Virus record (IMG/VR): IMGVR_UViG_3300046653_000093
Coordinates: 1 to 64,000 of that record
Reading direction: 5' to 3' (one strand)
DNA length: 64,000 bases
The position numbers were made by a program, and so were the translations under genes. Numbering within the stretch: the first letter of the stretch is position 1; every line of letters begins with the position of its first letter. Of the stretch, positions 1 through 64,000 are shown one piece after another. Below the pieces are notes generated by a model that saw nothing but the letters and a program-made list of their open reading frames with translations, made no database searches and was not told where the DNA came from.

Positions 1-10
1 AGCAGATTGG

Positions 11-841
11 ATGGAGCGCACCCGTGACGGTGGTAACTGGCAAGGGCGTGCTATGGATTTTCCAGAGTCATACTATGAAGAAAATTGCAAGTATCTATTA
101 GCAAAGCACTGGATGTTCGAAGATAGGCTGTGGAACTACATTGACATTGATATGCCTAGTGGATGCTTTGCCAAAGAACCATCTGATTGGGAAAAGAATT
201 GGGTAAATTTCTTCTTCAAGAACAAAGCTGTTGATCAGTGTGAATTCCGACGAAGAAGAATGTTGGCGTACCCGGTACAGCCGTTTGTATTCGCGGTCAT
301 CTTCTTGTTCTTCGCTTTGATAATTTCATTAGTTCAGATATTCAACCTAATGATTGGGCGTTGGACAATTTGGGAAGAGGTTTCAGCGTTTAAGATTGAT
401 AGAAAAGTTGACTTCTTGACCATTGAAAAATTTGGCAACCTTAAATGGTTATTGTTGCCAATGCCATGGTTAATTACAGTCGCATTCGTTCTTTTGAAAA
501 TCACCCATTTGAAGGTATGGATGCTGATACCTCCAGCATTCCTATTACTTATTCCAATTGCTTACTTGATTTTAGCTATAGTCATAATTGGTTGTGAAGC
601 TTTTGGTAAATGGATAACGCGGAGAAGTCCCAGAATACAAGAGGCGCGTAAGAAGAAGCTTGAGAAAGAGCGTCAACGCCAATTAGCCCTCCGCAAAGCA
701 GAGCTTGAAGCGCTCGATCTACTACTGTGTTCTTCTGGTAAAAGAATAACCAAGATCAAAGATCTGCCAAAGAATAAGCGAACTATCAAATTGAAGTTTA
801 ATGCTGTAAAGAGCCGTGTATGTAGGCCATTTGCCAGATAA
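11..841 (+). CDS. hypothetical membrane protein (may start before the window)
   Basis: 276-aa ORF with about 3 hydrophobic segments and a basic C-terminus. Confidence 0.6.
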   Translation: MERTRDGGNWQGRAMDFPESYYEENCKYLLAKHWMFEDRLWNYIDIDMPSGCFAKEPSDWEKNWVNFFFKNKAVDQCEFRRRRMLAYPVQPFVFAVIFLFFALIISLVQIFNLMIGRWTIWEEVSAFKIDRKVDFLTIEKFGNLKWLLLPMPWLITVAFVLLKITHLKVWMLIPPAFLLLIPIAYLILAIVIIGCEAFGKWITRRSPRIQEARKKKLEKERQRQLALRKAELEALDLLLCSSGKRITKIKDLPKNKRTIKLKFNAVKSRVCRPFAR

Positions 842-932
842 GTAACACAACAGCGCACATCTATATTACCAAAGAAATGTATTGATTTTTTTTATAGATC
901 GTGCATGAATATCCTCCACACTGAGGTGGCGG

Positions 933-1214
933 ATGTTAGTAAAATCAGCGAACTTATTTGGTAGTCCCGTAGAACTTGATGACGCTTGGATAGCAGATCA
1001 TAAAGATCATTCTTTGTGCTGGATGAATCATACTGTATTCGATAAGAAAAAGAATATTAGCCATATATTCAAAGAATGCATATGTTACTCTTGCACAAAG
1101 ATAGCTCGGAAGTTGATTGGAGATATTGGTCAGATTAAAGCTCCAGTAACTTCCGATAAGAAGGCGAAAGTAATAAAGGGTAGGCGAAGTAAAATTGAGA
1201 GTGTATTCTTTTAG
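933..1214 (+). CDS. hypothetical protein
   Basis: ORF with GAGGTG SD upstream; ends in TAG. Confidence 0.55.
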   Translation: MLVKSANLFGSPVELDDAWIADHKDHSLCWMNHTVFDKKKNISHIFKECICYSCTKIARKLIGDIGQIKAPVTSDKKAKVIKGRRSKIESVFF

Positions 1215-1302
1215 GTCGAGAGTCTTAGCCAGAAAAACTTAATAACCCAGTCCTAGTTTGCCTTCCCGTAGTTCTAGGACTGGGTTAATTTATTGGGACA
1301 AA

Positions 1303-1641
1303 ATGAAACGCCAAATATTCAAGTCAAAGATCCATCGAGCAACCGTAACTGGATCAAATATAGACTACGAAGGTAGTGTTACGATTGACTCTAATTTAAT
1401 GCGAGCGGCTGATATTGTTCCATATGAGGCAGTTCATATTTGGAACATAACTAACGGTTCACGCCTTTTCACATACGCCATTCAGGGTGATAATGACAGC
1501 GGAGAAATTTGTATCAATGGCGCTGGGGCAAAGCTGTGCAATGTTGGAGATCTAGTTATTATCGCAACATTTACCGAGATGACAAACAAAGTAGCCCGCA
1601 AGTGGATACCAAGGGTTGCCAGCAGTTCAACGGAAACTTGA
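1303..1641 (+). CDS. panD: aspartate 1-decarboxylase; 3' end interrupted by IS607, native tail continues at 4681-4844
   Basis: [18 protein letters not shown] (Gly-Ser autocleavage site), [22 protein letters not shown]; removing the IS restores ...WIPRVILVDEKNKI. Confidence 0.93.
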
Positions 1642-1692
1642 CTAAAGTTACTTGACTCCGCTCAACCCGTGGGTAATCCTTTTATCAGATCG

Positions 1693-1888
1693 GATGTACA
1701 TGAAGATGAAAGTGGTTCGAGTTTCGGCCACTGAGTTCGAATTGGAAGACGGTAGGGTATTTCCCCACGTCACCCCACTCGAACCGGTTCCGACTCCCGA
1801 AGAGTTTCAAGTACATTACGACCTGTGGTCAGATCGGTTGAAGTCCAAGGATGTCCAGTGGCCTCGTTTCGCTCAAAAAAGCGGCTGA
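1693..1888 (+). CDS. small hypothetical protein inside the IS607 left end
   Basis: ORF overlapping the tnpA start; start codon uncertain. Confidence 0.5.
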
Positions 1889-2474
1889 AATCCTTGGTTG
1901 TGGTACCTCGACGCTTCGGACTTGGGACAAGAACAAGAGCCTCGTAGCCGTTAGAACCCCAGGTGGTCAGCGCCGGTACCGCACTGAAGACCTAGACCGC
2001 TTCCAAGGGATCATCAAAAAGACCTCCAAGATGTCGGAAAATGTCGCTGTCTACGCTCGGGTTTCGAGCCATGAGCAGAAGGCTAAGGGCGACCTTGACC
2101 GTCAAAAGGGAAGGCTTCTAGAGCATTGCGTCAAGCAGAGCTACTCGGTGACGCATGTCATGGAGGAAGTCGGATCTGGGATGACGGACACTCGGCCGAA
2201 GATGCTCCGCCTTCTTGAGTTGGCCACGAGGGGCGAGATTGGGCGGGTGGTTATCGAGCACAAGGATCGACTCGCGAGGTTCAACTTCAACATATTCCAA
2301 AAGTTCTTCGAGAGTCATGGTGTACAGGTTGAGTGGCTGGAAAACGTGCTCCCAAAGTCCTACGAGGCCGAACTAGTCGAGGATATGGTCAGCCTCATGT
2401 CCAGCTTCTCAGCCAAAGTTTACGGAAAACGGAGCGCTGAGAACCGCCGAAAGAAGAAGCAAGAGGCCGCCTGA
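1851..2474 (+). CDS. tnpA: IS607 transposase (MerR-type HTH plus serine recombinase)
   Basis: AAEILG..TLRTWD..RTPGGQRRY HTH; YARVSS catalytic motif; EHKDRLARF; ELVEDMVSLMSSFSAKVYGKRS. Confidence 0.95.
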   Translation: MSSGLVSLKKAAEILGCGTSTLRTWDKNKSLVAVRTPGGQRRYRTEDLDRFQGIIKKTSKMSENVAVYARVSSHEQKAKGDLDRQKGRLLEHCVKQSYSVTHVMEEVGSGMTDTRPKMLRLLELATRGEIGRVVIEHKDRLARFNFNIFQKFFESHGVQVEWLENVLPKSYEAELVEDMVSLMSSFSAKVYGKRSAENRRKKKQEAA

Positions 2475-2809
2475 TGGAACCTAATGAGTCAAAGATTGAG
2501 GTTTTCGCAAGGTGGTACGGGTATCCGTCTGTCTACTGTCAAGCGAGCACACCAGATTACCGATATGTCGTAGCTATCCCTAGACTCCCCTACAACATAC
2601 TGGAAGAATTCAAGAAGGAACTGGACTCTCACTCCTCCGATGGTGATCCATACTTCGTGTTTGAATACTCAGATCAGTTCCTCAGTATAGCCGGTACCTT
2701 TGATATTCCGCGTAACCACTGTGAGAGTTGGGTGCAATGCTACTTGACTGCCCGCCCTGAGGGTGGGCTCAGATTCAAAAACGAGCCATGGTCAGAAAGG
2801 AACCCATGA
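2474..2809 (+). CDS. hypothetical cargo protein in IS607
   Basis: start overlaps the tnpA stop (TGATG). Confidence 0.6.
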   Translation: MEPNESKIEVFARWYGYPSVYCQASTPDYRYVVAIPRLPYNILEEFKKELDSHSSDGDPYFVFEYSDQFLSIAGTFDIPRNHCESWVQCYLTARPEGGLRFKNEPWSERNP

Positions 2810-3222
2810 CAAGTTACTCCAACTTCTTTGAGATGCTGGACGCTATTGAAGCGAAGATGCAAGACCCACGTTGTAAGGAGGCTGGACTCACCCCTTACAC
2901 AGGGGAGCCTCTACTAACGAGTATGGATCTTGGGTGGATCGTTGCGCTTCCCCTAAGCGAACGGGACGAAACATTCCAGTTCAGTGTGAGTCTACGTCAG
3001 ATAAAGATTGACCGGCAAGATCCTAGATGGGCCGATGCTTATGCCAGGCTCCAATCATTTACGACCCACTTCATTACATGTCCAAAGCATGGGGTGGTTA
3101 AAGGCATCCCGATACACAAGCTTCAAGGCAAGAAAGAGGGATCTGAGACGCTGGTATGCATACCTTGTGTGGCTGAGCGCATGGTGAATCCTGTTCGAAC
3201 TTCAGCCAATCTCTCGATATGA
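2788..3222 (+). CDS. hypothetical cargo protein in IS607 (CxxH/CxxC Zn motif)
   Basis: ORF between cargo 1 and tnpB; ATGA overlap with tnpB. Confidence 0.6.
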   Translation: MVRKEPMTSYSNFFEMLDAIEAKMQDPRCKEAGLTPYTGEPLLTSMDLGWIVALPLSERDETFQFSVSLRQIKIDRQDPRWADAYARLQSFTTHFITCPKHGVVKGIPIHKLQGKKEGSETLVCIPCVAERMVNPVRTSANLSI

Positions 3223-4646
3223 AGAAATGTCGGTTCTTCATGCTGCATCCTGAGTGCAACCCTGGGAAGATTCAATCCCTGGAAGCTCTTCACGTCGAGT
3301 ACATAGCTTATGTCCGGATCTGCGTTCAGACGATGCTCAAAGCCCATAGGCTGACTTTGCCCCGCTCGGAGAAGCAGGACTTCTTCCCCAGGGCTGAGAA
3401 GCTTACGTCTCAGATTGAGAAAAACGCCCGCGACCATGCCATCCAGATTGTGAGCACTTGGGCTAAGTCGGTTTATGCCAGGAAGATCAAGACTTTCATC
3501 AGGTTATCTTTCAAAGAGGGGAACTTTGACGAGGACTTCTGTAAGCAGCTTTACACGGTGGGTAAGTACTTGATTCATGAGCCGAAGGAAACCGTGTCCC
3601 AGGAAGCAATTGATCTGTATTGGTCTTGGCTCTCTGACCCAGAAGTAGTGGGGAACCCGCCTTCCATATCCAGTCGGATTCCAATGAGGATGTCGGAGAA
3701 CACCTGCTCATTGGAAGACCCAGAAGAGGCTACCCACGCGGATCTTTGGCTCAAGATCTCAACTTTGATTTCTCGGAAGCTTGCTTGGCTACCACTGGTT
3801 GGGAACCCATACGTCAAGAAGTCATCTGACGTAAGTAAGGGAATCCACGCTAGAAAAGACCGAAAGGGCCGTTGGCGGTTCGAAGCCGTTGATACCAAAG
3901 AGTGGTTGGTCTGCGAGGCCGAACCTGACTTACCCAGGATTGGAGTCGATGTAGGACTAAACGTGGTAGCGGCTACTTCGAGCGGACACGTGTTTGGGGC
4001 CTACCTAAAACCCAAGTTCAACAGGCTCTACGACAAGGTCAGGGAAGTCAGGGCGAACCGCCAAAGGCAGGATCTCAAGGAGAACAGTCCTAGGCTAGAC
4101 CGACTAGAATCACGCCTCTCTGGCTTGACCAAGAGCTTCACGGGACGGGTATCCAATGAACTGATCCGAACGTACTCTGAGTCCGTCTTCGTCTTAGAAG
4201 ACCTAGATCTTCGTGGTTGTCGTGGGCAAAAACGCTTCTGTTACAGGGAATTAGCTCATGCCCTTGAATCAAAGGCTCCAACTGAAAAGGTGAATCCGGC
4301 CTACAGTTCTCAGACATGCCCTTCGTGTGGGCATGTCTCTAGATACAATCGGGCTGGAATAGATTTCATCTGTCGCCAGTGCGGCAGGATTTCACATGCC
4401 GACGTGGTAGGAGGGATCAATTTGCTCGGACGTTCCGAGAGCAAACAGATTGGCCTCGATGATCATCCGTCGGAAGTGAAGGGAGTGCTTGTGAGGCTAT
4501 ACTGGTCTAGGAGGAATCCGGATCAGGACTGTCCACAAGACTTCTTGAATAAATACGCGCCATTACCGTATGGCCGAAGGCTTACTACCAGGGGACTCTC
4601 TCGAAAGAGAAGCACTGGCATAGCTTTTAATCAGGTAGCTGCTTGA
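3219..4646 (+). CDS. tnpB: TnpB RNA-guided nuclease
   Basis: RuvC-I IGVDVGLN, RuvC-II VLEDL, Zn finger CPSC..CRQC, RuvC-III HADVVGGINL. Confidence 0.93.
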   Translation: MKKCRFFMLHPECNPGKIQSLEALHVEYIAYVRICVQTMLKAHRLTLPRSEKQDFFPRAEKLTSQIEKNARDHAIQIVSTWAKSVYARKIKTFIRLSFKEGNFDEDFCKQLYTVGKYLIHEPKETVSQEAIDLYWSWLSDPEVVGNPPSISSRIPMRMSENTCSLEDPEEATHADLWLKISTLISRKLAWLPLVGNPYVKKSSDVSKGIHARKDRKGRWRFEAVDTKEWLVCEAEPDLPRIGVDVGLNVVAATSSGHVFGAYLKPKFNRLYDKVREVRANRQRQDLKENSPRLDRLESRLSGLTKSFTGRVSNELIRTYSESVFVLEDLDLRGCRGQKRFCYRELAHALESKAPTEKVNPAYSSQTCPSCGHVSRYNRAGIDFICRQCGRISHADVVGGINLLGRSESKQIGLDDHPSEVKGVLVRLYWSRRNPDQDCPQDFLNKYAPLPYGRRLTTRGLSRKRSTGIAFNQVAA

Positions 4647-4680
4647 CTACACGTAAGTTTGAGCAACTTCTTGAGTACGG

Positions 4681-4844
4681 TAATCCTGGTTGATGAAAAA
4701 AACAAGATAACACCCATTGTTGGTATTGCTATCGATCTGGAAACCGCACCCATTAGGCCTGATGAAAAAAAACCAACTACAATAATGGTGAACACTAATT
4801 ACTGGCAGAACCCTATCGGAACTAATAGCACAGGTATCGGATGA
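4681..4844 (+). pseudogene. panD: displaced native 3' end of panD
   Basis: (V)ILVDEKNKI matches the usual PanD C-terminal strand; in frame with 1303 once the IS is removed. Confidence 0.8.
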
Positions 4845-5125
4845 AATCTTTCATACCTCAAGCCTGGGCAATTCCGCCAGGTAGACATAGATCACAATTC
4901 AGAGTTGTAACTAAGTTCTTTGTATTCAAATATGTTTTACCAACTATTGTTGATGGATATTATCTTCAACAACGGCGATGGAAGCAAAATATTATACAGG
5001 AATATAAGGTAATTGGTGATTTGTATTGCGGATGTAGAGAAGTTCATAAATGGATTGATGTTTCTTGGTACGATAACTGCCTAGAAGCATGTGGTGATAC
5101 CTGCGACCTGCGACCCAGGCCATAG

Positions 5126-5503
5126 ATGAGAAGTATCGTAAAAGTACGCTGTGATTTTTGTAACGCAAAGATGGCCACGTGGGAATATATGCCACGTGAT
5201 TTCGAATACTATTGCGATGATTGCGTACCGCGCGGATGCTCTTGTAATCTAATCGGCGATGTAGATGATGAGTCTGGAATTGAGGCTACCGATGAGCTCG
5301 GTAGACTTCTTCCATGCTGTGAGTTTTTATATTCTAAGAATGGATGGACGGCTAATTACCTTCTGAAAAAAGGATGTCAATTTCCATTCAAACACAATTA
5401 CCAACACCCTAAGTGGGTCAATATTGTAGATCAAAAATACATGTTAGCTTTCATGAGGAGGCTATATGCTACGAGAAGCAAGAGAAGCATTTCTGAAACA
5501 TGA
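5126..5503 (+). CDS. Cys-rich hypothetical protein
   Basis: CDFC, CDDCVPRGCSCN, DELGRLLPCCEF. Confidence 0.65.
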   Translation: MRSIVKVRCDFCNAKMATWEYMPRDFEYYCDDCVPRGCSCNLIGDVDDESGIEATDELGRLLPCCEFLYSKNGWTANYLLKKGCQFPFKHNYQHPKWVNIVDQKYMLAFMRRLYATRSKRSISET

Positions 5504-5783
5504 TCTTTATAGAATAATATTGCCACCTGAGGCTTGGGATGGGGCATACAAACTTGAAGATCTTCCAGTTCCAACACACAAAAAGGTTGCATCTAAAGGT
5601 GCTCGCTTTGTATATTGCGAGACCGATAGAAAAGACGCTGGAATGGGTTGGTTCGCAGATGCCGGTAATGGTAATTACAGAGCTGGTAATTGCGGGTTTG
5701 GAAAGATGGGTGGTGCTTGGGCCAAAGAACATCTAACTGAACCAGTCGATATTGTAGGCACCAGGTTTAGGAATCAGTGGTAA
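5466..5783 (+). CDS. hypothetical protein
   Basis: co-directional ORF in a gene run. Confidence 0.55.
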   Translation: MLREAREAFLKHDLYRIILPPEAWDGAYKLEDLPVPTHKKVASKGARFVYCETDRKDAGMGWFADAGNGNYRAGNCGFGKMGGAWAKEHLTEPVDIVGTRFRNQW

Positions 5784-5827
5784 ATCCTCCTGAGTAAAGA
5801 GATTATGACTACTATCACGAGTTTATA

Positions 5828-6373
5828 TTGATACATAGCAACACCTCTAAAAGAGACAAGGTTTATAAATCCCTTGGTAAAATCATGACTAATCTATTCC
5901 CAACTCCAAGTGATTTGAAATATGGACACTCCAAAACTCTATGCCCTCATGACGATGTCTTATCATTATTCAATAATGAAGCCCAACATAAATCCGAATG
6001 CATAAACAAGGCTGTGGTAGATTGGATTGAATCAGAAGCTTCGAGGCGTGGGTGGAGTAGCGTTGAGTGGTTTAATGATTCTTTCACTGGTCGTGGTTGT
6101 TGGTTATCATTAACTCCACATCCAATTCCGTCAATTGGAGAGGCACTTTCAAGAGCATTCACTCGCATTGCTCATCATGCTTGCCGGCAAGGTGAATCTA
6201 ACAATAGATGCTGGCCAGATATTTCGGAGCTTCCAGAACCAGAAGATTGGAAGATGGTTGGAAATAAATACTCAAAAGAATTCGCAATAGAATTAATGAC
6301 TATATATTTCTCAAAGGAAAACTTCTTACAAGACTTAGTCATGATTGGTCATTTTCGAGAAAGCGGATTCTAG
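5828..6373 (+). CDS. hypothetical protein
   Basis: 181-aa ORF; start uncertain. Confidence 0.5.
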   Translation: MIHSNTSKRDKVYKSLGKIMTNLFPTPSDLKYGHSKTLCPHDDVLSLFNNEAQHKSECINKAVVDWIESEASRRGWSSVEWFNDSFTGRGCWLSLTPHPIPSIGEALSRAFTRIAHHACRQGESNNRCWPDISELPEPEDWKMVGNKYSKEFAIELMTIYFSKENFLQDLVMIGHFRESGF

Positions 6374-6642
6374 GAGTATACAATGCGAACATATACATTG
6401 TCACGAATTTATATTGATACAGAACACCAGAGAGATTGCTGTGGGGATATAAATTATACAAATAGTGAGCCATTTCTTATTATAAAGTGCAATGATGTCC
6501 CAATTAGATTTGCATCTGTTAAGAGCATTGAATCTAGTAGAGATATTTTTGAGAAACTAGACACTAACATCTTTACAGTTGAAGATATATTAGATGTTTT
6601 GTGTAAAAGTAAATTAACTATCTCACACGATATGGAAACATT

Positions 6643-7905
6643 ATGACTAGAACATTTGAATTAGGCGGCGAAGTAAACACTAGCAAAATAAGTTCTACTG
6701 TTAGTGTTCGTGACCAAATCATACAAAAAGTTGGTGGGGATATTGAACAGGTTTGCGAGCTTGGTCATCCTCTAATCGGCGGAAAACCAGGATATCGTGA
6801 TGAATCGTATATATCAAATCTAGTTGGTCTAGCCCACCTTTCATTCTCTAGTCACCGCCATATGATATTGGATCCAGATGCAGTCTGGATTACAATCGAA
6901 CATGGGCTGGCAACTCACATCAAAGAGAATGCCGAAGCTCTTCGTGACAAGTTCGTTTCATTCAAGGGCAAACGAACAATCGATATCAGGCGAGACGAAT
7001 TTAGGCGCGGCTCAATCAATAATTGGGAGGGATGCTTTGATGAGTTCTCGGAGAAGATTGGGGAATTTATCGGCCCAAAGAAAGATTTGATTGTCGGAAA
7101 TTTCTCGACCACAGGACAGCTACAAAGAGTATCCTCCGAAATTGTTCTGATGGATGCTATGAGTAAATACTTCGATTACTCAGTCAAAACATGTTGTCAC
7201 ATTCCTGTGATAACCCTCACTGGTACTGTGGAAGATTGGGAACGCATCCGTGATAAGGTGAATTCATTTGATGAATTTGGTTTGTCTTGGTGGGCAGATC
7301 ACCTGAAGCCAGTCCTTGATCAATTAGTTCTAGCCGCTAAGGGAGAGGTTGATATTGACTTCTGGAAGAGCTGGTATAAAGAGGGCGGCGGTAGTGGTGG
7401 CCCATTTATCTCAGGACATGTCAACGCATTCTTTCCATATTTAGGAAGAGATAATAGTAAAAACAAGTATATGGGTACTTGTCCGTCTCATCACGGGAAT
7501 ACTCTATCCTCTTTCAACCAATCTATTTCTAAGGTTCCATTCATTTGGGATTACTATAACCAGGAATATCCTATGGAGTTTGTTGGTGGATTGATTGGGC
7601 TAACACAAGATGACTCTGGCCGTGTTCAATGTTCCTTTGGCTGGGCTGTTCGAGATGAGTCAGTTCCACTCTCTAATTACCCAATCGAGAAGCTTGTGAA
7701 GGATATGGTCATCCACAACAAAGATGGAGAGGCCGGATTATTGAAGAGAGCTGAGGCAGAGCATTGGGATAATGCTCCAGATGACAAGCAGCTTTACGAA
7801 GTTCAAATCGAATGGAAAGACGGTTTGAAGACTTATAAGCAATGGGATTTTAATAATTTGTTCGTCAAAGAACCTGCTAATGGAGAGCAGATGGTGGTAG
7901 AGTAA
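6643..7905 (+). CDS. DUF4419-like protein
   Basis: PDAVWITI, HIKENAEALRDKFVSFKGK, NFSTT, LMDAMSKYFDY, GGPFISG. Confidence 0.8.
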   Translation: MTRTFELGGEVNTSKISSTVSVRDQIIQKVGGDIEQVCELGHPLIGGKPGYRDESYISNLVGLAHLSFSSHRHMILDPDAVWITIEHGLATHIKENAEALRDKFVSFKGKRTIDIRRDEFRRGSINNWEGCFDEFSEKIGEFIGPKKDLIVGNFSTTGQLQRVSSEIVLMDAMSKYFDYSVKTCCHIPVITLTGTVEDWERIRDKVNSFDEFGLSWWADHLKPVLDQLVLAAKGEVDIDFWKSWYKEGGGSGGPFISGHVNAFFPYLGRDNSKNKYMGTCPSHHGNTLSSFNQSISKVPFIWDYYNQEYPMEFVGGLIGLTQDDSGRVQCSFGWAVRDESVPLSNYPIEKLVKDMVIHNKDGEAGLLKRAEAEHWDNAPDDKQLYEVQIEWKDGLKTYKQWDFNNLFVKEPANGEQMVVE

Positions 7906-7906
7906 T

Positions 7907-8785
7907 ATGCCAACAAGAATCATTGCATTAGGTACAGGCTCTGCCTTCACAATGAACAACTACCAAACTAACTTTGTCATCAAAAGAAATGGCAAGTATC
8001 TTTTGGTAGATTGTGGTGGCGATGTCAGATTTAGCCTTAGAGATCAGGGCCTGTCTGCCAAGGATATAGATGCTGTCTATATTTCACATGCTCACGCAGA
8101 TCATGTGGGCGGCATGGAGTTCTTGGCATTCACACGCTACTTTACAAAGAGATCAATGGAAAATGCTAGGGCCCTCGCGCGAACTGTCGATCCTGAGCAT
8201 TCCCCAGAGCCACTTCAATTACCAGTGCTATTCTGTGAGCATGGGATGATTCGAACACTTTGGGATCACTCATTACGAGGAGGTCTCGAAGGACTTGAGG
8301 GAATCGACGCCAACATCGACACCTATTTCAGGGTACATCCAGTGCCAAAAAACGGATCGTTCGAGTGGGAGGGCTTGAAGTTCGATATCGTTCAAAGCCT
8401 TCATGTCTCTGCTAAATATAGTATTGTTGATTCATTCGGGCTGATGTTTACTGATGATATTGGGTATCGAATATTCATCACTACAGATGTTCAGTTCGCC
8501 CCAGAGACATCTATGAAAGCCTATTACAAAGAGGCTGATGTCATAATTCATGACTGCGAAACAGGATTCAAAAGCGGAGTTCACGCCCATTACGATCAGC
8601 TAAGGACATTGGATAATAGCATTAAGAATAAGATGCTTTTGGTTCACTACCAAGACAATGTCTTGGAAGATTGGAATGCGTGGGTGGACAAGGCCAACCA
8701 GGACGGCTTCGACGGATTCGTCAAGCCTGGGCCGATTTGGTCTGATGAACCACCTGACGTAATCGCAGCAACAACGAATGTTTGA
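7907..8785 (+). CDS. MBL-fold metallo-hydrolase (RNase Z/phosphodiesterase-like)
   Basis: LGTGSAF, LVDCG, SHAHADH motif, HDCE, GVHAH, LVHY. Confidence 0.88.
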   Translation: MPTRIIALGTGSAFTMNNYQTNFVIKRNGKYLLVDCGGDVRFSLRDQGLSAKDIDAVYISHAHADHVGGMEFLAFTRYFTKRSMENARALARTVDPEHSPEPLQLPVLFCEHGMIRTLWDHSLRGGLEGLEGIDANIDTYFRVHPVPKNGSFEWEGLKFDIVQSLHVSAKYSIVDSFGLMFTDDIGYRIFITTDVQFAPETSMKAYYKEADVIIHDCETGFKSGVHAHYDQLRTLDNSIKNKMLLVHYQDNVLEDWNAWVDKANQDGFDGFVKPGPIWSDEPPDVIAATTNV

Positions 8786-8810
8786 CATCGGGCGGACAGC
8801 CTGATACGAT
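8782..8810 (+). promoter_or_regulatory. sigma70-type promoter
   Basis: TTGACA-17 nt-TACGAT upstream of NadM-Nudix. Confidence 0.65.
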
Positions 8811-8861
8811 GTCGGCAACCTTCTCACGGAGAGAAGAAGTCGGTACAACACGGAGAGTGTT

Positions 8862-9911
8862 ATGAAGAAAATGAAGATTGGTGTTTTCATTGCTCGGCTA
8901 CAACCGTTTCATCTTGCCCACGTTGATATTGTAAAGTTGGCAATGAAAGATAACGATCATGTGGTTATAATTCTTGGCTCTGCATGTCAGGCTAAGACAA
9001 TCAAGAATCCATGGACTACTGACGAGCGCGAATTGATGATTCGCAAATGTCTTACGTCAGAAGGAAATACCCACATAAGTGTTGTTGCTGCTAAAGACTA
9101 TTTCTATAATGACAACATGTGGCTATCTTCATTGCAGTCTGCATTGGGGTCTGTAAAGGTCAATGGCGTTGAAGTTGACCTTGATGATTGTGACGTAACG
9201 CTTTATGGTCATGATAAGGATAGGTCAACATTCTATCTCCACTTATTTCCTAAGTGGAAGCTCAATGATGTTGGAAACTTACGCACAGAGTTTCCTAGGC
9301 TAGATGCAACGTTGGTCAGATCATTTTTCTTCAAAGGTAATACGGCTGAGTTAAGAAAGTTTATACCACAACCTGTATATGATATGTTGCTATCAGAAAT
9401 GGGAACTAGTACATACCAAAATCTTGTTGCAGAATTCGACCACATTACTGAGTATAGAGCGCTATGGGCCTCATCTCCGTATCCAGTTCAATTTGTGACA
9501 ACCGATGCTCTTGTGATAAAGTCCGGACACGTACTAATGACGGTGCGTGGCGGATATCCAGGCAAAGGTCTAATCGCGCTACCTGGCGGATACTTGAATC
9601 CAGATGAGCGTATAGTTGACGGATGCCTTCGTGAGTTAAAAGAAGAAACGCAAATCGCTGTTAGCAAAGATGAGTTGAGGAAGGCAATTGTTGATCAGAG
9701 GGTCTTCGATCATCCAGAACGTTCTTTGCGCGGACGAACTATTACACATGGTTATTGCATAAATCTCGGTGCCGGAGACCTTCCAAAAGTAAAGCGCGGT
9801 GACGATGCCGCTGAAGCGTTTTGGATGCCACTTCGAGATGTTTATCGTAGAGAAGAAGATTTCTTCGAGGATCACTTCCACATCATATTCTTTTTTACTT
9901 CGAAATTTTAG
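8862..9911 (+). CDS. bifunctional NMN adenylyltransferase / Nudix ADP-ribose pyrophosphatase (NadM-Nudix)
   Basis: FIARLQPFHLAH nucleotidyltransferase motif, KNPW; ALPGGY..RELKEET Nudix box, RSLRGRTITH, GDDA, FEDH. Confidence 0.93.
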   Translation: MKKMKIGVFIARLQPFHLAHVDIVKLAMKDNDHVVIILGSACQAKTIKNPWTTDERELMIRKCLTSEGNTHISVVAAKDYFYNDNMWLSSLQSALGSVKVNGVEVDLDDCDVTLYGHDKDRSTFYLHLFPKWKLNDVGNLRTEFPRLDATLVRSFFFKGNTAELRKFIPQPVYDMLLSEMGTSTYQNLVAEFDHITEYRALWASSPYPVQFVTTDALVIKSGHVLMTVRGGYPGKGLIALPGGYLNPDERIVDGCLRELKEETQIAVSKDELRKAIVDQRVFDHPERSLRGRTITHGYCINLGAGDLPKVKRGDDAAEAFWMPLRDVYRREEDFFEDHFHIIFFFTSKF

Positions 9912-9964
9912 AATAACTAAAGTTCGGCGTCGAGAACGCCAAGGGGCGTGGCGTTCTCTACGCT

Positions 9965-11299
9965 ATGAATCGCGTTCAAGAAGTAAAAAAAGCCTTTCCT
10001 GAATTTGCCAGTTTAGCTATCGAGACGGCAGACCCAAAACATAAGAACAAATACCTTATGTGGATTGCCTCTCAATTGGCTAAGAAATACAGCCCGGAAG
10101 ATATCCGATCAACGATATCGTCCTTTCATAAAGACTCAAGGCGTCTTCGAAAATCTGACATATATTCATATCCAGATTTGAAAGTTCTTGATAACGAGAT
10201 CAAAGACCTAGCGATGAGCAAGCGGCAGGTTGAGATCTTCTCTAAAGAAATGGGCGCTGTGAAGATATTCGGCGATGAGTCTTGCACACTCGTGAGGATA
10301 AATAGCAAGACCGCCATGCTGTACTACGGTAAAGCATCTAAGTGGTGTATTGCCATGGAATCTGAAGAGTATTGGGAAGACTATAGCTCTAGCGGGAATG
10401 TCTTCTATGTCCTTTTGGATAAAGAAAATCAGCGCAAGTATGCCATCCAGAAAAAAGGACTGATGGATGTTACAATCTGGGAAGAGGATGACGACGAAGT
10501 AGATGATATTGATGATTGGGTTAAGCGCAACGACAAGTTCGAATCTGCAGTATTTGCATGTCTTCACGATCGTGAAGAACCAATGCTTTACCGTATAAAG
10601 AGAGGTCTCACCACTCGCCAAGAAGTATCTGAATGGATAAAGTACCAGAATCAAAACACCATTAAGTTCTTGCATAATATGACTGGTGTTGGGTATTATC
10701 TCTTTGATCCTGCATCGGTAACTAGAAAAACAATCAAGTTATTATCCACACTCAATATTAAGTACCTTGAAGCTATCAGTGCAGAGTATCCTAACTTCAT
10801 TACTGATGTTGCTAATTTCTTGGCAGCAAATCCCAAGGTAGTTTTTAAAAGCTTTAGATTTAGATTGGCCCATCTACTTCCAGATCCAGATCTCATTCTA
10901 AATGAAGAAGATGCAAACTTCATTAAGATGAATACAGATCCTTCAATAGCGTCTAAACTTCTTACAAGTAAAAAGCAAGAAGTGTGGAGTAAGGCGCTTC
11001 TGGTTGCAAAGCCATCAACAATCGTCTCTATATTACCCTCAGTAAAGAGAACTCAAAAGAGAGAGTTCATTCGCAGATTGAAAATGCGAACAGATTATGC
11101 CAAATTAATAGAATGGCTGGCTGCTACAAATCTTCAAATACCCAATGAAGTTTGGCTGAGTAAAGCAAAGGGACAATACGGCGAATACGCCGAAGAAGAC
11201 AAGTGCACTGAAGAAGATGAAGAGTGTGATGAGGAAGAAGACTCGGAAGTAATCGTTGGTGTCACCGGTTCCCAACCGATGACCGATGCCTTCCACTGA
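9965..11299 (+). CDS. hypothetical phage protein with acidic tail
   Basis: 444-aa ORF containing a YGKASKWCIA motif. Confidence 0.7.
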   Translation: MNRVQEVKKAFPEFASLAIETADPKHKNKYLMWIASQLAKKYSPEDIRSTISSFHKDSRRLRKSDIYSYPDLKVLDNEIKDLAMSKRQVEIFSKEMGAVKIFGDESCTLVRINSKTAMLYYGKASKWCIAMESEEYWEDYSSSGNVFYVLLDKENQRKYAIQKKGLMDVTIWEEDDDEVDDIDDWVKRNDKFESAVFACLHDREEPMLYRIKRGLTTRQEVSEWIKYQNQNTIKFLHNMTGVGYYLFDPASVTRKTIKLLSTLNIKYLEAISAEYPNFITDVANFLAANPKVVFKSFRFRLAHLLPDPDLILNEEDANFIKMNTDPSIASKLLTSKKQEVWSKALLVAKPSTIVSILPSVKRTQKREFIRRLKMRTDYAKLIEWLAATNLQIPNEVWLSKAKGQYGEYAEEDKCTEEDEECDEEEDSEVIVGVTGSQPMTDAFH

Positions 11300-11494
11300 T
11301 CATTGGTCGAACATACGGCCGCAACGGCATAAATGCTGGACAATTCCTGACGACGATGTTATCGTGGCGGGCTGGTGACAGTGGCATGAAGTTTGGTTTA
11401 GAACAACAGGTGAACAATGAGATAGTGTTTGCAAAATTAAATTAGCAGGTGGATATTCCGCCATATTAATTTGTCCAATTGAAACGGAAGAAAC

Positions 11495-12319
11495 ATGATT
11501 CTACAGGCTTTATTGTTGCAAACAATATTGAAAGTCGCACCTCCTGGATATACAAAATTTTCAGTTACTCCGATAGAGTGTCATGGAGATGCGTGCTCAG
11601 ATTACCAATGGTCAACCTTCTATGGTGCCTATGTCACAAAGGAATCGAAGGAAGATGGAAAGGAAAGGTATTCAGTTATCACGGAAGAAATTGTCACATT
11701 AGCACAAAACAAACTGTGCATTGATGATAATTTGAGTACCGTAAAAGACTGCAAGAGAAGTCCTTTGTTCAAAGGATTTACGTTCATTGAACTTGTATCT
11801 CTTGAAAGCGCTGCTGCAATTGCAGAAAGCGGACTTCGAGAAGATGTGGAGGTTGGTCGAGGGCGTTCAGGACGCACTAAGCCAACAGATCCATTAGCAG
11901 ATGATGCTGGAGGCGAAGGAATTGGTCCGGGCGGTGAAGTGTGCTTGGTACAGGTTCATCCAGCTGTTCTCGTGAAGTTCAAAATTGATCCACAGACATT
12001 CTTGGGTGCAAATAGCGAAGCATTAGAAAACTGTTTTGGCTTTGGTATGGATATGTTTGGCCGCGCCAGAAACATGTGCGCGTACCAAGCAACTAAAACT
12101 CCAGACCTTGAACATGATTGGGTTTTTGAAACATTCTCAGCTTATGGAACTGGCAGCACTTGTGCCAGTGCTAATAATGGAAAGACGGCTTATAGGAGAT
12201 CCTTGTATACAGCGATATCTTCAGACTTCGGTGCTAGAATAAAGAAGGAGAAAAAAAGAGAAGCTAAAGAAGCAAAAAACTCTCCAACACTTCCTCTTCC
12301 TCCTCCATCTAAAATATAA
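11495..12319 (+). CDS. putative secreted protein, possibly lysozyme-like fold
   Basis: hydrophobic N-terminus; AIAESGL and CLVQVH motifs. Confidence 0.5.
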   Translation: MILQALLLQTILKVAPPGYTKFSVTPIECHGDACSDYQWSTFYGAYVTKESKEDGKERYSVITEEIVTLAQNKLCIDDNLSTVKDCKRSPLFKGFTFIELVSLESAAAIAESGLREDVEVGRGRSGRTKPTDPLADDAGGEGIGPGGEVCLVQVHPAVLVKFKIDPQTFLGANSEALENCFGFGMDMFGRARNMCAYQATKTPDLEHDWVFETFSAYGTGSTCASANNGKTAYRRSLYTAISSDFGARIKKEKKREAKEAKNSPTLPLPPPSKI

Positions 12320-12334
12320 TCAGAAAGATAATTT

Positions 12335-12934
12335 ATGTCAAAAGAATCTGGTGTTGACCGTTATGGAAGGGCAAAGATTAGGTCTGCTCCGCCAGAAAAT
12401 CCACTTGTTCAAAGGATAAAGATGGCAGCTGATGACTGCCCTCCAATAGATTCTTTGAAACGTGTTACGAATGATTTCCCAACGGGCTGCCCGTCAACAG
12501 CAATATCATTGAAGTTCGAAGAGAAACATCCAGATGTGCTTGTCATCCAGTGCAGTGATGGCAGGTACACCTCGATAGTCTCCGAGCTCATGCAGAGCAA
12601 CGGGATCACGCGCTATGATGTGATGGCAATGCCAGGAGGCCCAGCGCTGGCGAACGCTTCCATTCTACAATCAGAGGCTTGCAAGACTGGTACGTCTTTC
12701 TTAATCAAAGGCCATAACACAAGAAAAGTATGGCTGTTAACTCACTCTGAATGTGGGTACTATAAGTATAATCTCAATGGTATGCCAAGAGAGACAATTA
12801 CTAATAGACAGATTAGAGATCTTCAAATGGCAGCCATCTGGCTTCGTAATGTAAATAAAAGCCTTGAGGTTTACGCATCATACATTATCAACAATAATGG
12901 TATTGCGTCTTTCAAAACCATAGAGATTGAATAG
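12335..12934 (+). CDS. beta-carbonic anhydrase-like protein
   Basis: CSDGR, MPGG and HSECG zinc-ligand motifs. Confidence 0.78.
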   Translation: MSKESGVDRYGRAKIRSAPPENPLVQRIKMAADDCPPIDSLKRVTNDFPTGCPSTAISLKFEEKHPDVLVIQCSDGRYTSIVSELMQSNGITRYDVMAMPGGPALANASILQSEACKTGTSFLIKGHNTRKVWLLTHSECGYYKYNLNGMPRETITNRQIRDLQMAAIWLRNVNKSLEVYASYIINNNGIASFKTIEIE

Positions 12935-12936
12935 TC

Positions 12937-13389
12937 ATGCCTATCGAACCAAATCCTTTTGATGACGAACGCCTTGCAAAGATTAGAGCTGAGCAAGGAG
13001 ACCCTCTAATTCAATACTACATCGTAAGAACTGACTTGAACATGAGCGCAGGAAAGATGGGAGCCCAAATAGCTCACGGCGCTCAGATGTTCGTTATACG
13101 ATCTGGAACTCTGGCAGAACGTCACAAAAACGATATGACTCCACTGAAGCCAGAGTATGAAGAGATCTTGGGGGTTGTGGCAGAGTGGATGAATGGAAGT
13201 TTCCGCAAGGTTGTGCTCGGCGGCAAGAAGAAGGACTTCGAGAAGATCATTGCTGAGCTGCGGGTCTTCCTCGTGCGCGATGCCGGCCTGACCGAAGTGG
13301 AGCCCAACTCCGAGACAGTGTTGGTGACATGGCCAATTAGGCGATCTGAATGTCCTAAAATATTGAAAAGACTTCAAACTCTAAAGTAA
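12937..13389 (+). CDS. peptidyl-tRNA hydrolase, PTH2 family
   Basis: IVRTDLNMSAGKMGAQIAHG, KVVL, VRDAGLTEV. Confidence 0.9.
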   Translation: MPIEPNPFDDERLAKIRAEQGDPLIQYYIVRTDLNMSAGKMGAQIAHGAQMFVIRSGTLAERHKNDMTPLKPEYEEILGVVAEWMNGSFRKVVLGGKKKDFEKIIAELRVFLVRDAGLTEVEPNSETVLVTWPIRRSECPKILKRLQTLK

Positions 13390-14052
13390 GTTTTTAAATG
13401 ATTGCTCATCCATATGCATTTTGGTTTGCAATAGGAGTATTCGTAGGTCTGCTTATTGGTTGGGTGTCACGCGGCCTGCAAGAAGCGTCACTACGCCGAG
13501 CCTATTTACGCGGACTACAAGACAGATGACAATATGATAATGAAAAACCTGCCACTCAAGAAGATGTCCCTAGACATTCGAACTGGTCGATGCTCTGGCA
13601 TCCACTGGTGTTGCATCGCCTTTTACGTTATCGTCTGGCAACCGCTCTGTCATTGTTCAAAATTCAGCAAAGCCTATATCAACTTTGTACTCAAACACGG
13701 CAATGGAAATCTTCCGGGTTATGTTCCATGCCCTCGTTGCATTAAACATCCCATCCACGTCAAACGATGTACTACCTGCGGTCACACCCTTGAATGGGAT
13801 CAGCTTACTAAGGGTAGTTGAAGTAAGTTTTGACAGAAGCCTCTAAGCTATGCCAACCATCAGGTCTGATGGTTTCGTGCGCACATAACATCAAATGGTA
13901 GTCCTTCACTTCTCTATGGTGAAGGTATGGCCAACAGCATTGTCCATTGTAGCAGCTGAATTTGCCACTCGCTAATACTGGTAAATTGTTCTTCGTCGTA
14001 ATTGTTGGGGTGCAACACGACAAGCACAACAATAGGATAGCTAAATACTTTT

Positions 14053-14538
14053 TCATTTATTACCTAGCTGCTGATAGCTTGGAAGACTTTCTATTCTCTG
14101 CATACCACCGGACTTCAACCAATTTTCAAAATCTTGTTCCTGGCCTTTGGCTGGAGTTTCTCCGCCGACAAATCCTTGCTGTGGATTGAACGAAGCCACA
14201 TGACCTTTCTCATGTGCAATGACCTTGGCTGTTGCTAAGGCCGCTTCTTGTCCACCTTGTTTCCCGCCGGCTTCGGCAACAATTCTATCTGCATTCAGAT
14301 AGATGACAGTTGGATCTTTATCTGGTCCGGATTCTACATGGCCATAGTCAGCAGATGGTCCAATCACCACCGATCTAACTCCTATAAAATAGTTTGGCTG
14401 CCATAACTTAAGAATCTCCAAAGCACAATTTGCTTCAGGTTTACCAGGCTGAATAGTTATATTTGGAGTATTGATTGTATTATCCTGAGCACGCCTAAAA
14501 AATACATCAGCGTACATAGCTAACTTCTTAAGATTCAT
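14053..14538 (-). CDS. hypothetical protein with HExxH zincin-like motif
   Basis: VIAHEKGH. Confidence 0.6.
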   Translation of the reverse strand: MNLKKLAMYADVFFRRAQDNTINTPNITIQPGKPEANCALEILKLWQPNYFIGVRSVVIGPSADYGHVESGPDKDPTVIYLNADRIVAEAGGKQGGQEAALATAKVIAHEKGHVASFNPQQGFVGGETPAKGQEQDFENWLKSGGMQRIESLPSYQQLGNK

Positions 14539-14596
14539 AATTCAATACCAAATAATTGTAAGATGTGGATATATCAGTATAAACGTAGAGGTTTAG

Positions 14597-15895
14597 GTGA
14601 AGAAAAACTACATTCTTGATACTAACGTGCTGATTCATGACCCACAATCGATATTCAAATTTGAGGACAACAACCTATACATTCCAATTTACGTATTAGA
14701 AGAACTAGATAAATTGAAGAGCGAGCTTTCCCTTCGTGGACGAAATTCACGCGAAGTTTGCCGATTGCTCGATGACCTGCGCTGCCAAGGCTCATTACCA
14801 GAAGGGGTTCCGGTAGGAGATGGTAAGCTAATCATTTACGTCCCCCAAGAGCGGAAGGTCATCAAGGTTGCTCTCGATTCAAAAAGCATGGACAACGCAA
14901 TACTTCAGTGCGCTGTTGAAATCAAGGAATCTTCCGAACTTATATCCATCATGGTAACCATGGATGTTAACCTTCGCATCCGCGCTGAATGCATAGGAGT
15001 TCAAACAGCTTCATACGAATTCCAATCAGTAGACACTTCGCATATGATTACTGGTCACACCAATATGAATGTGGATCTTGAAGACATTGATAGGCTATTC
15101 AGTGAAGGATCTATTTTACCAAAAGAATCTGATGAGGAGTTGTTTGATAACATCTGCATCATGCTAAAAGATCCAAGTGGCAAAACTGCTATTGGAAGAT
15201 ACAATAAGAAAAAGAACATCGTAACTCCAATTCGTCCACATGGCGATGTGATGGGTATCAAGCCAAGGAACGTAGAACAGAAATTCGCATTGGATTTGCT
15301 ACTCGATGATAATGTCAAAATCGTAACCCTATCTGGTACCGCTGGTGGTGGTAAAACACTACTTGCTTTGTGTGTTGGTTTACAAAAGACGCTTGACGGC
15401 AAATATTCAAGACTACTTGTCAGTAGACCAATCATGCCTCTAGGTAAAGATATTGGATATCTAAAGGGAACTCTTGAAGAGAAGATGAATCCTTGGATGC
15501 AACCAATTTATGACAATCTAGAATTGCTCATGATGCAGGGCGGCGGAAAACGCAAAGGTCTCAAGTATGATGATTTGTTTGAACAAGACATTATTCGCGT
15601 AGAGCCTCTGACGTATATCCGAGGAAGAAGCTTACCTGGCCAATTCATTATTATTGATGAGGCACAGAACCTAACTAGTCATGAAATTAAAACAATCATT
15701 ACAAGATGCGGTGAAGGCTCGAAGATAGTATTAACTGGTGATCCTGAACAGATTGATAGCCCGTACATGGATAAGGGATCTTGTGGATTAAGTGTTGCGG
15801 TCGAGAAACTTCATGATAATCCTATTGTAGGTCATCTCACCTTATCTAAGGGCGAGCGTTCTGAGCTGGCAAATCTAGCAGCTAATCTGATGTAG
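14597..15895 (+). CDS. phoH: PIN-PhoH protein
   Basis: YILDTNVLIHDP PIN domain; GTAGGGKT; YIRGRS; IIDEAQN; GDPEQID. Confidence 0.93.
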   Translation: MKKNYILDTNVLIHDPQSIFKFEDNNLYIPIYVLEELDKLKSELSLRGRNSREVCRLLDDLRCQGSLPEGVPVGDGKLIIYVPQERKVIKVALDSKSMDNAILQCAVEIKESSELISIMVTMDVNLRIRAECIGVQTASYEFQSVDTSHMITGHTNMNVDLEDIDRLFSEGSILPKESDEELFDNICIMLKDPSGKTAIGRYNKKKNIVTPIRPHGDVMGIKPRNVEQKFALDLLLDDNVKIVTLSGTAGGGKTLLALCVGLQKTLDGKYSRLLVSRPIMPLGKDIGYLKGTLEEKMNPWMQPIYDNLELLMMQGGGKRKGLKYDDLFEQDIIRVEPLTYIRGRSLPGQFIIIDEAQNLTSHEIKTIITRCGEGSKIVLTGDPEQIDSPYMDKGSCGLSVAVEKLHDNPIVGHLTLSKGERSELANLAANLM

Positions 15896-15945
15896 GAAGT
15901 AGAACATAAAAACTCAACATTATATGAATACCTTCCCATTACTAT

Positions 15946-16608
15946 ATGGGTATATGTGGATTTTGTAATGGTGAAAATCATAGGGTAAGATCTGAGTTTT
16001 GTTCGCGGACATGTGATAAAGGGGCTAAGTATGAGAAGTATAAGTTATTGTGTTTGTGCGTAAATTGTGGAGAGAATAACACTTCTGACTTTTATACTTG
16101 TGCTAAGTGCAGAACTAAAAGAAAATCTCACGATGATAGCTGTAAAGAACAACGTCAAAATTATCAAAAGCAAAAGCGACAAGACGCTAGACAAAATGGA
16201 TTTTGCATTATATGTTGTAAAGTGAGACCGAAAGAAAATAGATTGGTTTGCGATGTGTGTAATGAACGAGCCAAACAAACAGCCAAGAGATTTACTGATA
16301 GTCCTCACTATCCACAACAGCTTCTTTTGAGAAACGCCAAGGCACGTGCAAAAAAGTTTAATCTTCCATTTAATCTAACCATAAATGATATAGTGATCCC
16401 AAAGGAATGCCCGATTCTTGGAATTACATTAGTGCCCGGCAAAGGTAAGCCGCTGCCATCATCCCCATCTCTTGATAGAATTATTCCAGCTCTTGGGTAT
16501 GTTCCTGGTAATGTTTGTGTTATCTCTTATAAAGCTAACTCTATAAAATCAAACCTTACCAAAGATATGCTTATTAAATTGACGGAATATGTCAGTAAAG
16601 AGAGATAA
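15946..16608 (+). CDS. Cys-rich HNH-like endonuclease
   Basis: multiple CxxC; CPILG..PSLDRIIPALGYVPGNVCVISYKAN. Confidence 0.75.
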   Translation: MGICGFCNGENHRVRSEFCSRTCDKGAKYEKYKLLCLCVNCGENNTSDFYTCAKCRTKRKSHDDSCKEQRQNYQKQKRQDARQNGFCIICCKVRPKENRLVCDVCNERAKQTAKRFTDSPHYPQQLLLRNAKARAKKFNLPFNLTINDIVIPKECPILGITLVPGKGKPLPSSPSLDRIIPALGYVPGNVCVISYKANSIKSNLTKDMLIKLTEYVSKER

Positions 16609-16609
16609 T

Positions 16610-16786
16610 ATGACTTATGAATATTTGTGTGTAAATTGTAATCACGAATGGGAACAGGAGTCTAAGATAACCGAAGATGCCGAAAAATTTTGCCCCAAGT
16701 GTGGCCAAGAAACTGCCAAACGATTGGTTTCTGGAGGCCTAGGGTTTCAACTCCAGGGAAGTGGATGGTTCAAGGACGGCTATTAA
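16610..16786 (+). CDS. FmdB-family zinc-ribbon protein
   Basis: YEYLCVNCNH..CPKCG..GSGWFKDGY. Confidence 0.85.
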   Translation: MTYEYLCVNCNHEWEQESKITEDAEKFCPKCGQETAKRLVSGGLGFQLQGSGWFKDGY

Positions 16787-16800
16787 TCTGATAGTAATAT

Positions 16801-17406
16801 ATGGCAATGTTAGCAATTCCAATCCAGCCGGACATATCTAGACTGTTCCAAGAATTTGATCTTGATATTGAACGTGATCCTTCAGATCATATAACTATGT
16901 TTTATTTCGGCGATGATTTGCCAATATCTAAGGTATTGAAAATCATACCTGTGATATTTGAAATAACAAATGATCTGAAACCATTTACAGCCTCAGCCTC
17001 AAATTATTCATCCTTTGACTCGGATGAAGAATATCCTATAATATGTCCAGTCAAATCTAAAGGCTTGATTGACCTAAGAGAAAAAATCAAGAAAGCATTC
17101 GATAGTAAAAAGATACCATACGATAAGAAGTTTCCTGACTATAAACCTCATATCACTTTGGGTTACTCAAAAGAAAAGAAAAAGAATACCAAGTTCCCAA
17201 AGGTTGAGTTTACAATATCCCAAATTTCTCTTTATGCAGGTGATAGTTCTGACACAAAGCTATTCGTTAATTTTCCGTTTACAATAAATAAGTTTTCTAA
17301 ATTAGACTTGATGTCTTCTTTGTATGCAAAACATACCTACGGAGATTATGAACGCTCCATCAATAACAATATCTCAAAGTCAGTTAGAATCTGCTCGCCC
17401 AGATGA
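16801..17406 (+). CDS. 2H phosphoesterase (LigT/Acb1-like)
   Basis: two HxT motifs: DHITM and YKPHITLGY. Confidence 0.82.
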   Translation: MAMLAIPIQPDISRLFQEFDLDIERDPSDHITMFYFGDDLPISKVLKIIPVIFEITNDLKPFTASASNYSSFDSDEEYPIICPVKSKGLIDLREKIKKAFDSKKIPYDKKFPDYKPHITLGYSKEKKKNTKFPKVEFTISQISLYAGDSSDTKLFVNFPFTINKFSKLDLMSSLYAKHTYGDYERSINNNISKSVRICSPR

Positions 17407-17853
17407 TTTATTGCGCCTTGCTAAATATCTCAAACTCAATAACTTCTATGAACTTGAACACGAACAGTTGGCCTTCGTCATCTCAATGGTACTGTCCGAT
17501 CAATATTTGAATTCATTAAAGGATTCTTTCTAACTCTGGATACATGAGCATGAGTCTGAGTGGGCTGCCAACAATTTTGATTGTGGATATTTTGTTGATT
17601 TTAACAGAGGATGTAGACCATAGTATAGATGGGTCTTTGGAGAAGTAGAGGCTCTCTATCCAAATTGGAAGCCGGCTCTTCAGAACGTTAAGTGATTGTT
17701 GTTTAAATCCTTCTTTGGTAACTACAATCAATTCCGAATTTAGATAATTTATGAAAGCAGCCTTAACAAATCCAAAAGATATAAGATTCTTTACGATTTC
17801 TACATTGGCAAAAGTACGATTTACAAGATCATCTATTTCTTCTTCCATTTTTG

Positions 17854-17924
17854 TGGAGCCGGCGAGATTCGAACTAGCGAATCAACGTTGCGAACGTTGC
17901 ATGATCCCACTTCATCACGGTCCC
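17854..17924 (-). tRNA. tRNA-Ala(CGC)
   Basis: minus-strand cloverleaf; arm CAACG-TTCGCAA-CGTTG. Confidence 0.75.
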
Positions 17925-17942
17925 GTGTTCCTTGATGCAGAA

Positions 17943-18656
17943 TTATTGCTTGACCAATCTGCAATCCATCAGTGGAACGCAATGCCCATCAGCATCGCAT
18001 TTATACACTCTACATAATACTCTATCTGGAGATTGTCCACAGCCACATCCACCAAAAACAGCAGTGGATTGTACCTGGTTATACCAATGGTTCTCTCTTG
18101 GATATTTAGGATCACACCTGGCTGGATAATAAGGGGATCTTCCGTCTTCAACAATTATTCCACCAGATGAGCCGCAACAATTACATTCTTTATCATAGGG
18201 CTTGCATGTTGTATCGCATCCACAATTACCATGGCAGCCACAATCTTTCTTAGCCTCTTCTTGTTTGCCACATCCACAACCTTCCTTTTTGCAAGAACGA
18301 TGCAGATTGGTATCGAAGATTCCTAACTGACCCCAATAGATGTTTGATAGATAGAATGCTTGCCCAGTTGGGCCAAAGCAATTCTTCTCAATATACACCA
18401 TACTCTCGCGAACGAAGATGACCACGTCCATCTCTGTTCGATTGGCAGTCTCCCGGAAGTCCCTCATGACCATCACTCGTTGTTGTAGCGCCCGGATGCT
18501 CTGCGGATAGCCAGGGTCCGCAGCGATGCGGAGGTCTAGATCCTGGCCTGTAATCGTTTCATTAATGTGCAACTGAATCTGTAGCCGATTCTGCACACTG
18601 GCTGAAAGATCGTTGTTGACCATGACAAGTGCCCCTGGCAATGCGATTGATCCCAT
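17943..18656 (-). CDS. hypothetical protein with Cys/Gly-rich C-terminus
   Basis: 237-aa ORF with CGC repeats. Confidence 0.65.
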   Translation of the reverse strand: MGSIALPGALVMVNNDLSASVQNRLQIQLHINETITGQDLDLRIAADPGYPQSIRALQQRVMVMRDFRETANRTEMDVVIFVRESMVYIEKNCFGPTGQAFYLSNIYWGQLGIFDTNLHRSCKKEGCGCGKQEEAKKDCGCHGNCGCDTTCKPYDKECNCCGSSGGIIVEDGRSPYYPARCDPKYPRENHWYNQVQSTAVFGGCGCGQSPDRVLCRVYKCDADGHCVPLMDCRLVKQ

Positions 18657-18715
18657 ACCTGTATGCGGTGGTAATAGTCTAGTTGTTCGGCCTGTTTAAA
18701 TAGGCACTAGAAGTC

Positions 18716-18827
18716 TTGACAGATAAAAATGATTCCGATATTCTGCAATAAGTAATTTGGTTCCAGTATAGCTGCAACGTCTGGAAAACTAAATTCATTT
18801 GACATCATCGCATACAGCTGATATCGT
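18716..18827 (+). promoter_or_regulatory. two tandem sigma70-type promoters
   Basis: TTGACA-17-TATTCT (18716-18744) and TTGACA-17-TATCGT (18799-18827). Confidence 0.65.
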
Positions 18828-18871
18828 CAGCCATATTTTATTGAATCAAAGTCCGTAACAAGGAGGTTTCC

Positions 18872-19555
18872 GTGCTGGGAAAATTCGGCAGTCTATTTTG
18901 GGAAAGCGACACGAAGGGATCTCCGGCAGAAAAGCCAGCGCCAGCTGCAAAGCCAGGAAAGCCAGTAGCAATCCCCGCCATTGATCCGGTAGTTGTTCCG
19001 GCTCGCGTGGCCCCGAAGCCCCAAATAACGATTCCTGGCCAAGTGGACGAAGCGATGGCCAAGATTCTGGAAGATGCAATCTTGGAAGCTAACATTCCTG
19101 GATTCGACTACGTCGAGTTCCGCGATGTTTTAGCCAACATGAGCACACTCGGGCTGCCAGAACCAAAGATGTTCCAGGCCGCATTCGCCTCGGCGCAGAT
19201 TGCCAAGGTAACCAAGACCCAACTGCTAGAAGCTATTGACTTCTACCTAAAGGTAATCGCTACGAAAGAGAAGGAATTCGAGGACTATGTGGCCGGTTTG
19301 AGGGCTACTGAGGTTACCGGCAAGGATCAGGAAATTGCCGACCTCGAAGCTCAGGTCGAAGCCGATGCCGCCAAGATTCAGGAATTGACTGCTGCAATCG
19401 GCGAGCGTAGACAGAAGCAAGACGCGATTCGCATGGGAAAAGCTCAAGCTGATTTGGACATCAACAACAAGACAGCTGCATTCGAAGCAACGAAGGCCGC
19501 TATTGTTGGCAGACTAAATTCTGATCGAAGCAAAATTGATACCTACATACAGTGA
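18872..19555 (+). CDS. coiled-coil hypothetical protein, first gene of the ABC/OmpA operon
   Basis: AGGAGG SD; ANIPGFDYVEF followed by coiled coil. Confidence 0.75.
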   Translation: MLGKFGSLFWESDTKGSPAEKPAPAAKPGKPVAIPAIDPVVVPARVAPKPQITIPGQVDEAMAKILEDAILEANIPGFDYVEFRDVLANMSTLGLPEPKMFQAAFASAQIAKVTKTQLLEAIDFYLKVIATKEKEFEDYVAGLRATEVTGKDQEIADLEAQVEADAAKIQELTAAIGERRQKQDAIRMGKAQADLDINNKTAAFEATKAAIVGRLNSDRSKIDTYIQ

Positions 19556-20604
19556 GCAAAATGGACACATCAAAAATCAAGAGTTTTTGGGATAAGCCTG
19601 AGGGCAATACCGGAATGATCGTACTCGGCACTCTTATTGTCGGTGGAGGAATATTTGTATTAAAAAACATAGATTTCCTCATTAGTCTTGCTCAGAATGC
19701 CATTTACTTCGGCTTTCTATTGGGTGTGATTGGTATTTCTGTTGCTGCTTTGATGAACCCAAGATTCCGGTTCTTGTGCAGTTCGATATTCCAATCAATC
19801 ATGCGCGGTATCACTAGTATCTGGATTGCTGTTGATGCAATTGGGATTCTCAAGAACTACTTGGTCGAAATGGTCAAGAAGCTGAAGATGATCGGTAACT
19901 ACATAACCCAGCTAGCCGGTCAAGTTGGTAAGGTCGGACGCGACATCGCGGCCCGCAAGAAAAAGGTTGAAGAATACATGCGCACAGCTGCTGCGGCGAA
20001 AAAGCGCAACGACATGGAAACCGCCAGCTTGCAGGGCACTTTCGCAGCACGTGAAATTGAATTCATTGAACGACGTCAAGCCAGTCTCGATAAGATGGAA
20101 AATACGCTTGAGATTCTCAAGCGAATGGAGGGCCGACTCAACATTCTGTACCAGGATACCGAGAACCAAGTACAGATGCTAACGGATGAGTACGAAGCCG
20201 TGAAGGCCTCTTACAAAGCCATGAAAGGTGCAGAGGCGCTCATCAATGGCGATGAAGCAAAAGCTCTCTTTGATCAAGCTTGTCAATATGTAACAGACGA
20301 CATTGGCATGAAACTTGGTGAGATGGATCGCTTCATGGAACAGGCCAAAGGCTCGTTGACTACCATGGATCTAAAGCAAGACGTGCTCAACGACAAGGGC
20401 CTGGAGCTGTTGTCTAACTGGGAAAAGACCGGCATTCTTAGCTACGAATCTGGCCAGCTTAGTCGGGTTGCCAAGGGCGAAAAGGTTCGAGTAGCTACCG
20501 ATGGCTCGCCATCAACTGATGAGCTCGAAGAGGCCGAAATGGCACAAGCTCGCGCTAATGGTGATCGTCCTAGTTCATTCTCAGCGATCTTCAATAAAAA
20601 GTAA
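19552..20604 (+). CDS. membrane-anchored coiled-coil protein (PspA-like)
   Basis: two N-terminal TM helices, then long heptad-rich helices. Confidence 0.65.
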   Translation: MSKMDTSKIKSFWDKPEGNTGMIVLGTLIVGGGIFVLKNIDFLISLAQNAIYFGFLLGVIGISVAALMNPRFRFLCSSIFQSIMRGITSIWIAVDAIGILKNYLVEMVKKLKMIGNYITQLAGQVGKVGRDIAARKKKVEEYMRTAAAAKKRNDMETASLQGTFAAREIEFIERRQASLDKMENTLEILKRMEGRLNILYQDTENQVQMLTDEYEAVKASYKAMKGAEALINGDEAKALFDQACQYVTDDIGMKLGEMDRFMEQAKGSLTTMDLKQDVLNDKGLELLSNWEKTGILSYESGQLSRVAKGEKVRVATDGSPSTDELEEAEMAQARANGDRPSSFSAIFNKK

Positions 20605-20649
20605 ATTCTCACGACCTAATGAACAACAAATCGACAGAGGATAATCAAA

Positions 20650-22218
20650 ATGGGCATGAAACCAGCTGGTAAAGCAGTAATTATGTTGGCGGTAGCGGGT
20701 GCTCTTATAGCCGCATTTCACTATCGAAGCGCAATCATTCCGGAAGGTAAAAAGGCCGAGGATGTAACTGGCCTCATGGCAAAGGGCGACTCAAGCGGCG
20801 ATATTGAAGGCTCAGGCAGCGGCATTCCCGCAGCCGCAGGCCCCAACAAATGTATCACGGTCGGTGTTGTAACCTGGCCCGGATACGCCGGTGGTGAATA
20901 TTGGAACAACGGCTTCGAAGACAACGAAGGCTCACGTTACCACAAGGACGGCATTTGCGTGAACTTCAAGCTCATGGATGACTTCGCGGCCTCACGCGCG
21001 GCGTTCCGTGGCAACAAGGTGGATCTCATGTGGTCCACTATCGATTCATTCCCAACCGAGTCAGGCGGCTTTGGCGAGAACGTTAGGTTCCTCTTTCAAG
21101 CTGACTGGTCACGTGGCGGTGACGCTATCGTGGTTCGAAAGGGCATCGGTTCAGTAGCTGATCTTTCCGGTAAAAAGATTGCGGTTGCCGAAGGTACGCC
21201 GAGCCATACCTTCCTGTTGTGGATGTTGGACATGGGCGGCCTTAGTATGATGGACGTCACCATCATCAAGCAGAATAGCGCTATTGATGCGGCCACTGCA
21301 TTCAAGTCTGGCAACGTCGATGCAGCCGTCGTCTGGTCTCCTGATGATTCAGACTGCGTCAAATCAGTTGCTGGGTCTTCAATTCTGATCAACACCAAAA
21401 AGGCCACTCACATCATTTCCGATGGCTTCTTCATCAAAGAGTCAACCTATCAACGACGCAAGCCGGAACTTGTCAAGTTGGTGCGTGGTTGGTTGCAGGG
21501 TGCAAAAGAAATCAATGAGTCTGCAGCTGCCAAAGCACAAGCGATCAAGATTCTGCAAACTCCGCCTCTCAAAGGAATTGAGCCCGATGCTATCGACAAC
21601 GTTCGCCTGACAACTTACGGCGACAACCTAGAGTTCTTTGGGCTTAACCCAGGCTACACAGGCGTAACCGGCAAGCAACTGTACGAAAAGATGACTACCG
21701 TTTATGGCAAGCTCAATCTCGCAACGAATCCTCTGCCATGGGACAAGATCGTCGATCTTGATTTCATCAAAGGTCTAGGCCTCGATGCGGCACAAGGTGG
21801 AGTTGCAGAGAAGAAAGCTACCTTCTCGGCCCCCACAGCGGCGATTGCACAGTCAAAGGCGATTGCCAGCAAGCCAGTCAGGGTTTCGTTTGCGAGCGGC
21901 AGCTCAGTGCTTGACGAGAATGCCAAGAGCCTCATCGAAGATCGCTTCGTTGAAGCGGCCAAAGCCTTCCCAGGCCAACACATTCGCGTCATTGGCAACA
22001 CGGATAACACCGGCAATGCAGCGGTCAATACTCGCATCAGCAAGGAGCGCGCACGAGCGGTGGTTGAGTATTTGGTGACTCAGCAAGGATTCGACCGCAA
22101 TCGATTCTCACCTTCGAATGGTGAGGGCGTGGGCCCGAGCAATCCGCTCTGCACCGATGATACACCTGCGTGTTTGGCAAAGAATCGAAGAACGGACTTC
22201 CAGATCCTAGAGAACTAA
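20650..22218 (+). CDS. NMT1/SsuA-type substrate-binding protein fused to an OmpA-like peptidoglycan-binding domain
   Basis: VVTWPGY, DWSRGGDAIV, DLSGKKIAV, VDAAVVWSPD; C-terminal FASGS, IGNTDNTG, SKERARAV, KNRRTDF. Confidence 0.88.
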   Translation: MGMKPAGKAVIMLAVAGALIAAFHYRSAIIPEGKKAEDVTGLMAKGDSSGDIEGSGSGIPAAAGPNKCITVGVVTWPGYAGGEYWNNGFEDNEGSRYHKDGICVNFKLMDDFAASRAAFRGNKVDLMWSTIDSFPTESGGFGENVRFLFQADWSRGGDAIVVRKGIGSVADLSGKKIAVAEGTPSHTFLLWMLDMGGLSMMDVTIIKQNSAIDAATAFKSGNVDAAVVWSPDDSDCVKSVAGSSILINTKKATHIISDGFFIKESTYQRRKPELVKLVRGWLQGAKEINESAAAKAQAIKILQTPPLKGIEPDAIDNVRLTTYGDNLEFFGLNPGYTGVTGKQLYEKMTTVYGKLNLATNPLPWDKIVDLDFIKGLGLDAAQGGVAEKKATFSAPTAAIAQSKAIASKPVRVSFASGSSVLDENAKSLIEDRFVEAAKAFPGQHIRVIGNTDNTGNAAVNTRISKERARAVVEYLVTQQGFDRNRFSPSNGEGVGPSNPLCTDDTPACLAKNRRTDFQILEN

Positions 22219-22223
22219 CCAAA

Positions 22224-23009
22224 ATGTCATCCCTCTTTGAAATACGAGGGACGCCGAGCCAGAGGATGTCAACAGCCTTGCAAGTTGCTGGCATCCTCGC
22301 TTTGCTGTCTCTTTGGGCTGGTATCTGCGCAACCGGCTTAGTCGGTCCGCGCCTCTTACCGTCACCGCTGGCGGTAATTCAGACCATTCCGGATTTGCAC
22401 TTCAAAGACGCAATGGTTCGGAACCTACTCTACTCGTGCTTTCTAAATCTCATGGGCTACGCAGAAGCGGTTGCCATCTGTCTGCCGCTCGGGTTCATAA
22501 TTGGAATGTTCCCGCTAACCCATGGAATGTTTAGCAAACCAGTTGATTCGATTCGGTACCTGCCACTGACAGCCTTGACTGGGCTCTTTATGGTTTGGTT
22601 CGGAATCGAAAACGCGATGAAGATCCAGTTCCTTGCGTTCGGGATCAGCGTCTACCTGTTACCTGTGGTTGTTCAACGTGTGCGAGAAGTTCCAACGCTG
22701 TATCAACAAACAGCTTTCACTTTGGGAGCATCCAAGTTTCAGATGTTCCAAACTGTATTCTGGCCACATGTCAGAAGTCGAATTATTCTAGACATCCAGG
22801 TACTAGTTGCTATAAGCTGGACTTACATCATCGTTGCGGAGATGATGAATAACACAGGCGGCATTGGTGGCATGCTCTACAGTTCTGCGAGAGCCGGACG
22901 TACCGATAAGACATTCGCACTGCTAGCCGTCATCATCTTGGTTGGCTACATCCAAGACAAGATATTCCTTGGGCTGGACATGCTCGTCAATCCACACAAA
23001 TACTCGTGA
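22224..23009 (+). CDS. ABC transporter permease (TauC/SsuC type)
   Basis: LLPSP, RYLP, AFTLGAS EAA loop, WTYIIVAEM. Confidence 0.9.
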   Translation: MSSLFEIRGTPSQRMSTALQVAGILALLSLWAGICATGLVGPRLLPSPLAVIQTIPDLHFKDAMVRNLLYSCFLNLMGYAEAVAICLPLGFIIGMFPLTHGMFSKPVDSIRYLPLTALTGLFMVWFGIENAMKIQFLAFGISVYLLPVVVQRVREVPTLYQQTAFTLGASKFQMFQTVFWPHVRSRIILDIQVLVAISWTYIIVAEMMNNTGGIGGMLYSSARAGRTDKTFALLAVIILVGYIQDKIFLGLDMLVNPHKYS

Positions 23010-23015
23010 GGTTAT

Positions 23016-23828
23016 ATGGCAGCTCAAGTTGTACAAATGGTGAATACTGAGCTTCCAGATATTCTGGAGCTGAGAAATATCCAGCAAATCTACAAAGACG
23101 CAGATGGAACAGATCACGTTGTCATCGATGGCTTGAATCTTCTCATTGAAGATTTACCAGGGAAAGGTGAGTTTGTTGTCATTCTCGGATCTTCAGGTTG
23201 TGGAAAGAGTCACATCCTTCGCTACCTGAGCGGGCTACAAACGCCAACATCCGGCGATGTTTTGATTGCTGGTCGTCCTCGATTATCAACAGACTACGTT
23301 GGTATGGTATTTCAGGCCTACTCTTCATTCGAGCATTACACCGTCTTGGAAAACGTTGCCCTCGGGTTGAAATATCGAGGCGTGCCCAAGAAGGACCGTG
23401 AAGCTAAGGCAATGGAGATGATCAAGAAAGTTGGTCTAGAAGGGCACGAGCACAAGTTCGCCAAAGCTCCTACACTCTCTGGAGGTCAACTGCAGCGCGT
23501 GGCGATTGCGCGCAGCCTCGCGTACGACAGCCGCATCTTGTTGATGGACGAGCCCTTTGGCGCACTCGATATCGAGACTCGTGGCAAGATGCAAGATCTA
23601 CTCGCTGCAATTTGGACAAGCATCGAACCAACAATCATCATGGTAACACATGCGATTGATGAGGCGGTGTATCTTGGTGATCGAATCTATGTTATGGGTG
23701 GTTCTCCAAGCAACATCATCAAAGAGTTCGTTTCTCCATTGCCGCTCGTGCGCAATCGGCAGATGAAACGCGATCCAGCATTCATTGACATGGTCCAAAA
23801 AATCGAAGACTTCATGATGTCTCTATGA
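23016..23828 (+). CDS. ABC transporter ATP-binding subunit (TauB/SsuB type)
   Basis: GSSGCGKS, LSGGQLQRVAIAR, LLMDEPFGALD, VTH. Confidence 0.95.
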   Translation: MAAQVVQMVNTELPDILELRNIQQIYKDADGTDHVVIDGLNLLIEDLPGKGEFVVILGSSGCGKSHILRYLSGLQTPTSGDVLIAGRPRLSTDYVGMVFQAYSSFEHYTVLENVALGLKYRGVPKKDREAKAMEMIKKVGLEGHEHKFAKAPTLSGGQLQRVAIARSLAYDSRILLMDEPFGALDIETRGKMQDLLAAIWTSIEPTIIMVTHAIDEAVYLGDRIYVMGGSPSNIIKEFVSPLPLVRNRQMKRDPAFIDMVQKIEDFMMSL

Positions 23829-23834
23829 GGCTAT

Positions 23835-25517
23835 GTGGGAAACAACGACATTCGTTACTATTTCGAAAATGTGAGAAACATACTCTTAAAAAAAATTGTT
23901 GACGACTGGGATCAAAATGGAGTATCTTTCATCGAAGCTTTAGAGGCAGTAGAACACCAATCGGCAGAAGAATGTCAATGTCCAGATTGCAGTGCTGAAA
24001 GGCTGCGGAACGCAAAAGTAGGCAAGAAAATTACTAAGCAATTGGCAGAAGGCTCGCCTGAAACAACCAACTCACCGACACCGAAATTAACACCAGAAAA
24101 ACAGAAAGAGACTGAAGAAATGGCAATGACGACAGCTGACCGGGAAAAGGCCGAACAAGATTTGGCTAAACTTCGAGATATTTCCATTGTGCGACAAGGC
24201 ACCAAGCTCGTAGTACCCGAGGGCATTGGATTGGATGTAGCCATCAAGGCTCTCACCCTCAAACAGCGTGAAGAAGAGCAGGAAGTTGGAATCAATATCA
24301 CCCTGCCTATCGAAGTGGCTGAGGGTATGGTTGGGTTCCTTCGCGTGCTTGAGCGCGAATACGGATTCGTCACCAATACTGGGCAGCAGTCGTTCTTTGG
24401 CAATCGCCCTCCAGAATACCTCGGCATCGAAACCACCCCAGGCCATCGCGAATCAATTCCGGTTGGCCGCCTCATGATCCCCGGTATTTCCGGATATCTC
24501 ACCCCAACATTCAACGTCCAAAAGAATCGCGTTGTGTTCCGGGTCGAGGGCGAGGTCAAAGGCAAGGACCGCCACGTCGTAGACAAGATCATGGCCATGG
24601 TGGAAGAGGAGTGCAAGAGAAACTCCATCTACAAGGGCCGAGCCATCATGACGGCCTTCCCCGTTGTCGAGGATTGCAGCTCATTGGAAGATACCTTCCT
24701 AACGTTTGCAAAGCTCAATCCGGTAAAGACAGAGGAGCTGATCTTCTCCAAGGAGACAGAAGACCAAATTACCGTTTCGCTCTTCGTACCAATCATGCAA
24801 ACAGAGGCTTGCCGCAAGAACAGCATTCCTCTCAAGCGCGGCATCTTGCTTGAAGGCCCCTACGGTACCGGCAAAACTCTAACCGCAGCTGCAACAGCAA
24901 ACCTGTGCGCACAAAACGGTTGGACCTTCATCTATCTGAAGGACGTCAAGCGCCTTGCGTATGCTTACGCATTCGCAGCACAGTATCAGCCTGCTGTGAT
25001 CTTCGCCGAAGACATTGATCAGATCATCAACGGCGACGATAGCGAGGATGAGATCAACGACATCCAAAATGCCATGGACGGCATTGATTCCAAGGGTGTT
25101 GAGGTCATCACAGTTCTCACCACGAACTTCCTCGAAAAGATCACTCGGGCCATGCTGCGCCCGGGTCGCCTTGACACCGTTGTCAGCGTTCGTGCACCTG
25201 ACCGGGAAGCTGCGGTTCGTCTTGTTCGCATGTACGCGCGGAGCGAAGGTAGGGATTTGCTGGATCCGAGCTGTGATCTGGAAAACTCCAACGTTGGCGA
25301 TATTCTTGCTGGCGAGATCCCTGCCATCATTCGCGAAGTTGTGGAGCGTTCAAAGCTTGCAGCGTTGCGGCGCAACAGTGGAGTGTTGACACTAACACCT
25401 GACGACATCGAGGTGACGGCCAAGAGCATGAAGGCTCACATGAACCTGCTCAAGACCCCAGAACCTGATGCTCGATCTGAGCGCGAGAAGGCAATATCTC
25501 TAATGTTAGGACAGTAA
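23835..25517 (+). CDS. AAA+ ATPase (start could be 24120; C-terminus possibly truncated)
   Basis: GILLEGPYGTGKT, IFAEDID, TTN, LRPGRLD. Confidence 0.9.
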   Translation: MGNNDIRYYFENVRNILLKKIVDDWDQNGVSFIEALEAVEHQSAEECQCPDCSAERLRNAKVGKKITKQLAEGSPETTNSPTPKLTPEKQKETEEMAMTTADREKAEQDLAKLRDISIVRQGTKLVVPEGIGLDVAIKALTLKQREEEQEVGINITLPIEVAEGMVGFLRVLEREYGFVTNTGQQSFFGNRPPEYLGIETTPGHRESIPVGRLMIPGISGYLTPTFNVQKNRVVFRVEGEVKGKDRHVVDKIMAMVEEECKRNSIYKGRAIMTAFPVVEDCSSLEDTFLTFAKLNPVKTEELIFSKETEDQITVSLFVPIMQTEACRKNSIPLKRGILLEGPYGTGKTLTAAATANLCAQNGWTFIYLKDVKRLAYAYAFAAQYQPAVIFAEDIDQIINGDDSEDEINDIQNAMDGIDSKGVEVITVLTTNFLEKITRAMLRPGRLDTVVSVRAPDREAAVRLVRMYARSEGRDLLDPSCDLENSNVGDILAGEIPAIIREVVERSKLAALRRNSGVLTLTPDDIEVTAKSMKAHMNLLKTPEPDARSEREKAISLMLGQ

Positions 25518-25867
25518 AAGGATCAGTTTCAAAACTCATGCTTGGTAAGTACAAAGAGCTTACCAATTTTGACTTAGTTTATGCTGCCGGTTTGTATGAC
25601 TACCTACCAGATAAAATTGCTACAGACATGACTACCTGGATGGTGGGAGCAACCAAGCCCGGCGGAATCACGCTGTTAACAAACTTCATAACCGGAACCC
25701 CAACTGATGGGTACATGGAAGCGTTCATGAATTGGCCGCTGATCTATCGGAACATAGATCAATTGGGAAATACTGCCAATGCAGTACGAGGCCAAGTATC
25801 TGCAACCAAAAGCTACTTTGACGATGATAATGTGATAGCTTTTATTGAGCTGCATAAACAGATTTAA
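25493..25867 (+). pseudogene. C-terminal fragment of a class I SAM methyltransferase
   Basis: FDLVYAAGLYDYL..KPGG..TNF; the glycine-rich motif I is absent; frame runs back into the ATPase tail. Confidence 0.65.
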
Positions 25868-25883
25868 CATTACTGGTGCAATT

Positions 25884-26610
25884 ATGAAAATACAAACCTT
25901 TTTGGTAACAACATTCATCTCATATATCGCCGCTGCAGCTGATCCAACTCCGGCAGCGCCACCAGAAGCGCCAATCCCAAGCTTCTTTCGATTCGATCAA
26001 GACTACATGCTTGGTACCCAAATCTGGGCTGGCGCAACATATCCATTGACGGATAAGCTTGGTATCTCCGCTGATATTTTTGTTCCAGAGAACTACCCAG
26101 GAATGAGTGCTGATTCAACCGGTGCTCCCAAGATCATCAATTCATGGTGGGGAGAATTTGATCTTGGCCCCGCATTGACGCTTGGCCCGGTTACATTGAC
26201 TCCGATGGCAGGCATAGCATTTGATTGGGCTGCGAAACGAGCGGTGGCCCTCAATGCACCACAGCTCTACACCATAGTCAATCTCGATAAGATCATGGAT
26301 TTGGGTTATCCTGTACTCCCCATTCAAGGATGCAGTGCTCAGTGATTTCATTCACACGCGCGATTGGGTTTTGTATAAGGCCACCAAGGTAATGAGCGTT
26401 GGTCCCCAATTCGAGTACTCATACAACCTCAACAACAAATTATTGGGAGCGAAAGGAACAACAGCCGCTCCATTGGGTGGTCACGTTGAGTTGGCATTCG
26501 GCTCAGGCAACTCGCTTGGACTGTTCCTCGGTTATGATCTATCAAAGACAGTGCGTGACAGAAGTAACGGGGCTGCAGAAGGTCGTTTGACTTTCGTTCA
26601 CAACTTCTGA
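25884..26610 (+). pseudogene. frameshifted outer-membrane beta-barrel-like protein
   Basis: signal peptide, amphipathic strands, C-terminal Phe (RLTFVHNF); frame change near 26295. Confidence 0.65.
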
Positions 26611-26882
26611 TGGCAGAATGAAAAACCTACCTCTGAAACGTGGGGATTTGGTGCGCATGTCCCGGGCCCACAAAGAAGCATTGAAGGCCAACCATTGCAG
26701 TCCTCACGTGCGCGAGTTCGGTCGATGCATTGGAGTAGTTCAGGGTCCTGTGGATTGGGGTAATGGATCCTTTGGTCCAGAGGTTGATGTGCGCTGGAAA
26801 CCATCGCACTTGCGCTACATGTACTCTCAGGAAGATTTAGTTGTCGTGAAGAGAAGTTGAAGTAAACAACAGGAGAAGAAAA

Positions 26883-27722
26883 ATGATATCTAAATGGTTA
26901 ACAGTTCTGGCACTGTTTGTAATTTCATGTGGGGCAACACATGAGGGGTCTTCAGAAAACCAAAGTCTAGGTGAAGTCAAGGCAAACATATTGATTGCTG
27001 CTGGGGTTGACATCTCTCAGATTACATACACGCTAGCTTGCACGCCAACTCCAGTACCTAGTCAAGTGGCCACTGGTACCTGGCAAGTAGCTGTGGATGC
27101 GAATGGTAGAGCGAAAGTAAACGGCTCCATTGGCGGTCTTGATCCGAGCAGCACGTGTACCCTTGTGCTTTCAGGTCAGGACACATGGGGGCTCAACAAT
27201 GGCAATATCCAGAATTGCAGAGGGGAGGCTGATGGAGTGCAACCCGCTAGTGGGGCAATCCAAATGAACATGGTCTGCACTGACAACAATGTTGTTGGCC
27301 CAAATTCAGGGAGCATTACGGCTGACATCACGGTACGACAAGGTACCCCTTATCAGTGCAGCGGGATTGCGTGGTATCGCAGTTCAGAGTACATGTCGCC
27401 GATCCAATATGTTGGTGACGCCTTCGCTCTAGATATGGCGGTTACTGTCCCAACCTCGCCACAGACTGTAACGTGGACCAGCAACGATGGTGCCGCCTAC
27501 TGGTATCAAGGATCCATTTACTCAAATGTATTCACCTTGACCGGCAACCCTGCGACGGACCCAGCTACATCTGGGAATCCAGCTCAGGTAATGTACTGCT
27601 ACACGAGTGGTCAATTTACGATTACCTTGACAGTGCAGGATCTAACTCCTGGGCTGTTGATCAACGGGCAGCCTGGACTTTGCCCAGCTTTCAGCAACAC
27701 ATTCCAAATTGGGTGCTACTGA
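26883..27722 (+). CDS. putative lipoprotein, Thr/Gly/Cys-rich beta protein
   Basis: AGGAG SD; lipobox-like LFVISC. Confidence 0.7.
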   Translation: MISKWLTVLALFVISCGATHEGSSENQSLGEVKANILIAAGVDISQITYTLACTPTPVPSQVATGTWQVAVDANGRAKVNGSIGGLDPSSTCTLVLSGQDTWGLNNGNIQNCRGEADGVQPASGAIQMNMVCTDNNVVGPNSGSITADITVRQGTPYQCSGIAWYRSSEYMSPIQYVGDAFALDMAVTVPTSPQTVTWTSNDGAAYWYQGSIYSNVFTLTGNPATDPATSGNPAQVMYCYTSGQFTITLTVQDLTPGLLINGQPGLCPAFSNTFQIGCY

Positions 27723-27821
27723 TTGTAATTCAACTGTCACTGTAATTCAAATTAGTGGGTTGACTCGCGTTGACGAAGCGCTAGGATAGCGCTCTCACAC
27801 TGAGGATTCGGTTCCCACCTC

Positions 27822-27857
27822 GAAGGGCCTGGACTTGTTTCAGGCCCTTTCTTTTTC
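27822..27857 (+). terminator. intrinsic terminator
   Basis: AAGGGCCTGGA / TTCAGGCCCTT hairpin followed by a T tract. Confidence 0.75.
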
Positions 27858-28380
27858 CCCTTGACATTCTTGGAAGCTTAGTGCACCTTTACAACCTTCG
27901 AGCACAGCAGATTCATGGCTGGCATCTGTGTCTGTTTGTGCTCAATTAATTTATCCTGACTAATTTCATCAGCCTTAATAATTCCAGGTCGAGAAACGTA
28001 AGCGTCAGGGCATAATTCAGCAGATAGATAACGCGGCAACAAAAACCGATAAATAGGATAATCCAGTGACTACTCTCAAGCAGCATAAAAACCACTTACA
28101 TATTAGCCTGATTCAGGTTGATATAGTGGTATGCGTCCGCCCAGAGTGGTTGCAAGATCGCTTTTATAATCTACCTGAAAAGGATCTCTGCCGCAGTACT
28201 AAGACTTAATGTTCTAACACATAGAAGTCAAAGGAAGCCGGCAGAGCGAAAGCAACGCCGGCTTCGGTCGTTTAATAGTTCATGGGTTCTGGTGAGTGAT
28301 TAAGGGTTCGAATCCCTTTGGCCCAACCAATAATGAAGATGGTTATCATTTTCATTGTTCATTGACAATTGAGTACTTCT

Positions 28381-28465
28381 GGTGGCGCTAGCCTATTGGC
28401 GAGGGCAAGAGTTTGTAAAACTCCCGGTTAATCCTGTGTTGGTTCAATTCCAACCGCCACCACCA
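28381..28465 (+). tRNA. tRNA-Tyr(GTA)
   Basis: loop TTGTAAA, long variable arm, ACCA end. Confidence 0.85.
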
Positions 28466-28511
28466 CCCTGCGCGGGCCCATCGTTAAAACGGATGAGCGC
28501 GGGGTTCTTAT

Positions 28512-28594
28512 GGAGTATCGCCGAAGTTGGAGGGTCGGAGCTGTCTGTAAAACAGTCGTCAAAAGCCTAATAGGTTCGAATCCTATATACTCCA
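28512..28594 (+). tRNA. tRNA-Tyr(GTA)
   Basis: GCTGT-CTGTAAA-ACAGT; GGTTCGAATCC. Confidence 0.85.
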
Positions 28595-28615
28595 CGAATT
28601 GATATATGCCTTTGC

Positions 28616-28981
28616 ATGGCAAGAAGGATGAGTGAATATCGAAGGGCATATCTAAAATTTCAGGTATCTGAAACAAGACGCAAATTGAAGATAAAAGCCA
28701 TTGAATACAAAGGCGGGAAATGTGAAAATTGTGGCTATGATAAGTGCGTAAATTCCATGGCATTCCATCATATAGATCCTAGCCAAAAAGAATTTACAAT
28801 ATCTGGTGATTACAAATCGTTTGAGCGTATAAAACCAGAACTAGACAAAACAAAACTATTGTGTCATAATTGCCATGGGGAGTTGCACGACGCAGAAAAT
28901 CAAAAGAAACTCGAAGTTGATAGAGTCGCTTTTGAGCAGATGGTTCGAGAACACAGATCAACAAAATCCATTCCAGGATAG
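28616..28981 (+). CDS. HNH endonuclease
   Basis: YKGGKCENCGY, FHHIDP, LLCHNCHGELH. Confidence 0.88.
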   Translation: MARRMSEYRRAYLKFQVSETRRKLKIKAIEYKGGKCENCGYDKCVNSMAFHHIDPSQKEFTISGDYKSFERIKPELDKTKLLCHNCHGELHDAENQKKLEVDRVAFEQMVREHRSTKSIPG

Positions 28982-29045
28982 CTCAGTTGGTAGTAGCGCT
29001 TGTCTGTTAAACAAGGGGTCGCAAGTTCGAGCCTTGCTCCTGGAG
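28972..29045 (+). tRNA. tRNA-Asn(GTT)
   Basis: CTTGT-CTGTTAA-ACAAG. Confidence 0.88.
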
Positions 29046-29147
29046 CCTGGCGACGAATGATCGATCAATACAATTGAGATACGCCGTGAAGCCTTAAGTT
29101 GGCTTACGTAACGGTCTTTGTTGACCGATCGATCATTCGAGGCCTAT

Positions 29148-29221
29148 CAGAATGTGGGAAAGCCTGGTAATCCGCCTCATTTGGGATGAGGAGATCGTGA
29201 GTTCAACTCTCACCATTTTGA
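29148..29221 (+). tRNA. tRNA-Pro(TGG)
   Basis: CCTCA-TTTGGGA-TGAGG. Confidence 0.85.
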
Positions 29222-29222
29222 C

Positions 29223-29297
29223 CGGAGTGTAGCTCAGTTTGTTTAGAGCATCTGGCCTGGGACCAGAGGGTCAGAGGTTAAAATCCTCTCACTCCGA
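29223..29297 (+). tRNA. tRNA-Pro (TGG, C33)
   Basis: CGGAGTG acceptor; TCTGG-CCTGGGA-CCAGA. Confidence 0.8.
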
Positions 29298-29305
29298 CTA
29301 ATTTA

Positions 29306-29515
29306 CTAAATGGAATATTTCACTACGAGCCAATTTATGGACAGGATAAACTTGATTCAATTCAAAATAACGATCATAGAAAGTTCCAGGCATGCTTAGA
29401 ACGCGGAATAGAGCTTGTTATAGTTGACTCCAGTTCACTGAAATACTTTAAACCACAAAATGCAGAAAAATATTTCACAATAATCAAAAGCATATTATTT
29501 ACTAAAACTATCTAG
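29306..29515 (+). pseudogene. C-terminal remnant of a Vsr/PD-(D/E)XK-like endonuclease
   Basis: startless frame LNGIFHYEPIYG..NDHRKFQACLERGIELVIVD. Confidence 0.55.
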
Positions 29516-29586
29516 GTGTACGATAGTGATAATCGGCCTGTTTCGGGAACAGGAAATCGTCTGTTTGATTCAGATCACCTAGACCA
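29512..29586 (+). tRNA. tRNA-Pro(CGG)
   Basis: CCTGT-TTCGGGA-ACAGG; ACCA end. Confidence 0.78.
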
Positions 29587-29608
29587 ATGGTTATCATAGC
29601 ATCATATT

Positions 29609-30298
29609 ATGGCCCCTCAAAACAAACTTCCGCCAAGGCCAATAAAGCCAAACTCTAAGAGCTATGATGACTTAGCTGCGGTTTCTGCTATGGACGCTGC
29701 CGAAGCTAGGCTACGCGCAGCAATGCATCTTGCGGAAGATGAGGCCAAGAGAGCGAATGAAGAGGAAAGAAAAAACGAAGAATTGAGAAGTGTATTGGAC
29801 ACGATGACAATGAAAGCGGTGCAGCCACCGGCTCCAATCCAAGTTACAGCTTCAATCATTCCGGCAGCTCCCGATGGAAAACCAATTTCTGTATCGCCGC
29901 AAGCTCTCACATTTCGTGGAAAGCATTGGAAATTTACAATCCCATTTACTTTGATAATATCATTACTTCCTTTAATTTGGGCTTTAGTATCTGACTACAT
30001 GCAAATGAAAAGAGATTTCAAAACTCAGACAGATACTTTCGCTAGAATTACGGCCAGAGTCGAGGAAGTTAATGCTTACGCCCATGATGTTGGCAAATCA
30101 AATTATGAATTACGTGAAACGGTAGCTCAACTTTCTGGATATTTATCTGGCGTTCTTCCGAAAGCTGGTGTAAAGGTTCCTGCTGTTGAACCTGGAGCGG
30201 CATATATAAATGTAGTTTCGGATCCGTTGCCTCTTGCAGAAATGAAGAAAAGACAGAAATCAATTATAGTTCATACGCCCGTGCCGGCACCTAAGTGA
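29609..30298 (+). CDS. hypothetical membrane/coiled-coil protein
   Basis: one TM helix flanked by coiled coils. Confidence 0.7.
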   Translation: MAPQNKLPPRPIKPNSKSYDDLAAVSAMDAAEARLRAAMHLAEDEAKRANEEERKNEELRSVLDTMTMKAVQPPAPIQVTASIIPAAPDGKPISVSPQALTFRGKHWKFTIPFTLIISLLPLIWALVSDYMQMKRDFKTQTDTFARITARVEEVNAYAHDVGKSNYELRETVAQLSGYLSGVLPKAGVKVPAVEPGAAYINVVSDPLPLAEMKKRQKSIIVHTPVPAPK

Positions 30299-30373
30299 TA
30301 CGCTATCGTGAACGAGCTTTTTGTTTTTTTTGGCGGCCAAAAGGTTATATATCAACAAATTCGTTATTTTTAT

Positions 30374-30458
30374 GCTGCTATGGTGGAACTGGTTTACACT
30401 TTCGATTTAAAATCGAACATCTAGAAATAGATTGGGGGTTCGAATCCCTCTAGCAGCA
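30374..30458 (+). tRNA. tRNA-Leu(TAA)
   Basis: TTCGA-TTTAAAA-TCGAA; long variable arm. Confidence 0.85.
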
Positions 30459-30460
30459 CT

Positions 30461-30630
30461 TGCGCACCTATCAAACAAACCTTACACGCAAAATATATAC
30501 AGGTTCGAGTCCTGTCATCCCCACCGCGCTTTGGCGCAAATTCATGGGGATGTAGCCGAAATGGAACAGGCATTGGTATAAGGAACCAAGTTGAAAAACT
30601 GCAATTCACGGTTTATTACTCAGGTGCGCA
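30461..30630 (+). ncRNA. YrlA-like Y RNA / permuted tRNA mimic, copy 1
   Basis: terminal stem TGCGCACCT/AGGTGCGCA encloses a T-arm, a loop-closed acceptor stem CATCCCCA/TGGGGATG, then a D-arm. Confidence 0.75.
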
Positions 30631-30676
30631 AAACCTTTATAGTGTTGAATTGGTTGAAAGCTAATTCATCACACCA

Positions 30677-30830
30677 AGTACATCTATCAAATCAACCTTA
30701 CAAGCAATAACGGTGGTTCGATTCCATCATTCCCCACCAGCGCTTCGGCGCAAACAATGGGGAATTAGCCTAATGGTAAGGCAAGTGACAGTAAATCACT
30801 CGATAAATAGGTTAATTACTCAGGTGTACT
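30677..30830 (+). ncRNA. YrlA-like Y RNA / permuted tRNA mimic, copy 2
   Basis: terminal stem AGTACATCT/AGGTGTACT; T-arm GGTGG-TTCGATT-CCATC; acceptor ATTCCCCA/TGGGGAAT; D-arm TAGCCTAATGGTAAGGC. Confidence 0.78.
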
Positions 30831-30836
30831 TACTAT

Positions 30837-30910
30837 GGTGGCGGAACACAAATGGCCAGTGGACACGTTGTGATCGTGTTATTTGCGGGTTCGAATCCCG
30901 TCCGTTACCC
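30837..30910 (+). tRNA. tRNA-His(GTG)
   Basis: ACACG-TTGTGAT-CGTGT; G-1 present. Confidence 0.82.
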
Positions 30911-31096
30911 CGGCTCGAAGACATGCTCCAAACATGTTACCTTTGATCGAGCCTTGCATTTGATCAGCGATGACAAAGGAACCTGATTGAATGAATCCGA
31001 TAGGCAGCCGGAGAGTAGTTATCGAAACAAAAAGCCGGTACGGAAGGGCCTGATAGATGGCAATTTATCAGACCCTGCTACTAACTAAGGATATTT

Positions 31097-31339
31097 ATGG
31101 AAGTAATTGAAACTGGTTTTAGTCATGCTCATGAAGCGGTAGCCTTTAAGATGGATAGTGGTCATGTTCTATTTTTTGGACCCAATGTCGTTCCCGGAAC
31201 AGATGTACCAACATTTCGTTTTACATATGGTGGAAGTATACCAAAGGAAGAACGTGCCCAGATGATTAAATCAATCAAAAAATATTGTAAGGAAAAAGGA
31301 TTCAGTGCTCCACTTGATTTCTTCAATTCCAAAGCATAA
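31097..31339 (+). CDS. hypothetical protein
   Basis: TAAGGA SD; 80 aa. Confidence 0.6.
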   Translation: MEVIETGFSHAHEAVAFKMDSGHVLFFGPNVVPGTDVPTFRFTYGGSIPKEERAQMIKSIKKYCKEKGFSAPLDFFNSKA

Positions 31340-31497
31340 TAAAAGAGGAGTTATGAAATCTAAACCTAGAAATTACGTCATGGCACTCATTGCCAAGAAT
31401 GACCCAACGCGATACCATACTCGCTCGGTTGAAGCCGAGCATATAAAGCTACAACGTAACAGAGCACGCCGACGCGCTAAGGAGCGCAAGGAAATAT

Positions 31498-31568
31498 GTG
31501 AAGGTAGCTCAATGGTAGAGCAATCGGTTGGCCCGATCTATGGGAGTTCGATTCCCCCCTGCACACCA
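31498..31568 (+). tRNA. degenerate tRNA with a 5-nt anticodon loop
   Basis: canonical D-arm TAGCTCAATGGTAGAGC, T-arm and ACCA; arm ATCGG-TTGGC-CCGAT. Confidence 0.6.
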
Positions 31569-31698
31569 GGAGTTATTCCTCCGCCAAGAACTCTTCAAGA
31601 CTCAGATCGTGATATAATAATAGCGGAAGCAATTGCTTGGGATAGAGAATTTTCTAAGAGAGTTGCGAATATCGAGATATATAGATAATAGAGTATTT

Positions 31699-31772
31699 TG
31701 GGACATAGTACAAAGGTAGTACAACTGGCTCTGACCCAGCACATGGGAGTTCGATTCTCTCTGTCCCAACCA
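31699..31772 (+). tRNA. tRNA-Gln(CTG)
   Basis: CTGG-CTCTGAC-CCAG; ACCA end. Confidence 0.85.
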
Positions 31773-31865
31773 TCTGGTTTATAGTGAGCCATATTGCGCA
31801 ATATGGTCTGGTAAAATCCCGAGGGTATTGTGCGTTCGATTCGCACCACTGTAGATCAGTCTTAT

Positions 31866-31936
31866 TGGGGTATAGTACAATGGTAGTACAGCTGGCTTTG
31901 ACCCAGTATACGGGAGTTCGATCCTCTCTACCCCAA
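31866..31936 (+). tRNA. tRNA-Gln(TTG)
   Basis: GCTGG-CTTTGAC-CCAGT. Confidence 0.87.
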
Positions 31937-31949
31937 CTTCAAAATATAT

Positions 31950-32031
31950 GTCCAGCTGGTGGATTTGGTATACACAACAGTTTAAGAAGCTGTCGCCGTA
32001 AGGCATGCGAGTTCGACTCTCGCGCTGGACA
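31950..32031 (+). tRNA. tRNA-Leu(AAG)
   Basis: ACAGT-TTAAGAA-GCTGT; variable arm GCC-GTAA-GGC; A73. Confidence 0.82.
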
Positions 32032-32267
32032 CAAGATCCTTTCCCTGGCGGGGAGACGTCACAGTGGTTCGAATCCACAACTGGATCGAGATTTGTAATT
32101 GATAACTACTGATCATGGTAATTCAATTTCAAATCGTTATGCTCAATTGGTTAATTACCGCTAGTTCAATTCTAGCGTTGAGCACGAATTCACTTTCTAC
32201 ACAGATTAGGAATGTCCTAGTAAGCAAACCACCGAAAGGATGTTAGGCTTGGGAGTGCGTATGTTAT

Positions 32268-32340
32268 GCAGCAGTAGCTCAGTTGGTAGAGCAGTAGCCT
32301 GAAGAGTTACGTGTCGTCCGTTCGACCCGGACCTGCTGCA
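32268..32340 (+). tRNA. tRNA-Phe(GAA)
   Basis: GTAGC-CTGAAGA-GTTAC. Confidence 0.85.
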
Positions 32341-32343
32341 CTA

Positions 32344-32465
32344 GAGGTTGGTTCTTGGTTCGATCCCAAGATAGATATGCAGTGCCGATAGGCCATTTCC
32401 CGCTCAATTAGTGTACAATAATTCGAAGGAAAGTAATACTATTAGCTCATTGGTAGAGCAGCCTC
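32344..32465 (+). ncRNA. third permuted tRNA-like RNA
   Basis: closing stem GAGGTTG/CAGCCTC; T-arm CTTGG-TTCGATC-CCAAG precedes D-arm TAGCTCATTGGTAGAGC. Confidence 0.6.
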
Positions 32466-32470
32466 GCAAT

Positions 32471-32543
32471 GGACTCTAAACTAATCTGGTGAAAGTGCTT
32501 GTCTGAAAAGCAAGAAAGCCCGGATCGTAACCGGGAGAGTCCA
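32471..32543 (+). tRNA. tRNA-Phe(GAA)
   Basis: CTTGT-CTGAAAA-GCAAG. Confidence 0.78.
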
Positions 32544-32714
32544 CTTACAGATATGAATCCTAGAATAGCCAAACACCAAGTTGGCGTTTACAATTAGGAT
32601 AACGGTTTCGTCTCTTCCGGACATACGGGAGACGGCAAACTCGTAGCGAGGCGAGGGCGATAATTCTGAGGTCGCAAAGTCTCAGAAACAACATCTAGAT
32701 AATAAAACTTAATA

Positions 32715-32789
32715 TTGTAGAGTAGGCAAACAGGTAAGCCGGCGGATTGTTACTCCGTTGATTTGGGGGTTCGATGCCCTCCTCTACAG
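32715..32789 (+). tRNA. tRNA-Asn(GTT)
   Basis: GCGGA-TTGTTAC-TCCGT. Confidence 0.8.
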
Positions 32790-32794
32790 CTAAT

Positions 32795-32866
32795 GGCCCC
32801 ATACACTAATGGCTAGGTGGGCAGTCTTTCTAACTGCAGGTCCGAGTTCGAATCTCGGTGGGGTCA
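32795..32866 (+). tRNA. tRNA-Glu(TTC)
   Basis: GCAGT-CTTTCTA-ACTGC. Confidence 0.82.
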
Positions 32867-32880
32867 CTGATAGAAAATAC

Positions 32881-32954
32881 GCCTCCATCGTCTAACGGTT
32901 TAGGATCGCTGTTTTTCACACAGCAAATGAGGAGTTCGATTCTCCCTGGAGGTA
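32881..32954 (+). tRNA. tRNA-Glu(TTC)
   Basis: GCTGT-TTTTCAC-ACAGC. Confidence 0.87.
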
Positions 32955-33143
32955 CTGATATATAAGCCAATATGTGTATTGCAACAGAACAAATATGCGA
33001 AGCTTGTGGAGAGAAATATTGGCAAGGAGATCTTCGGTTCGATGAATTACTGAAATGTGATGAGTGCCGAGGAATCAAACTACTTCCAGAGGAATATCCT
33101 CTAACAAGAGAACAATGGTTTGAAACTATAACCAAATTACAAC

Positions 33144-33227
33144 GCTAACGTGGCGGAACTGGTATACGCAGCAGCTTCAGAGACTGCCGTCGATTTAGAC
33201 ATAAGGGTTCGATTCCCTTCGTTAGCA
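33144..33227 (+). tRNA. tRNA-Leu(CAG)
   Basis: loop TTCAGAG; long variable arm. Confidence 0.85.
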
Positions 33228-33352
33228 CCTGAAGTAGCTTGAGCCTAATGGCAGAGCTAGAGTAACAACTCTGGTTGAGAGTTTGAATCTCTCAGTTACT
33301 TCAATACTATTAAATACTGAATATTGTGATATAGGCTATGTTAGTTGCTTTT

Positions 33353-33423
33353 GCCCTCATCGTTCATTGGAAGGATGCTAGCTTGTCACGCTAGAGAGAG
33401 GAGATCGATACTCCTTGGGGGCG
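33353..33423 (+). tRNA. tRNA-Asp(GTC)
   Basis: CTAGC-TTGTCAC-GCTAG. Confidence 0.82.
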
Positions 33424-33495
33424 CAAAATTGTCAGGCTATATTCTGACATGGGAAATAAGGTATATGGAATAATTATTATCATAGAGGTGTTCTA

Positions 33496-33816
33496 ATGTC
33501 ACAAAGTCTTAGGGAATCTCCACAACATTCAATTGCTCCCAGTGATGCAGAACACCATCCTAAAACCTTGGAACAGGCAGTCATTGCGCTAGATAATATG
33601 CTCAATGAAGAAACTAAATTGTTCCTTTCCGCTCTTAAAACAGAAGCTGCAATTATAGAACTTCATCATACGCTTGGACGCTATCTTAGAAATAAGTGGT
33701 GTCTGTGGAGTGGCTCAGATCTTGCTAGGCATATGAAGGAAGTTCACGGAATAGACCACCCAGATGATATGTCACATGCAATTCTGGTTGCATATTGTAA
33801 CAGTATTGTGAAATAG
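33496..33816 (+). CDS. DUF6794-like hypothetical protein
   Basis: HHTLGRYLRNKWCLW..GIDHPDDMS. Confidence 0.65.
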   Translation: MSQSLRESPQHSIAPSDAEHHPKTLEQAVIALDNMLNEETKLFLSALKTEAAIIELHHTLGRYLRNKWCLWSGSDLARHMKEVHGIDHPDDMSHAILVAYCNSIVK

Positions 33817-33870
33817 TCTCGGTCGAGAAAGCTACATTCTGGGTATTTACTAATAAACCAAGAATACGAT

Positions 33871-34734
33871 ATGAAATCTACAAAGTGGATTTTGATAGTC
33901 ACCGCTTTACTCGCGTGTATATCTGCAAAGAACATTCATCACGGCTCAATAGCCACTGCGCAAGAGCCGGCCTTAATTACCAAAGAACAAGATTTTGAAC
34001 TTGACTTCTTGACAGAAACTTACGACGAAAGTAAGTTCTCTTCACCAGCCGAATATCCGCCACCAATTTGCCCAGATGATATGATTGAAATATCTGGAGA
34101 GTATTGTCTCTTTGTAAAAGAAACATGTTTGAAGTGGATAGATGCGGATAATAAATATCCATATATGTGCGAGAGGTTTGAATACCCAACAAAGTGTTTA
34201 TCAAAAACCGTACATATGAATTTCTGTATCGATAAATTCGAAGCGCAAACTTCAAAAGATGAAATTCCAGAAGTCTTTATTGATTGGTTCACTGCAAAAA
34301 CTAGATGTGAATCTTCTGGTAAAAGATTGTGCGATGTACGTGAGCTTACCTTGGCCTGTGAAGGGCCAGAATTGAAACCATATCCATATGGTTATATAAG
34401 AGATATTACAAAATGTAATACTGGAAACTCATGGATTGATCCTGATAAAACTCCATTTGAAAAACTAGATCGAAGAGTTACTAGTGGCAAATATGAAACT
34501 TGCAAATCAGATTTTGGAGTGTATAATGGCATTGGGAATGTTGATGAGTGGTCAATTAATTCTGAAGGATCAATGACAAAGGCTCCATATAAGAGCGCGC
34601 TGTTCGGTGGGCATTATGTAAATGGAATCAGAAATAGATGTAGAGATCAGGGAGTTCCATCTGTTACAACATCCCATGGCCCTGGCGCAAAGAACTACGA
34701 AATCTCATATCGGTGTTGCTCAGATGTGAATTAA
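33871..34734 (+). CDS. formylglycine-generating-enzyme (SUMF1/FGE-sulfatase) domain protein, secreted
   Basis: signal peptide; CPDDM, FCIDKFE, GKRLC, YPYG, SDFGV..GNVDEW, YRCC. Confidence 0.85.
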   Translation: MKSTKWILIVTALLACISAKNIHHGSIATAQEPALITKEQDFELDFLTETYDESKFSSPAEYPPPICPDDMIEISGEYCLFVKETCLKWIDADNKYPYMCERFEYPTKCLSKTVHMNFCIDKFEAQTSKDEIPEVFIDWFTAKTRCESSGKRLCDVRELTLACEGPELKPYPYGYIRDITKCNTGNSWIDPDKTPFEKLDRRVTSGKYETCKSDFGVYNGIGNVDEWSINSEGSMTKAPYKSALFGGHYVNGIRNRCRDQGVPSVTTSHGPGAKNYEISYRCCSDVN

Positions 34735-34741
34735 TATTTAT

Positions 34742-34820
34742 ACCTCCATAACTCAATTGGAATCAGAGTGTCTCTCTTCTAAAGAGAATGTTGTGGGTTC
34801 AACTCCCTCTGGAGGTACCA
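34742..34820 (+). tRNA. tRNA-Arg(TCT)
   Basis: TCTCT-CTTCTAA-AGAGA; ACCA end. Confidence 0.82.
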
Positions 34821-34857
34821 AGATATATGCAGTACAAACCGGAAGTACTAAATATAC

Positions 34858-34930
34858 GCCCCTTTAACTTAACGGATTAGAGTTCCTGCCTTCGAAGCAG
34901 GGAGTGGGAGTTCGATTCTCTCAAGGGGTA
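34858..34930 (+). tRNA. tRNA-Arg(TCG)
   Basis: CCTGC-CTTCGAA-GCAGG. Confidence 0.85.
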
Positions 34931-35185
34931 CTAAAGGAAATATATGTCAGCAAATATGTTTATCAGACAAGCAGAACGAAACTCTTGTAGTGTAGGAAGT
35001 CTCAATAGAGGCTGGGACTGGCAAAATGGACACTGTAAATCTTTTGGGTTTAAGAAAGGTTTGCGTCGAGCAAGGCGCAGAGTCTCCAAGAAGATCATCG
35101 AAAGAGAATTAGCGGAGGCATGATGGCAGAGAAAGCAAGAATGCAAGAAGCTGAAATGAATATCGGTAATAGAGGAAGTCTTCTA

Positions 35186-35231
35186 GAATGCGGTAATCGT
35201 AAGGGCTTGAATGCGGTAATCGTAAGGGCTT
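35186..35231 (+). repeat. perfect 23-bp tandem duplication
   Basis: GAATGCGGTAATCGTAAGGGCTT x2. Confidence 0.9.
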
Positions 35232-35354
35232 GGTTGAGAATCTGAAGCGCGGCTTGCGAAGGGCACGGCGCAGGTTTTCAAAGAAGCTGATTGAGATAGA
35301 GTTGAAAGATGTGGCACCAAAAGCACATCATAGATAATGGCCGCGTAACTCAAT

Positions 35355-35430
35355 GTTCCTGTAGCACAATGAATGGTGCAGTTTCCTCCTAAGAAAACGG
35401 TTGTGAGTTTAAATCTCACCAGGAACGCCA
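35355..35430 (+). tRNA. tRNA-Arg(CCT)
   Basis: loop CTCCTAA; GCCA end. Confidence 0.8.
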
Positions 35431-35463
35431 ATATAGTCGAGAAACTTAATTCGCAGTTCAATA

Positions 35464-35964
35464 TGAGTGAATCATAGGAGAGCTGTGAATAAATGGACAA
35501 AAGAAGAATTCGAAGACGCAGTAGTAAAAAGCAAAAGCATCAAAGAAGTATTTCTACGTTTAGGAAATTCTACCACTGGATATAATACTTTCCACAGATA
35601 CAAAAAGCTATATAAAATTGATACATCTCATTTATGTGGACAAATACTTGCTGGGAAAAACCAAAAGGGGCGAGTCCATCAACGGCCACTAAGCGAGATT
35701 TTAATCAAAGATGGCACTTCCCTAAAGATCAGATTGATTAAAGAAGGTCTGTTAGAAAACAAATGCAAAATCTGCGGTATAGACAGCTGGGATGGTAAAC
35801 CATTGACTCTGCAATTAGATCATATCAATGGAGATCACTGGGACCACAGAATAGAAAACCTTAGGATACTGTGTCCAAATTGTCATACTCAAACAGACAC
35901 ATATGCAAATAAAAAAGGAAGTAATAAGAAACCTCTAAGACGTGTAAATGCGGTTGTGATATAA
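35464..35964 (+). CDS. HNH homing endonuclease; Zn/HTH tail continues in another frame to about 36167
   Basis: CKICG..LQLDHINGDHWDHRIENLRILCPNCH. Confidence 0.88.
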
Positions 35965-36144
35965 CATATCACTCAAGCACATGCAGAAAATGCCGGCAAG
36001 GAAATAAAAAGATCATTTGGCCAAGTTTAGAGTTCCTGGAAAAGTCCATACAAAACAGTAACTATTCATTTGTAGCCAAACAGCTTGGAGTGTCTGATAA
36101 TGCTATAAGAAAACACCTACAAAAATTAGGTGTTGAAGTTGTGA

Positions 36145-36217
36145 GCCCCTATAGTATAACGGAATAGAACAAGACCCTACGAAGGTTGAGATACAGGTTC
36201 AAATCCTGTTGGGGGTA
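36145..36217 (+). tRNA. tRNA-Arg(ACG)
   Basis: loop CTACGAA. Confidence 0.8.
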
Positions 36218-36218
36218 C

Positions 36219-36290
36219 TATCCTGTAGCTCAATGGTAGAGTGCCTCCCCGACTAGGAGGAAGTCGTCAGTTCGAACCTGACCAGGATAA
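36219..36290 (+). tRNA. tRNA-Val(GAC), atypical loop
   Basis: CCTCC-CCGACTA-GGAGG. Confidence 0.7.
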
Positions 36291-36297
36291 CTAACAT

Positions 36298-36368
36298 GGG
36301 CACTTAGTTAAATGGTAGAACGCCTCTTTTACACGGAGAAGATAACAGTTCGATTCTGTTAGAGCCTA
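36298..36368 (+). tRNA. tRNA-Val(TAC)
   Basis: loop TTTACAC. Confidence 0.78.
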
Positions 36369-36380
36369 CAAAGATTTCAT

Positions 36381-36451
36381 GGGCCATTAAGTCAATGGAA
36401 GACTCGCAGACTTTTAATCTGTAAACATCAGTTCGATCCTGATATGGCCTA
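36381..36451 (+). tRNA. tRNA-Lys(TTT)
   Basis: GCAGA-CTTTTAA-TCTGT. Confidence 0.85.
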
Positions 36452-36455
36452 CTAT

Positions 36456-36526
36456 AGAGGTATAAGTCAACGGTAGACTAGCGGTCTCTTAAACCGTCTA
36501 TGAGAGTTCGATTCTCTCTACCTCTA
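36456..36526 (+). tRNA. tRNA-Lys(CTT)
   Basis: GCGGT-CTCTTAA-ACCGT. Confidence 0.87.
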
Positions 36527-36829
36527 CTCATAAAAATGGTCGAGAAGTATCCATATATTATACTTAATATATGGATACTAAATAGCAAATTACACAAATT
36601 AGGAATTGATTGGAGTCATTATTCATTACCAACTCAATTGGTAAAATGACGGTAGTTCGTAAAGGAGATAGAATAATCAAAATAGGAGCGTCGGTCCGGT
36701 TAAGGCTCGTGAGGGTTTCCCTCCACACTCACGAAGTATCATCGTCCAATAACAACCCTGGATTCGTCCTGGACTTGTAGGATCAGGTTAAGTGCCGAGA
36801 TGGAAGACAATCTCCCTAATACTTCTTAT

Positions 36830-36901
36830 AGACCATTGGTGTAACGGTAACACAGCTGCCTCCAAAACAGTTAGATGCGGGTTCGAATCCTGTGTGGTCT
36901 G
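36830..36901 (+). tRNA. tRNA-Trp(CCA)
   Basis: loop CTCCAAA. Confidence 0.83.
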
Positions 36902-37198
36902 CAAGATAAATATGTAACCAAATACTCTTTGGTAAAACATAGATATATAACTAAACATGCTTACTAAAGAAGAACGCAAAGCAGAATTCTTAAGATTGAT
37001 GGAAGTTACATCTGATTTAGAATGTACTTTCTTAGCTGGCAATCCAGATGGTATTAGTATATGCGCTTATTGTGATTGTTGGTGGCATGTTGGTGACATA
37101 CCAAAACATACTTCAGGTTGTAATAGACCAAATCAGGATACGTGAGGTAACATGAATAACATACAAAAACTACAGTAAATCACAAAAGCAGAGATTGG

Positions 37199-37335
37199 TT
37201 GGATGATAGTAAAGAGAATCTTGAGTTCTTGTGTCCAAATTGCCACAGTCAAACAGATGGATGGTGTGGTAGTAAATATGAAATTGAACTTTTTAGTGAA
37301 GTAGAACACTCAAGAAGAGCACGTGTAAGAAGACA
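37199..37335 (+). pseudogene. HNH endonuclease remnant
   Basis: only DDSKENLEFLCPNCHSQT remains. Confidence 0.6.
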
Positions 37336-37337
37336 AT

Positions 37338-37419
37338 GTCAGCGTGGCGTAACGGCAGCCGCAGCAAGCTTAGAACTTGCTGAGTAATACTCGTGGGGGT
37401 TCGACTCCCTCCGCTGACA
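37338..37419 (+). tRNA. tRNA-Leu(TAG)
   Basis: GCAAG-CTTAGAA-CTTGC; long variable arm. Confidence 0.87.
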
Positions 37420-37612
37420 CTATGATAACTTATCTATTAACAAAGATGTTTTATTTTCTATTCAGTGTTTGTGGACCTTTGCGTACAGCCGCTGGAACAG
37501 CAGAACGCAGATTGTATAATGAACATCTTGGTGATATATGGGTATCAAAATATGATGTACAGATGCCAATAATATCGGAAGATGTTACTGAACCTGAATT
37601 AGATATAAAGTC

Positions 37613-37906
37613 ATGATGACAGATTGTCCACTTTGTAGTCGAGAAGTTCCCCACCGGAGCGATCATCATTTGACTCCTCGCTCTCGTGGAGGGAAGGTTA
37701 CACTTCCAATATGTTTAGACTGTCATAAGTCAGTACATGCATTTTTCACAAACAAAGAATTGGAAGATAGATATAATACAGTTGATGCGCTTTTAGGGGA
37801 CGAGAAGTTCGCCAAGCACATCAAATGGTTGAGTAAGCAAGACCCGAACAGGAGATATAGAACTGTAAGGGTTTCCGAAAAGAAACATCGAGGAAGAAGC
37901 GGATGA
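37613..37906 (+). CDS. small HNH-fold protein
   Basis: CPLC..HHLTPRSRGG..CLDCHKSVH..TNKEL. Confidence 0.8.
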   Translation: MMTDCPLCSREVPHRSDHHLTPRSRGGKVTLPICLDCHKSVHAFFTNKELEDRYNTVDALLGDEKFAKHIKWLSKQDPNRRYRTVRVSEKKHRGRSG

Positions 37907-38085
37907 AAGTATACGAGTTAATTGAAAAGCTTTCGGAAATGCCGCAATTAGCAAATGTAAATATTGTGTTCGATACTGGTTTTGCGAGTAGAGATATTGA
38001 AAGCGTTTATATAGATTGGGAGAATGAATATCCTACTATATGTATAGATGAAGGTAAAATGTCTCGGATCGTCTCGGAGTGATAT

Positions 38086-38157
38086 GGGCCTGTCATATAC
38101 GGGTTAGTATGCAATTCTTATAAATTTGACAAGATGGTTCGACTCCATCCAGGCCTA
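38086..38157 (+). tRNA. tRNA-Ile(TAT)
   Basis: loop CTTATAA; body closely resembles the adjacent tRNA-Ile(GAT). Confidence 0.75.
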
Positions 38158-38191
38158 CGCAATCTATCAATAACTTAGCAGATACATATTA

Positions 38192-38263
38192 CGGTCTATC
38201 ATATAATGGTTAGTATGCAAGTCTGATACACTTGTCACGATGGTTCGAGTCCATCTAGACCGA
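38192..38263 (+). tRNA. tRNA-Ile(GAT)
   Basis: CAAGT-CTGATAC-ACTTG. Confidence 0.85.
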
Positions 38264-38386
38264 CTGGGTAACGCGAAAAATAGTTCGGTTCTTGTCTTGT
38301 TCATGTGTGTTTCTTTCGTTTCTGGGTTCGTGACTTGTTGATTTGGTTTTCGCGTTACCCTTTTCTTTGCCCCCATCTTCTAACGG

Positions 38387-38959
38387 CTAGGAGTGATTTA
38401 GAGTAGCTAAGTGACACTTTTTGCATCTATTAGCATCTGGAGATATTTTTCGGTTACACTGCTCGCAGCGATGGTGATTTACTTTACCCTTCCTACCAGA
38501 AAACGTAGGCGTCTGAGTATGGCAATTGGGACATAATATCCTTAGATTTTCTAATCTGTTATCATCATGATCTCCGCTTATATGGTCTAGTTGCAACACT
38601 AACGGCTCTCCATTCCATTCATTACCTTGGCCGCATTTGAAGCATTTATCATCAAAAATATTGGAACTGATGAGCCGATCTTTCAATACTTGAGAATTTA
38701 CCTTAATTCCATTTTGCAAATACTCTGATATATCTTTTTTAGGACCAAACTTTCGGTTTCTGTTCGAGGCCAATCCCAACGTTATATGACCATAGCTGAT
38801 TTCATCTTCAATCAATCTTCTCTTGAGGGTTTTGTAGTTTCCGCTTCCAATCCCGAAATGTTCTAGAATCTCAGCTAAACTCTTGCAGGCATTGACAATT
38901 TCTTGAAATTTTTCAGTAGTAGGTTTATATATTACACTAGTCTTTTTTCGGTTTACCAT
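38387..38959 (-). CDS. HNH homing endonuclease, antisense within the tRNA array
   Basis: CFKCG..LQLDHISGDHDDNRLENLRILCPNCH. Confidence 0.9.
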   Translation of the reverse strand: MVNRKKTSVIYKPTTEKFQEIVNACKSLAEILEHFGIGSGNYKTLKRRLIEDEISYGHITLGLASNRNRKFGPKKDISEYLQNGIKVNSQVLKDRLISSNIFDDKCFKCGQGNEWNGEPLVLQLDHISGDHDDNRLENLRILCPNCHTQTPTFSGRKGKVNHHRCEQCNRKISPDANRCKKCHLATLNHS

Positions 38960-39002
38960 ATAAGGACATATATCAATATACATAGATGTCCTTAGATAAT
39001 TC

Positions 39003-39073
39003 GGCTCCATCTTCTAATGGCAGGATGACGCTCTCTCTAAGCGCCAATGCGAGTTCAAATCTCGCTGGAGTCA
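39003..39073 (+). tRNA. tRNA-Glu(CTC)
   Basis: CGCT-CTCTCTA-AGCG; Glu-type D-arm. Confidence 0.75.
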
Positions 39074-39074
39074 C

Positions 39075-39160
39075 TGCGGGAATGTAGTGCAAAGGCGGCA
39101 CACGAGGCTCATAACCTCGTCCGAAAGGCGCGATAGGTTCGATTCCATCTCCCGCTACCA
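39075..39160 (+). tRNA. tRNA-Met(CAT), initiator-like, with long variable arm
   Basis: CGAGG-CTCATAA-CCTCG; unpaired 1:72; ACCA end. Confidence 0.75.
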
Positions 39161-39380
39161 AATGGAAACGTTCAGACCAGGCGTATATAGTTGGTCAAAG
39201 AAGTGTGCAACCAAAACAAGTAACCGAAAACGCGCTGAATGGTACTTGTATAAGAAGGAACATAAGTCGCATTACCATCAACGTATTCGGCAAATAGGAG
39301 ATTCAGATTACCACTACGATTTTGATGGAGACTACGATCTCTTTGGTTGGTATGATATTCAGTGTGGAGATCATTAGTAT

Positions 39381-39455
39381 GTCGTGGAACCCAAAAGGCT
39401 AGGGGCCTGTCTGCAAAACAGGTATTTGTGAGTTCGACACTCACCCACGACTCCA
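39381..39455 (+). tRNA. tRNA-Cys(GCA)
   Basis: CCTGT-CTGCAAA-ACAGG; U73-CCA. Confidence 0.85.
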
Positions 39456-39457
39456 AT

Positions 39458-40138
39458 ATGGCAGCTAATTTAGGCACTAGAAAATCATGGACTGACGAGC
39501 AAATGTCAAAGGCAGTAGCTCAAGCACTTTCAATAGCCAGCACACTTAGGTTATTGAATATGTCACAAACTGGAGCTAATTATATAACAGTAAAAGATGC
39601 TATAAATCGACTAAGCCTAAACACTTCACATTGGACAGGGATTCATCATAGGAAGGGAAAGGCGTTAATTAATCCAAAGAAATCACTATCTGAATTATTG
39701 ACTGAAAACTCACGAACACAAACATCGCGTCTAAAACATCGACTCATAAAAGAAGGTCTGCTTACCAATCAATGCTCCGTATGTTGTCAAGAGCCTAGTT
39801 GGAAAGACAAGCCTCTGGTAATGGTGTTAGATCATATAAACGGAATAAATAATGATTTTAGATTTGAAAACCTAAGATTACTTTGCCCTAATTGCAACAG
39901 CCAGCAATCAACATTCGCTGGTAGGAACAATAAAAGTAAAAGAGGGCCAGGTCATTTTTGCAATAACTGCAATAGAAAATTAACAGCACTTAGAAAATCT
40001 GGTATGTGTAATGTTTGTAACAATAAATCCAGATCAAAATCAAGCCAAGGTGATGGAATGGCAGACATGGTAGCCCCAAACACTACTGCCGCAAGGCGTG
40101 AGGGTTCGACTCCCTCTCTTGGCACTTATGATAATTAG
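39458..40138 (+). CDS. HNH homing endonuclease
   Basis: CSVC..VLDHINGINNDFRFENLRLLCPNCN; frame runs through the downstream tRNA-Leu. Confidence 0.88.
   Translation: MAANLGTRKSWTDEQMSKAVAQALSIASTLRLLNMSQTGANYITVKDAINRLSLNTSHWTGIHHRKGKALINPKKSLSELLTENSRTQTSRLKHRLIKEGLLTNQCSVCCQEPSWKDKPLVMVLDHINGINNDFRFENLRLLCPNCNSQQSTFAGRNNKSKRGPGHFCNNCNRKLTALRKSGMCNVCNNKSRSKSSQGDGMADMVAPNTTAARREGSTPSLGTYDN
40044..40124 (+). tRNA. tRNA-Leu(CAA)
   Basis: loop CCCAAAC; variable arm GCC-GCAA-GGC. Confidence 0.78.
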
Positions 40139-40144
40139 GAAGTA

Positions 40145-40411
40145 ATGGGATATAGAATTTGGCGAAAAGATAAACCAGGAATCTGGAGTTTGGCATTTGA
40201 TACAATCTACGAAACTCAAGATAAAGTAAATACTGCGATTGAAGAACTCAAAGCAAGATATCATGACTTGATAAGATATGGAGAACTTGAATTCCTACCA
40301 TATCTCGAACACATCAAACTTGCTCGGGACGGCAGCATCATTGACAGCACGCCCTATAAGCGGCAAAGTCGGCCGGTTGAACGAAGAAGTCCTAATGGCC
40401 GCAAGAAGTAA
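40145..40411 (+). CDS. hypothetical protein
   Basis: AGGA SD; 88 aa. Confidence 0.6.
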   Translation: MGYRIWRKDKPGIWSLAFDTIYETQDKVNTAIEELKARYHDLIRYGELEFLPYLEHIKLARDGSIIDSTPYKRQSRPVERRSPNGRKK

Positions 40412-40702
40412 GCTTCAATTTTTCTTGCAATCGCTACCGAGATTTGTTAGGGTGGCAAAGTCATCCGGCCGCTTCGCGGTTGGAACCCTACTATCAATCG
40501 GGTGAAGCTGACGCCCAGCCAACCAATCAGTGGTGCTTACACGGCCCCATATAGATCCCATAGTTACGCGCTCCTTTCACAGCCCCATTAACTCGGTTGG
40601 CTGGGCGTTATTTACGAAGTACTCAATTGAATACATGAACAAAATCGAATAGTTGCTTCATGTCAAACAACATCTAGACAAGAGATGTTGTTTTGGGGTA
40701 TA

Positions 40703-41227
40703 ATGACCTACATGGATCCGAAGCTATTCTCAGTTGCCGCCCTGATTCCAATCGGCAATCAGGTTGTTGCCGTTTCTCGTAAGACCAACCACAATGACTT
40801 CGGTCTGCCGGGAGGTAAAATCGATCCTGGCGAGACTCCGGAAGAAGCTCTCGTGCGCGAGCTTCACGAAGAAACCGGTATCACCGCAACCAAATTCAGT
40901 GTTGTCTACGAAGATTGGGACCGCGTAGAAGGTGGTGAACCGCGCCCATGCCGAACGTATCTGATCGAAAAATGGGAAGGCACTCCGCAAGCCACTAAAG
41001 AGAGCGCAGTAGTGACGTTGCTTTACCCAAAGCAATTGATGAATCCAAGCAATACTTTCTGCAACTACAATTACAATCTGTTCAATCATCTGTCAAAAGA
41101 AGCAAGCTTTCGTAAAAAGCTAATTGAAATAGCGAGTCTATATGACGATGATGAAACAGATCCTAATATAGAAATTACTCGCGTTGATATACCAAGATCA
41201 AATCCATCTTGGCCAGTTCCAACATAA
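40703..41227 (+). CDS. Nudix hydrolase
   Basis: GLPGGKIDPGETPEEALVRELHEETG. Confidence 0.92.
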   Translation: MTYMDPKLFSVAALIPIGNQVVAVSRKTNHNDFGLPGGKIDPGETPEEALVRELHEETGITATKFSVVYEDWDRVEGGEPRPCRTYLIEKWEGTPQATKESAVVTLLYPKQLMNPSNTFCNYNYNLFNHLSKEASFRKKLIEIASLYDDDETDPNIEITRVDIPRSNPSWPVPT

Positions 41228-41245
41228 ATATGCTAGGGGAATTAA

Positions 41246-42007
41246 ATGGAAGAAACTGAGACCCCAGTAATAAAGGATGTTGAAAATTTTTCTGTTGAAA
41301 GTATATGGGAATTCTTAGAAAGATCTGGATTCATATACCCTGAGAAACGCAAGATAATTGATTTTGATGCAGCTAAAGAGACATTGTCAAAATTGATATC
41401 TAATAAATCTAGCATGTTCAAAGGTTTGGTTGTTACACGTGGGTCATCGATATACGCCCACATATCTGCTGTTAGAATTTACGATAAGGTATGGATGGTT
41501 CAGCATATGGCTAGCCTACCTTACAAAAAGGAAAAGGTATCTCATGCGCAGATATTGAACCTATCCCTATTAGAGTATTTTGAACAAAGCTCTGATGTGG
41601 AATGGATACGCGCAACATACAGACATGAAAATAAACGTGTATCCCGCTTATACGAATCATTAGCTAATCAGGTATCGTGTAAAGAATTGTCGATAATACA
41701 ATTCATGAATTGCATGAGATCAGATAAGGTTTATGATTTGGTCATGAATGGTTTGGAAGTAAGACCACTGCCAAATACGTTCAGTGGGGATCAGAAGCGA
41801 GAGTGTTTTGACCATATATCTCCTGAGTATGAAAAGATTGGCCTTGAACGTCGCCAAAGGTTTCTTGGAGTATATCGCGCAGGAGAATTGGTTGGATATT
41901 CTGTGATTGAAACCTCATCATTTGGTTTGAATTTAAGCGAACTAACTAGTGCCTTTCGCGTTTTTATGGATTCAGACATGGAACTTACTTGCTTTGACTT
42001 ATCCTGA
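41246..42007 (+). CDS. GNAT-like hypothetical protein, probably truncated
   Basis: GFIYPEK, HISAVRIY..WMVQHMA, GLNLSEL; recalls C-terminal domains of myxobacterial PilZ fusion proteins (from memory). Confidence 0.5.
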   Translation: MEETETPVIKDVENFSVESIWEFLERSGFIYPEKRKIIDFDAAKETLSKLISNKSSMFKGLVVTRGSSIYAHISAVRIYDKVWMVQHMASLPYKKEKVSHAQILNLSLLEYFEQSSDVEWIRATYRHENKRVSRLYESLANQVSCKELSIIQFMNCMRSDKVYDLVMNGLEVRPLPNTFSGDQKRECFDHISPEYEKIGLERRQRFLGVYRAGELVGYSVIETSSFGLNLSELTSAFRVFMDSDMELTCFDLS

Positions 42008-42635
42008 TCAAGTCCATCCTGGCCAGTTCCGCACAAAGATACGTCCTGGTCAATATAGAAGCGATGCAACAGATAAACTATTTGACCTGATTGTTGCAGC
42101 TTACTCAGAGCCACAGCGCCACTATCACTGTATCAATCACTTGCAAGAGTGCTTCTTCTTCTACGATTCGCTACCGCACCTTCAGGGCAAGACAGCGCGC
42201 ACCGAGATGGCCCTATGGTTTCATGATTCGGTCTACCAGATGGTTCCTAGCGGCAATGAAGAGGCAAGCGCTGAGCTGTGCAAGCAAAGCCTCATGTACG
42301 CTGGTACGCTCGAAGACCTGGCCCAGCAGATCTCGAACCTCATCCTTGCAGACCATAGCGCTGTACTGACGGACCAAGAGCAGCAAGTGCTAGCCGATGT
42401 TGACCTATGGATCCTCGCCGCCCCTCCGGAACGTTTCGAGGAATACGAGGTTCAAATCAGGAACGAATACAAAGAAGTTCCCGATGAAGTGTTCTACCCA
42501 ACTCGGGAGCGCATCATGAGGCGCTTTGCTGAGAAAGAACACATCTACTATACGCCTGAGATTAGACGGCAGCTGGAAGATAGGGCAAGGGAAAACCTAT
42601 CCAAGTACTTGGTTGAGTTCAGCGCCCATTCTTGA
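41949..42635 (+). CDS. HD-domain phosphohydrolase (start unclear)
   Basis: YSEPQRHYH, ALWFHDSVY, NEEASA, DVDLWIL, IRNEY. Confidence 0.85.
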   Translation: MPFAFLWIQTWNLLALTYPDQVHPGQFRTKIRPGQYRSDATDKLFDLIVAAYSEPQRHYHCINHLQECFFFYDSLPHLQGKTARTEMALWFHDSVYQMVPSGNEEASAELCKQSLMYAGTLEDLAQQISNLILADHSAVLTDQEQQVLADVDLWILAAPPERFEEYEVQIRNEYKEVPDEVFYPTRERIMRRFAEKEHIYYTPEIRRQLEDRARENLSKYLVEFSAHS

Positions 42636-43346
42636 TTAGGTATTAACTACAAGGCGCAAGTGTTGTCTTGCTCTTTGTTTTTCCAATACTTTAGCTACCA
42701 AAAATATAAGGTCATCATGGAACCATGATGCTGGATCTAGCTTCAATTCAGAAGCTATCGCATACAGCTTGGTGTATGGCATTTCAGCCAATTGCTTCTC
42801 GGACAGGTGGCAATATACGTACGTCATATGGAACCACTACCCAACTTGTTTCAAATGGTGATAGGTTTACTGACAGCTCCGCAATCCTTCGGTCAGTATG
42901 AATATTACAAATTGTGCGATCGATAAACTCACGAAGAGTTTCATACATCGAATAGATCTCCAACGGCTTTTACCAAGCAATATGGAACATGGGAACCGCA
43001 AGAGCAATCAGCTGCCAACCCACGAAATGGGCCAATGACAAATGGTAGGGTTGTTTCTATAAGTTTTCCACAACCCTGACAAGGTGCTATAACTGGTTCG
43101 ATGCCGAATCTGGCAGCCCAACGTTTTGGATCAGCTCCATAGACGTACAGCTGAGTCATTGGCTCTTCGTGCTTCACCAAATCTCACAGTATCCAAATTG
43201 GGTCTTGCCACAATCACGTAATTGTTCGGCTTGCTGCTTGTGCTCTTGATAGAGTTTGTTAAGTGCGTTTATTAGTACAGGCGCTTCGAACACAAACTCT
43301 TTACGTATCGCGCGCTCGATTTCAGTTTTCTGCCAAGGGGTCATAG

Positions 43347-43673
43347 TTACTTCTTTCCTGGCGGCCTCAATCTCTTCGGGCCAGAGGACTTTTCAAGGAA
43401 CGTCTTCAATTCTTCTCTTTGGGCATCGGTTACTTTGACCTGGCCAGAGCTAACTAGATTGACAGTTCCTGGGTCAAGGTTTAGTCCGCAATGAATGCCC
43501 TCGGCCCAGTCTCTTTGCTTTGGTGTCAGCTTCTTGAACTTGCCTGATGTCAAGCCATCTAACATCCCAGAGAATGTTTCAAGTTCTTCATCGGTAAGCT
43601 TTTCGCTGTCAATAAGCTCATTCAAAAGCTTAGAGTCTGTTAGTGTAATCTTGACGTCTTTATCTTTTGTCAT
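43347..43673 (-). CDS. hypothetical protein
   Basis: part of a minus-strand gene run. Confidence 0.6.
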   Translation of the reverse strand: MTKDKDVKITLTDSKLLNELIDSEKLTDEELETFSGMLDGLTSGKFKKLTPKQRDWAEGIHCGLNLDPGTVNLVSSGQVKVTDAQREELKTFLEKSSGPKRLRPPGKK

Positions 43674-43675
43674 AT

Positions 43676-43990
43676 TTATTTCTGACTTTCCTTTGGGCGC
43701 AAGAATGCCCGACACATATTCAATCTACCTTCGCTGGTAAAAAGATCTTTTGTAAGATTTGGAGCTTCTTTCATGATGATGGAAGCTGGAATTGTCCACT
43801 CTTTCATCTGCTCATCTTCTACAAATATTCCGCCAATAAACGCCACCCAGCCATATCTGCCCCTGTTGGGATCATCGGCAGGAATGATTTCGTGAGTGGG
43901 ATGCTCTGCCATGAACTTGGTAACATCGTCCCAAAGATCTTGGAAAGAATCCCAATCACTATCCAGCTTATCATATATTGATGACATCAA
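43676..43990 (-). CDS. hypothetical protein
   Basis: overlaps the vWA stop. Confidence 0.6.
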   Translation of the reverse strand: MMSSIYDKLDSDWDSFQDLWDDVTKFMAEHPTHEIIPADDPNRGRYGWVAFIGGIFVEDEQMKEWTIPASIIMKEAPNLTKDLFTSEGRLNMCRAFLRPKESQK

Positions 43991-44658
43991 TCGTCCGTTT
44001 TAAGTGATTTGACCTCAGCATCATTCAACAGCGCAACCGAAGCGGTAAACAAAACGCCTTCAGCTGCCTTGTCTCGACGTCGAGTTACGCCACCTGATAT
44101 ACCCTTGTATGCATTACTAGTTCCGCCATGATTGGCAGAGTAGTTATACGTGTTGCTGGCACTGAAACCCAAAGCAGCGCCCTGGCTAAATGCAGCATCT
44201 CCGCCACCTAGGAACGTGAATGTCCAGTTGTACTTCTCGGTCTGGTGTTTCACCATCTCGGCAATCTTTGATGCAACAATGTATTCCTTGGAAGAATTCT
44301 CTTCTCCGTCCGTAATGATGAGGAAGATTACCTGACCTGGGCGTTCCTCTTCCTTCATCTTGGCAAAGCGTTCACCAACAGTTACGATGGTCTTACCAAC
44401 CGCATCAAGAAGAGCGGTGCTGCCACGTGGTCTATAAGTATCACCCGTCAAATCCTTTACGGATTGAATATCAACTCCATCATAGTCAATTTGATATTGG
44501 TCATCAAACTGTACAAGAGTCAATTTTGCCTTTCCTGAGTTCTTCTTTTGTTCAGCTAGGAAAGTATTGAAACCACCAATGGTATCGTGGCGGAGACTAC
44601 TCATAGAACCAGAGCGATCAAGAATAGCAACAATCTCAGTTAAATTAATATCAGTCAT
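43987..44658 (-). CDS. von Willebrand factor A domain protein
   Basis: MIDAS ILDRSGSM; PRGSTALLDA; IITDGEENSS. Confidence 0.92.
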   Translation of the reverse strand: MTDINLTEIVAILDRSGSMSSLRHDTIGGFNTFLAEQKKNSGKAKLTLVQFDDQYQIDYDGVDIQSVKDLTGDTYRPRGSTALLDAVGKTIVTVGERFAKMKEEERPGQVIFLIITDGEENSSKEYIVASKIAEMVKHQTEKYNWTFTFLGGGDAAFSQGAALGFSASNTYNYSANHGGTSNAYKGISGGVTRRRDKAAEGVLFTASVALLNDAEVKSLKTDD

Positions 44659-45015
44659 AGTATCCCCTTATTTAAGAGTGAAGGTTATTGTAAAAGATTT
44701 GGTAATTGAATATGTGATTTTCTCTTCCGCTGTCCACTTGGCAAGCCATCTATCTAATCTATTCAATAAATATGTTTTAGCTACCGAATTATCATCAATA
44801 GTTGATAAGCTTATACCGTTTTCTGGTACATCACCTATATCAACATAAAAAGTATATGAGAGATCTTTGCATGGATCTTTTATAGTATAATACCTTACTC
44901 TTTTTTGTAAAGCAGTAATACATGACTAAAAATGCAAGTCTATTGACTTGATTATAGCATCAGTTGCATTTTTATATCTTGCTTGATTATCTTCGCCAAT
45001 AGTCATTTGATCACC

Positions 45016-45402
45016 TTATACTATTAGTTTGCCTGCCGGAGCCTTTGGAACATTTCTGGCGGTTGTCAGGCCCGCTCGCTGTGCACGATTTTCCATCATG
45101 ACTTCTTCAAATGAAGCGATCATGTTTTCGTACTTCTGACCACGGCCTTCCATCTGATCGAACCAACGAATGTTGTCGATACATACAGATATATCAACGG
45201 GATTCTCTTCAACATCCAATGGGACAACGTTGTTTTGGGTAATTGTAATTGGCCCCTGTGGCGTTGGAATCAAGAACATATCGCTTCTCAATTCGTACGC
45301 CTTATACACCATGACGATATCGCCAGGTTTGGAGTCTCGACTATCCAATTCCCCAATTAGTTTTCTACTGCCAGAATTAACAATTGCTTTACTGCGAGTC
45401 AT
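45016..45402 (-). CDS. hypothetical protein
   Basis: 128-aa ORF. Confidence 0.6.
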   Translation of the reverse strand: MTRSKAIVNSGSRKLIGELDSRDSKPGDIVMVYKAYELRSDMFLIPTPQGPITITQNNVVPLDVEENPVDISVCIDNIRWFDQMEGRGQKYENMIASFEEVMMENRAQRAGLTTARNVPKAPAGKLIV

Positions 45403-45522
45403 GAGAATAAAGCCGCTCTGGCAGCGTTTCTCGACCGCTTAATCATAGGTTGTTGAAAGGTGGCAGACAACGGACAATACGAGGCACTATTATAACTAAT
45501 GCTATTGCAATTATAATATCCA

Positions 45523-46539
45523 TCATAACCCCACTCTTATACCAAGATACAATCCAATGTTTCCTTTTGGATCAAGTGAAAATGCAGGACCAAGAAACAG
45601 ATTATCAACAAATGGAAGATGCTTTGCGATGTTATAATCAACTGGTGATAAATACAGAGCCAGCCCCTTTGTTTGAGTTTCATACCCAAGTCCAAGAGTA
45701 AGGAATGTCCAATCTGGATTTAGTTTAGTCTGACCATATGAGAAGAAACTTAGACCAATATCTGGCAACACTTCAAAATGTGTTGGTGGATTTGCAATAA
45801 CCCCAAAATCCACCCCAAGATAAAGTCTTGGACTAAAATGAAATGATGGCGATGGAACTTCTTCTGCTATTTTGGCCTCTGTAATAGGGACTGTATATTT
45901 CTTTCCATCAACATCAATCTCGAATCTGCTATAGGCGTAAGTTCTTCCATCTTCGTTTTTACCAAGGACAGTTGTAGAACTGTATGTGCGCGGCGCGATC
46001 TGTTCGCTCCACGGCTTAGGATCCCACGCCGAAAACCCAACCTTACCCATAGGTACGCTATCGTTCCCAACAGGCTCGGTCAAATTCAGCCACTGAGTAG
46101 CCGACTGGTATCCATAAGGATCGGTCACGGCTGGCTTTACCGCCGAATCTGCAGGCCTGGGAGTTGTGCCCGTACTGGGAACTGTATCACTCTGTCTCGG
46201 AGTTGTTGTAGTACTTCCAATATGGTCTGCCGAATATCCATGAGTAACAACTTTTACAGAACTAATACTGTCAACATTTGCCCCAAGTGTTGCTAAATCC
46301 TTTTTGATGGCCGCAAGATCCATTCCCTGATCATTGACCATCTTTTCTAAATCCTTCTTGGTAACATATGAAGATTGTTCACGAACAATTCCATTGCCAA
46401 TATCCTTAGATTCAACAACTGAGGTCTCTATAAATTTAAGACGCTGAACAGTGTCATACTGAACCTTGATGATATAGCCCATCGCAGATATTAATAGAAC
46501 AGTGCCTCCAGCAACTATTGTTTTTGTCTTCCAATCCAT
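45523..46539 (-). CDS. membrane-anchored protein with beta-rich C-terminus
   Basis: N-terminal TM helix, coiled coil, amphipathic strands. Confidence 0.65.
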   Translation of the reverse strand: MDWKTKTIVAGGTVLLISAMGYIIKVQYDTVQRLKFIETSVVESKDIGNGIVREQSSYVTKKDLEKMVNDQGMDLAAIKKDLATLGANVDSISSVKVVTHGYSADHIGSTTTTPRQSDTVPSTGTTPRPADSAVKPAVTDPYGYQSATQWLNLTEPVGNDSVPMGKVGFSAWDPKPWSEQIAPRTYSSTTVLGKNEDGRTYAYSRFEIDVDGKKYTVPITEAKIAEEVPSPSFHFSPRLYLGVDFGVIANPPTHFEVLPDIGLSFFSYGQTKLNPDWTFLTLGLGYETQTKGLALYLSPVDYNIAKHLPFVDNLFLGPAFSLDPKGNIGLYLGIRVGL

Positions 46540-46551
46540 CTTAACCTCAAA

Positions 46552-46890
46552 TCAGAATATATCCTCTGAATCAGGAACTGGTTCAGATACAGGTCCCTCT
46601 GTAATTGCAACTGCGCTAATTCCACGCGCAGGAGATGGAACTGTTGAATGATCTGAATAACGGACGGTAGGAATCTGATCCTCGACATCCATATCGTGAG
46701 GCATCTGTGGAGGTGGTGGAAGATGAGATGGGTCTAGACCAATTCTTTTTACCAAACGATCATATGCCATTATTGCATCTAACAGATTTTGTTCTGTTAA
46801 ATCCAAAGCCCTATCATTTTGCAATACTCCTCTTGCCCAATAATCTGCAGCAGATATGACATCTTGTTCTGCTTTGGTTCTAGCATCCAT
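46552..46890 (-). CDS. hypothetical protein
   Basis: 112-aa ORF. Confidence 0.6.
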   Translation of the reverse strand: MDARTKAEQDVISAADYWARGVLQNDRALDLTEQNLLDAIMAYDRLVKRIGLDPSHLPPPPQMPHDMDVEDQIPTVRYSDHSTVPSPARGISAVAITEGPVSEPVPDSEDIF

Positions 46891-47235
46891 AATTAGATAC
46901 TAGAATAAGCAAATATATAAACCTAACAAGAATTTACCTGTGGTTTTTGTCTTGTACTATATACTTTTTGGGATTTATTTTCCTTAATATTATCTCTGCC
47001 CTTTACCTTTACTGTTATACTTGCTACGCAATGAGGGTTTTCTTTGATTGCTTTTACAATATCCATTTTAACCTCTGAGGGCATTTGTGTGCTATTTACC
47101 GCACTATTAAATGCCAATTTATGTGCGGCCCCATTTTTGTTGACATTTCGTGCGCGCTTTGGTATTCAGGCATCCGAGCGCGGTAATTCAGATCGCGCAC
47201 CCCCAAACGAACATTGTTGTTGAATAGGAGAATTT

Positions 47236-49861
47236 ATAGCCAACGAAGATAGCCGTAGGGATAGGGATATAGTGCTCGCACCAAACGAGTACATGTACGT
47301 TAGCGATCAAACCAAGGGAAACATTGACGTTTTCGTTGGTCCCACCAAGCAGAGTTTGTCGGGAACTGATCAGCCCGTAATTTTTGATGACAAGTCAAAA
47401 CGATTTATTCCGGCCGAGACGCAAGATCAGGCAAAGCAATTGAGTAAGACAGCCCCCGAAGGCTGGTATATTGTTTTGAAAAATCCGGCGCAGAACGGAA
47501 AGCAACCTACTGCAAATTCCGGAAAATTGTCCAGCGCAGATTTGGACGTGGGCAAGAAAGTCATCGTACCAGGCCCGGTTACATTCTGTCTGTGGCCAGG
47601 TCAAATGGCCAAGATACTCAAGGGCCATCACCTTCGTTCCAATCAATACCTGCTATGATGAGTACGAGGCTCACCAGAATTGGAAGAAGGCTGTTGTCAA
47701 GGCAGTTGCCCCAACTGATGCAGTGAAGGCCGACCCCGCTACCTGCAAGATAGGGGAGCTGGCTGATTCTCCACCACCTCCACCGCTTACCCTGCCCGAT
47801 CCTCCAAACTTGACAATGGGTCAAGTGATCGTGATCAAGGGTACTGACGTTTCATTCTACATTCCGCCAACTGGTGTTGAAGTTGTTCCAGATGACGATG
47901 GCCAACTGGTCCGAGAGGCTGTCACACTTGAACGTCTCGAATACTGCTTGCTGATGGATGAGCAGGGAACCAAACGATACGAGCGCGGCCCCGCCGTTGT
48001 CTTCCCAGAGCCCACCGAAGTGTTCATCACTCGTGAAGGTCAAGATGGAGAGCCTGTTCGCAAGTTCCGCGCAATCGAACTGAGCGAAAACTCTGGCATC
48101 TACATCAAGGTTATTGCCGAGTACACAGATAACAAGACTGTGCATAAGGTTGGCGAAGAGCTGTTCATTACCGGGAAAGACAAGATGATCTATTTCCCGC
48201 GTGAAGAGCACGCCATCGTCAAGTACGAGAATCGCGAGATTCATTATGCAATCGCGATTCCTGCCGGCGAAGCGCGGTACGTTCTCGATCGCAACAAGGG
48301 TACTGTTTCCTTGGTTGTTGGTCCAAAGATGTACCTTCCAGATCCTAGAAACGAAGTTATCGTTCGAAGAATCCTTCCATACAAGACCTGCAGCTTGCTG
48401 TACCCGGACAACACCACCGCCTTTGCTCACAACGCTAGGTTGGCCGGTGTTGATCTTGATACATACATGAGCCATCAGGGCGCTGAGGCGGTTAGTGCGG
48501 CAGTGGCAAACGCTCCTGCGGCAGCGATGAACTTCCTAGCTGCGACGATGGATTACGAATCTTCGCATGTGATGTCTCGTTCGATTGGCAGCACAGAGAC
48601 TTCGCGCGGGCTTGGCACAAAGGCTGGGACAAAAGCAGCTGGCGATGCATTCCAACGCAAGACCAAGTACACCGAGCCTCGTTCAATTGTGCTTTCAACC
48701 AAGTACGATGGTGCGGTTGCCATCAATGTCTATACCGGCTACGCAGTTATGCTGGTTAAATCGGATGGTTCACGGCGCGTTGTCGAAGGACCGCAGACCG
48801 TTCTGCTCGATTATGATGAGACTCCTGAAATTCTTGAGTTGTCTACTGGTAAGCCGAAGACGACGGACAATCTGTTCCGCACCGCCTATCTGCGCACCAT
48901 GGCAAACAAGATTGGTGACATCATCGAAGTTGATACGAGTGACTTCTGCAAGTTCCAGTTGAAGCTATCCTATCGAATGGACTTTACTGGCACGCCAGAG
49001 TCTTGGTTTGGCGTAGAGAACTACGTCAAGTTCTTGTGCGATAATCTTCGCTCGCGTCTCAAGAATGCTGTTCGCAAGCACGGCGTTGAAGACTTCTACA
49101 AGAACAGCACTGACATCATCCGTTCTGCAGTTCTCAAAGAAGCAACTGATGGTAGCTTTGGCCCACGGCTATTCCCAGAGAATGGAATGCAGATTTATGA
49201 CGTCGAGGTTCTCAAGGTCAGCCTTGTCAATGACGACATTGAGAAACTGATCGCGCAATCGCAGAAGGCAATCATCCAGACCACGATTGCTCTGGCCAAC
49301 CAGAAGAGAACTCTGGAAGCTGGTATTCAAGAAGAAGACATCAAGCAGCAAATGGCCGAGGTCAAAGCCAAGACCAATGCTCGAATTTTTGAGCTGGAAG
49401 CCGAGGAGGCTAAGCGCAAGCAGGAGTCTCAAACAGTTGTCATCGAAGCGCAATCCGAAACGACAGCTCTCAAGCTCACCAAAGAACTCGAAGCCCAGCA
49501 GTCAAAGAACGCAGTGTCACTTGAAGCGCGCAAGAATGAGCAAGCGATTGCTGATTTCGAACTCGCTCAAGAGAAGCAACGACTCGACCTCAAGATCGCT
49601 ATGATCCAGGCCGAGATTGAAGCTATCGTCAAGAAGTCCGGCGCAATCACGCCAGACCTCATCTCTGCTCTTCAAGCCTTCGGAGATAAGGATCTTGTGC
49701 TCAAGGCTGCCGAAGCGATGGCTCCTCTGTCCATCATTGGTGGTTCAAGCATTGGCGATGTTCTTTCGCGGTTGCTTGCTGGAACTAAACTTGAGAGCAT
49801 TGCCAAGCTAGCTACAAGCAATGGAGCTAGCAACGGAGCTTCTCAAAGCGCTCACCGATAA
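47236..49861 (+). pseudogene. major vault protein (MVP)-like gene split by one frameshift near 47654
   Basis: repeated beta modules ending GP/GEE; SPFH-like shoulder YVKFLCDNLRSRLKNAVRKHGVEDFYKNSTDIIRSAVL; FPENGMQIYDVEV; long cap helix; AGGAG SD before ATA at 47236. Confidence 0.78.
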
Positions 49862-49887
49862 TCGAATCTGATTGTTCGTATTGGGTT

Positions 49888-49925
49888 GAAGGCCCAGGTA
49901 GATGCCTACCTGGGCCCTTCATTTT
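49888..49925 (+). terminator. intrinsic terminator after the MVP-like gene
   Basis: GGCCCAGGTAG-ATGC-CTACCTGGGCC followed by a T-rich tail. Confidence 0.8.
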
Positions 49926-50330
49926 AACTGTATCTATTTTTGGAATATATTAAAGCACAATCAGCAAGATTGTTTATGTGCTGATGTAAATCTCTATTAA
50001 CTTGATTAGACACTACTTTTAGTGCGGCAGTTAATAATTCATCAGCTAGTCTTAATGTGTTATCAATTTCAGCTTTAGTCTTTTTCATAAATTCTCCAAT
50101 TAGGAATTGTCTTCTGGAACTGGCCACGCCCCTGGATTCTGTTGCCTGAATTCGTTCACTCGCTGCTGCCAATTATCGTAACGCTCGAAAAATGAACGCA
50201 TCCTTCTTTGGCCGGCTCCCAGTTCACTATTTACAGCCCTGCCCAAAAGCCATCCCTCTTGCTCCAAAATGTACGCGCCTTCTGCTTCTAATTCCTGTCT
50301 AGTTGTAATCATATCATCACCTATACCTAC

Positions 50331-50359
50331 ATAGTAGTACTATATCCTACATATGTCAA
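50331..50359 (-). promoter_or_regulatory. sigma70-type promoter
   Basis: TTGACA-17-TACTAT on the minus strand upstream of the ORF starting at 50312. Confidence 0.6.
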
Positions 50360-50675
50360 TGGGTATAGAAAAAACGTCTGACCGGACAAATTATTCAACG
50401 AGAGCAACTCGAACGCGCTTGCGGCCCATTAAAGTATTGAGGGCTGATTTAGTAATACAACTCCCTCCAATTTTCTCATAAACAAGCCATCCAAGTTTCA
50501 TTGTTTTACATTCATCAGCTGGCAATACAATAATTTCTTGTACTGATTTTATTTTCTCGCCGTCCACTAGAACATCAACGCCTGAATATGAGTGTTCACT
50601 TAATTGATTATCGGTCATGCCAATCATTTTGGCAAATAAAAACTCTCGACCATTAGGATATTATGGCATGTGAAT

Positions 50676-50915
50676 ATGCCATTCCGAAGCAAAAGACAAC
50701 AGAGGTTATTCTTCGCCACAATGCCAGAGCTGGCGAAGGAGTGGGCTGATAAGACTGACTTCTCAAAATTACCAGAGAAGGCAAGAAAGAAGAAGAAGCA
50801 CAGTGAGTGCGATGATATAGATGATCAGTCAAAGAACAAGGATGATTGTGGTGAAAAGGCTTTACAGTTTGCGGCACAATACGAACGTCTTGTTTCTCTG
50901 TTAAAGGATGGATAA
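50676..50915 (+). CDS. small phage hypothetical protein
   Basis: MPFRSKRQQRLFFATMPELAKEWADKT..LPEK. Confidence 0.7.
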   Translation: MPFRSKRQQRLFFATMPELAKEWADKTDFSKLPEKARKKKKHSECDDIDDQSKNKDDCGEKALQFAAQYERLVSLLKDG

Positions 50916-51002
50916 ATGGCATCTCAAATTATAGTAATTGGAATTTGCAGTTTGGCGACTGCTATCCTATGTGCATCATTGTTGGTTGCAGTTTCAGAAT
51001 TA

Positions 51003-51812
51003 TTACTGGAACCAAAGTAAATTCTCTAGCGATGTTTCCTGCTGAGGCTTTGGTGGCAATAGAGAATCTACTGATGGCTGTGGTTTTGGAGTAATTGGAG
51101 CATTTACGTTCTTACTCATTACACCTATCTGGTTAAGGATAGAACTGTCAGTTGTCACTGGTAAGAAGTTACCAGGAGATTGCTGACTCCAAGCTGGAGA
51201 TTCGCCAAGCGCTGAGGCAATAGAATCTACATTCTTTTGTATGGCGTTTGCATGAACCCTAATACGTTCTGCAAAATCTGGAGCTGTGCCTTCGAAGTAA
51301 TTCGTGTACCACATAGCTCTTGAGAAAGCGTTTGTATCTCCACTTCTAGCTGCGGCTTGAATCAGCTCTCCGCGACTTGGACCATTGATACTGGGGCCCA
51401 TTGCACGATTGGCATTGTTTGGATCTGGCATTCTCTGCTTTAGGTTTGCTTTGAAAAGATTTTTTATAACATCCGCAGCTCCTGCAATATCATCTGGATA
51501 TGCTTTGAAGTTGGTAATATACTTTCCTTGGGCACTAGAATCTTGATGAGAGAAGCTATTTTCTTTGCTTTTGGTTTGAACGGCTCCCCAATTATGAGAT
51601 CCAGATCCCTGATCTTTCCATCCTTTGCCGTAATTTGATTCAAGATCTGAAACAGCCATAACGATTTGGCGCTCAGCAGGAGTAGGCGTTCTACCCATTA
51701 CCTGTCGAAAAGCCTGATCTACAACTCCAGCAGCCCAACGATGAAGATCGGCATGGGCGGCGGCAGAGAAGGCTGCTTCTTTATAAATTGAGGCAAATCG
51801 CAGTACTTGCAT
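51003..51812 (-). CDS. putative peptidoglycan hydrolase (glucosaminidase/lysozyme-like)
   Basis: LESNYGKGW, HNWGAVQ, FKAY motifs resemble GH73/FlgJ. Confidence 0.6.
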   Translation of the reverse strand: MQVLRFASIYKEAAFSAAAHADLHRWAAGVVDQAFRQVMGRTPTPAERQIVMAVSDLESNYGKGWKDQGSGSHNWGAVQTKSKENSFSHQDSSAQGKYITNFKAYPDDIAGAADVIKNLFKANLKQRMPDPNNANRAMGPSINGPSRGELIQAAARSGDTNAFSRAMWYTNYFEGTAPDFAERIRVHANAIQKNVDSIASALGESPAWSQQSPGNFLPVTTDSSILNQIGVMSKNVNAPITPKPQPSVDSLLPPKPQQETSLENLLWFQ

Positions 51813-52172
51813 ATAGCTGATACCAAAAAAGTGGCATACTAATCATCCGGAAATTCCAGATAGCTGGTAATATCTTTATATCTTATTAATCAGATGGAGA
51901 TATGTGATGCAAACACTTCCAGGAACAAAGAACACTATTACCAGGATCGCGGAAGCCTCTGAGACTTTCCGTGCTACGGTTGAAAACGTGCAGCTGGATA
52001 AAAAGTGCGCAAAGCCATCAACTGACATTGACAGTCTCCTGAAGATGGCTAGCTTATTTGCAGAGTCAACAATGACGTAGGTTTCTAAATTTCATTGGTC
52101 GAGAGGGCCTCCTGTAATCCGAATAAAACCAACACAAGTTTTATTCGATAGATATTGTTACAGGAGTTTAAT

Positions 52173-52532
52173 ATGGAAAATGAAATTAAGTTTGATGAAG
52201 AAACACGAAAGCTAATCAGGGCGTTCCGCGCTAAGGTTTCTGATGGACAATATGCCAGCAGAGCAACGCTATTAGCGTATTCTTTTCTTAAGCGGCGTCC
52301 TTATGTTGCATTAGAGAAGAAGATCAATGAGGATCATCCTAGCTTTGGGATTGGAAGAGATTCTTTCCTAAGCAATCTGGCATATGATATTGCACACGAG
52401 ATTAATAATTTAGTATTATCAGATACCAATGATGAATTGATTGCGCCGTCTGGTTTAAGAGATGACATTCAGCATTGGATTATGAAGAAGTACGAACCAG
52501 CCGCTGCTATTGCAGAAGAGAAAGCTGCATGA
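52173..52532 (+). CDS. hypothetical protein, first gene of the amber-suppression cassette
   Basis: AGGAG SD; RATLLAYSFLKRRPYVALE; stop overlaps the next start (ATGA). Confidence 0.75.
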   Translation: MENEIKFDEETRKLIRAFRAKVSDGQYASRATLLAYSFLKRRPYVALEKKINEDHPSFGIGRDSFLSNLAYDIAHEINNLVLSDTNDELIAPSGLRDDIQHWIMKKYEPAAAIAEEKAA

Positions 52533-52870
52533 CGTAGATTTCTGAAGGAGATAAACTTTACGTCATTACTAGGTCTGATCTTTCAAAGGGATATCAGGCA
52601 GTTCAATCTATTCATGCACTTCGTTAGTTCGTGAATGATCATCCTGATATAGATAGGGAGTGGTATTCTAAATCAAACTATTTGGGACTTCTTTCTGTCA
52701 AGACCGAGAATGAGCTTTCTGAGTTGTTTAGAAAAGCTTGCCAATATGGCATTAGATGTTCAGTATTTAGAGAACCAGATATTGGTGATCAAATTACAGC
52801 CATCGCCTTGGAACCCGGCCCCATATCCAAAAGGCTTTGTTCCAAGTTACCATTGGCCTTGAAGGATTAA
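52529..52870 (+). CDS. PTH2-like peptidyl-tRNA hydrolase with two in-frame TAG codons
   Basis: MT*ISEGDKLYVITRSDLSKGYQAVQSIHALR*FVNDHP..FREPDIGDQITAIAL; TAG at 52535 and 52625. Confidence 0.8.
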
Positions 52871-52887
52871 CACTTACAGCTTACAAT

Positions 52888-52977
52888 GTGCCCGTCGCTC
52901 AGTGGTCGAGAGCAACAGATTCTAAAACTGTCGCAGCCGAGAGGCTGCCATCGTGGGTTCGACCCCCACCGGGCACA
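52888..52977 (+). tRNA. amber suppressor tRNA (anticodon CTA), class II
   Basis: acceptor GTGCCCG/CGGGCAC; D-stem GCTC/GAGC; ACAGA-TTCTAAA-ACTGT; variable arm GCAGCC-GAGA-GGCTGC; T-arm GTGGG-TTCGACC-CCCAC. Confidence 0.85.
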
Positions 52978-53113
52978 CTATTATGGAACAAGAACCAGAA
53001 GAGCCGGTCCACGAACCTCCACCAAAAGAGCACCCAGATATCGAGCTTGATGGTGGTGGCAAACTTACTTGGTGCGAAATATGTGAATCATATTGGCAAT
53101 GCGGGTGTGGGTA

Positions 53114-54067
53114 ATGCCAAAAAAGATAATTGTAGTTACCAAGAAAACATCTTATTCAAAATACATCCAAGACCAAGATGATGTCGGTTCAAAGGAGTTA
53201 TTGCTAAGTGCAAATCCAGCTGTTGCGTTTTGGAAATCATCTCACAACAGTCATATGAAGACTCTTGATATTGTTGTGTCGGAGATTCAAAAACAGAATT
53301 TTGTCTGCCACGTAATTGATTCTAAATCATTTGTTGCCGAGCCAGATGATGTTGAAATGGTTGTTACTGTTGGAGGAGATGGGACATTACTATCAGCTTC
53401 TCACAACGTAAATAGTGCACTGCCAATTCTTGCAGTCAACTCCGATCCATCAACTAGTGTTGGGTTCTTCTGCTATACAACATCAAATACTTTTCAAAAT
53501 CATTTATCATTAGCATTAGATGGTAAATGTCCCAATACAATTCTAACAAGAATGAGTGTTAGAAAGAATAATAAGATAGTTGCGAATAGAATATTGAATG
53601 ACGTATTGTTCTGTCATACAAATCCAGCGGCAACATCTAACTACATCATTCAATTAATGAGTCGCCGCTCCCTAACTCCAGCGGCTGGAATGTCTGTTGG
53701 ATCGCGCGTTTCTCCGATGTCGCTGCAGGAAACTCAAAGATCAAGCGGAATATGGGTTGGACCTGCAGCGGGTAGTACGGCGGCTAGGCGTTCTGCCGGG
53801 CTTTCGCCGATGGATCTTGAATCTAAAGACTTGCAATTGGGGGTCAGGGAGTTGTACTATAAGCCATCCTCGAAGCCAGGCACACGATTTATGATGGCTG
53901 CCCCAGGGCAATTCATCAAAGTAATTAGCAAGATGGATAGTTCTGCTATGTATCTTGATGGAGATTACAGTGTAATTCCTGTTGGTCTTGGAGATGAAAT
54001 AAACTTCGAGAAATCCGATGACTCTCTGCAACTCTTAGGAAAACCAAATGTATTTTGTGGTAAATAG
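53114..54067 (+). CDS. NAD(+) kinase
   Basis: VTVGGDGTLL, LNDVL, SSGIWVGPAAGSTA, LDG. Confidence 0.9.
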   Translation: MPKKIIVVTKKTSYSKYIQDQDDVGSKELLLSANPAVAFWKSSHNSHMKTLDIVVSEIQKQNFVCHVIDSKSFVAEPDDVEMVVTVGGDGTLLSASHNVNSALPILAVNSDPSTSVGFFCYTTSNTFQNHLSLALDGKCPNTILTRMSVRKNNKIVANRILNDVLFCHTNPAATSNYIIQLMSRRSLTPAAGMSVGSRVSPMSLQETQRSSGIWVGPAAGSTAARRSAGLSPMDLESKDLQLGVRELYYKPSSKPGTRFMMAAPGQFIKVISKMDSSAMYLDGDYSVIPVGLGDEINFEKSDDSLQLLGKPNVFCGK

Positions 54068-54251
54068 ATCTTTTTCTGATATGTCAGACGCAATAAAGGC
54101 CTGTAGTTCTGGATCTATTAGTGACATGATTACTGATAAATATGGCACCATTTTGATGAAGCACGAAGAGGTGCCAATTGAAGATATCTACGGAATGATG
54201 ATTGCTAAGCAGCTTCTTACTCGTTCACACTTATTGATGATAGAGGGTTAA

Positions 54252-54728
54252 ATGATTCTTGGAATAACTGGGCACAGACCCAGTGTCTTAGGCTGTGGTT
54301 ACGATATACCAAATCCAACTTATGACCGTATCTGTCAACAGATAAAAGGTGAATTCATCGAGCTAAAACCAGAGAAGATAATTTCTGGTATGGCCCTTGG
54401 GGTAGATCAGTGGGCCGTGAGTATTGCAATGGAACTTGGAATACCTTTCATTGCAGCTGTGCCTTTCAAGGGACAAGACTCACGGTGGCCAGTTAAGAGT
54501 AAAAAGATCTACGAGGATATGTTGGGCTCGGCAGATCGAATAGTCATCATTGGAGAACTTACCTCAAATAACTTTGCCGAACTAATGTTCTTGCGCAATA
54601 GATGGATTGTTGACAACTCATCAGAACTGTTAGCGGTATGGAATGGAGATCGTAAGGGCGGTACATTCTCTGCTATCAATTATGCTGAGAAGAAATCAAA
54701 TTACCATATTCGCGTCATAAAACCATGA
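54252..54728 (+). CDS. SLOG-family protein (YspA/DUF1273-like)
   Basis: ITGHRP, ISGMALGVDQWA, RNRWIVDNS, GGT. Confidence 0.88.
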   Translation: MILGITGHRPSVLGCGYDIPNPTYDRICQQIKGEFIELKPEKIISGMALGVDQWAVSIAMELGIPFIAAVPFKGQDSRWPVKSKKIYEDMLGSADRIVIIGELTSNNFAELMFLRNRWIVDNSSELLAVWNGDRKGGTFSAINYAEKKSNYHIRVIKP

Positions 54729-55158
54729 CTGATACAATACCAATCGCAAATAGAAAAGTTTTACTTGGTAAGTATACCAGCCGCCTAAACAAAATTCACC
54801 TAGTAATTGGGTGGACTCATTTCCATCATTGGTATATTGATTGGAAGTGGGCTGGTGAAGAGTATAAATCTAGAATGCTTTTCAGATTCGGATCCGATGA
54901 GGCGTGGGTTCAAGCAGAATCATTTGAAGATGATTTGCTAACCACATATAAATTCGGAAAAGAAAAATGATTTGGCGCATATGGGCAAAGGCAATAGGCC
55001 AAAAAGACGGTAAGAGTGATAGAGAATCTGATGTCATTGCAATTATAAGAACATTCTTTGTTCTACTTGCAATCGTTACCAATATAATGATTATTATTGG
55101 TATAATTAGGCATTGGTAATATTCTTGTCGAGGGAGCTTCGGCATCCAGATCCATTTC

Positions 55159-55656
55159 ATGGATCCTACAACTGTAGAGTTGATAAAAACTCTAGCCAAG
55201 GCTAGATATCTTAGTAAGCGTGCTGTTGGAATTTCCAGTCAAAGATATGATGGAAGTGAATGCTCTATAGATAACGATATTAACGCTACTGCTGCCGAGT
55301 ATTTCGCCGCCCAACAATACAACCAGCCATTCGATGCAACTGTAGGTAAACGCGGCGATGGCGGTAGTGATTTTTCTTTGTCACTATCGATTGAAGTGGT
55401 ATGGTTAGGGGTCCAGAAGGACGGGTCGCCGCGTGATAAGGGGCACCTAATCGTAAATCCAGATGAGCCACAACGGTGGGCTGATATATACATTGTAGTA
55501 AAGGGATCGGTTGATACTGACTTTGAAGAGGTTGGTTGGATTCCTCATAAGGCATTAATTAAGTTACCAAAGAAGGATTTTGGGTTTGGTGATAAATTCG
55601 CTTGCGATATCTCCCAGCTCAAGAGTCCTGAACTTCTAAAGGCTCTGGTTAAATAA
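55159..55656 (+). CDS. hypothetical protein
   Basis: AAEY..GDGGSDF, possibly a nuclease fold. Confidence 0.55.
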   Translation: MDPTTVELIKTLAKARYLSKRAVGISSQRYDGSECSIDNDINATAAEYFAAQQYNQPFDATVGKRGDGGSDFSLSLSIEVVWLGVQKDGSPRDKGHLIVNPDEPQRWADIYIVVKGSVDTDFEEVGWIPHKALIKLPKKDFGFGDKFACDISQLKSPELLKALVK

Positions 55657-55823
55657 TATGGACAATATTGAATGCCAAGATTGTAACAATGGCGGGCAAT
55701 GCTGGGAACATAGTTCTGATGCAGCGTGCGAATATTGTAACACAATCCCCTGTGAATACCTGCATTGGAATTTGCCATTTTGTTCTACGCAGTGCATTAA
55801 TTTGTATCTAAAGAGGTTTTACG

Positions 55824-56213
55824 ATGAGCAGGCTGCCAAAAACAAAATCTAGACCAATTGTTATCGATGGACGTAAGTTCCGATGGTTATTGAGTGGTAG
55901 AAATAGATATAGTGGTAAAGCACCGGTTGCCACCACTATTTCAATCCAAGAAGATTTGGAACATCCAGGTCAAACGCTTCAGTGTACAGCTGTATCAAAT
56001 GAATTACTAGAAGCCCCATACCAGTCAGAGGTCGAGCGATACGGAGTGTGCAAAACCTCAATCGTACCCTCTGATATAGAAAAGATCATTCGAGCTGGGC
56101 TTGCGCGCGGCTGGAACCCAGCGGAAGGTAATGGTACTTTTCATCCTGGTAACTTGAAACTTGCACAATATACAGTAACAGAAAAAGAACCTGTTCATTA
56201 TTACTTTGGGTGA
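55824..56213 (+). CDS. hypothetical protein
   Basis: KSRPIVIDGRKFRW..IRAGLARGWNP. Confidence 0.65.
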   Translation: MSRLPKTKSRPIVIDGRKFRWLLSGRNRYSGKAPVATTISIQEDLEHPGQTLQCTAVSNELLEAPYQSEVERYGVCKTSIVPSDIEKIIRAGLARGWNPAEGNGTFHPGNLKLAQYTVTEKEPVHYYFG

Positions 56214-56726
56214 AACTTATGAATTATATACAAAATACTCAAACTGAAGAATCACCAAACGTTGGTGATTTAGCTCTCAATGAAGACGGCGCTCTTGGTA
56301 TAGTCACTGCTGTACGTAGATACGGTTCTTACATGTCCTGCTCTGGTGTACATGTATCAAATGATTATGCGCCAAAAGGATCTGTTTGGGAAAGTAAGAA
56401 TCCCAGAGTAATTGGTTGTGTGGATGATGCTAAGGCTTTTGTAGAAAGCCGTGAACTACCCTTGCCTAAAGGCAAGGGCTTCTTGGATCGTCATTGATCC
56501 AACATAAGTAGATGTTAATTTCTTGCTTGATTTCGCTGCAAAGTCAAAGTCTTCAAGAAAGAAAAAGGTTATAAACGAAGTGATCGTTGAGAGAATATCT
56601 CAAGAGAAAGTTCGTAATTTCGTATTGAATCAGCCAGCTGAAGTTCTAAGAGATTTGATGGTCTGATCGCCCGGTTCACTGTGTTCATTGACAGCACATT
56701 GACATTTCTGGTATAAGCGCCCACAC

Positions 56727-58451
56727 ATGAAAATAGCATCAAGATGGGCGATTGCCGGCCTTGGGCTGGTAGCAGTCTGGTTCTCCATACCGCTTGGGCT
56801 GACAGCCTACGTGAACAGCAAGTATGGCCCTGAGATACGGGCCGGTCATATCAGCATAGTGCCACTGCCGGCTAAACTGCCGTGGGGTTTAGATTGTGCT
56901 CGGCTGCGTAATGTTCAAATTGCCAACAAACAATGGTATGTTGATGGATATACAGCTACAATATCTGGAACAGTAAATTCGGCAGTTGCTTGTTATAGAA
57001 CAAAAACAATACACGCTGATGGCGGCAAGCTTAATGTTGTTTTAGATAAATCTTCTGGTAATAAATCTGCTAGTGGTACGGGGCCACATGGATTTTACAT
57101 TACAGCAAAGAACATTGAATTACACTTAGCAAGTGGTAATATATCAGTAGACGCATTTAATGCATCACTAAGCTCACAAACAATATGTGCTGACAAGGTT
57201 ATTGCGTCACATCCAAAAGCAGACGCGGTAATATTCAATACTTGCATTTATACAAAAGAAAAATACGCCAAAGCGTATAAGGGATCTATCGCTCCTAAGT
57301 TAGAAGTAAAGGGACATAAGATTGAGGAGATATCTTTCACAGGACTGTCAAGAATCTCAAGGAGCGAATTTAGTGTTGGAACGATCAAATACGAAGAAAA
57401 CATAGCTACAGGTGTTCATGCTGAAATTAAGGATGGCCTTGTTTCAATAGACATCGGATACTTCTCAGCTTCTCATAGAAGATTATTCACTTCACCATTA
57501 GGTGTACGAAAAATAAACATCTCAAACATCTCAAAAGACGATCCTCTCTCAAGCAATATTACTATAGGTATTGATGATAAGGTAACTGTTTTGGTAGATG
57601 TCGAGAATCGTCGTGTCTCTGGAAAAGACACCTGTAATAATTGGCTTGGAGTAGTCCCAGAAGAATTAAAGTCAGGACCAATAGGCCAGATGAGCGTAAA
57701 GGGAAACTTTGGTTTCGACATAAAATTAGAAAAGCCAATATCCCTGAAGATAAATAGCACATGCAGTATCGATGGACCAACTCCACAATTCATTACAGAA
57801 CTTGGGAAGCCATTCAAATATACTGCATACCATCCGGATGGCACTCCATTTGAGCGCACGGCTGGGCCTGGAACTAATGACTGGATTCCTCTGGATTTTG
57901 TTGACAACATGGCCACTGCCCTGACAATCACAGAAGATCCTGGATTTTGGCACCATCGTGGTATAATCCCTCAAGCTCTGGAAAATTCACTCAAGGACGA
58001 TATGCGCCTCGGAAAGTTCTTTCGAGGCGGCAGCACCATCACGATGCAGCTTGCCAAGAACCTCTGGTTGAACCGTACCAGAACGCTAGGACGCAAATTA
58101 CAAGAAGGCATTCTCACGATTGCATTAGAGAGCTGTCTTAGCAAAGAAAAGATACTTGAGTTATATTTGAATGTGGTTGAATTTGGTCCAAACATTTATG
58201 GCATAGGACCTGGATGTGCCAAGTTCCTAAAGAAGTATCCTGGAGAGATTAATATCTCTGAGGCCCTGTATATGGCAACTAGATTGCCATCTCCAAACAA
58301 AGCTCATTCATATGAAGCTAATAAAGGATTCATTAATAAGCTAATAGCCATTGGCGTTGCCTCTGGAAAGATCTCTGAAGAAGAGTTGGCTAACGAGCTT
58401 CAGGCTGAACAGGCCAAAGAAGCTGAGTCAGAAAATGAAGAGGACGACTGA
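56727..58451 (+). CDS. biosynthetic peptidoglycan transglycosylase (GT51, MtgA-like) with N-terminal extension
   Basis: TEDPGFWHHRG, RGGSTITMQLAKNLWL, RKLQE, SKEKILELYLNVVEFG..YGI. Confidence 0.9.
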   Translation: MKIASRWAIAGLGLVAVWFSIPLGLTAYVNSKYGPEIRAGHISIVPLPAKLPWGLDCARLRNVQIANKQWYVDGYTATISGTVNSAVACYRTKTIHADGGKLNVVLDKSSGNKSASGTGPHGFYITAKNIELHLASGNISVDAFNASLSSQTICADKVIASHPKADAVIFNTCIYTKEKYAKAYKGSIAPKLEVKGHKIEEISFTGLSRISRSEFSVGTIKYEENIATGVHAEIKDGLVSIDIGYFSASHRRLFTSPLGVRKINISNISKDDPLSSNITIGIDDKVTVLVDVENRRVSGKDTCNNWLGVVPEELKSGPIGQMSVKGNFGFDIKLEKPISLKINSTCSIDGPTPQFITELGKPFKYTAYHPDGTPFERTAGPGTNDWIPLDFVDNMATALTITEDPGFWHHRGIIPQALENSLKDDMRLGKFFRGGSTITMQLAKNLWLNRTRTLGRKLQEGILTIALESCLSKEKILELYLNVVEFGPNIYGIGPGCAKFLKKYPGEINISEALYMATRLPSPNKAHSYEANKGFINKLIAIGVASGKISEEELANELQAEQAKEAESENEEDD

Positions 58452-58699
58452 TGTCTGCTAGGCAGATAAAGACCGCACGCTAAACTGGAGATAATATGTC
58501 AATCAGAAAAGTAAAAGATAATACTTGGTTGAAGCCAAAACAATGCAAACACCTAGAACATAATCCACCTGGGTACATAGATCTACGGCCAGGTACATAT
58601 ATTCATAAATGTCCTGGTTGTGGTAAAGAACAAACATTGACGATTCAAGATTACGAATGTGCTTGATATATAATGGGGTGAAGGGAAATATATAACCAG

Positions 58700-59191
58700 A
58701 TGTCTTCTGTATTGTTTGAGTTCAATATACAAGGAACACTTGAGCATGCATTTGCAATAGCAGCATTCTATCACTCTGGTATAAAAGACAAAGGCGGACA
58801 ACCATACTTCAAACATCCCCTTTGGATTGCCTCTGAGCTTCTTTACAGAGGATCAACTGATACAGAGATTTCTGTCGGAATACTGCATGATGTAGTTGAA
58901 GACACATCAGTAACGTTTGATATGTTACGAGAGTGGAGGTTCTCTGAAGAAATTATTGACGCCGTAAATGCTTTGACTAAGCGCGACGGAGAAGAAAGAT
59001 GGGACTACATTGCAAGGGTAGCTCAAAATAGAATAGCTAAGAAGATTAAGCTTCTTGATCTACGTCACAATATGGACATAACAAGATTGAAGAATAGAGG
59101 AAATCTTCAAGATAAAGATCTTCAAAGAATAAAGAGCTATGCCAGAGAATATGAGTTTCTTTCTGGTGGTTGTATAGGACCTATTTTCTAA
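58700..59191 (+). CDS. HD-domain hydrolase, RelA/SpoT hydrolase (Mesh1-like)
   Basis: DKGGQPYFKHP, LHDVVEDT, IKLLDLRHN. Confidence 0.87.
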   Translation: MSSVLFEFNIQGTLEHAFAIAAFYHSGIKDKGGQPYFKHPLWIASELLYRGSTDTEISVGILHDVVEDTSVTFDMLREWRFSEEIIDAVNALTKRDGEERWDYIARVAQNRIAKKIKLLDLRHNMDITRLKNRGNLQDKDLQRIKSYAREYEFLSGGCIGPIF

Positions 59192-59419
59192 TGTCTATGA
59201 ACTTAGTAGTGCATACCAAAGGAGAGATAACAACTCCAAATGGATTTAAGCGAGAGCTTGGAGAGTATGGCCCGATAAGGCATACTACAACAGAAGACTC
59301 TTACAAAATAATTAATAGCGGATTAGACAGCAAAGGTAAATACAATCTCTATAGAAAGAAGTATGGAGATCCTGGAAATAATTTGAGATTGTGGATGGAG
59401 ATTAGAGAGGCTGAAGGAT

Positions 59420-59968
59420 TTGAAATTGTCTGGGAGGTTAGGTAGCATACGAAGTATCTACGAGAGCATTGGAGTTGAGGCCTTCTACTCCAGCGAAATG
59501 AGGTACGAGAATCCGCACGCCCTCGAAGTCGAAGCGCTGCTCCGGAATAATAGCGCGATCTTGCCGCTTGAGAATGTCCTGGACCTGGCCTGCGGAACCG
59601 GCCTAGTTACCAGTTTCCTCAAGAAGCTTGGGTATTGCGCAACGGGACTTGACCCGTTTCGTAACGTTGAGTACACTACTCTCACTGGATGTCCGTGCTA
59701 TCGGATGTCTTTCAAGGACATTGTAAATGACGGCCTGCCTCAAGAGTTCTCCTGTATAATTTGCAGCTTCGCATTGCATCTGTGCAAACACAGTATGTTG
59801 CCAGATTTACTTTGGCGATTATCAGAGAGATCAAATACCCTTGTGGTAATATCACCTACTAAATTTCCTATCATTGGAAATCCCGAGGTCGAGAACTTCT
59901 GCTTGACCTCCGCTAATAAGCGGATACAGTTCCGCTCATATAATCTACCAATATTTCAGAATATCTAA
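59420..59968 (+). CDS. class I SAM-dependent methyltransferase
   Basis: VLDLACGTG, GLDP, CSFALHL. Confidence 0.85.
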   Translation: MKLSGRLGSIRSIYESIGVEAFYSSEMRYENPHALEVEALLRNNSAILPLENVLDLACGTGLVTSFLKKLGYCATGLDPFRNVEYTTLTGCPCYRMSFKDIVNDGLPQEFSCIICSFALHLCKHSMLPDLLWRLSERSNTLVVISPTKFPIIGNPEVENFCLTSANKRIQFRSYNLPIFQNI

Positions 59969-59969
59969 T

Positions 59970-60040
59970 GGGACCGTGGTGAAGAGGGATCACGCAACAC
60001 TGGCAGTGTTGACTCGCGAGTTCGATTCTCGCCGGCTCCA
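59970..60040 (+). tRNA. tRNA-Ala(GGC)
   Basis: CAACA-CTGGCAG-TGTTG; G3:U70. Confidence 0.8.
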
Positions 60041-60240
60041 CAAGGTGCAATATGCATCCTCTTGGAAGTAGAAAAGATCATAGTTTTGATTCTGATGGTC
60101 AAATCAAGGCAACTCGTGGCCGTGCCGCCAATGAAGAGGAAGCCTTGATTCGTGAGCAATTCAATGAATGCCTCGCTTGTGGAAGGCACGAACAACTAGC
60201 ATGCGCTGATTGCCCAGCTCGGCAGATCAAGTAATATTTT

Positions 60241-60312
60241 GCCCCCATAGCTCAATGGAAGAGTGTCTGCCTTCTAAGCAGGTTGTTGAAAGTTCGAATC
60301 TTTCTGGGGGTA
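60241..60312 (+). tRNA. tRNA-Arg(TCT)
   Basis: TCTGC-CTTCTAA-GCAGG. Confidence 0.87.
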
Positions 60313-60324
60313 CTAAGAGGACTA

Positions 60325-60846
60325 ATGATTAGTTACGAAAAAGCAGTCGATATTCAAACTAAAGCCGAGAAGGCGTATGCAAAAGCATCAGCGCAATTGC
60401 AAGAAGCCAATAGTACATTGGAAGCTTTGAAGCGTGAACTTGAAATTGAATGCAGTACTTGTCACAAGACAACAAAGGTTAAGGATATCGAACTAATCGC
60501 TAGAAAGTCAGGAGGATATCAAAGTTACGATCATGGAGAGTGGCAATATAACACTAGGGTATGTTGGGTTTGCAAACATTGCACAACTCCGCAATCACTA
60601 CCCAGTGAAACAGAAGGCCCGTTCGCAAAGAAGCCACCATTTAAATATGGCTTTGATCATTATGTCAAAGCTGTTCATGAGTGGTATTCTGATAACGAAC
60701 GTTGTCACGGGAGAGTTCTGCAATTATTAGGGCCACATCTACAAAGAGAAGAGGATCTTCTGCGCAAGAAAGAAAAGGAAAGAAAAATTGAAGAAGCTAA
60801 AAAATTACTTGCAGACGAGGGTATATTAGGTAATACTGAAGCATAA
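60325..60846 (+). CDS. hypothetical Zn-ribbon/coiled-coil protein
   Basis: GAGG SD; two CxxC. Confidence 0.65.
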   Translation: MISYEKAVDIQTKAEKAYAKASAQLQEANSTLEALKRELEIECSTCHKTTKVKDIELIARKSGGYQSYDHGEWQYNTRVCWVCKHCTTPQSLPSETEGPFAKKPPFKYGFDHYVKAVHEWYSDNERCHGRVLQLLGPHLQREEDLLRKKEKERKIEEAKKLLADEGILGNTEA

Positions 60847-60854
60847 TTTAGAAC

Positions 60855-60932
60855 GCCGATGTAGTTCAATTGGTAGAACGCCAGTTTCATAAGCTGGGTC
60901 TTGTGTGGGTTCGACTCCCTCTATCGGCACCA
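60855..60932 (+). tRNA. tRNA-Met(CAT)
   Basis: CCAGT-TTCATAA-GCTGG; ACCA end. Confidence 0.82.
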
Positions 60933-61425
60933 AATGTTTGACGATCTACTATATAGCCTGACCACCACACGCGAGCCGCTAGCGGCGGCGTGTAGGAATA
61001 GTTATGGCAAATCACAAGCGGCGAAAGCCTAAGAATAGTAGATCTGGATGTTTGATGTGTAAGTATTGGAAGATTAATGGCTTCTCCCCAAAAGAGAAGA
61101 TGAAGTTTTCCGAATACCGAAGATACTCTGATGCTGCGGAACAGATGAAGGACGTCTGATTCTAGCAGAAGGATAGGTAATATGTTTGATACTAGTTAGG
61201 TAACCTTCTCTTCAAAAAGGAGGTGCCTATGCAATATTGCAAATGGTGTGCTCTCGTTCGCGAGCTGAGTAAAGACGAAACTGGCCACAGTAAGGTGGGC
61301 ATGTGCCGTCAATGCTACAGAAAAGAGCACAAGACGGATACGATAGTCGATAGAAAAAGACTAAGAAAATCCAGAAAGTAAGTAAACTGGAACCGAGACG
61401 TTTGTCAACTCAAGCGTCTCGTCAC

Positions 61426-61498
61426 GGGGCTGTAGCTCAACTGGGAGAGCGCTAGACCTGCAATCTAGAGGTTGTCGGTTCGATTCCGATCAGCTCCA
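61426..61498 (+). tRNA. tRNA-Ala(TGC)
   Basis: GGGGCTG acceptor; CTAGA-CCTGCAA-TCTAG. Confidence 0.88.
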
Positions 61499-61503
61499 CT
61501 TAC

Positions 61504-61575
61504 GGGGTCGTGTATAGGGATACAGATTTCCTTTGCAAGGAAATTTTGCGAGTTCAATTCTCGACGGCTCCACCA
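61504..61575 (+). tRNA. tRNA-Ala(TGC), short D-arm
   Basis: TTTCC-TTTGCAA-GGAAA; ACCA end. Confidence 0.72.
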
Positions 61576-61577
61576 AC

Positions 61578-61649
61578 GCTAGCTTTGCGCAATGGTAACG
61601 CACTTGTCTTGTAAACAAGTCCATATCAGTTCGAATCTGATAGCTAGCT
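61578..61649 (+). tRNA. tRNA-Thr(TGT)
   Basis: CTTGT-CTTGTAA-ACAAG. Confidence 0.85.
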
Positions 61650-61655
61650 CTACTT

Positions 61656-61727
61656 GCTGACTTGGTGCTAACGGAAGCATGTCTGTTTCGTAATCAGAAG
61701 GTATCAGTTCAATTCTGATAGTCAGCT
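61656..61727 (+). tRNA. tRNA-Thr(CGT)
   Basis: loop TTCGTAA. Confidence 0.82.
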
Positions 61728-62002
61728 CAACGGATAATTTTGTATTTATATAGGAGTAATAGTTAAGTAATCAAGTCGCTCCAAAGAGGTGATAAATGGT
61801 TACGGTAAAAGAAGCAATCATAAGAGTGGTAGCTGAAAAGCTTCGAGAATATTACCTTCGTGGTATTAGAGATGCCCGCATTGAAGTATCTGAAAACTCA
61901 ATGCCAAGTATTCTTGAAACATTTGATGCTGGAGATTTTGATAATGCATATGATCAACATGTCTGGCTAAAAATAGCAGAGAACATCATAGATATGTAAC
62001 AT

Positions 62003-62073
62003 GCCCATGTAGTATAATGACATTACATTTCCTTGGTAAGGAAAAAAATCTGGTTTGATTCCAGCCTTGGGCT
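62003..62073 (+). tRNA. tRNA-Thr(GGT)
   Basis: TTTCC-TTGGTAA-GGAAA. Confidence 0.75.
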
Positions 62074-62117
62074 CTAATAGTAGTTCGATTCAGAATTCAG
62101 CTGATATATGCCAACGC

Positions 62118-62762
62118 ATGAGAGCTGGATTAACATACGAAGAAGCCGGTAAACTTGGGGCAATTGCTTACGCCAAAACAGCAGCTACTCTAAAGCAACA
62201 AAGAGTAGATAATTGGAACAATAATCCTAAGCTTTGTAAGGCATGTAGTAGCGCAATTCCATACGAGAAGCGTCAGAATAATTTCTGCAGCCACAAATGT
62301 TCGGCAGCATTTAATAACAAGGGAATTAGAAGAAATGGTAACGCACCAATAAGCTGCCTCAACTGCGCAACTGAAACTCACAACCCAAAGTTTTGCTCTT
62401 CTAATTGTGCGCTTGAATGGAATTGGAAAGAGGCAAAGCAGCATTTGATAGACACTGGAGTCGATGAATCTTGTGCTAATAAAATTGGTAAAAGATATCT
62501 GATAGAATTGCACGGTAGATGCCAGCAGTGCTTGTCATCTGAGTGGCAAGGAAAAGCAATCCCGTTAGTTCTAGATCATATCAACGGAAACCCATATGAT
62601 AACTCATTACCAAATCTCAGGGTAATATGTCCTAATTGCGACGCTCAAACCCCAACCTTTGCAGGAAGGAATAGAGGCAATGGTAGGTTTGAGAGAGCGA
62701 AGCGTTATAAGTTTGAGAAAGATACATTTTGTGATCTAAACAGATCACAATGGAAACATTAA
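62118..62762 (+). CDS. HNH homing endonuclease with Zn-finger repeats
   Basis: FCSxxC repeats; LVLDHINGNPYDNSLPNLRVICPNCD. Confidence 0.88.
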   Translation: MRAGLTYEEAGKLGAIAYAKTAATLKQQRVDNWNNNPKLCKACSSAIPYEKRQNNFCSHKCSAAFNNKGIRRNGNAPISCLNCATETHNPKFCSSNCALEWNWKEAKQHLIDTGVDESCANKIGKRYLIELHGRCQQCLSSEWQGKAIPLVLDHINGNPYDNSLPNLRVICPNCDAQTPTFAGRNRGNGRFERAKRYKFEKDTFCDLNRSQWKH

Positions 62763-63427
62763 TTTGCATAAACCCGCATAGAAGTATGGTTTCCAAAATT
62801 TCTATCGTCGGGGTTGATGATAGTGTATGTCCCGCAGATCTAGTTGATATTTCACAGACCTTTCAGTTTGTTGAGTGGGGCGTTAATCTATGCCCTGAAC
62901 AAGAACAGAGGCCTGGACACCCCTCATCCGAATGGCTTGAAGAACTACTACCTTGCGCTGAAGATCTCCGATTGCGCGGAATCCTGCACGGCCGCTGGGA
63001 AAATGATGTGCTTGAAGGTGCTCCATCGCTAAAGGAGGAACGTCCAGATATCTGGGCAGCTTTTAGATGGTTGCAAGTTGACATCAGGAAAGATCCAAAG
63101 AAGATATTAACATCACTGCAACATTACCCAGATAAGATTATTCTATATACAAATCTAGAGCCAACATTTTCATCTAGGATTCTATTACCAAGAAATAAGA
63201 TATTTACATGTCTTGATTATTGTGGATACGATTTACTTGAGTCTGACCTTGATTGGTTGTGCCAAGAAACGAAGAAGTCATTTTGGGTAAGCATCGAGGG
63301 ATTTAGATCTGATGACGAGATTACCATGGACCTCTCTAGGGTAGTGAAGTTTTTGAATAGGGCAGAAGATTTTGTCACCCATGATAGTTTGGTGAAATCT
63401 CTGCGTCATAAGGGTTATCGAATATGA
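62750..63427 (+). CDS. hypothetical protein (possible TIM-barrel)
   Basis: IVGVDDSV..FVEWGV..PSSEWL. Confidence 0.6.
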   Translation: METLICINPHRSMVSKISIVGVDDSVCPADLVDISQTFQFVEWGVNLCPEQEQRPGHPSSEWLEELLPCAEDLRLRGILHGRWENDVLEGAPSLKEERPDIWAAFRWLQVDIRKDPKKILTSLQHYPDKIILYTNLEPTFSSRILLPRNKIFTCLDYCGYDLLESDLDWLCQETKKSFWVSIEGFRSDDEITMDLSRVVKFLNRAEDFVTHDSLVKSLRHKGYRI

Positions 63428-64000
63428 TCCTGAACCACATCAAGCAAATCGCACATTCCAACTACTCCGAAGAGATTCGGCATGTAACGAAGGAAGAGGT
63501 AGCCGCCCTAAGTTCACTTGACCTATCAATGCTTCACTCAATCATGATTGGGCCGCATGTAAGTTTGGCGTTAGCGGTACTTCAGCGTATTGGTTTCTTT
63601 GAAGATCTCATCCCGGAGATTCAGGAAGGGCTTGACCTCAAGAGTTCGAAGCACTTCAAAGAAATCTGGCCGCATACGATTCAGGTAGTTGGACAAACTC
63701 CGCCGGTTATCAACATTCGCTGGGCGGCACTGTTTCACGATCTGGGTAAGGCTAAGGCATTCGATATCAAGAACAACAAGGTTACATTCCATAACCACGA
63801 ACATATCAGCGCATACATCTTCGATCAGTTTGCAAAGCGTACTGGGATTTTCAGTAACGGACAGCGAAGATCTATCCGATTCCTTGTAGCCAATTTGGGT
63901 TATGTTGAAGCGTATGATAGCTCTTGGACTGATACCGCCGTACGTAGGTTTGATAAGGAAGTTAGTATTTTTATTGATGACCTCTTGACTTTATCCGAGG
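63425..64000 (+). CDS. HD-domain protein related to the tRNA nucleotidyltransferase C-terminal region (runs off the window)
   Basis: open frame from ATG 63425: LIPEI..IWPHTIQVV..WAALFHDLGK..FHNHEHISA. Confidence 0.8.

Follow-up and report, generated by a model that had tools for sequence, protein, structure and literature searches.

IS607-family transposons are commonly described as consisting of tnpA and tnpB alone (PMC13565253). Their GG targeting and G-rich target-adjacent motifs (TAMs) are known, and the same review gives AGGAG or GAGGG as the TAM for the majority of IS607 TnpB proteins (PMC13565253). Rare cargo genes have been reported in TnpB transposons that encode a serine recombinase (PMC10691335).

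Here, we describe an IS607-type transposon within the aspartate decarboxylase gene, panD, of a roughly 392-kb peat phage. It lies in a DNA stretch of 64,000 nucleotides (the window; IMG/VR record IMGVR_UViG_3300046653_000093, positions 1–64,000), to which all coordinates refer. We consider it probable that nucleotides 1616–4680 are one copy of an IS607-family lineage circulating among very large phages from peat, soil and freshwater sediment. The element is a well-delimited and fairly expected form of a known mobile element.

A transposon interrupts the phage panD gene

The locus is divided as follows:

1303..1615, + strand: panD 5' part, codons 1–104 and the first base of codon 105
1616..4680, + strand: IS607-family element of 3,065 bp, with a GGT-ambiguous register; similarity to relatives ends exactly there
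4681..4844, + strand: panD 3' part, from the last two bases of codon 105 to the stop; open and in frame

Direct reading of the sequence places the panD ATG at 1303 and follows the gene up to G1615, where 1616–4680 intervene as foreign DNA before the panD tail at 4681–4844. As present, the panD ORF reads on into the element to a stop at 1639–1641. PanD loses its last ~54 residues through the insertion, and the gene is truncated. The original prediction held that deleting 1616–4680 restores PanD, and this proved correct. The deletion produces CCA AGG GTA ATC CTG GTT GAT, the rejoined translation reads ...IPRVILVDEKNKI, and the resulting 158-aa protein matches intact PanD homologues from phages (142–162 aa) along its entire length. 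In the relatives L040 and L042, panD is unbroken and its flanking genes are syntenic at the same locus; a blastn alignment between the rejoined window and these loci crosses the junction without a gap. The crossover register is ambiguous within a GGT common to both junctions (1614–1616 and 4679–4681), and every register gives the same rejoined gene.

PanD residues 1–107 match TIGR00223 with 123.7 bits (cut-off 106) and include YEGS, the Gly-Ser self-cleavage site. The homologues are 76–79% identical to the panD 5' part and share with the rejoined protein the C-terminal motif NY.q.PIGTNSTGIG; the 3' part terminates in PIGTNSTGIG, as do P0014, P0019 and P0026. The GC content of the element (0.48–0.57) differs from that of the flanks (0.38–0.42). 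An assembly artefact is an unlikely origin of the 3,065-bp insert, because several independent assemblies contain it. At this locus, a transposon has clearly knocked out a metabolic gene of the phage.

Element ends, insertion site and transposase

Similarity to the copies L003, L004, L017/L025 and L022/L024 begins and ends exactly at the element ends, beyond which the flanks are unrelated; a miniature copy, L016, shows the same ends, likewise between unrelated flanks. Exactly the same ends, …RGGG/TTGCCAGCAG … GAGTACGG/T…, where the slash marks the junction, recur in no fewer than five other independent insertions, whose sites are unrelated. A GG-terminated element follows a GG here, with …AAGGG/ as the left flank and …TACGG/ as the right end, and likewise at five other sites. 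There is neither a target-site duplication nor a terminal inverted repeat. The GG target proposed in the original prediction is present, but the motif is longer, with A(A/G)GGG on the left in six of six insertions and ACGG followed by T on the right. The left half of the element comprises:

1616..1699, + strand: left end, with ACTTGAC repeats (1636–1642, 1650–1656) and TCAAC motifs, from five-copy alignments
1700..1888, + strand: ORF1 (62 aa), which shares 38 nt with the start of tnpA and is conserved in all full copies
1851..2474, + strand: tnpA, IS607-type serine transposase of 207 aa with a MerR-like HTH and a resolvase domain (VYARVSS)

The ACTTGAC and TCAAC motifs are probably TnpA binding sites, by analogy; the right end, within its final 45 nt, has CTTGAC, TTTGAG and CTTGAG motifs that resemble these repeats. 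TnpA is a serine recombinase that matches NF033518 with 190.8 bits (cut-off 110) over profile positions 1–187. It is also assigned to phrog_6620, and TnpA proteins of the relatives' copies match the Pfam families MerR/HTH_17 and Resolvase. Differences between this tnpA and that of L003 number 19, 10 and 60 at the first, second and third codon positions. The TnpA match, the exact restoration of panD and the absence of a target duplication support the initial assignment of the locus as an IS607 tnpA–tnpB element inserted at GG in a phage panD gene.

Canonical members of the family measure 2,318–2,320 bp and are organised as ORF1-tnpA-tnpB, tnpA running directly into tnpB through an ATGA stop/start overlap. 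The original prediction had counted three extra ORFs; two of these are cargo (ORF2 and ORF3), but ORF1 is a conserved family component, because the cargo-free 2.3-kb members also carry it. The five copies of ORF1 compared, cargo-free ones included, are 87–95% identical, all open and of equal length. Its AlphaFold model has a pLDDT of about 90 over residues 1–50 and shows a β3-α fold without an HTH. Searches of PDB, NCBIfam, PHROG and PADLOC returned no match for ORF1, and a look-alike cluster in the Atlas has 121 members, 83% of them viral. The lineage therefore goes beyond tnpA and tnpB, with ORF1 in all copies and ORF2 and ORF3 in this one, a deviation from how IS607 elements are commonly described and not from their catalytic definition.

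Cargo genes at the tnpA/tnpB junction

Two further genes occupy the tnpA/tnpB junction and are translationally coupled:

2474..2809, + strand: ORF2 (cargo gene 1), 111 aa, of a rare phage ORFan family
2806..3222, + strand: ORF3 (cargo gene 2), 138 aa, with a C-terminal CxxH…CxxC motif

The ORFs overlap at TGATG (2472–2476), ATGA (2806–2809) and ATGA (3219–3222), in agreement with the layout of overlapping starts and stops described initially. Both genes are without counterpart in the canonical 2.3-kb relatives and are additions relative to these. L003 and L004 contain ORF2, which the canonical copies L025 and L024 lack. Canonical copies likewise lack ORF3; in L003 it is frameshifted by a 5-bp deletion, and in L004 a different ORF takes its place. 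Family and profile searches with ORF3 gave no matches, and ORF2 matched only 10 representative clusters among 1.84 billion proteins, with a poor structure model (pLDDT 56). Differences in ORF2 by codon position (15/10/50) indicate purifying selection. Third-position-biased divergence between copies extends to tnpA and tnpB, and by this measure all three genes are under selection.

The junction between the tnpA 3' end and ORF2 is identical across the cargo-bearing copies, and three ORF2-bearing copies with identical IS ends occupy three different, unrelated sites. The recurrence of cargo within IS607 ends, which the original prediction had proposed to check, is thereby found for ORF2. Since the copies stand at three different sites, the cargo form has transposed, and the single shared capture junction places this movement after capture. 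Genes of the ORF2 family also occur outside IS ends in other phage contigs, which in part is the finding that the original prediction had named as counting against it. Remoter relatives of ORF2 are found in arrays of phage genes with no tnpA or tnpB nearby, and an 826-bp stretch of this same element occurs in a related phage without IS ends. This does not overturn cargo status here, because three cargo copies share identical ends at three sites. Instead, the array-borne relatives point to a phage origin, with the cargo taken from phage gene pools.

TnpB, right-end RNA and target motif

The right half of the element and the motifs adjoining the two junctions are:

3219..4646, + strand: tnpB, RNA-guided nuclease homologue of 475 aa; RuvC D244/E327/D395 and zinc ribbon C367/C370/C385/C388
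4556..4680, + strand: predicted ωRNA scaffold, a conserved structured RNA in the last ~130 nt that overlaps the last 30 tnpB codons
1611..1615, + strand: candidate TAM/target motif AAGGG, its final GG being the IS607 crossover dinucleotide
4681..4700, + strand: predicted ωRNA guide, TAATCCTGGTTGATGAAAAA, with which the panD 3' part begins

tnpB lies downstream of tnpA on the same strand, and the stop codon of tnpA and the start codon of tnpB overlap in canonical relatives. TnpB scores 86 bits against NF040570, below the cut-off of 100, over residues 205–403, and also matches NF038280 and NF038281; the profiles hit are guided_TnpB, IS607_TnpB and IS200_TnpB. Its N-terminal 200 residues have no profile match. 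The protein retains the D-E-D triad of RuvC, as originally claimed, together with the zinc ribbon: D244, E327, D395 and the zinc-ribbon cysteines (CPSC/CRQC) do not vary among five homologues, even at 47% identity. Judged by these residues, TnpB looks catalytically intact. Four intact tnpB copies show 86–89% protein identity, compared with about 84% DNA identity. PDB matches of TnpB are CasΦ, Cas12f and TnpB. The best sequence match among solved structures is CasΦ-3 (E = 3.5e-9 with a single sequence, 3.3e-11 with a profile), over only ~41 residues.

A structured RNA had been expected at the right end, and a conserved fold is found there. In an RNAalifold consensus of eight distinct copies (4556–4674), 97% of cells are paired and seven pairs show compensatory changes, compared with 29–54% and 0–2 compensatory pairs in partner-shifted controls; these eight sequences served both to build and to test the structure, which partly overlaps coding sequence. 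One hairpin varies by copy (TCTC-GAAA-GAGA, CCCC-GCAA-GGGG or TCTC-GTAA-GAGA), and the fold may reach upstream as far as about 4404. No Rfam family, RAGATH-18 included, matches it. One contig from an RNA library spans 4573–4833 and reveals neither RNA ends nor strand. The conserved fold is predicted to be expressed as an ωRNA.

The six independent insertions have caaGGG, gaaGGG, tagGGG, aaaGGG, caaGGG and gaaGGG as their left flanks. This A(A/G)GGG resembles known IS607 TAMs and is a candidate for that role. The guide at 4681–4700 is predicted from TnpB/ωRNA architecture (PMC13565253); at each insertion this position is occupied by the local flank, and its sequence is different from site to site.

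Distribution and state of the element

This copy, the only one in the 392-kb phage genome, has five intact ORFs and two intact ends. The occupied panD allele is the only allele seen across several peat samples. Empty-site sequence, which the original prediction suggested looking for, was found neither in the viral collection nor in further contigs, and contigs from four further runs contained no joints skipping the element and no circle junctions, the latter being the mark of the circular double-stranded intermediate through which IS607 TnpA transposes an element. The assertion that the element is 'probably active' thus finds no data in its support. Nor do the relatives bear out the proposal that the guide targets the empty panD of competing phages, as their panD sites differ at the TAM and guide positions.

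Decayed relatives occur in L004, L008 and L013, with frameshifted tnpA, interrupted tnpB and solo tnpB pseudogenes; the L004 tnpB is interrupted by another phage gene. The lineage is therefore not uniformly active. When 185,579 species genomes were scanned for exact 20-mers, no copy turned up; the lineage has so far been seen only in large viral or metagenomic contigs.

Discussion

By analogy with IS607 biology, TnpA would insert the element by crossover at GG inside AAGGG/T of panD, with no target duplication. The basic element is left end-ORF1-tnpA-tnpB-right end, about 2.32 kb long, in which the tnpA stop and the tnpB start overlap. A sub-lineage appears to have captured phage-derived small genes exactly at the tnpA/tnpB junction, ORF2 and ORF3 in this copy. 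The stop/start overlaps are kept at the capture junction, so everything would be read as one operon, and cargo inside the IS ends travels with the element. The last ~130–280 nt of the element and ~16–20 nt of the right flank would form the ωRNA partnered with TnpB. This complex may cut the element-free panD allele at TAM AAGGG followed by TAATCCTGG… (predicted target AAGGG-TAATCCTGGTTGATGA). By such cutting, the element would be more readily retained, or copied into co-infecting genomes that are nearly identical.

The single copy in the genome, the lack of an empty allele or excision joint in our searches, and the decay of related copies (tnpA frameshift, broken tnpB, solo tnpB pseudogenes, the ORF3 frameshift in L003 and the phage gene inserted in the L004 tnpB) would also fit an immobile relic. 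In that case, a single insertion became fixed, its genes persist only through recency, and ORF2 and ORF3 are ordinary gene gain in a dead element. We regard this as unlikely, given the intact ORFs and ends, the third-position-biased divergence of tnpA, tnpB and ORF2, and the undecayed panD tail. The three ORF2 copies, with one capture junction and three target sites, also argue for movement after capture.

Co-option of TnpB and its RNA by the phage as a weapon or regulator that cuts competing phages or host DNA, with the transposon context secondary, seems very improbable. The closest solved-structure sequence match is a huge-phage nuclease, CasΦ-3, though over 41 residues only; a solo homologue without tnpA exists in the huge phage LR745208.1; and TnpB domestication is known in phages, TldR being an example. 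However, tnpB sits within intact IS ends next to an intact tnpA, and its catalytic residues are intact, unlike those of TldR. The guide follows each insertion's flank, as selfish homing predicts, with no site-independent guide seen, and the panD sites of known relatives match neither guide nor TAM. Almost no credence can be given to an IStron-like reading, in which a group I intron joined to an IS would be removed from the panD mRNA by splicing and PanD would still be made. The element does share the orientation of panD within its coding sequence, and IS607-type IStrons exist (PMC10690162). Yet no group I intron or other Rfam family was detected within 1200–5000 at E up to 1, and the left end matches that of ordinary cargo-free IS copies at varied sites.

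The IS607-family lineage described here provides cargo-free and cargo-bearing sister copies with identical ends, the latter having moved between sites in very large phages. How minimal RNA-guided transposons gain and spread passenger genes can now be tested, as can the role of the conserved small ORF1 and whether TnpB homing works between co-infecting phages. The compact 475-aa TnpB comes with a candidate TAM, AAGGG, and a predicted RNA scaffold. Its weak but top-ranking CasΦ similarity hints at the origin of that phage nuclease. A more speculative view, to which we give little weight, is that huge-phage IS607/TnpB elements are RNA-guided gene-drive vehicles whose tnpA/tnpB slot gathers small phage genes spread by co-infection homing, and that this TnpB clade may also be the source lineage of CasΦ/Cas12j.

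Comparison with known systems

Like CasΦ/Cas12j, for which CasΦ-3 provides the best solved-structure match, this TnpB occurs in very large phages. The match is confined to about 41 residues of the zinc-ribbon/RuvC-III region, no CRISPR array is present here, and the protein has 475 aa, compared with about 750, and lies inside a transposon.

The element resembles the IS607 family (IS607 of Helicobacter pylori, IS1535 and ISCARN1-type Thermus phage copies) in its TnpA, a serine recombinase that has a MerR-like HTH at its N-terminus, and in the placement of tnpB behind tnpA on one strand. Terminal inverted repeats and target duplications are absent from both, and the GG end lies downstream of a GG in a G-rich motif. 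Phage genomes are a known location as well, Thermus phage copies being annotated as IS607 family. What this lineage adds is the conserved 62-aa ORF1 upstream of and overlapping tnpA and, in the sub-lineage here, a slot at the tnpA/tnpB junction whose cargo varies and is translationally coupled.

IS607 TnpB/ωRNA (OMEGA) nucleases, including those guided by RAGATH-18 (PMC11061315), likewise combine the RuvC D-E-D triad and zinc ribbon with a structured RNA that overlaps the tnpB 3' end and terminates at the right end of the element, and with a G-rich left-flank motif at the TAM position. In contrast to the RAGATH-18-guided enzymes, the RNA here has no RAGATH-18 or other Rfam match. The protein scores under the NCBIfam cut-offs for TnpB, and its N-terminal half has no profile match.

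The 'Ser-3' branch of Altae-Tran et al. 2023 (PMC10691335) is also a rare IS607-type group with an extra small protein and cargo, many of these without recognisable domains. The ORF1 model differs in showing no HTH, and in our lineage phage ORFan families can be named as the source of the cargo, with sister copies that lack cargo also identified.

An IS607-family insertion splits panD in a large phage genome

The virus record has a length of 391,957 bp, of which the window covers bases 157,445–221,444, and its completeness is estimated by CheckV at 91%. Among the large ORFs in the window are matches to PhoH-like and cytidyltransferase/NUDIX phage families and to several PHROGs without known function, and a very large phage is a reasonable source. 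Most public runs containing this stretch are peat metagenomes.

The ORF starting at ATG 1303 matches aspartate 1-decarboxylase (PanD; TIGR00223, 123.7 bits, residues 1–107) and stops at 1641. Joining 1615 to 4681 yields a PanD of 158 aa, the second half of which (VILVDEKNKITPIVGIAIDLETAPIRP…NYWQNPIGTNSTGIG) is collinear, residue by residue, with intact homologues of 142–162 aa at 73–79% identity; the C-terminal end PIGTNSTGIG is common to the rejoined protein and several homologues. In two relatives, L040 and L042, panD is unbroken and lies between the same neighbours: it is preceded by a small ORF and followed by DUF4419 and cytidyltransferase/NUDIX genes. The rejoined window aligned to L040 by blastn without a gap across the junction. 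The GC content is 0.48–0.57 between about 1600 and 4700 versus 0.38–0.42 outside. The protein alignment, the unbroken genes and the GC step together establish, far beyond chance, that the split of panD is real and precise, and bear out the original prediction that deleting 1616–4680 restores the gene. When viral contigs were scanned for PanD, the one hit was another record of this phage (L002), which matches it base for base over 7,614 positions. The features of the locus are as follows.

1303–1615 and 4681–4844, the two parts of panD
1616–4680, the inserted element
1700–1888, ORF1, 62 aa
1851–2474, tnpA, IS607 transposase, 207 aa
between tnpA and tnpB, ORF2 and ORF3, 745 bp
3219–4646, tnpB, 475 aa

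The PanD clade formed by the window gene and its homologues (P0010–P0028) comes mostly from large unbinned or viral contigs. Its members have a C-terminal extension of 20–40 residues, often ending in PIGTNSTGIG, which is absent from the 126-position TIGR00223 profile. In L040, a LAGLIDADG-like ORF (6479–7528; a faint Pfam match) lies between the DUF4419 and cytidyltransferase genes and may be a further mobile gene near panD; the window has other small ORFs at this place.

Element ends and target site

Related elements were found in metagenomic and viral contigs through ORF2 homologues and short end motifs. Similarity to L003, L004, L017/L025 and L022/L024 (78–92%) starts exactly at 1616 and ends exactly at 4680, while the flanks are unrelated. 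All left flanks end in A(A/G)GGG. The element starts with TTGCCAGCAG in every copy but one (TTGGAGCAG) and ends with GAGCAACTTCTTGAGTACGG, followed by T. Given the GGG of the left flanks and these starts and ends, GGT is common to both junctions, which sets the limit to which the crossover register is defined. No target duplication was found at the junctions. The left-flank motif resembles the TAMs reported for most IS607 TnpBs, AGGAG or GAGGG (PMC13565253). Repeats of the motif (A/G/T)(C/T)TTGA(C/G) at both ends could plausibly be TnpA sites.

L016 (Ga0180007_10008120, about 1109–1191) contains a miniature of ~83 bp in which a left-end-like half is joined to the final 26 nt of the right end, between gaaGGG and T. 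The miniature resembles a MITE-like derivative open to mobilisation by TnpA in trans. Other short matches were discarded. The 17-mer left-end matches in L010–L012 and most of the 20-mer right-end matches in genome contigs (Flagellimonas/Allomuricauda, Propionivibrio) show no further similarity to the element and are due to chance. An internal GGGTAATCCT at 1669–1678 resembles the target site; the resemblance was set aside because L004, whose target differs, has the same sequence, and TAGATAATCCT stands in other copies.

Transposition proteins and ORF1

TnpA matches NF033518 over the full profile (190.8 bits; cut-off 110). TnpB profiles match residues 205–403 of TnpB, with 86 bits for NF040570, below the cut-off of 100, and weaker matches for IS607_TnpB and IS200_TnpB. 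Homologues with as little as 47% identity keep the GVD244VG, LE327DLDL and HAD395 motifs of this TnpB and its two CxxC pairs unchanged, and all three RuvC acidic residues (D244, E327 and D395) are kept, as had been read from the sequence. Differences from L003 are in excess at third codon positions in both genes (positions 1/2/3: tnpA 19/10/60; tnpB 49/24/155). Nowhere else in the genome was a second copy of the element, another TnpB or another IS607 TnpA found.

Of the solved structures, CasΦ-3 (7odf) gives the best sequence match to TnpB and ranks above Cas12f and TnpB entries, with E-values of 3.5e-9 for the single sequence and 3.3e-11 for the family profile; the match comprises only about 41 residues, limited to the zinc ribbon/RuvC-III (TnpB residues 357–398). 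Descent of CasΦ from the TnpB clade of this element is a lead rather than a result. The 485-kb uncultured phage LR745208.1 (L045, 3998–5452) encodes a solo TnpB homologue of 484 aa at 47% identity, which is not preceded by tnpA; the record has three matching places.

The original prediction counted the ORF preceding tnpA among the extra cargo. This is contradicted by the canonical copies L025 (2,320 bp) and L024 (2,318 bp), which have the order left end, ORF1, tnpA, tnpB, right end, and in which the tnpA stop overlaps the tnpB start as GCATGAAG. ORF1 is open in all five full copies (87–95% identity), and its DNA is more conserved than tnpA (21 of 151 variable columns versus 144 of 583), with a weak codon-position signal (7/3/11). 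AlphaFold predicted three short strands and a helix in residues 1–50 (pLDDT about 90) from an input of only five near-identical sequences. The model had no PDB match at E ≤ 0.001, and no family match was found in NCBIfam, PHROG or PADLOC. ORF1 is probably a small protein belonging to the IS lineage rather than a passenger.

A cargo slot between tnpA and tnpB

ORF2 and ORF3 lie exactly between tnpA and tnpB, with no break in the operon owing to the overlaps TGATG, ATGA and ATGA. The absence of both ORFs from the cargo-free L024 and L025 confirms that the two are extra, as proposed. The slot varies among copies: in L003, ORF2 is accompanied by two more ORFs and by an ORF3 that a 5-bp deletion has disrupted; in L004, in which tnpA is frameshifted, ORF2 has an N-terminal extension and is accompanied by an unrelated ORF. 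In the decayed L004 copy, tnpB is split by the gene for a phage nucleoside deoxyribosyltransferase (10109–10549; phrog_12607, E 4e-48), also joined by a stop/start overlap. Apart from this gene, neither ORF2 and ORF3 nor the cargo ORFs of the relatives matched NCBIfam, PHROG or PADLOC. The ESM Atlas returned nothing usable on the function of ORF1, ORF2, ORF3 or the relatives' cargo ORFs, and the structure model of ORF2 (pLDDT 56) was too poor to serve as a search query.

The three cargo-bearing copies occupy three different sites and have in common an altered tnpA 3′ end and the ORF2 junction. The simplest reading of these sequences is that cargo was captured once and that the cargo-bearing form then transposed. 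Codon-position differences from L003 fall mainly at third positions in ORF2 (15/10/50), as in tnpA and tnpB; ORF3 (13/17/33) is less constrained. Among 1.84 billion representative proteins, a profile search detected the ORF2 family in only ten clusters. Where their context was readable, distant members lie in small phage-like ORF arrays with no nearby transposase or TnpB, and a short stretch resembling the ORF3 C-terminus is found outside the element in the L004 phage. On this basis, the cargo looks like ordinary huge-phage ORFan genes that were captured by the element. The original prediction had regarded such occurrence outside IS ends as evidence against passenger genes; it does hold, literally, for the gene family, and the cargo status of the ORFs in this element stands.

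In a related phage with an intact panD (L040), the contig L006 (ENA ERZ25039473 contig_49365, 7459–8311) contains 826 bp that are 100% identical to 2264–3089, from the 3′ part of tnpA through ORF2 into the 5′ part of ORF3; the next 31 bp match 3697–3727. This piece has no bounding IS ends, and the surrounding phage DNA is only 70–86% identical to the phage genome of the window. It stems either from a very recent recombination or from chimeric assembly.

A conserved RNA structure at the right end

Conservation within the element is highest in the right-end RNA region, which overlaps the last tnpB codons. An alignment of the last 280 nt from eight distinct copies gave a consensus fold in which 11 of the 89 pairs show compensatory changes. 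In the last 130 nt, 97% of cells are paired and seven pairs show double changes, versus 29–54% and 0–2 pairs in controls with the 3′ partners shifted by 1–3 columns. These changes are clearest in a GNRA-capped hairpin at about 4598–4611, with TCTC/GAGA versus CCCC/GGGG between copies. Because the sequences used for counting are also those that yielded the structure, this support, though good, is not independent. In position and architecture, the right end is as expected for an ωRNA, the guide of which would be the first 16–20 nt of the right flank; the predicted segment is TAATCCTGGTTGATGA. Across 1200–5000, at E up to 1, Rfam gave no match to ωRNA, RAGATH-18 or an intron, and an IStron was rejected on the last of these.

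Among contigs of a peat metatranscriptome library, one of 262 nt is identical to the right junction and panD tail (4573–4833); its strand and RNA ends are unreadable, and it may stem from carried-over DNA.

Activity and homing

Both the intact state of all parts of the element and the undecayed panD tail suggest that the insertion is fairly recent. The empty site, searched for as the exact 27-mer of the rejoined panD, was not found in the viral collection. In four further runs (three peat DNA and one peat RNA library), all contig pieces were identical to the occupied allele, with one DNA-run contig crossing the left junction, and no empty-site joints were seen. These runs are assembled contigs, from which rare variants are dropped, so the missing empty site is not evidence of absence.

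The guide had been proposed to target the empty panD of competing phages. The panD sites of known relatives differ from the site of this phage in both the presumed TAM and guide positions, which would confine possible targets to near-identical strains without the element. Homing and competition are thus inferred from the known behaviour of the IS607/TnpB family (PMC13565253; PMC10690162) rather than seen here.

Comparison with known systems

The transposase, GG ends, lack of duplication and gene order place the element in the IS607 family. Like other members, it has no inverted repeats or target duplication, has a GG terminus and is inserted downstream of a G-rich sequence; unlike the usual two-protein IS607 elements, its lineage has further ORFs. 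The observation behind the original prediction is confirmed and its interpretation partly borne out: this is a cargo-carrying IS607/TnpB element, with ORF1 not counted as cargo. An exact 20-mer scan of 185,579 species genomes, which detects exact matches only, found no copy. Rare cargo genes and an extra small protein were reported in a survey of serine-recombinase TnpB transposons (PMC10691335), and IS607-type copies are annotated in Thermus phages, so neither this kind of element nor its occurrence in phages is new. What is new is a documented lineage, so far seen only in large viral and metagenomic contigs, with a conserved ORF1 and a translationally coupled cargo slot that has cargo-free sisters.

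What the first reader, a model, noticed from the sequence alone, without database searches (positions are those of the whole stretch)
18716..25517. Complete PspA-like / SBP-OmpA / ABC transporter operon plus AAA+ ATPase in a phage
Seen: two tandem TTGACA promoters drive a coiled-coil protein, a TM-anchored PspA-like protein, a substrate-binding protein fused to an OmpA domain, a permease, an ABC ATPase and an AAA+ ATPase. The block looks more GC-rich than its flanks. Inference: the pairing of a wall-tethered binding protein with PspA-like coiled coils suggests an envelope-stress or membrane-sealing machine (superinfection exclusion or lysis delay), not only a nutrient importer.
Basis: partly seen in the sequence, partly recalled or inferred. 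Interest (0 to 1): 0.6.

Follow-up and report, generated by a model that had tools for sequence, protein, structure and literature searches.

The report
PspA-like membrane module with ABC transporter
A 392-kb phage carries a five-gene envelope module of a type already catalogued in bacteria (coiled-coil protein, membrane-anchored PspA/ESCRT-III-like protein, wall-tethered binding protein, ABC permease and ATPase), here followed by an AAA+ ATPase; the module is conserved in many huge phages, including the Lak megaphages, and its function is untested.

Summary
Six co-oriented, tightly packed genes lie at 18872-25517, behind the two best sigma-70-like sites of the region. The block is GC-rich (0.499 against 0.430 for the genome, top 0.5 % of windows).

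The second gene encodes a two-TM hairpin plus a divergent PspA/IM30/ESCRT-III domain. The evidence:
- Sub-threshold Pfam hits, which recur in 47 of 120 relatives.
- hhalign E-value 1.7e-4.
- Foldseek top 12 matches are all Vipp1 or PspA.
- E. coli PspA at Z 13.3.

The host record is a 391,957-bp IMG/VR virus.

The order coiled-coil, TM-PspA-like, SBP::OmpA, permease, ATPase is conserved in Lak megaphages, in the 735-kb phage LR756501 and in 31 of 36 informative IMG/VR loci. It also occurs in Bacteroidota chromosomes, where the core is o1-o2, with or without SBP::OmpA and with or without the transporter.

The AAA+ gene is not an orthologous part of the module; its relatives sit in N4-like phages. 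However, other AAA+ subfamilies flank the module in other lineages.

This operon type was described by comparative genomics in bacteria (Ravi et al. 2024). PspA next to ABC transporters in huge phages was noted in an October 2026 preprint.

Verdict: real, a new member of a known kind, function untested. A superinfection-exclusion or lysis-delay role is unsupported.

The parts
18716..18744 (+). sigma-70-like promoter candidate 1 (TTGACA, 17 nt, TATTCT)
   Evidence: 10 of 12 consensus positions; sequence read. This is a consensus match only. The host's promoter type is unknown.
18799..18827 (+). sigma-70-like promoter candidate 2 (TTGACA, 17 nt, TATCGT, with TG before the -10)
   Evidence: 10 of 12 consensus positions. 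It lies 45 nt upstream of the o1 start. The Shine-Dalgarno sequence AAGGAGG sits just before GTG 18872.
18872..19555 (+). o1: 227-aa coiled-coil partner protein with no TM segment. The N-terminus is disordered and Pro/Ala-rich, residues 60-110 form a small helical domain, and residues 115-225 form a long helix.
   Evidence: AF2 mean pLDDT 80. No Pfam, PHROG or PDB family. 31 homologues, all unnamed and from metagenomes, on contigs of up to 463 kb. An o1 HMM hit lies directly upstream of o2 in 27 of 43 viral and 63 of 77 bacterial loci. Its stop overlaps the o2 start (GTGA), which suggests translational coupling.
19552..20604 (+). o2: 350-aa membrane-anchored PspA/IM30/ESCRT-III-like protein. 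It has a conserved N-terminal motif, a two-TM hairpin at about 22-60, a PspA-like domain at about 93-293 and a C-terminal tail.
   Evidence: PF04012 E 0.028, residues 93-222 matching profile 21-150. 47 of 120 relatives hit PF04012, best E 7.3e-8. hhalign against three canonical PspA sequences: E 1.7e-4, probability 50 %. Foldseek top 12 are all Vipp1 or PspA, best E 8.4e-4. VIA top match is E. coli PspA 4whe, Z 13.3, rmsd 2.8 A over 122 residues. The family has 914 representative clusters.
20650..22218 (+). o3: 522-aa binding protein. It has an N-terminal signal-anchor (5-23), a linker, an NMT1/SsuA/TauA-type substrate-binding domain (about 66-400) and an OmpA-like peptidoglycan-binding domain (403-520).
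   Evidence: Pfam OmpA 52.6 bits and NMT1 33.1 bits. SsuA_fam E 6e-21. The nearest solved chains are SsuA-type binding proteins and YiaD/OmpA C-domains. The motifs GNTDNTG (449) and NTRISKERARAV (460) are present. phrog_25518 matches over the full length, E 1.7e-51.
22170..23009 (+). o4: ABC importer permease of the TauC/SsuC type. The likely true start is ATG 22224, just after the o3 stop.
   Evidence: BPD_transp_1 33.4 bits, cut-off 26.4. SaoP, TauC and SsuC models E 2e-28 to 1e-18. Five hydrophobic segments above the threshold.
23016..23828 (+). o5: ABC ATPase of the TauB/SsuB/NrtD type
   Evidence: ABC_tran E 1.9e-27. TauB model E 5.5e-53. Walker A GSSGCGKS, signature LSGGQ, Walker B LLMDEP and H-loop VTHA can be read in the translation.
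23835..25517 (+). o6: 560-aa classical-clade AAA+ ATPase with its own N-terminal domain (about 113-330). It is co-transcribed here but is not an orthologous part of the conserved module.
   Evidence: AAA E 7.3e-15. CDC48, PAN and FtsH models. VAT/p97 chains E 1e-30. phrog_10440 E 4e-113. Homologues lie in N4-like podophages, PhiW-14, LR756511 and LR756500, but not in Lak or LR756501. There is a 6-nt gap after o5.
25538..27850 (+). Rest of the GC-rich, co-oriented island. It holds a small ORF (25538-25867), two outer-membrane-protein-like ORFs in different frames (25884-26345 and 26335-26610), a lipoprotein-like ORF (26883-27722) and a terminator-like hairpin (27822-27850). Whether these belong to the module is uncertain.
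   Evidence: GC per ORF 0.43-0.50. No Pfam hits. The signal-peptide-like and lipobox features and the C-terminal ...FVHNF are read from the translations. The only strong terminator-like site in the region has a 12-pair stem. None of these ORFs is found next to the module in the other 43 viral loci.

Best explanation
The block is a bacterial-type envelope module carried by a huge phage.

Shown:
- o2 is an inner-membrane protein: a two-TM hairpin followed by a divergent PspA/IM30/ESCRT-III-like domain.
- o1 is its near-constant coiled-coil neighbour.
- o3 is a SsuA/TauA-type solute-binding domain fused to an OmpA-like domain that keeps the peptidoglycan-binding motifs.
- o4 and o5 are the permease and ATPase of a type I ABC importer of the nitrate/sulfonate/taurine family.
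- The five genes travel together across deeply diverged huge phages and in Bacteroidota chromosomes.

Inferred:
- Both termini of the hairpin, and so the PspA-like domain, face the cytoplasm.
- The PspA-like domain polymerises on the cytoplasmic face of the membrane, with o1 as co-polymer or regulator, to stabilise or remodel it.
- o3 is held at the inner membrane by its N-terminal anchor and tied to the wall by its OmpA-like domain.
- o3 senses or delivers a small solute to the o4/o5 transporter.
- In the phage, the module keeps the host's inner membrane intact and energised, and brings in a solute, during the long infection cycle of a very large phage.
- The adjacent AAA+ ATPase may act as a facultative remodeller of the polymer, by analogy with Vps4 and ESCRT-III. 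This is the weakest step.
For: Identity of the parts.

o2 as PspA-like:
- PF04012 is by far the commonest Pfam hit among 120 relatives (47 members, best E 7.3e-8; the next family has 12).
- The register is the same in Pfam (93-222 to 21-150), hhalign (97-232 to 24-152, E 1.7e-4) and structure (92-213 to PspA 18-142, Z 13.3).
- Foldseek ranks 1-12 are all Vipp1 or PspA.
- The family's conserved D-P at positions 95-96 aligns with the invariant E-D-P of canonical PspA.

Linkage:
- The order o1-o2-o3-o4-o5 is found in LR756501 and Lak-B7.
- Permease and ATPase lie downstream on the same strand in 31 of 36 viral loci; SBP and OmpA in 30 of 36.
- Loci with only about 30 % o2 identity keep the coiled-coil ORF, o2, an OmpA-ended protein of about 560 aa, the permease and the ATPase.
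- In bacteria, o1 lies upstream of o2 in 63 of 77 loci.
- The full operon sits in a housekeeping context in Tenacibaculum xiamenense.
- Flavilitoribacter nigricans has o1-o2-SBP::OmpA next to holA and trp genes.

Age in phages: 35 of 38 viral o2 rows form one clade (SH-aLRT 99) apart from the Bacteroidota rows.

AAA+: three different AAA+ subfamilies abut the module in three lineages.

Literature: the same component set, including an AAA+, was reported for bacteria by Ravi et al. 2024 (PMC11237479).
Against: - No experiment exists for any member.
- o2 itself is below the Pfam cut-off (14.5-15.8 bits against 33.9).
- hhalign against E. coli PspA alone gives a probability of only 2.4 %.
- Long helical hairpins attract many middling structural matches. 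Unrelated coiled coils score Z 11-12 just below PspA.
- The solute is unknown.
- In bacteria most o1-o2 pairs lack the transporter (45 of 63). Some have SBP::OmpA without permease or ATPase. Transport may therefore be secondary.
- The o1-o2 complex prediction gave no verdict.
- No RNA run was listed, so expression is unshown.
- o6 orthologues occur widely without the module, and the closest relatives of this cassette lack an AAA+.
Confidence: 0.5

Rival explanations
1. Sensor or tether model. The SBP::OmpA protein is mainly a wall-tethered periplasmic sensor or anchor that controls, or positions, the PspA-like polymer across the membrane, in the way PspB/C act for PspA. The ABC permease and ATPase serve signalling or mechanotransduction rather than net nutrient uptake.
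For: - In bacteria SBP::OmpA is linked to o1-o2 more often (24-27 of 63 loci) than the permease and ATPase are (18 of 63).
- Flavilitoribacter nigricans has o1-o2-SBP::OmpA directly followed by holA and trp genes, with no transporter.
- RsoM2USA has a coiled-coil gene, an o2 homologue and an NMT1-type binding protein nearby.
- o3 is doubly tethered, by an N-terminal anchor and an OmpA domain. That is odd for a freely diffusing receptor.
Against: - The permease and ATPase are ordinary type I importer parts with intact motifs, and in phages they are almost always present (31 of 36).
- Missing transporter genes in bacteria could lie elsewhere in the genome.
- No interaction data exist.
Confidence: 0.2
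2. Plain auxiliary metabolic gene. The transporter simply imports a sulfur or nitrogen source (sulfonate, taurine, nitrate or a similar solute) for phage replication, and o1, o2 and o6 are functionally unrelated neighbours.
For: - The nearest characterised families are SsuA/TauA, TauC/SsuC and TauB.
- Phage-borne binding proteins and ABC genes are annotated as auxiliary genes (phrog_293).
- Bacillus phage G has the permease, the ATPase and two SBP::OmpA genes, with no o2-family hit within 7 kb.
Against: - Linkage of o2 with the transporter survives down to 25-30 % o2 identity across 31 of 36 viral loci, and it recurs in bacteria.
- Genes are tightly spaced or overlapping.
- The OmpA fusion is not needed for a nutrient receptor.
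Confidence: 0.12
3. Conflict role. The module repairs or seals the membrane against pore-forming abortive-infection effectors or superinfecting phages, or delays lysis.
For: There is only the analogy with the established membrane-sealing role of PspA and ESCRT-III (established knowledge; also summarised in the preprint read). The module is enriched in its complete form in phages (86 % of viral loci against 29 % of bacterial loci).
Against: - No defence or anti-defence genes were identified beside it, although PADLOC was not run.
- The same module sits in housekeeping contexts in bacteria.
- Nothing links it to holins or lysis genes.
Confidence: 0.1
4. Artefact. The GC-rich island is a bacterial fragment mis-assembled into the phage contig.
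For: GC is 0.07 above the genome mean. Homologues exist in bacterial genomes.
Against: - An independent IMG/VR contig (L007, 215,808 bp) has the same island with the same flanks at 99-100 % identity.
- The closest relatives are on other viral contigs of 435-512 kb.
- The viral o2 sequences form their own clade.
Confidence: 0.03

Closest known systems
[quoted passage not shown]
   Same: The component list is the same: a membrane-anchored PspA/ESCRT-III-like protein, an SBP fused to OmpA, a permease, an ABC ATPase and a terminal AAA+ ATPase. That work was also inference from genomic context only.
   Different: - The published example has the order PspA, PBPB+OmpA, TM(s), ABC-ATPase, TM+Snf7, inactive-AAA+AAA. 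It has two ESCRT-III-like genes and a two-domain AAA+.
- Here one coiled-coil gene and one TM-PspA-like gene precede the transporter.
- The AAA+ here has a single AAA domain with a different N-domain.
- The host here is a phage.
- Whether o2 belongs to the same family as OGG56892.1 could not be tested.
PspA genes of huge phages next to membrane-associated genes (Yuan & Chen, bioRxiv 10.64898/2026.10.24.761521)
   Same: The theme is the same. PspA is encoded by phages of more than 200 kb, and 15 of 189 pspA loci lie beside complete ABC transporters (SBP, ATPase, permease). SPFH neighbours are also reported, as in locus L037 here.
   Different: - Their PspA set required confirmation by Pfam PF04012. 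o2 scores E 0.028, so it would probably be missed.
- In the parts of the preprint read and searched here, no TM hairpin, o1 partner, OmpA fusion or presence of the module in Lak, LR756501 or RsoM2USA was found.
- Their supplementary tables could not be read.
Classical Psp and Lia systems (E. coli PspFABC; B. subtilis LiaIH)
   Same: The effector has the PspA hairpin fold and is held at the membrane. LiaI anchors LiaH, and PspB/C recruit PspA (established knowledge; summarised in PMC11237479).
   Different: - Here the anchor is fused to the effector as an N-terminal TM hairpin.
- No operon product matched a PspB, PspC, PspF or LiaI-type Pfam model.
- Canonical PspA scores 121-146 bits on PF04012, against 15-25 bits for o2-family proteins.
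ESCRT-III with Vps4 (CdvB/CdvC in archaea)
   Same: An ESCRT-III-superfamily protein is encoded beside a classical-clade AAA+ ATPase. o6 matches CdvC, CDC48 and PAN models.
   Different: - o6 shows no Pfam MIT domain. Its N-domain resembles the N-domains of BCS1/TRIP13-type AAA+ proteins.
- Its Walker B reads ED instead of DE.
- The pairing is not conserved.
SsuABC and TauABC sulfonate and taurine importers (NitT/TauT family)
   Same: The best-scoring characterised relatives of the binding domain, the permease and the ATPase belong here.
   Different: - All scores are far below the equivalog cut-offs (for example SsuA_fam 74.9 against 163.5 bits, and TauB 180 against 357 bits).
- The binding protein carries a membrane anchor and an OmpA domain.
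- The substrate is unknown.

Membership tests
PspA/IM30/ESCRT-III superfamily (o2) | Match to Pfam PF04012 (PspA_IM30) above the gathering score of 33.9 bits | tested here: not met
   o2 scores 14.5 bits, E 0.028, and 15.8 bits in the genome scan. 47 of 120 relatives hit at E <= 0.1, best 7.3e-8. Bacterial paralogues score 19.5-24.5 bits, against 121-146 bits for canonical PspA. This is remote homology, not family membership in the Pfam sense.
PspA/IM30/ESCRT-III superfamily (o2) | Alpha1-alpha2 helical hairpin followed by further helices (the ESCRT-III core fold) | tested here: met
   AF2 model with pLDDT 90-97 over residues 110-200. Foldseek ranks 1-12 are Vipp1 or PspA, followed by CHMP1B and CHMP2A-CHMP3. 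VIA top match is PspA 4whe, Z 13.3, rmsd 2.8 A over 122 residues. Caveat: generic coiled-coil hairpins score Z 11-12.
PspA/IM30/ESCRT-III superfamily (o2) | Profile-profile similarity to canonical PspA in a consistent register, including the E-D-P motif at the start of helix 1 | tested here: inconclusive
   hhalign of A2 against three canonical PspA sequences: E 1.7e-4, probability 49.8 %, residues 97-232 to 24-152. Against E. coli PspA alone the probability is 2.4 %. The family consensus IDPIG aligns with the invariant EDP of PspA. This phage's own protein has VDAIG, with Ala in place of Pro.
PspA/IM30/ESCRT-III superfamily (o2) | Self-assembly into rings or rods and membrane binding or remodelling | not testable with these tools
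   Needs purified protein, liposomes and electron microscopy.
Type I ABC importer, nitrate/sulfonate/taurine (NitT/TauT) family (o3-o5) | ATPase with Walker A, Q-loop region, LSGGQ signature, Walker B and H-loop | tested here: met
   ABC_tran 96.9 bits. The motifs GSSGCGKS, LSGGQ, LLMDEP and VTHA can be read in the translation.
Type I ABC importer, nitrate/sulfonate/taurine (NitT/TauT) family (o3-o5) | BPD_transp_1 permease and a family-matched periplasmic binding domain | tested here: met
   BPD_transp_1 33.4 bits (cut-off 26.4) and NMT1 33.1 bits (cut-off 20.5). The nearest NCBIfam models are SaoP, TauC and SsuC, and SsuA_fam and TauA, all below the equivalog cut-offs.
Type I ABC importer, nitrate/sulfonate/taurine (NitT/TauT) family (o3-o5) | Demonstrated substrate and direction of transport | not testable with these tools
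   No ligand can be assigned from sequence. No equivalog model is reached.
OmpA-like peptidoglycan-binding domain (C-terminus of o3) | Pfam OmpA above the cut-off, plus the conserved Asp and Arg of the T-D-x-x-G and N-x-x-L/I-S-x-x-R-A-x-x-V motifs that contact the peptide stem | tested here: met
   OmpA 52.6 bits (cut-off 27.2). GNTDNTG lies at 449 and NTRISKERARAV at 460. The role of these residues is established knowledge from the OmpA and Pal structures; binding itself was not tested.
TM-PspA/Snf7 + PBPB-OmpA + ABC + AAA+ operon type of Ravi et al. 2024 | Co-directional cluster holding a membrane-anchored PspA/Snf7-like gene, a PBPB+OmpA gene, a permease and an ABC ATPase | tested here: met
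   for the window.
TM-PspA/Snf7 + PBPB-OmpA + ABC + AAA+ operon type of Ravi et al. 2024 | Terminal AAA+ protein with an inactive N-terminal AAA domain plus an active classical AAA domain | tested here: inconclusive
   o6 has one recognisable AAA domain, 311-546. Its N-domain, 113-330, resembles the N-domains of other phage and bacterial AAA+ proteins and of BCS1/TRIP13-type proteins in the Atlas. It was not folded here. The Tenacibaculum operon ends in a different, 631-aa AAA+.
ESCRT-III/Vps4 pair | Vps4-type AAA+ with an N-terminal MIT domain that binds a C-terminal MIM of the ESCRT-III protein | tested here: not met
   No MIT family appears among the Pfam hits of o6 at E <= 0.01. No MIM was recognised in the o2 tail by eye. 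The pairing is not conserved.
Classical Psp regulon (PspF, PspB, PspC) | Presence of PspB/PspC membrane partners or the PspF activator | tested here: not met
   None of the operon products matches these Pfam families. The rest of the genome was not searched for them.

The most novel reading that the evidence does not exclude
Huge phages carry a minimal, self-contained ESCRT-like machine. It consists of a membrane-anchored ESCRT-III/PspA-like polymer, a coiled-coil partner, a wall-tethered periplasmic sensor with an ABC engine and, in some lineages, a recruited AAA+ disassemblase. The phage uses it actively to reshape or repair the host inner membrane. Possible uses are building membrane structures for replication or assembly of very large virions, or resealing pores made by abortive-infection effectors. 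On this reading the module is more than passive stress relief combined with nutrient uptake.
Probability: 0.1. Interest if true: 0.85.

Novelty: new member of a known kind. Interest (0 to 1): 0.5.

Why it matters
The module is one of the few multi-gene envelope systems shared by very different huge phages: Lak megaphages of Prevotella, the 735-kb LR756501, many IMG/VR contigs of 200-500 kb and, in part, Ralstonia phage RsoM2USA and Bacillus phage G. It is also present in free-living Bacteroidota.

It couples an ESCRT-III-superfamily protein to a wall-tethered binding protein and an ABC engine. No member has been studied experimentally.

Two kinds of tractable carrier exist, so the open question of what these TM-anchored PspA-like proteins do becomes directly testable:
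- the culturable phages RsoM2USA and phage G, each carrying part of the module;
- isolates with the chromosomal version: Tenacibaculum xiamenense, Flavilitoribacter nigricans DSM 23189 and Xanthocytophaga flavus.

The finding also shows that Pfam-thresholded surveys of phage PspA probably miss a family of at least 914 sequence clusters.

Tried and rejected
- Megablast of the block against GenBank phages: no match. The relatives are protein-level only.
It worked with 15 closer sequences.
- Sequence search of o1 and o2 against PDB chains: only insignificant coiled-coil hits.
- o1 fold searches (Foldseek on PDB, VIA wide): generic coiled coils only, best Z 7.3. The Atlas search by features gave only unnamed Bacteroidota clusters. 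o1 as a second PspA is rejected for lack of any signal.
- Atlas fold search with the o2 model: no hit.
- Complex prediction of o2 (70-350) with o1 (56-227): no verdict, score 0.00. This is not evidence either way.
- The look-up of sequencing runs for RNA: none was listed. Read laying was therefore not used, and expression and operon structure remain unshown.
- Terminase_6N (PF03237) in the genome: no hit. phrog_2 did hit.
- o6 as an orthologous module component: rejected.
- hhalign of the o2 family against E. coli PspA alone: weak, probability 2.4 %.
- Reading o6 as 'inactive AAA + AAA': not supported by the available data.
- Not done: a PADLOC scan, a search of the metagenome-contig collection, a host prediction, and a look-up of OGG56892.1 (no tool fetches it by accession).

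Full report
**1. The observation**

The window is positions 157445-221444 of a 391,957-bp IMG/VR virus record, with CheckV completeness 91 %. The record holds a terminase-large-subunit-like ORF (phrog_2, E 4.2e-14). The window itself holds PhoH, an NMNAT/Nudix enzyme and a transposase.

Between 18872 and 25517 six ORFs lie head to tail on the + strand:

| Gene | Coordinates | Size | Assignment |
|---|---|---|---|
| o1 | 18872-19555 | 227 aa | coiled-coil protein, no family |
| o2 | 19552-20604 | 350 aa | TM hairpin plus PspA-like domain |
| o3 | 20650-22218 | 522 aa | NMT1/SsuA-type binding domain plus OmpA domain |
| o4 | 22170 or 22224 to 23009 | 279 or 261 aa | BPD_transp_1 permease |
| o5 | 23016-23828 | 270 aa | ABC_tran ATPase |
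| o6 | 23835-25517 | 560 aa | AAA+ ATPase |

- Pfam and NCBIfam confirm the assignments for o3 to o6.
- The stop of o1 overlaps the start of o2 (GTGA). The o5-o6 gap is 6 nt.
Each matches 10 of 12 positions and they are the best in the 10-kb region scanned. The overall count of promoter-like sites there is no higher than in shuffles. The host's promoter type is unknown.
- GC of the block is 0.499 against 0.430 for the genome. Only 0.5 % of equal-sized windows reach it.
- The GC-rich, co-oriented stretch continues to a strong terminator-like hairpin at 27822-27850.

**2. What the first two proteins are**

*o2.* It has two hydrophobic helices at about residues 22-60, followed by a long helical hairpin.

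- Alone it scores only E 0.028 on Pfam PspA_IM30 (residues 93-222 to profile 21-150), well under the gathering score.
- Three further lines agree on the same register:
  - (a) Of 120 relatives scanned one by one, 47 hit PspA_IM30 (best E 7.3e-8). The next most frequent family has 12.
  - (b) hhalign of the family against three canonical PspA sequences (E. coli, Tenacibaculum, Xanthocytophaga) gives E 1.7e-4 and probability 50 %, with residues 97-232 matching 24-152. The family's conserved D-P lies on the invariant E-D-P of PspA.
  - (c) The AF2 model (mean pLDDT 76.5, and 90-97 over the hairpin) finds Vipp1 or PspA at Foldseek ranks 1-12, followed by CHMP1B and CHMP2A-CHMP3. E. coli PspA is the top VIA match (Z 13.3, rmsd 2.8 A, 122 residues).
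- Caveats:
  - Helical hairpins collect many Z 11-12 matches.
  - hhalign against a single PspA sequence is weak.
- I take o2 to be a membrane-anchored, divergent member of the PspA/IM30/ESCRT-III superfamily, with confidence of about 0.85.

*o1.* It has a disordered Pro/Ala-rich N-terminus, a small helical domain and a helix of about 110 residues. It shows no PspA signal and matches no specific fold. It is a coiled-coil partner of unknown family.

**3. Is the cluster a unit?**

*Known phage genomes.* tblastn and HMM searches show the same order, o1-o2-SBP::OmpA-permease-ATPase, in the 735-kb phage LR756501 and in the Prevotella Lak megaphages.

- Bacillus phage G has a permease, an ATPase and two SBP::OmpA genes (gp243, 245, 249, 250).
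- Ralstonia phage RsoM2USA has a coiled-coil gene (gp55), an o2 homologue (gp54) and an NMT1-type binding protein (gp52).

*IMG/VR.* A scan returned 44 loci with an o2 homologue, 15 of them on contigs of more than 200 kb.

- Among the 36 loci with at least 6 kb downstream, 31 have a permease and an ATPase on the same strand within 8 kb. Thirty have the binding and OmpA parts.
- An o1 HMM hit lies directly upstream in 27 of 43 loci.
- Loci with only about 30 % o2 identity still show a coiled-coil ORF, o2, a protein of about 560 aa ending in OmpA, a permease-sized ORF and an ATPase. One of them has an SPFH gene as well.

**4. Bacterial origin**

The o2 family has 914 representative clusters. It gave at least 567 hits in species-representative bacterial genomes. 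These are mostly Saprospiraceae and other Bacteroidota, including isolates (Tenacibaculum xiamenense, Flavilitoribacter nigricans DSM 23189, Xanthocytophaga flavus) and 8-Mb chromosomes.

In the 80 loci kept there is a hierarchy of linkage:

| Feature beside o2 | Bacterial loci |
|---|---|
| o1 directly upstream | 63 of 77 |
| SBP::OmpA downstream | 24-27 of 63 |
| permease plus ATPase downstream | 18 of 63 |
| AAA+ at the 3' end | 3 of 63 |

- Tenacibaculum has the full operon plus a 631-aa AAA+ (AAA with AAA_lid_6) in a housekeeping context that includes a ClC channel and an AraC regulator.
- Flavilitoribacter has only o1-o2-SBP::OmpA, followed by holA and trpEGDCF.
- In a quick maximum-likelihood tree of o2, 35 of 38 viral rows form one group (SH-aLRT 99). 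The group also holds two Fibrobacterota MAG contigs and stands apart from the Bacteroidota rows. Viral branches are long and the root is arbitrary. I therefore claim only that the phage copies are not many recent, independent captures.

**5. The AAA+ gene**

- o6 is a classical-clade AAA+. It matches CDC48, PAN, FtsH and CdvC models, and VAT/p97 chains at E 1e-30.
- Its N-domain resembles those of other phage and bacterial AAA+ proteins and of BCS1/TRIP13-type proteins.
- Its orthologues (phrog_10440, E 4e-113) sit in N4-like podophages, Delftia phage PhiW-14 and two other huge phages. They are absent from Lak and LR756501.
- The nearest relatives of this cassette have no AAA+ after the ATPase.
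- Other AAA+ subfamilies do abut the module elsewhere. A phrog_3757-like gene lies directly upstream of o1 in viral loci L017-L019. A phrog_4339-like gene follows the ATPase in three Flavobacteriia-type loci.
- The published bacterial example also ends in an AAA+.

Recurrent recruitment of non-orthologous AAA+ genes is a hint of a functional link. I put the chance that o6 works with the module at about 0.35.

**6. Mechanism**

*Shown:* the domain identities, the hydrophobic segments, the intact ATPase motifs, the OmpA peptidoglycan-binding motifs (GNTDNTG at 449 and NTRISKERARAV at 460) and the conserved linkage.

*Inferred:*
- Both termini of the o2 hairpin, and so its PspA-like domain, face the cytoplasm.
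- o2 polymerises on the cytoplasmic face of the inner membrane, with o1 as co-polymer or regulator.
- o3, anchored in the membrane and tied to the wall, senses or delivers a small solute to o4/o5.
- In a huge phage, the module sustains membrane integrity and energisation, and imports a solute, during a long infection.

*Rivals:*
- A sensor or tether model. This is favoured by the tighter linkage of SBP::OmpA than of the transporter to o1-o2 in bacteria.
- A plain nutrient importer with unrelated neighbours.
- A conflict role (resealing pores, exclusion, lysis timing).
- Mis-assembly. This is made unlikely by an independent contig with the same island and flanks (L007).

*What gave nothing:* the o1-o2 complex prediction gave no verdict, and no RNA run was listed.

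**7. Comparison with what is known**

- Ravi et al. [quoted passage not shown] Their example is OGG56892.1 from Candidatus Handelsmanbacteria. They proposed a link between membrane remodelling and solute transport. The window's operon has the same parts in a different order, with one ESCRT-III-like gene instead of two and a different AAA+.
- Yuan & Chen (bioRxiv, October 2026) found Pfam-confirmed PspA in 184 huge phages. Fifteen of those loci lie next to complete ABC transporters. o2 would probably fall below their threshold.
- In the parts of that preprint read and searched here, the TM hairpin, the o1 partner, the OmpA fusion and the presence in Lak, LR756501 and RsoM2USA were not found.
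- The jumbo-phage survey of Iyer et al. 2021 has no occurrence of 'OmpA', 'Snf7', 'ESCRT', 'ABC transporter' or 'solute-binding'.
- No experimental study of any member was found in the papers searched.

**8. Verdict**

This is a real, conserved module and a new (phage-borne) member of a kind already recognised by comparative genomics. Its function is untested.

Interest is 0.5. It is not surprising to a specialist who knows the 2024 survey. Its breadth in megaphages, the size of the unnamed o2 family and the availability of culturable carriers make the question testable.

Noticed in passing
window 25884-26345 and 26335-26610: Two overlapping ORFs lie in different frames. The first has a signal-peptide-like N-terminus. 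The second ends in ...RLTFVHNF, like the C-terminal signal of outer-membrane barrels. They may be one split or frameshifted outer-membrane protein. The same arrangement is present at 99 % identity in the independent contig L007. Neither has a Pfam hit.
   Followed up: partly
window 26883-27722: A 279-aa ORF has a lipoprotein-like N-terminus (...LFVISC) and no Pfam or PHROG hit. It is the last gene of the GC-rich island before the terminator-like hairpin at 27822-27850.
   Followed up: no
window 23835-25517 (o6): The Walker B box reads VIFAEDID, with E-D where classical AAA+ proteins have D-E. No aromatic-hydrophobic-Gly pore loop is evident in the alignment to VAT. The ATPase may be slow or non-canonical.
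   Followed up: no
L062:13476-15371 (Tenacibaculum xiamenense); also L097 and L100: The bacterial version of the operon ends in a 631-aa AAA+ protein (AAA with AAA_lid_6, phrog_4339-like). It sits in the same position as o6 but belongs to a different subfamily.
   Followed up: yes
L063:8113-11670 (Flavilitoribacter nigricans DSM 23189): Only o1-o2-SBP::OmpA is present, directly followed by holA and trpEGDCF. The binding protein can therefore accompany the PspA-like pair without a dedicated permease or ATPase nearby.
   Followed up: yes
L017:6568-7962, L018:5408-6823, L019:5803-7218: In three viral loci a phrog_3757-like AAA+ gene lies directly upstream of o1 on the same strand. It is only 24 % identical to o6.
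   Followed up: yes
L037:15200-16054: An SPFH/Band 7 gene lies inside a distant viral version of the module. This fits the PspA-SPFH association reported for huge phages.
   Followed up: no
L004 (Ralstonia phage RsoM2USA gp55, gp54, gp52): This cultured 344-kb phage has a coiled-coil gene, an o2 homologue and an NMT1_3 binding protein close together, all annotated as hypothetical. It is a possible experimental system.
   Followed up: partly
window 3219-4646: A transposase-like ORF (phrog_12300 and phrog_506, E 1e-22) lies in another GC-rich patch (0.51) of the phage genome.
   Followed up: no
window 17943-18656 (- strand): A 237-aa ORF with a Cys-rich C-terminal half (CGC, CxC and CC repeats) has no Pfam or PHROG hit. 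It is divergently oriented from the module's promoter region.
   Followed up: no
L078 and L085 (Fibrobacterota MAG contigs of 74 and 58 kb): Their o2 copies fall inside the viral clade and carry the full cassette. These contigs may be mis-binned phage fragments or prophages.
   Followed up: no

What the first reader, a model, noticed from the sequence alone, without database searches (positions are those of the whole stretch)
30461..30830. Two tandem circularly permuted tRNA mimics with YrlA Y-RNA architecture
Seen: both elements run terminal stem, T-arm (GGTTCGA), 3' acceptor strand ending CCAC, GCGC-TTYG-GCGC hairpin, 5' acceptor strand GGGGA, D-arm (TAGCC..TGG..AGGC), short hairpin, terminal stem. 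They share CTATCAAA..AACCTTAC at the 5' side and GGTT.ATTACTCAGGTG at the 3' side, and the outer and acceptor stems differ between copies while keeping pairing. The T-before-D order is the reverse of a tRNA and there is no anticodon loop. Known: bacterial YrlA Y RNAs have a Ro60-binding stem plus this permuted tRNA-like module and occur in some phages. No Ro60/TROVE gene is in the window. Inference: phage Y RNAs that recruit or sponge Ro60, or decoy tRNA-targeting nucleases.
Basis: partly seen in the sequence, partly recalled or inferred. Interest (0 to 1): 0.8.

Follow-up and report, generated by a model that had tools for sequence, protein, structure and literature searches.

The report
Permuted tRNA-shaped RNAs in a tRNA array
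Two neighbouring 160-170 nt genes inside a giant phage's tRNA cluster encode RNAs that fold like a complete tRNA with its parts in rotated order, and they belong to a large undescribed family related in design to bacterial Y RNAs (YrlA), whose function is still unknown.

Summary
Window 30460-30631 and 30676-30831 (+) are two structured RNA genes lying flush between tRNA-Leu(UAA) and tRNA-His. Each has a 10-bp terminal stem, a conserved internal loop, a closing helix, a UUAC-A(A/C)GCAA stretch, a T arm, and a 7-bp acceptor stem capped by A-C-C(A) plus a tetraloop hairpin.

A covariance model found about 73 relatives, in jumbo-phage contigs, Myxococcota-labelled MAG contigs and metagenomes. They are always inside tRNA arrays, in up to six tandem copies. 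Covariation supports all eight helices (95% of cells paired; 41 of 42 pairs change on both sides), and the tRNA 15:48 tertiary pair covaries.

The design resembles YrlA Y RNAs, but membership fails several tests. Rfam YrlA gives no hit, no TROVE/Ro60 gene is in the window, and none of about 154 viral Ro60 loci carries a strong member. The window copies have AUCAAA where YrlA has GNCGAA, and the anticodon-like arm is extra. Anticodon-like loops differ between orthologues, so these are probably not decoders.

The best reading is a new YrlA-like variant of permuted tRNA mimic. Its partner protein and its processing remain inferred.

The parts
30460..30631 (+). Element 1 (172 nt), whole permuted tRNA-like RNA gene; begins 1 nt after tRNA-Leu(UAA) 30374-30459
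   Evidence: R1 103.9 bits, R2 128.1 bits
30460..30469 (+). Element 1 terminal stem, 5' strand UUGCGCACCU (pairs with 30622-30631)
   Evidence: fold; helix 1 covaries in 10 of 10 pairs
30470..30481 (+). Element 1 5' internal loop AUCAAAC plus closing-helix strand AAACC. This occupies the position of the CCGA/GNCGA-like motif in relatives
   Evidence: motif comparison with Bxz1 YrlA
30482..30498 (+). Element 1 V region UUAC-ACGCAA-AAUAUAU. It is colinear with the anticodon loop, 3' anticodon-stem strand and variable loop of tRNA-Val(UAC); the last base acts as position 48
30499..30515 (+). Element 1 T arm ACAGG-UUCGAGU-CCUGU
   Evidence: C-G to G-C compensatory change in L045
30516..30525 (+). 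Element 1 acceptor 3' strand CAUCCCC, then discriminator A and CC
30526..30545 (+). Element 1 acceptor cap: hairpin GCGC-UUUG-GCGC plus leader AAAUUCAU
   Evidence: helix 6
30546..30572 (+). Element 1 acceptor 5' strand GGGGAUG, U8 A9, D arm GCCG-AAAUGGAAC-AGGC, A26
30573..30589 (+). Element 1 anticodon-like arm UUGGU-AUAAGGA-ACCAA
   Evidence: the loop differs in orthologues (AAUCGGA, AAUGAAA)
30590..30631 (+). Element 1 3' linker (20 nt), closing-helix strand GGUUU, AUU-ACUC motif and terminal stem 3' strand AGGUGCGCAA
   Evidence: ACUC 92-95% conserved
30632..30675 (+). 44-nt spacer between the two elements
30676..30831 (+). Element 2 (156 nt), whole permuted tRNA-like RNA gene; ends 6 nt before tRNA-His 30838-30911
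   Evidence: R1 175.3 bits, R2 155.6 bits
30676..30697 (+). Element 2 terminal stem 5' strand AAGUACAUCU, loop AUCA, closing-helix strand AAUCAACC
30698..30711 (+). Element 2 V region UUAC-AAGCAA-UAAC
30712..30728 (+). Element 2 T arm GGUGG-UUCGAUU-CCAUC
30729..30739 (+). Element 2 acceptor 3' strand AUUCCCC, then A73 and an encoded CCA
30740..30758 (+). Element 2 cap hairpin GCGC-UUCG-GCGC plus leader AAACAAU
30759..30783 (+). Element 2 acceptor 5' strand GGGGAAU, UA, D arm GCCU-AAUGGUA-AGGC, A26
30784..30800 (+). Element 2 anticodon-like arm AGUGA-CAGUAAA-UCACU (GUA with A37, as in tRNA-Tyr, but A rather than U at position 33)
30801..30831 (+). Element 2 3' linker (9 nt), closing-helix strand GGUUAAUU, ACUC motif and terminal stem 3' strand AGGUGUACUU

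Best explanation
Shown. The two elements are genuine structured non-coding RNA genes. They belong to a large family, absent from Rfam, of circularly permuted tRNA-shaped RNAs that live inside tRNA gene arrays. A complete tRNA cloverleaf (T arm, 7-bp acceptor stem, D arm, anticodon-like arm, 15:48 tertiary pair) is opened in its variable region. There it is joined to a conserved basal module made of a closing helix, an internal loop and a 10-bp terminal stem. The acceptor ends are joined by an A-C-C(A)+hairpin linker.

Inferred. The RNAs are transcribed with the array and set free when RNase P and the 3'-end nucleases trim the abutting tRNAs, so the 5' and 3' ends meet in the terminal stem. The tRNA-shaped half is then handled by tRNA enzymes. 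RNase P probably cuts before G1, and the A-C-C end is probably trimmed and completed to CCA, as shown for the 7-bp-stem YrlA of M. smegmatis. This would give a two-piece molecule held together by the stems.

Inferred function. The RNA acts like a YrlA-type Y RNA. The conserved basal stem and loop (5' RNCRA, 3' ACUC) would dock a partner protein, a Ro60-type protein of the host or encoded elsewhere in the 392-kb phage genome being the leading candidate. The tRNA-shaped module would engage a tRNA-binding factor. It is a scaffold or decoy, not a decoder.
For: Structure:
- Ten relatives fold independently into the same architecture.
- In 70 distinct sequences 95.0% of pair cells are standard pairs, against 63.3% in shuffles and 32-43% with slid partners. 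41 of 42 pairs change on both sides. The covariation score is 0.78 against 0.20. All 8 helices are supported.
- Position 15 and the base before the T stem covary as A:U (44) or G:C (14) in 73 sequences, with 0 of 5000 permutations reaching the observed mutual information.

Placement:
- The elements lie flush against tRNAs, on the tRNA strand, in the window and in relatives.

YrlA-like traits:
- T/acceptor/D order, UUAC at the start of the V region, and a terminal stem followed by an internal loop.
- The L130 copies carry GCCGAGA directly after the terminal stem, the same 7-mer in the same place as in the Bxz1 YrlA.
- Ro60-adjacent RNAs in L428 and Big4 also have UUACUC before the terminal stem.
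- Model R2 finds canonical YrlAs upstream of Ro60 genes at 27-43 bits.

Processing inference:
- The acceptor stem is 7 bp at 99% pairing. The discriminator is A in 67%, the cap starts ACC in 51%, and G1 occurs in 84%.
- M. smegmatis YrlA with a 7-bp stem is cut by RNase P and receives CCA (PMC4201824).

Not decoders:
- Orthologues with identical acceptor stems carry different anticodon-like loops.
- That loop is the fastest-changing part, at 0.43 edits per nt against 0.06 for the T loop.
- 29% of the loops are not 7 nt and 33% lack U33.
Against: - No expression or processing data exist: no RNA run holding the locus could be listed.
- No TROVE/Ro60 or RtcB gene is in the 64-kb window. Reading through TAG, TGA or TAA uncovers no hidden long gene.
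- None of about 154 viral Ro60 loci has a family member of 60 bits or more within 4 kb. None of the family's contigs appears among the 80 TROVE contigs shown in each of two scans, although only 80 of 285 and 80 of 514 were shown.
- Rfam YrlA does not hit the window elements.
- The window copies have AUCAAA, not GNCGAA.
- R2's 27-43 bits on YrlAs overlaps the scores it gives to tandem ordinary tRNAs (up to 57 bits). The match therefore shows shared layout, not proven homology.
Confidence: 0.45

Rival explanations
1. Functional two-piece (split) tRNAs from permuted genes. RNase P and 3' trimming/CCA addition free the acceptor end. The two halves stay together through the acceptor stem and the long 'variable-arm' stems, and the molecule is aminoacylated and decodes.
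For: - The cloverleaf is complete: 7-bp acceptor stem, G1 in 84%, A73 in 67%, and ACC or ACCA encoded (copy 2 has A-CCA; L078 has G73-CCA together with a CCA 'Trp' loop).
- U8 A9, A26, and a 5-bp anticodon-like stem are present. The loop is 7 nt in 71%, with R37 in 90% and A38 in 79%.
- The ends lie where class II tRNAs carry a long variable arm. Copy 2 has GUA+A37 and copy 1 has AAG+G37, and Tyr and Leu are class II in bacteria.
- Two-piece tmRNAs from permuted genes are a precedent (Rfam tmRNA_permuted, 24 bits on copy 1).
Against: - Anticodon-like loops differ between orthologues with the same acceptor stem and are the fastest-evolving part.
- 29% of loops are 5, 6, 8 or 9 nt, and 33% of the 7-nt loops lack U33, including copy 2 (A33).
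- T- and D-stem sequences are nearly the same across all 'isoacceptors'.
- 9-25 nt and about 15 nt single-stranded linkers join the cloverleaf to the basal stems, unlike a class II variable arm.
- The window already holds ordinary tRNA-Tyr(GUA) x2 and tRNA-Leu(AAG).
Confidence: 0.15
2. Ro60-independent decoys or sponges for tRNA-targeting defence nucleases or other tRNA-binding proteins. Each copy would present a tRNA-like acceptor and anticodon arm, and the hypervariable loops would reflect an arms race.
For: - The elements are embedded in phage and mobile tRNA arrays, which the literature regards as counter-measures to tRNA depletion (PMC7824862, PMC12803027).
- The anticodon-like loop and the acceptor stem are hypervariable on a conserved elbow: 28 different 'anticodons' and 50 acceptor stems in 73 members.
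- The window carries several anti-defence-type genes: Apyc1-like, 2H/LigT-like, NUDIX and PTH2.
Against: - Fast loop change is equally explained by lack of constraint. The cap linker changes almost as fast, at 0.38.
- This reading does not explain the strongly conserved basal module (ACUC 92-95%, inner C-G pairs 83-91%).
- No nuclease partner has been identified.
Confidence: 0.2
3. Passive processing spacers or decayed remnants of tandem tRNA genes (the 3' half of a tRNA-Val(UAC) plus the 5' half of the next tRNA) with no function of their own.
For: - The 5' part from UUACA(A/C)GCAA to the acceptor end is colinear with the 3' half of tRNA-Val(UAC). Most pattern hits were real tRNA-Val genes.
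- Consensus spacing from GCAA to the T stem is 10 nt, as in a tRNA.
- A dimeric-tRNA origin has been proposed for YrlA (10.1101/312249).
Against: - About 73 members from very different genomes (GC 0.32-0.65) keep all eight helices through compensatory changes.
- They also keep non-tRNA motifs such as ACUC and the terminal stem.
- Remnants would not retain these features. A dimeric-tRNA origin is compatible with present function.
Confidence: 0.05

Closest known systems
YrlA Y RNAs (Rfam RF02553; Chen et al. 2014 PMC4201824; Wang et al. 2018 bioRxiv 10.1101/312249)
   Same: - Termini paired in a basal stem, with an internal loop.
- V region starting with YUAY.
- T arm, then a closed acceptor-like stem, then UA plus D arm.
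- A tRNA-type elbow and 15:48 covariation.
- T- and D-stem sequences conserved while the acceptor stem varies.
- A 7-bp acceptor variant (M. smegmatis) is cut by RNase P and receives CCA.
- Present in phages with many tRNAs.
- Some relatives share the GCCGAGA motif with the Bxz1 YrlA.
   Different: - An extra 5-bp/7-nt anticodon-like arm after the D arm, so the junction is five-way.
- The basal stem leaves from the variable region, not in place of the anticodon stem.
- A-C-C(A) plus a tetraloop hairpin cap.
- Different conserved T/D stems (GUUGG/CCAAC and GCCU/AGGC, against GCGGG/CCCGC and GCUC/GAGC).
- The window copies have AUCAAA instead of GNCGAA.
- Located inside tRNA arrays rather than next to rsr.
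- No Rfam hit on the window copies.
Circularly permuted tRNA genes (Cyanidioschyzon merolae and other algae; some archaea)
   Same: The 3' half (T arm, 3' acceptor strand) is encoded upstream of the 5' half (5' acceptor strand, D arm, anticodon arm), with a linker across the acceptor ends.
   Different: - Those precursors are circularised through a bulge-helix-bulge motif by the splicing endonuclease and ligase, and become ordinary tRNAs with conserved anticodons (my own knowledge).
- Here no BHB is seen. The termini form a long conserved stem, the break is in the variable region, and the anticodon-like loops are not conserved.
Two-piece tmRNA from permuted ssrA genes (Rfam RF04321)
   Same: Gene order of T arm, 3' acceptor strand-CCA, intervening loop, 5' acceptor strand. 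The mature form is two base-paired pieces. Weak Rfam match at 24 bits, E = 0.0045.
   Different: No tag reading frame and no pseudoknots. The elements have true D and anticodon-like arms and are 160 nt rather than more than 300 nt. The score is below the gathering score of 47, and ARAGORN calls no tmRNA here.
Class II tRNAs (Leu, Tyr, Ser) and phage tRNA arrays
   Same: A full cloverleaf with an extra helix emerging between the anticodon and T arms. A73. Loops of copy 1 (AAG, G37) and copy 2 (GUA, A37) look like Leu and Tyr. Co-located and co-oriented with tRNAs.
   Different: The extra helix is open-ended and carries the RNA's termini. The acceptor ends are covalently joined. Long single-stranded linkers are present. 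Not called by ARAGORN. Rfam tRNA scores only 29.4 bits on a half.

Membership tests
YrlA (Y RNA-like A) | T arm, closed acceptor-like stem-loop and D arm, in that order, enclosed by a stem formed by the RNA's two ends | tested here: met
   Folds; covariation
YrlA (Y RNA-like A) | tRNA-type tertiary contacts, in particular covariation of the 15:48 Levitt pair, and YUAY at the start of the V loop | tested here: met
   A15:U48 in 44 and G15:C48 in 14 of 73; 0 of 5000 permutations. UUAC in both copies; U-A-C at 90-100% (partly biased by the search pattern)
YrlA (Y RNA-like A) | GNCGAAN0-1G motif near the 5' end (presumed Ro60 contact) | tested here: not met
   The window copies have CUAUCAAAC / CUAUCAAAU at that place. 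Relatives have CCGA in about 60-70%, and L130 has GCCGAGAUG like the Bxz1 YrlA GCCGAGAG. The position is conserved but the motif is not met in these two copies
YrlA (Y RNA-like A) | Encoded within about 4 kb of an rsr (Ro60/TROVE) gene on the same strand | tested here: not met
   No Pfam TROVE in any window ORF scanned. In about 154 viral TROVE loci +/-4 kb, no member of 60 bits or more. The rest of the 392-kb genome could not be read
YrlA (Y RNA-like A) | Match to the Rfam covariance model RF02553 | tested here: not met
   No hit at E <= 10 on 30440-30850. Positive control Bxz1 scores 32.5 bits. A few relatives (L328) reach about 33 bits, below the gathering score of 69
YrlA (Y RNA-like A) | No anticodon loop: the anticodon-stem position continues into the Ro60 module | tested here: not met
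   A 5-bp/7-nt hairpin follows A26 in both copies and is conserved by covariation (helix 8)
YrlA (Y RNA-like A) | Bound by Ro60 in vivo or in vitro | not testable with these tools
   Needs pull-down or EMSA
Circularly permuted tRNA gene | The 3' half is encoded upstream of the 5' half, with a linker between the acceptor strands | tested here: met
Circularly permuted tRNA gene | Termini form a bulge-helix-bulge processed into a circular intermediate, giving a standard tRNA | tested here: not met
   The termini form a 10-bp stem, a symmetric internal loop and a 7-8 bp helix, with no staggered 3-nt bulges. Circularisation itself cannot be tested here
Circularly permuted tRNA gene | Anticodon conserved and consistent with identity elements | tested here: not met
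   Orthologues with identical acceptor stems have different loops; loop divergence is 0.43 per nt
Two-piece (permuted) tmRNA | tRNA-like domain plus tag reading frame and pseudoknots; Rfam or ARAGORN detection | tested here: not met
   24 bits against a gathering score of 47, covering only the T arm and acceptor. No tmRNA called in the window
Ordinary tRNA | Contiguous cloverleaf detected by ARAGORN or Rfam | tested here: not met
   Not called by ARAGORN. Rfam tRNA scores 29.3-29.4 bits on the 5' half of copy 2, with a forced 3' part

The most novel reading that the evidence does not exclude
The elements are matured by RNase P, 3' trimming and the CCA-adding enzyme into two-piece, chargeable tRNAs. 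These would be the first split/permuted tRNAs in bacteria and phages. Their class II-like body with A73 would let them be aminoacylated irrespective of the rapidly changing anticodon loop. They could then serve as nuclease-resistant replacement tRNAs or as deliberate recoding/mistranslating tRNAs.
Probability: 0.12. Interest if true: 0.95.

Novelty: new variant of a known kind. Interest (0 to 1): 0.72.

Why it matters
A family of this size, with near-perfect covariation, is missing from Rfam and from the papers I could search. It sits in the tRNA arrays of jumbo phages and Myxococcota-labelled contigs, loci now under discussion as counter-defence modules.

It extends the YrlA idea of a tRNA mimic fused to a protein-docking stem to a form that keeps the entire cloverleaf, including an anticodon-like arm. 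It also keeps enough of a tRNA-Val(UAC) half to make the proposed dimeric-tRNA origin of Y RNAs directly visible.

Two questions become testable:
- What do Y-RNA-type tRNA mimics bind with their tRNA half?
- Do phages deploy tRNA look-alikes as scaffolds, decoys or split tRNAs?

Chen et al. (2014) noted that few YrlAs were found in Ro60-containing delta-proteobacteria. If this family is the missing partner there, that gap would close.

Tried and rejected
- blastn of the locus and of an 8-kb neighbour against GenBank phages: only a tRNA-Leu match, or nothing.
- Exact 5' and 3' motif scans in viral contigs: apart from the window's own genome (L006, L010, identical) the hits were chance matches.
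- The pattern TACAMGCAA..GGTTCGANTCC mostly hit ordinary tRNA-Val(UAC). This revealed the tRNA-Val-like 5' half. Adding TAGCC made the pattern usable.
- CM hits below about 58 bits were tandem ordinary tRNAs, for example Clostridia tRNA-Val plus the next tRNA. I discarded them.
- A 620-711 aa vWA protein plus a 320-aa protein lie 2-5 kb upstream of the elements in L093, L119 and L127. The three are one lineage. Only the vWA part matches anything, no TROVE signal appears by sequence, and the window has no homologue. I did not pursue them by structure prediction.
- I tested whether window ORFs 45523-46539(-) and the vWA ORF 43987-44658(-) form a split Ro60. hhalign probability was 0.1% and 8%, so I rejected the idea.
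- Stop-codon read-through scan for hidden long genes: nothing new.
- RNA-seq: none was listed, only DNA runs from peat, lake and soil. I did not use read laying because DNA contigs cannot show RNA ends.
- The Chen 2014 supplements and Burroughs & Aravind 2016 (PMC5062991) are not held. My recollection that the latter links SPFH/Band-7 proteins to a 'novel tRNA-like molecule' could not be checked.
- Two TROVE scans of viral contigs each showed only the best 80 of 285 and 514 matches. Absence of the family's contigs from those lists is therefore weak evidence.
Full report
**1. What is there**

The window is a stretch of a jumbo phage. It is identical to IMG/VR contig 3300021077_000115 (392 kb) and to a 216-kb contig. 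It carries 45 ARAGORN tRNAs.

Two elements fill the gap between tRNA-Leu(UAA) (30374-30459) and tRNA-His (30838-30911). They lie at 30460-30631 and 30676-30831, with a 44-nt spacer between them. Each reads 5' to 3' as follows:
- 10-bp terminal stem strand.
- Short loop (AUCA...).
- Closing-helix strand (AACC).
- UUAC-A(C/A)GCAA plus a few bases.
- T arm.
- 7-nt 3' acceptor strand.
- A-CC(A).
- GCGC-UUYG-GCGC hairpin.
- 7-8 nt leader.
- 7-nt 5' acceptor strand starting with G.
- UA, D arm, A.
- A 5-bp stem with a 7-nt loop.
- 9-20 nt linker.
- GGUU closing strand.
- (AUU)ACUC.
- Terminal stem strand.

The minimum-free-energy folds reproduce this layout. Copy 1 gives z = -3.6 and copy 2 gives z = -5.6, with no shuffle folding as well. 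The shared 5' and 3' motifs occur nowhere else in the window. The 'short hairpin' occupies precisely the anticodon-arm position, so the RNA is a whole cloverleaf and not one lacking an anticodon loop.

**2. It is a family**

The upstream ORF led to related phage contigs that have the same elements in the same place. L045 has one copy, L046 has two and L047 has one. These copies already show compensatory changes:
- T stem C-G to G-C.
- New acceptor stems GCCGAUG and GGCCUUG.
- Cap hairpins GCAC-GCAA-GUGC and GUGC-UUCG-GCAC.

I built a covariance model from four copies (R1) and a second from fourteen (R2). I then ran pattern scans of viral, genome and metagenome collections. Together these gave 73 full-length members at 62-156 bits. 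They come from three kinds of source:
- Jumbo-phage contigs of 105-619 kb (L130 with three copies, L078, L063, L069, L119).
- MAG contigs labelled Labilithrix, Polyangiaceae and Myxococcales. Their flanking genes look bacterial: a ComM/Mg-chelatase-like gene, a ketosynthase, LuxR and OmpA.
- Short metagenome contigs with up to six tandem copies (L315, L328).

In every locus examined the elements lie on the tRNA strand, flush against tRNAs. One example is Asn | element | Thr | element | Thr | element in L312 and the Labilithrix arrays.

**3. The structure is supported by evolution**

On the 70 distinct sequences:
- 95.0% of pair cells are standard pairs, against 63.3% when partners are shuffled and 32-43% when partners are slid.
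- 41 of 42 pairs show changes on both sides.
- The covariation score is 0.78 against 0.20.
- Each of the eight helices is supported. The acceptor stem is 7 bp at 99% pairing.

This alignment was fitted to the model, which favours the structure. Against that, ten members folded blind to the same architecture, and the slid controls share the same alignment.

A tertiary signal is also present. D-loop position 15 and the base just before the T stem are A:U (44) or G:C (14) in 73 members. Mutual information is 0.52 bit, and 0 of 5000 permutations reach it. Neighbouring positions show no such link. This is the tRNA Levitt pair, the same argument used for YrlA (PMC4201824).

**4. Conserved and variable parts**

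Nearly invariant:
- The T loop.
- T stem GUUGG/CCAAC.
- UA-GCCU-AAYGGUA-AGGC-A.
- YUACA(A/C)GC(AA).
- ACUC before the 3' terminal strand (92-95%; not part of any search pattern).
- The two inner C-G pairs of the terminal stem.

Caveat: UACAMGCAA, GGTTCRANTCC and TAGCC were required by the collection scans, so their conservation is partly ascertained. Tandem copies that the pattern did not hit still keep YUACAMGC.

Hypervariable:
- The acceptor stem, with 50 versions in 73 members.
- The cap linker.
- The anticodon-like loop.

The cap starts with A (67%) and with ACC (51%).

The anticodon-like loop is 7 nt in 71%, with U33 in 67%, R37 in 90% and A38 in 79% of those. It shows 28 different 'anticodons'. 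Orthologues with the same acceptor stem differ in the loop: GGGGAUG carries AUAAGGA in the window, AAUCGGA in L045 and AAUGAAA in L330. Among 49 such pairs this loop is the most divergent region, at 0.43 edits per nt against 0.06 for the T loop.

**5. Comparison with known RNAs**

Rfam at gathering thresholds reports only tRNAs in the window. Among them is a 29.3-bit call on the 5' half of copy 2. At E <= 10 the only other hit is tmRNA_permuted, at 24 bits against a gathering score of 47, which reflects the T-arm/acceptor/linker topology.

Rfam does contain YrlA (RF02553). It detects the RNA upstream of the Ro60 gene of mycobacteriophage Bxz1 at 32.5 bits. It does not detect the window elements.

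In the other direction, R1 gives the Bxz1 YrlA only 9.8 bits. R2 finds canonical YrlAs at 27-43 bits. By my count, about 27 of its 33 hits lie just upstream of the Ro60 gene on the same strand.

These canonical YrlAs have no anticodon-like arm. They share the terminal stem and a 5' GCCGAAG-type motif, and in L428 and phage Big4 a UUACUC directly before the terminal strand. The L130 members carry GCCGAGA directly after the terminal stem, exactly as the Bxz1 YrlA does. The window copies have AUCAAA there.

No member of 60 bits or more lies within 4 kb of any of about 154 viral Ro60 genes. No TROVE or RtcB gene is detectable in the window.

The family therefore works on the YrlA plan but fails several membership criteria. 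I file it as a new variant, not a member.

**6. Origin**

The stretch from YUACA(A/C)GCAA through the T arm to the A-C-C end is colinear with the 3' half of a tRNA-Val(UAC), including the consensus 10-nt spacing to the T stem. The part from G1 to the anticodon-like arm is the 5' two-thirds of a tRNA. This fits the dimeric-tRNA origin proposed for YrlA (10.1101/312249), and this family retains more of both parent tRNAs than YrlA does.

**7. How it probably works**

Shown: the gene structure, the fold, the placement in tRNA arrays, and the evolutionary pattern.

Inferred from established tRNA processing and from M. smegmatis YrlA (PMC4201824):
- The RNA is released from the array transcript when the flanking tRNAs are processed.
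- RNase P cuts before G1. This inference rests on the 7-bp acceptor stem stacked on a T arm and on the encoded A-C-C. Bacterial RNase P RNA pairs with the RCCA of substrates (my own knowledge).
- The 3' end is trimmed and completed to CCA, giving a two-piece tRNA look-alike.

Inferred by analogy with YrlA: the conserved basal stem and loop dock a protein, with Ro60 as the leading candidate. The tRNA half engages a tRNA-binding factor.

The rapid, unconstrained change of the anticodon-like loop argues against decoding. It is compatible with a decoy role.

No expression data could be obtained. No RNA run was listed, and only peat, lake and soil DNA runs hold the locus.

**8. Verdict**

The finding is a real, previously uncatalogued RNA family, best described as a YrlA-like permuted tRNA mimic with a complete cloverleaf. 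Its partner and its role are open.

Noticed in passing
window 47723-49861 (+): A 712-aa protein with Major Vault Protein shoulder (PF11978, 8.7e-28) and vault repeat (PF17795) domains, in a phage. A small vWA protein lies nearby (43987-44658, -). Vault particles carry small RNAs and a TROVE protein in eukaryotes. hhalign found no TROVE-like neighbour.
   Followed up: partly
window 52888-52978 (+): A 91-nt tRNA with anticodon CUA (ARAGORN 'Pyl'; Rfam tRNA 53.4 bits) and a long variable arm: an amber-suppressor-type tRNA. A read-through scan gave no clear sign of TAG recoding in this window.
   Followed up: partly
window 35467-35964 (+), 38387-39010 (-), 39362-40138 (+), 62055-62762 (+); L045 10939-11418: HNH endonuclease ORFs are scattered between the tRNA genes. 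In L045 one sits exactly where the window has element 2.
   Followed up: no
window 1851-2474 and 3219-4646 (+): A serine recombinase (Resolvase + MerR HTH) followed by a TnpB/Cas12f-like protein: an IS607-type insertion in the phage.
   Followed up: no
window 7907-8785, 8862-9911, 12937-13389, 14597-15895, 16801-17406, 40685-41227, 53093-54067: A cluster of counter-defence or RNA/NAD-metabolism genes: Apyc1-like MBL, NMNAT-NUDIX fusion, PTH2 peptidyl-tRNA hydrolase, PIN-PhoH, 2H/LigT-like phosphoesterase (weak Acb1 match), a second NUDIX, and an NAD-kinase-like protein.
   Followed up: no
window 20650-23828 (+): An ABC-transporter-like block (substrate-binding/OmpA fusion, permease, ATPase) with GC 0.50 against about 0.42 around it. 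It looks host-derived.
   Followed up: no
L093 2260-5168 (-), L119 9762-12640 (-), L127 10235-13576 (-): A conserved gene pair lies 2-5 kb upstream of the elements on the same strand in one phage lineage: a 620-711 aa protein with a C-terminal vWA/MIDAS domain and an unannotated N-terminal 420 aa, plus a 320-aa protein. Ro60 is a TROVE ring plus vWA, so a fold prediction of the N-terminal part would be worthwhile.
   Followed up: partly
L348 909-1039 (Microbacterium phage Big4, ON637770.1): An R2 hit of 37 bits inside the tRNA cluster, 3 kb upstream of the annotated Ro-like gene. It has a 7-bp acceptor stem with G-CCA and UUACUC before its terminal stem, making it the closest cultured-phage relative seen. 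A second, canonical YrlA with GCCGAAAGG lies at 1155-1292. In actinophages the Ro gene itself sits among tRNAs (L347).
   Followed up: partly
L315 421-1620, L328 252-1865: Metagenome contigs with five or six tandem family members and hardly any ordinary tRNAs. Some L328 copies seem to have lost the anticodon-like arm, have the YrlA-type D stem GCUC/GAGC, and reach about 33 bits with Rfam YrlA. They may be intermediates between the two families.
   Followed up: partly
L138 and L153 (pattern hits; CM hit at L153 1744-1873): Loci with the conserved 5' half (GACGAGC-AUAC-AAGCAA, T arm, acceptor strand) followed directly by ordinary tRNAs and no recognisable 3' half. They may be truncated or split copies.
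   Followed up: no
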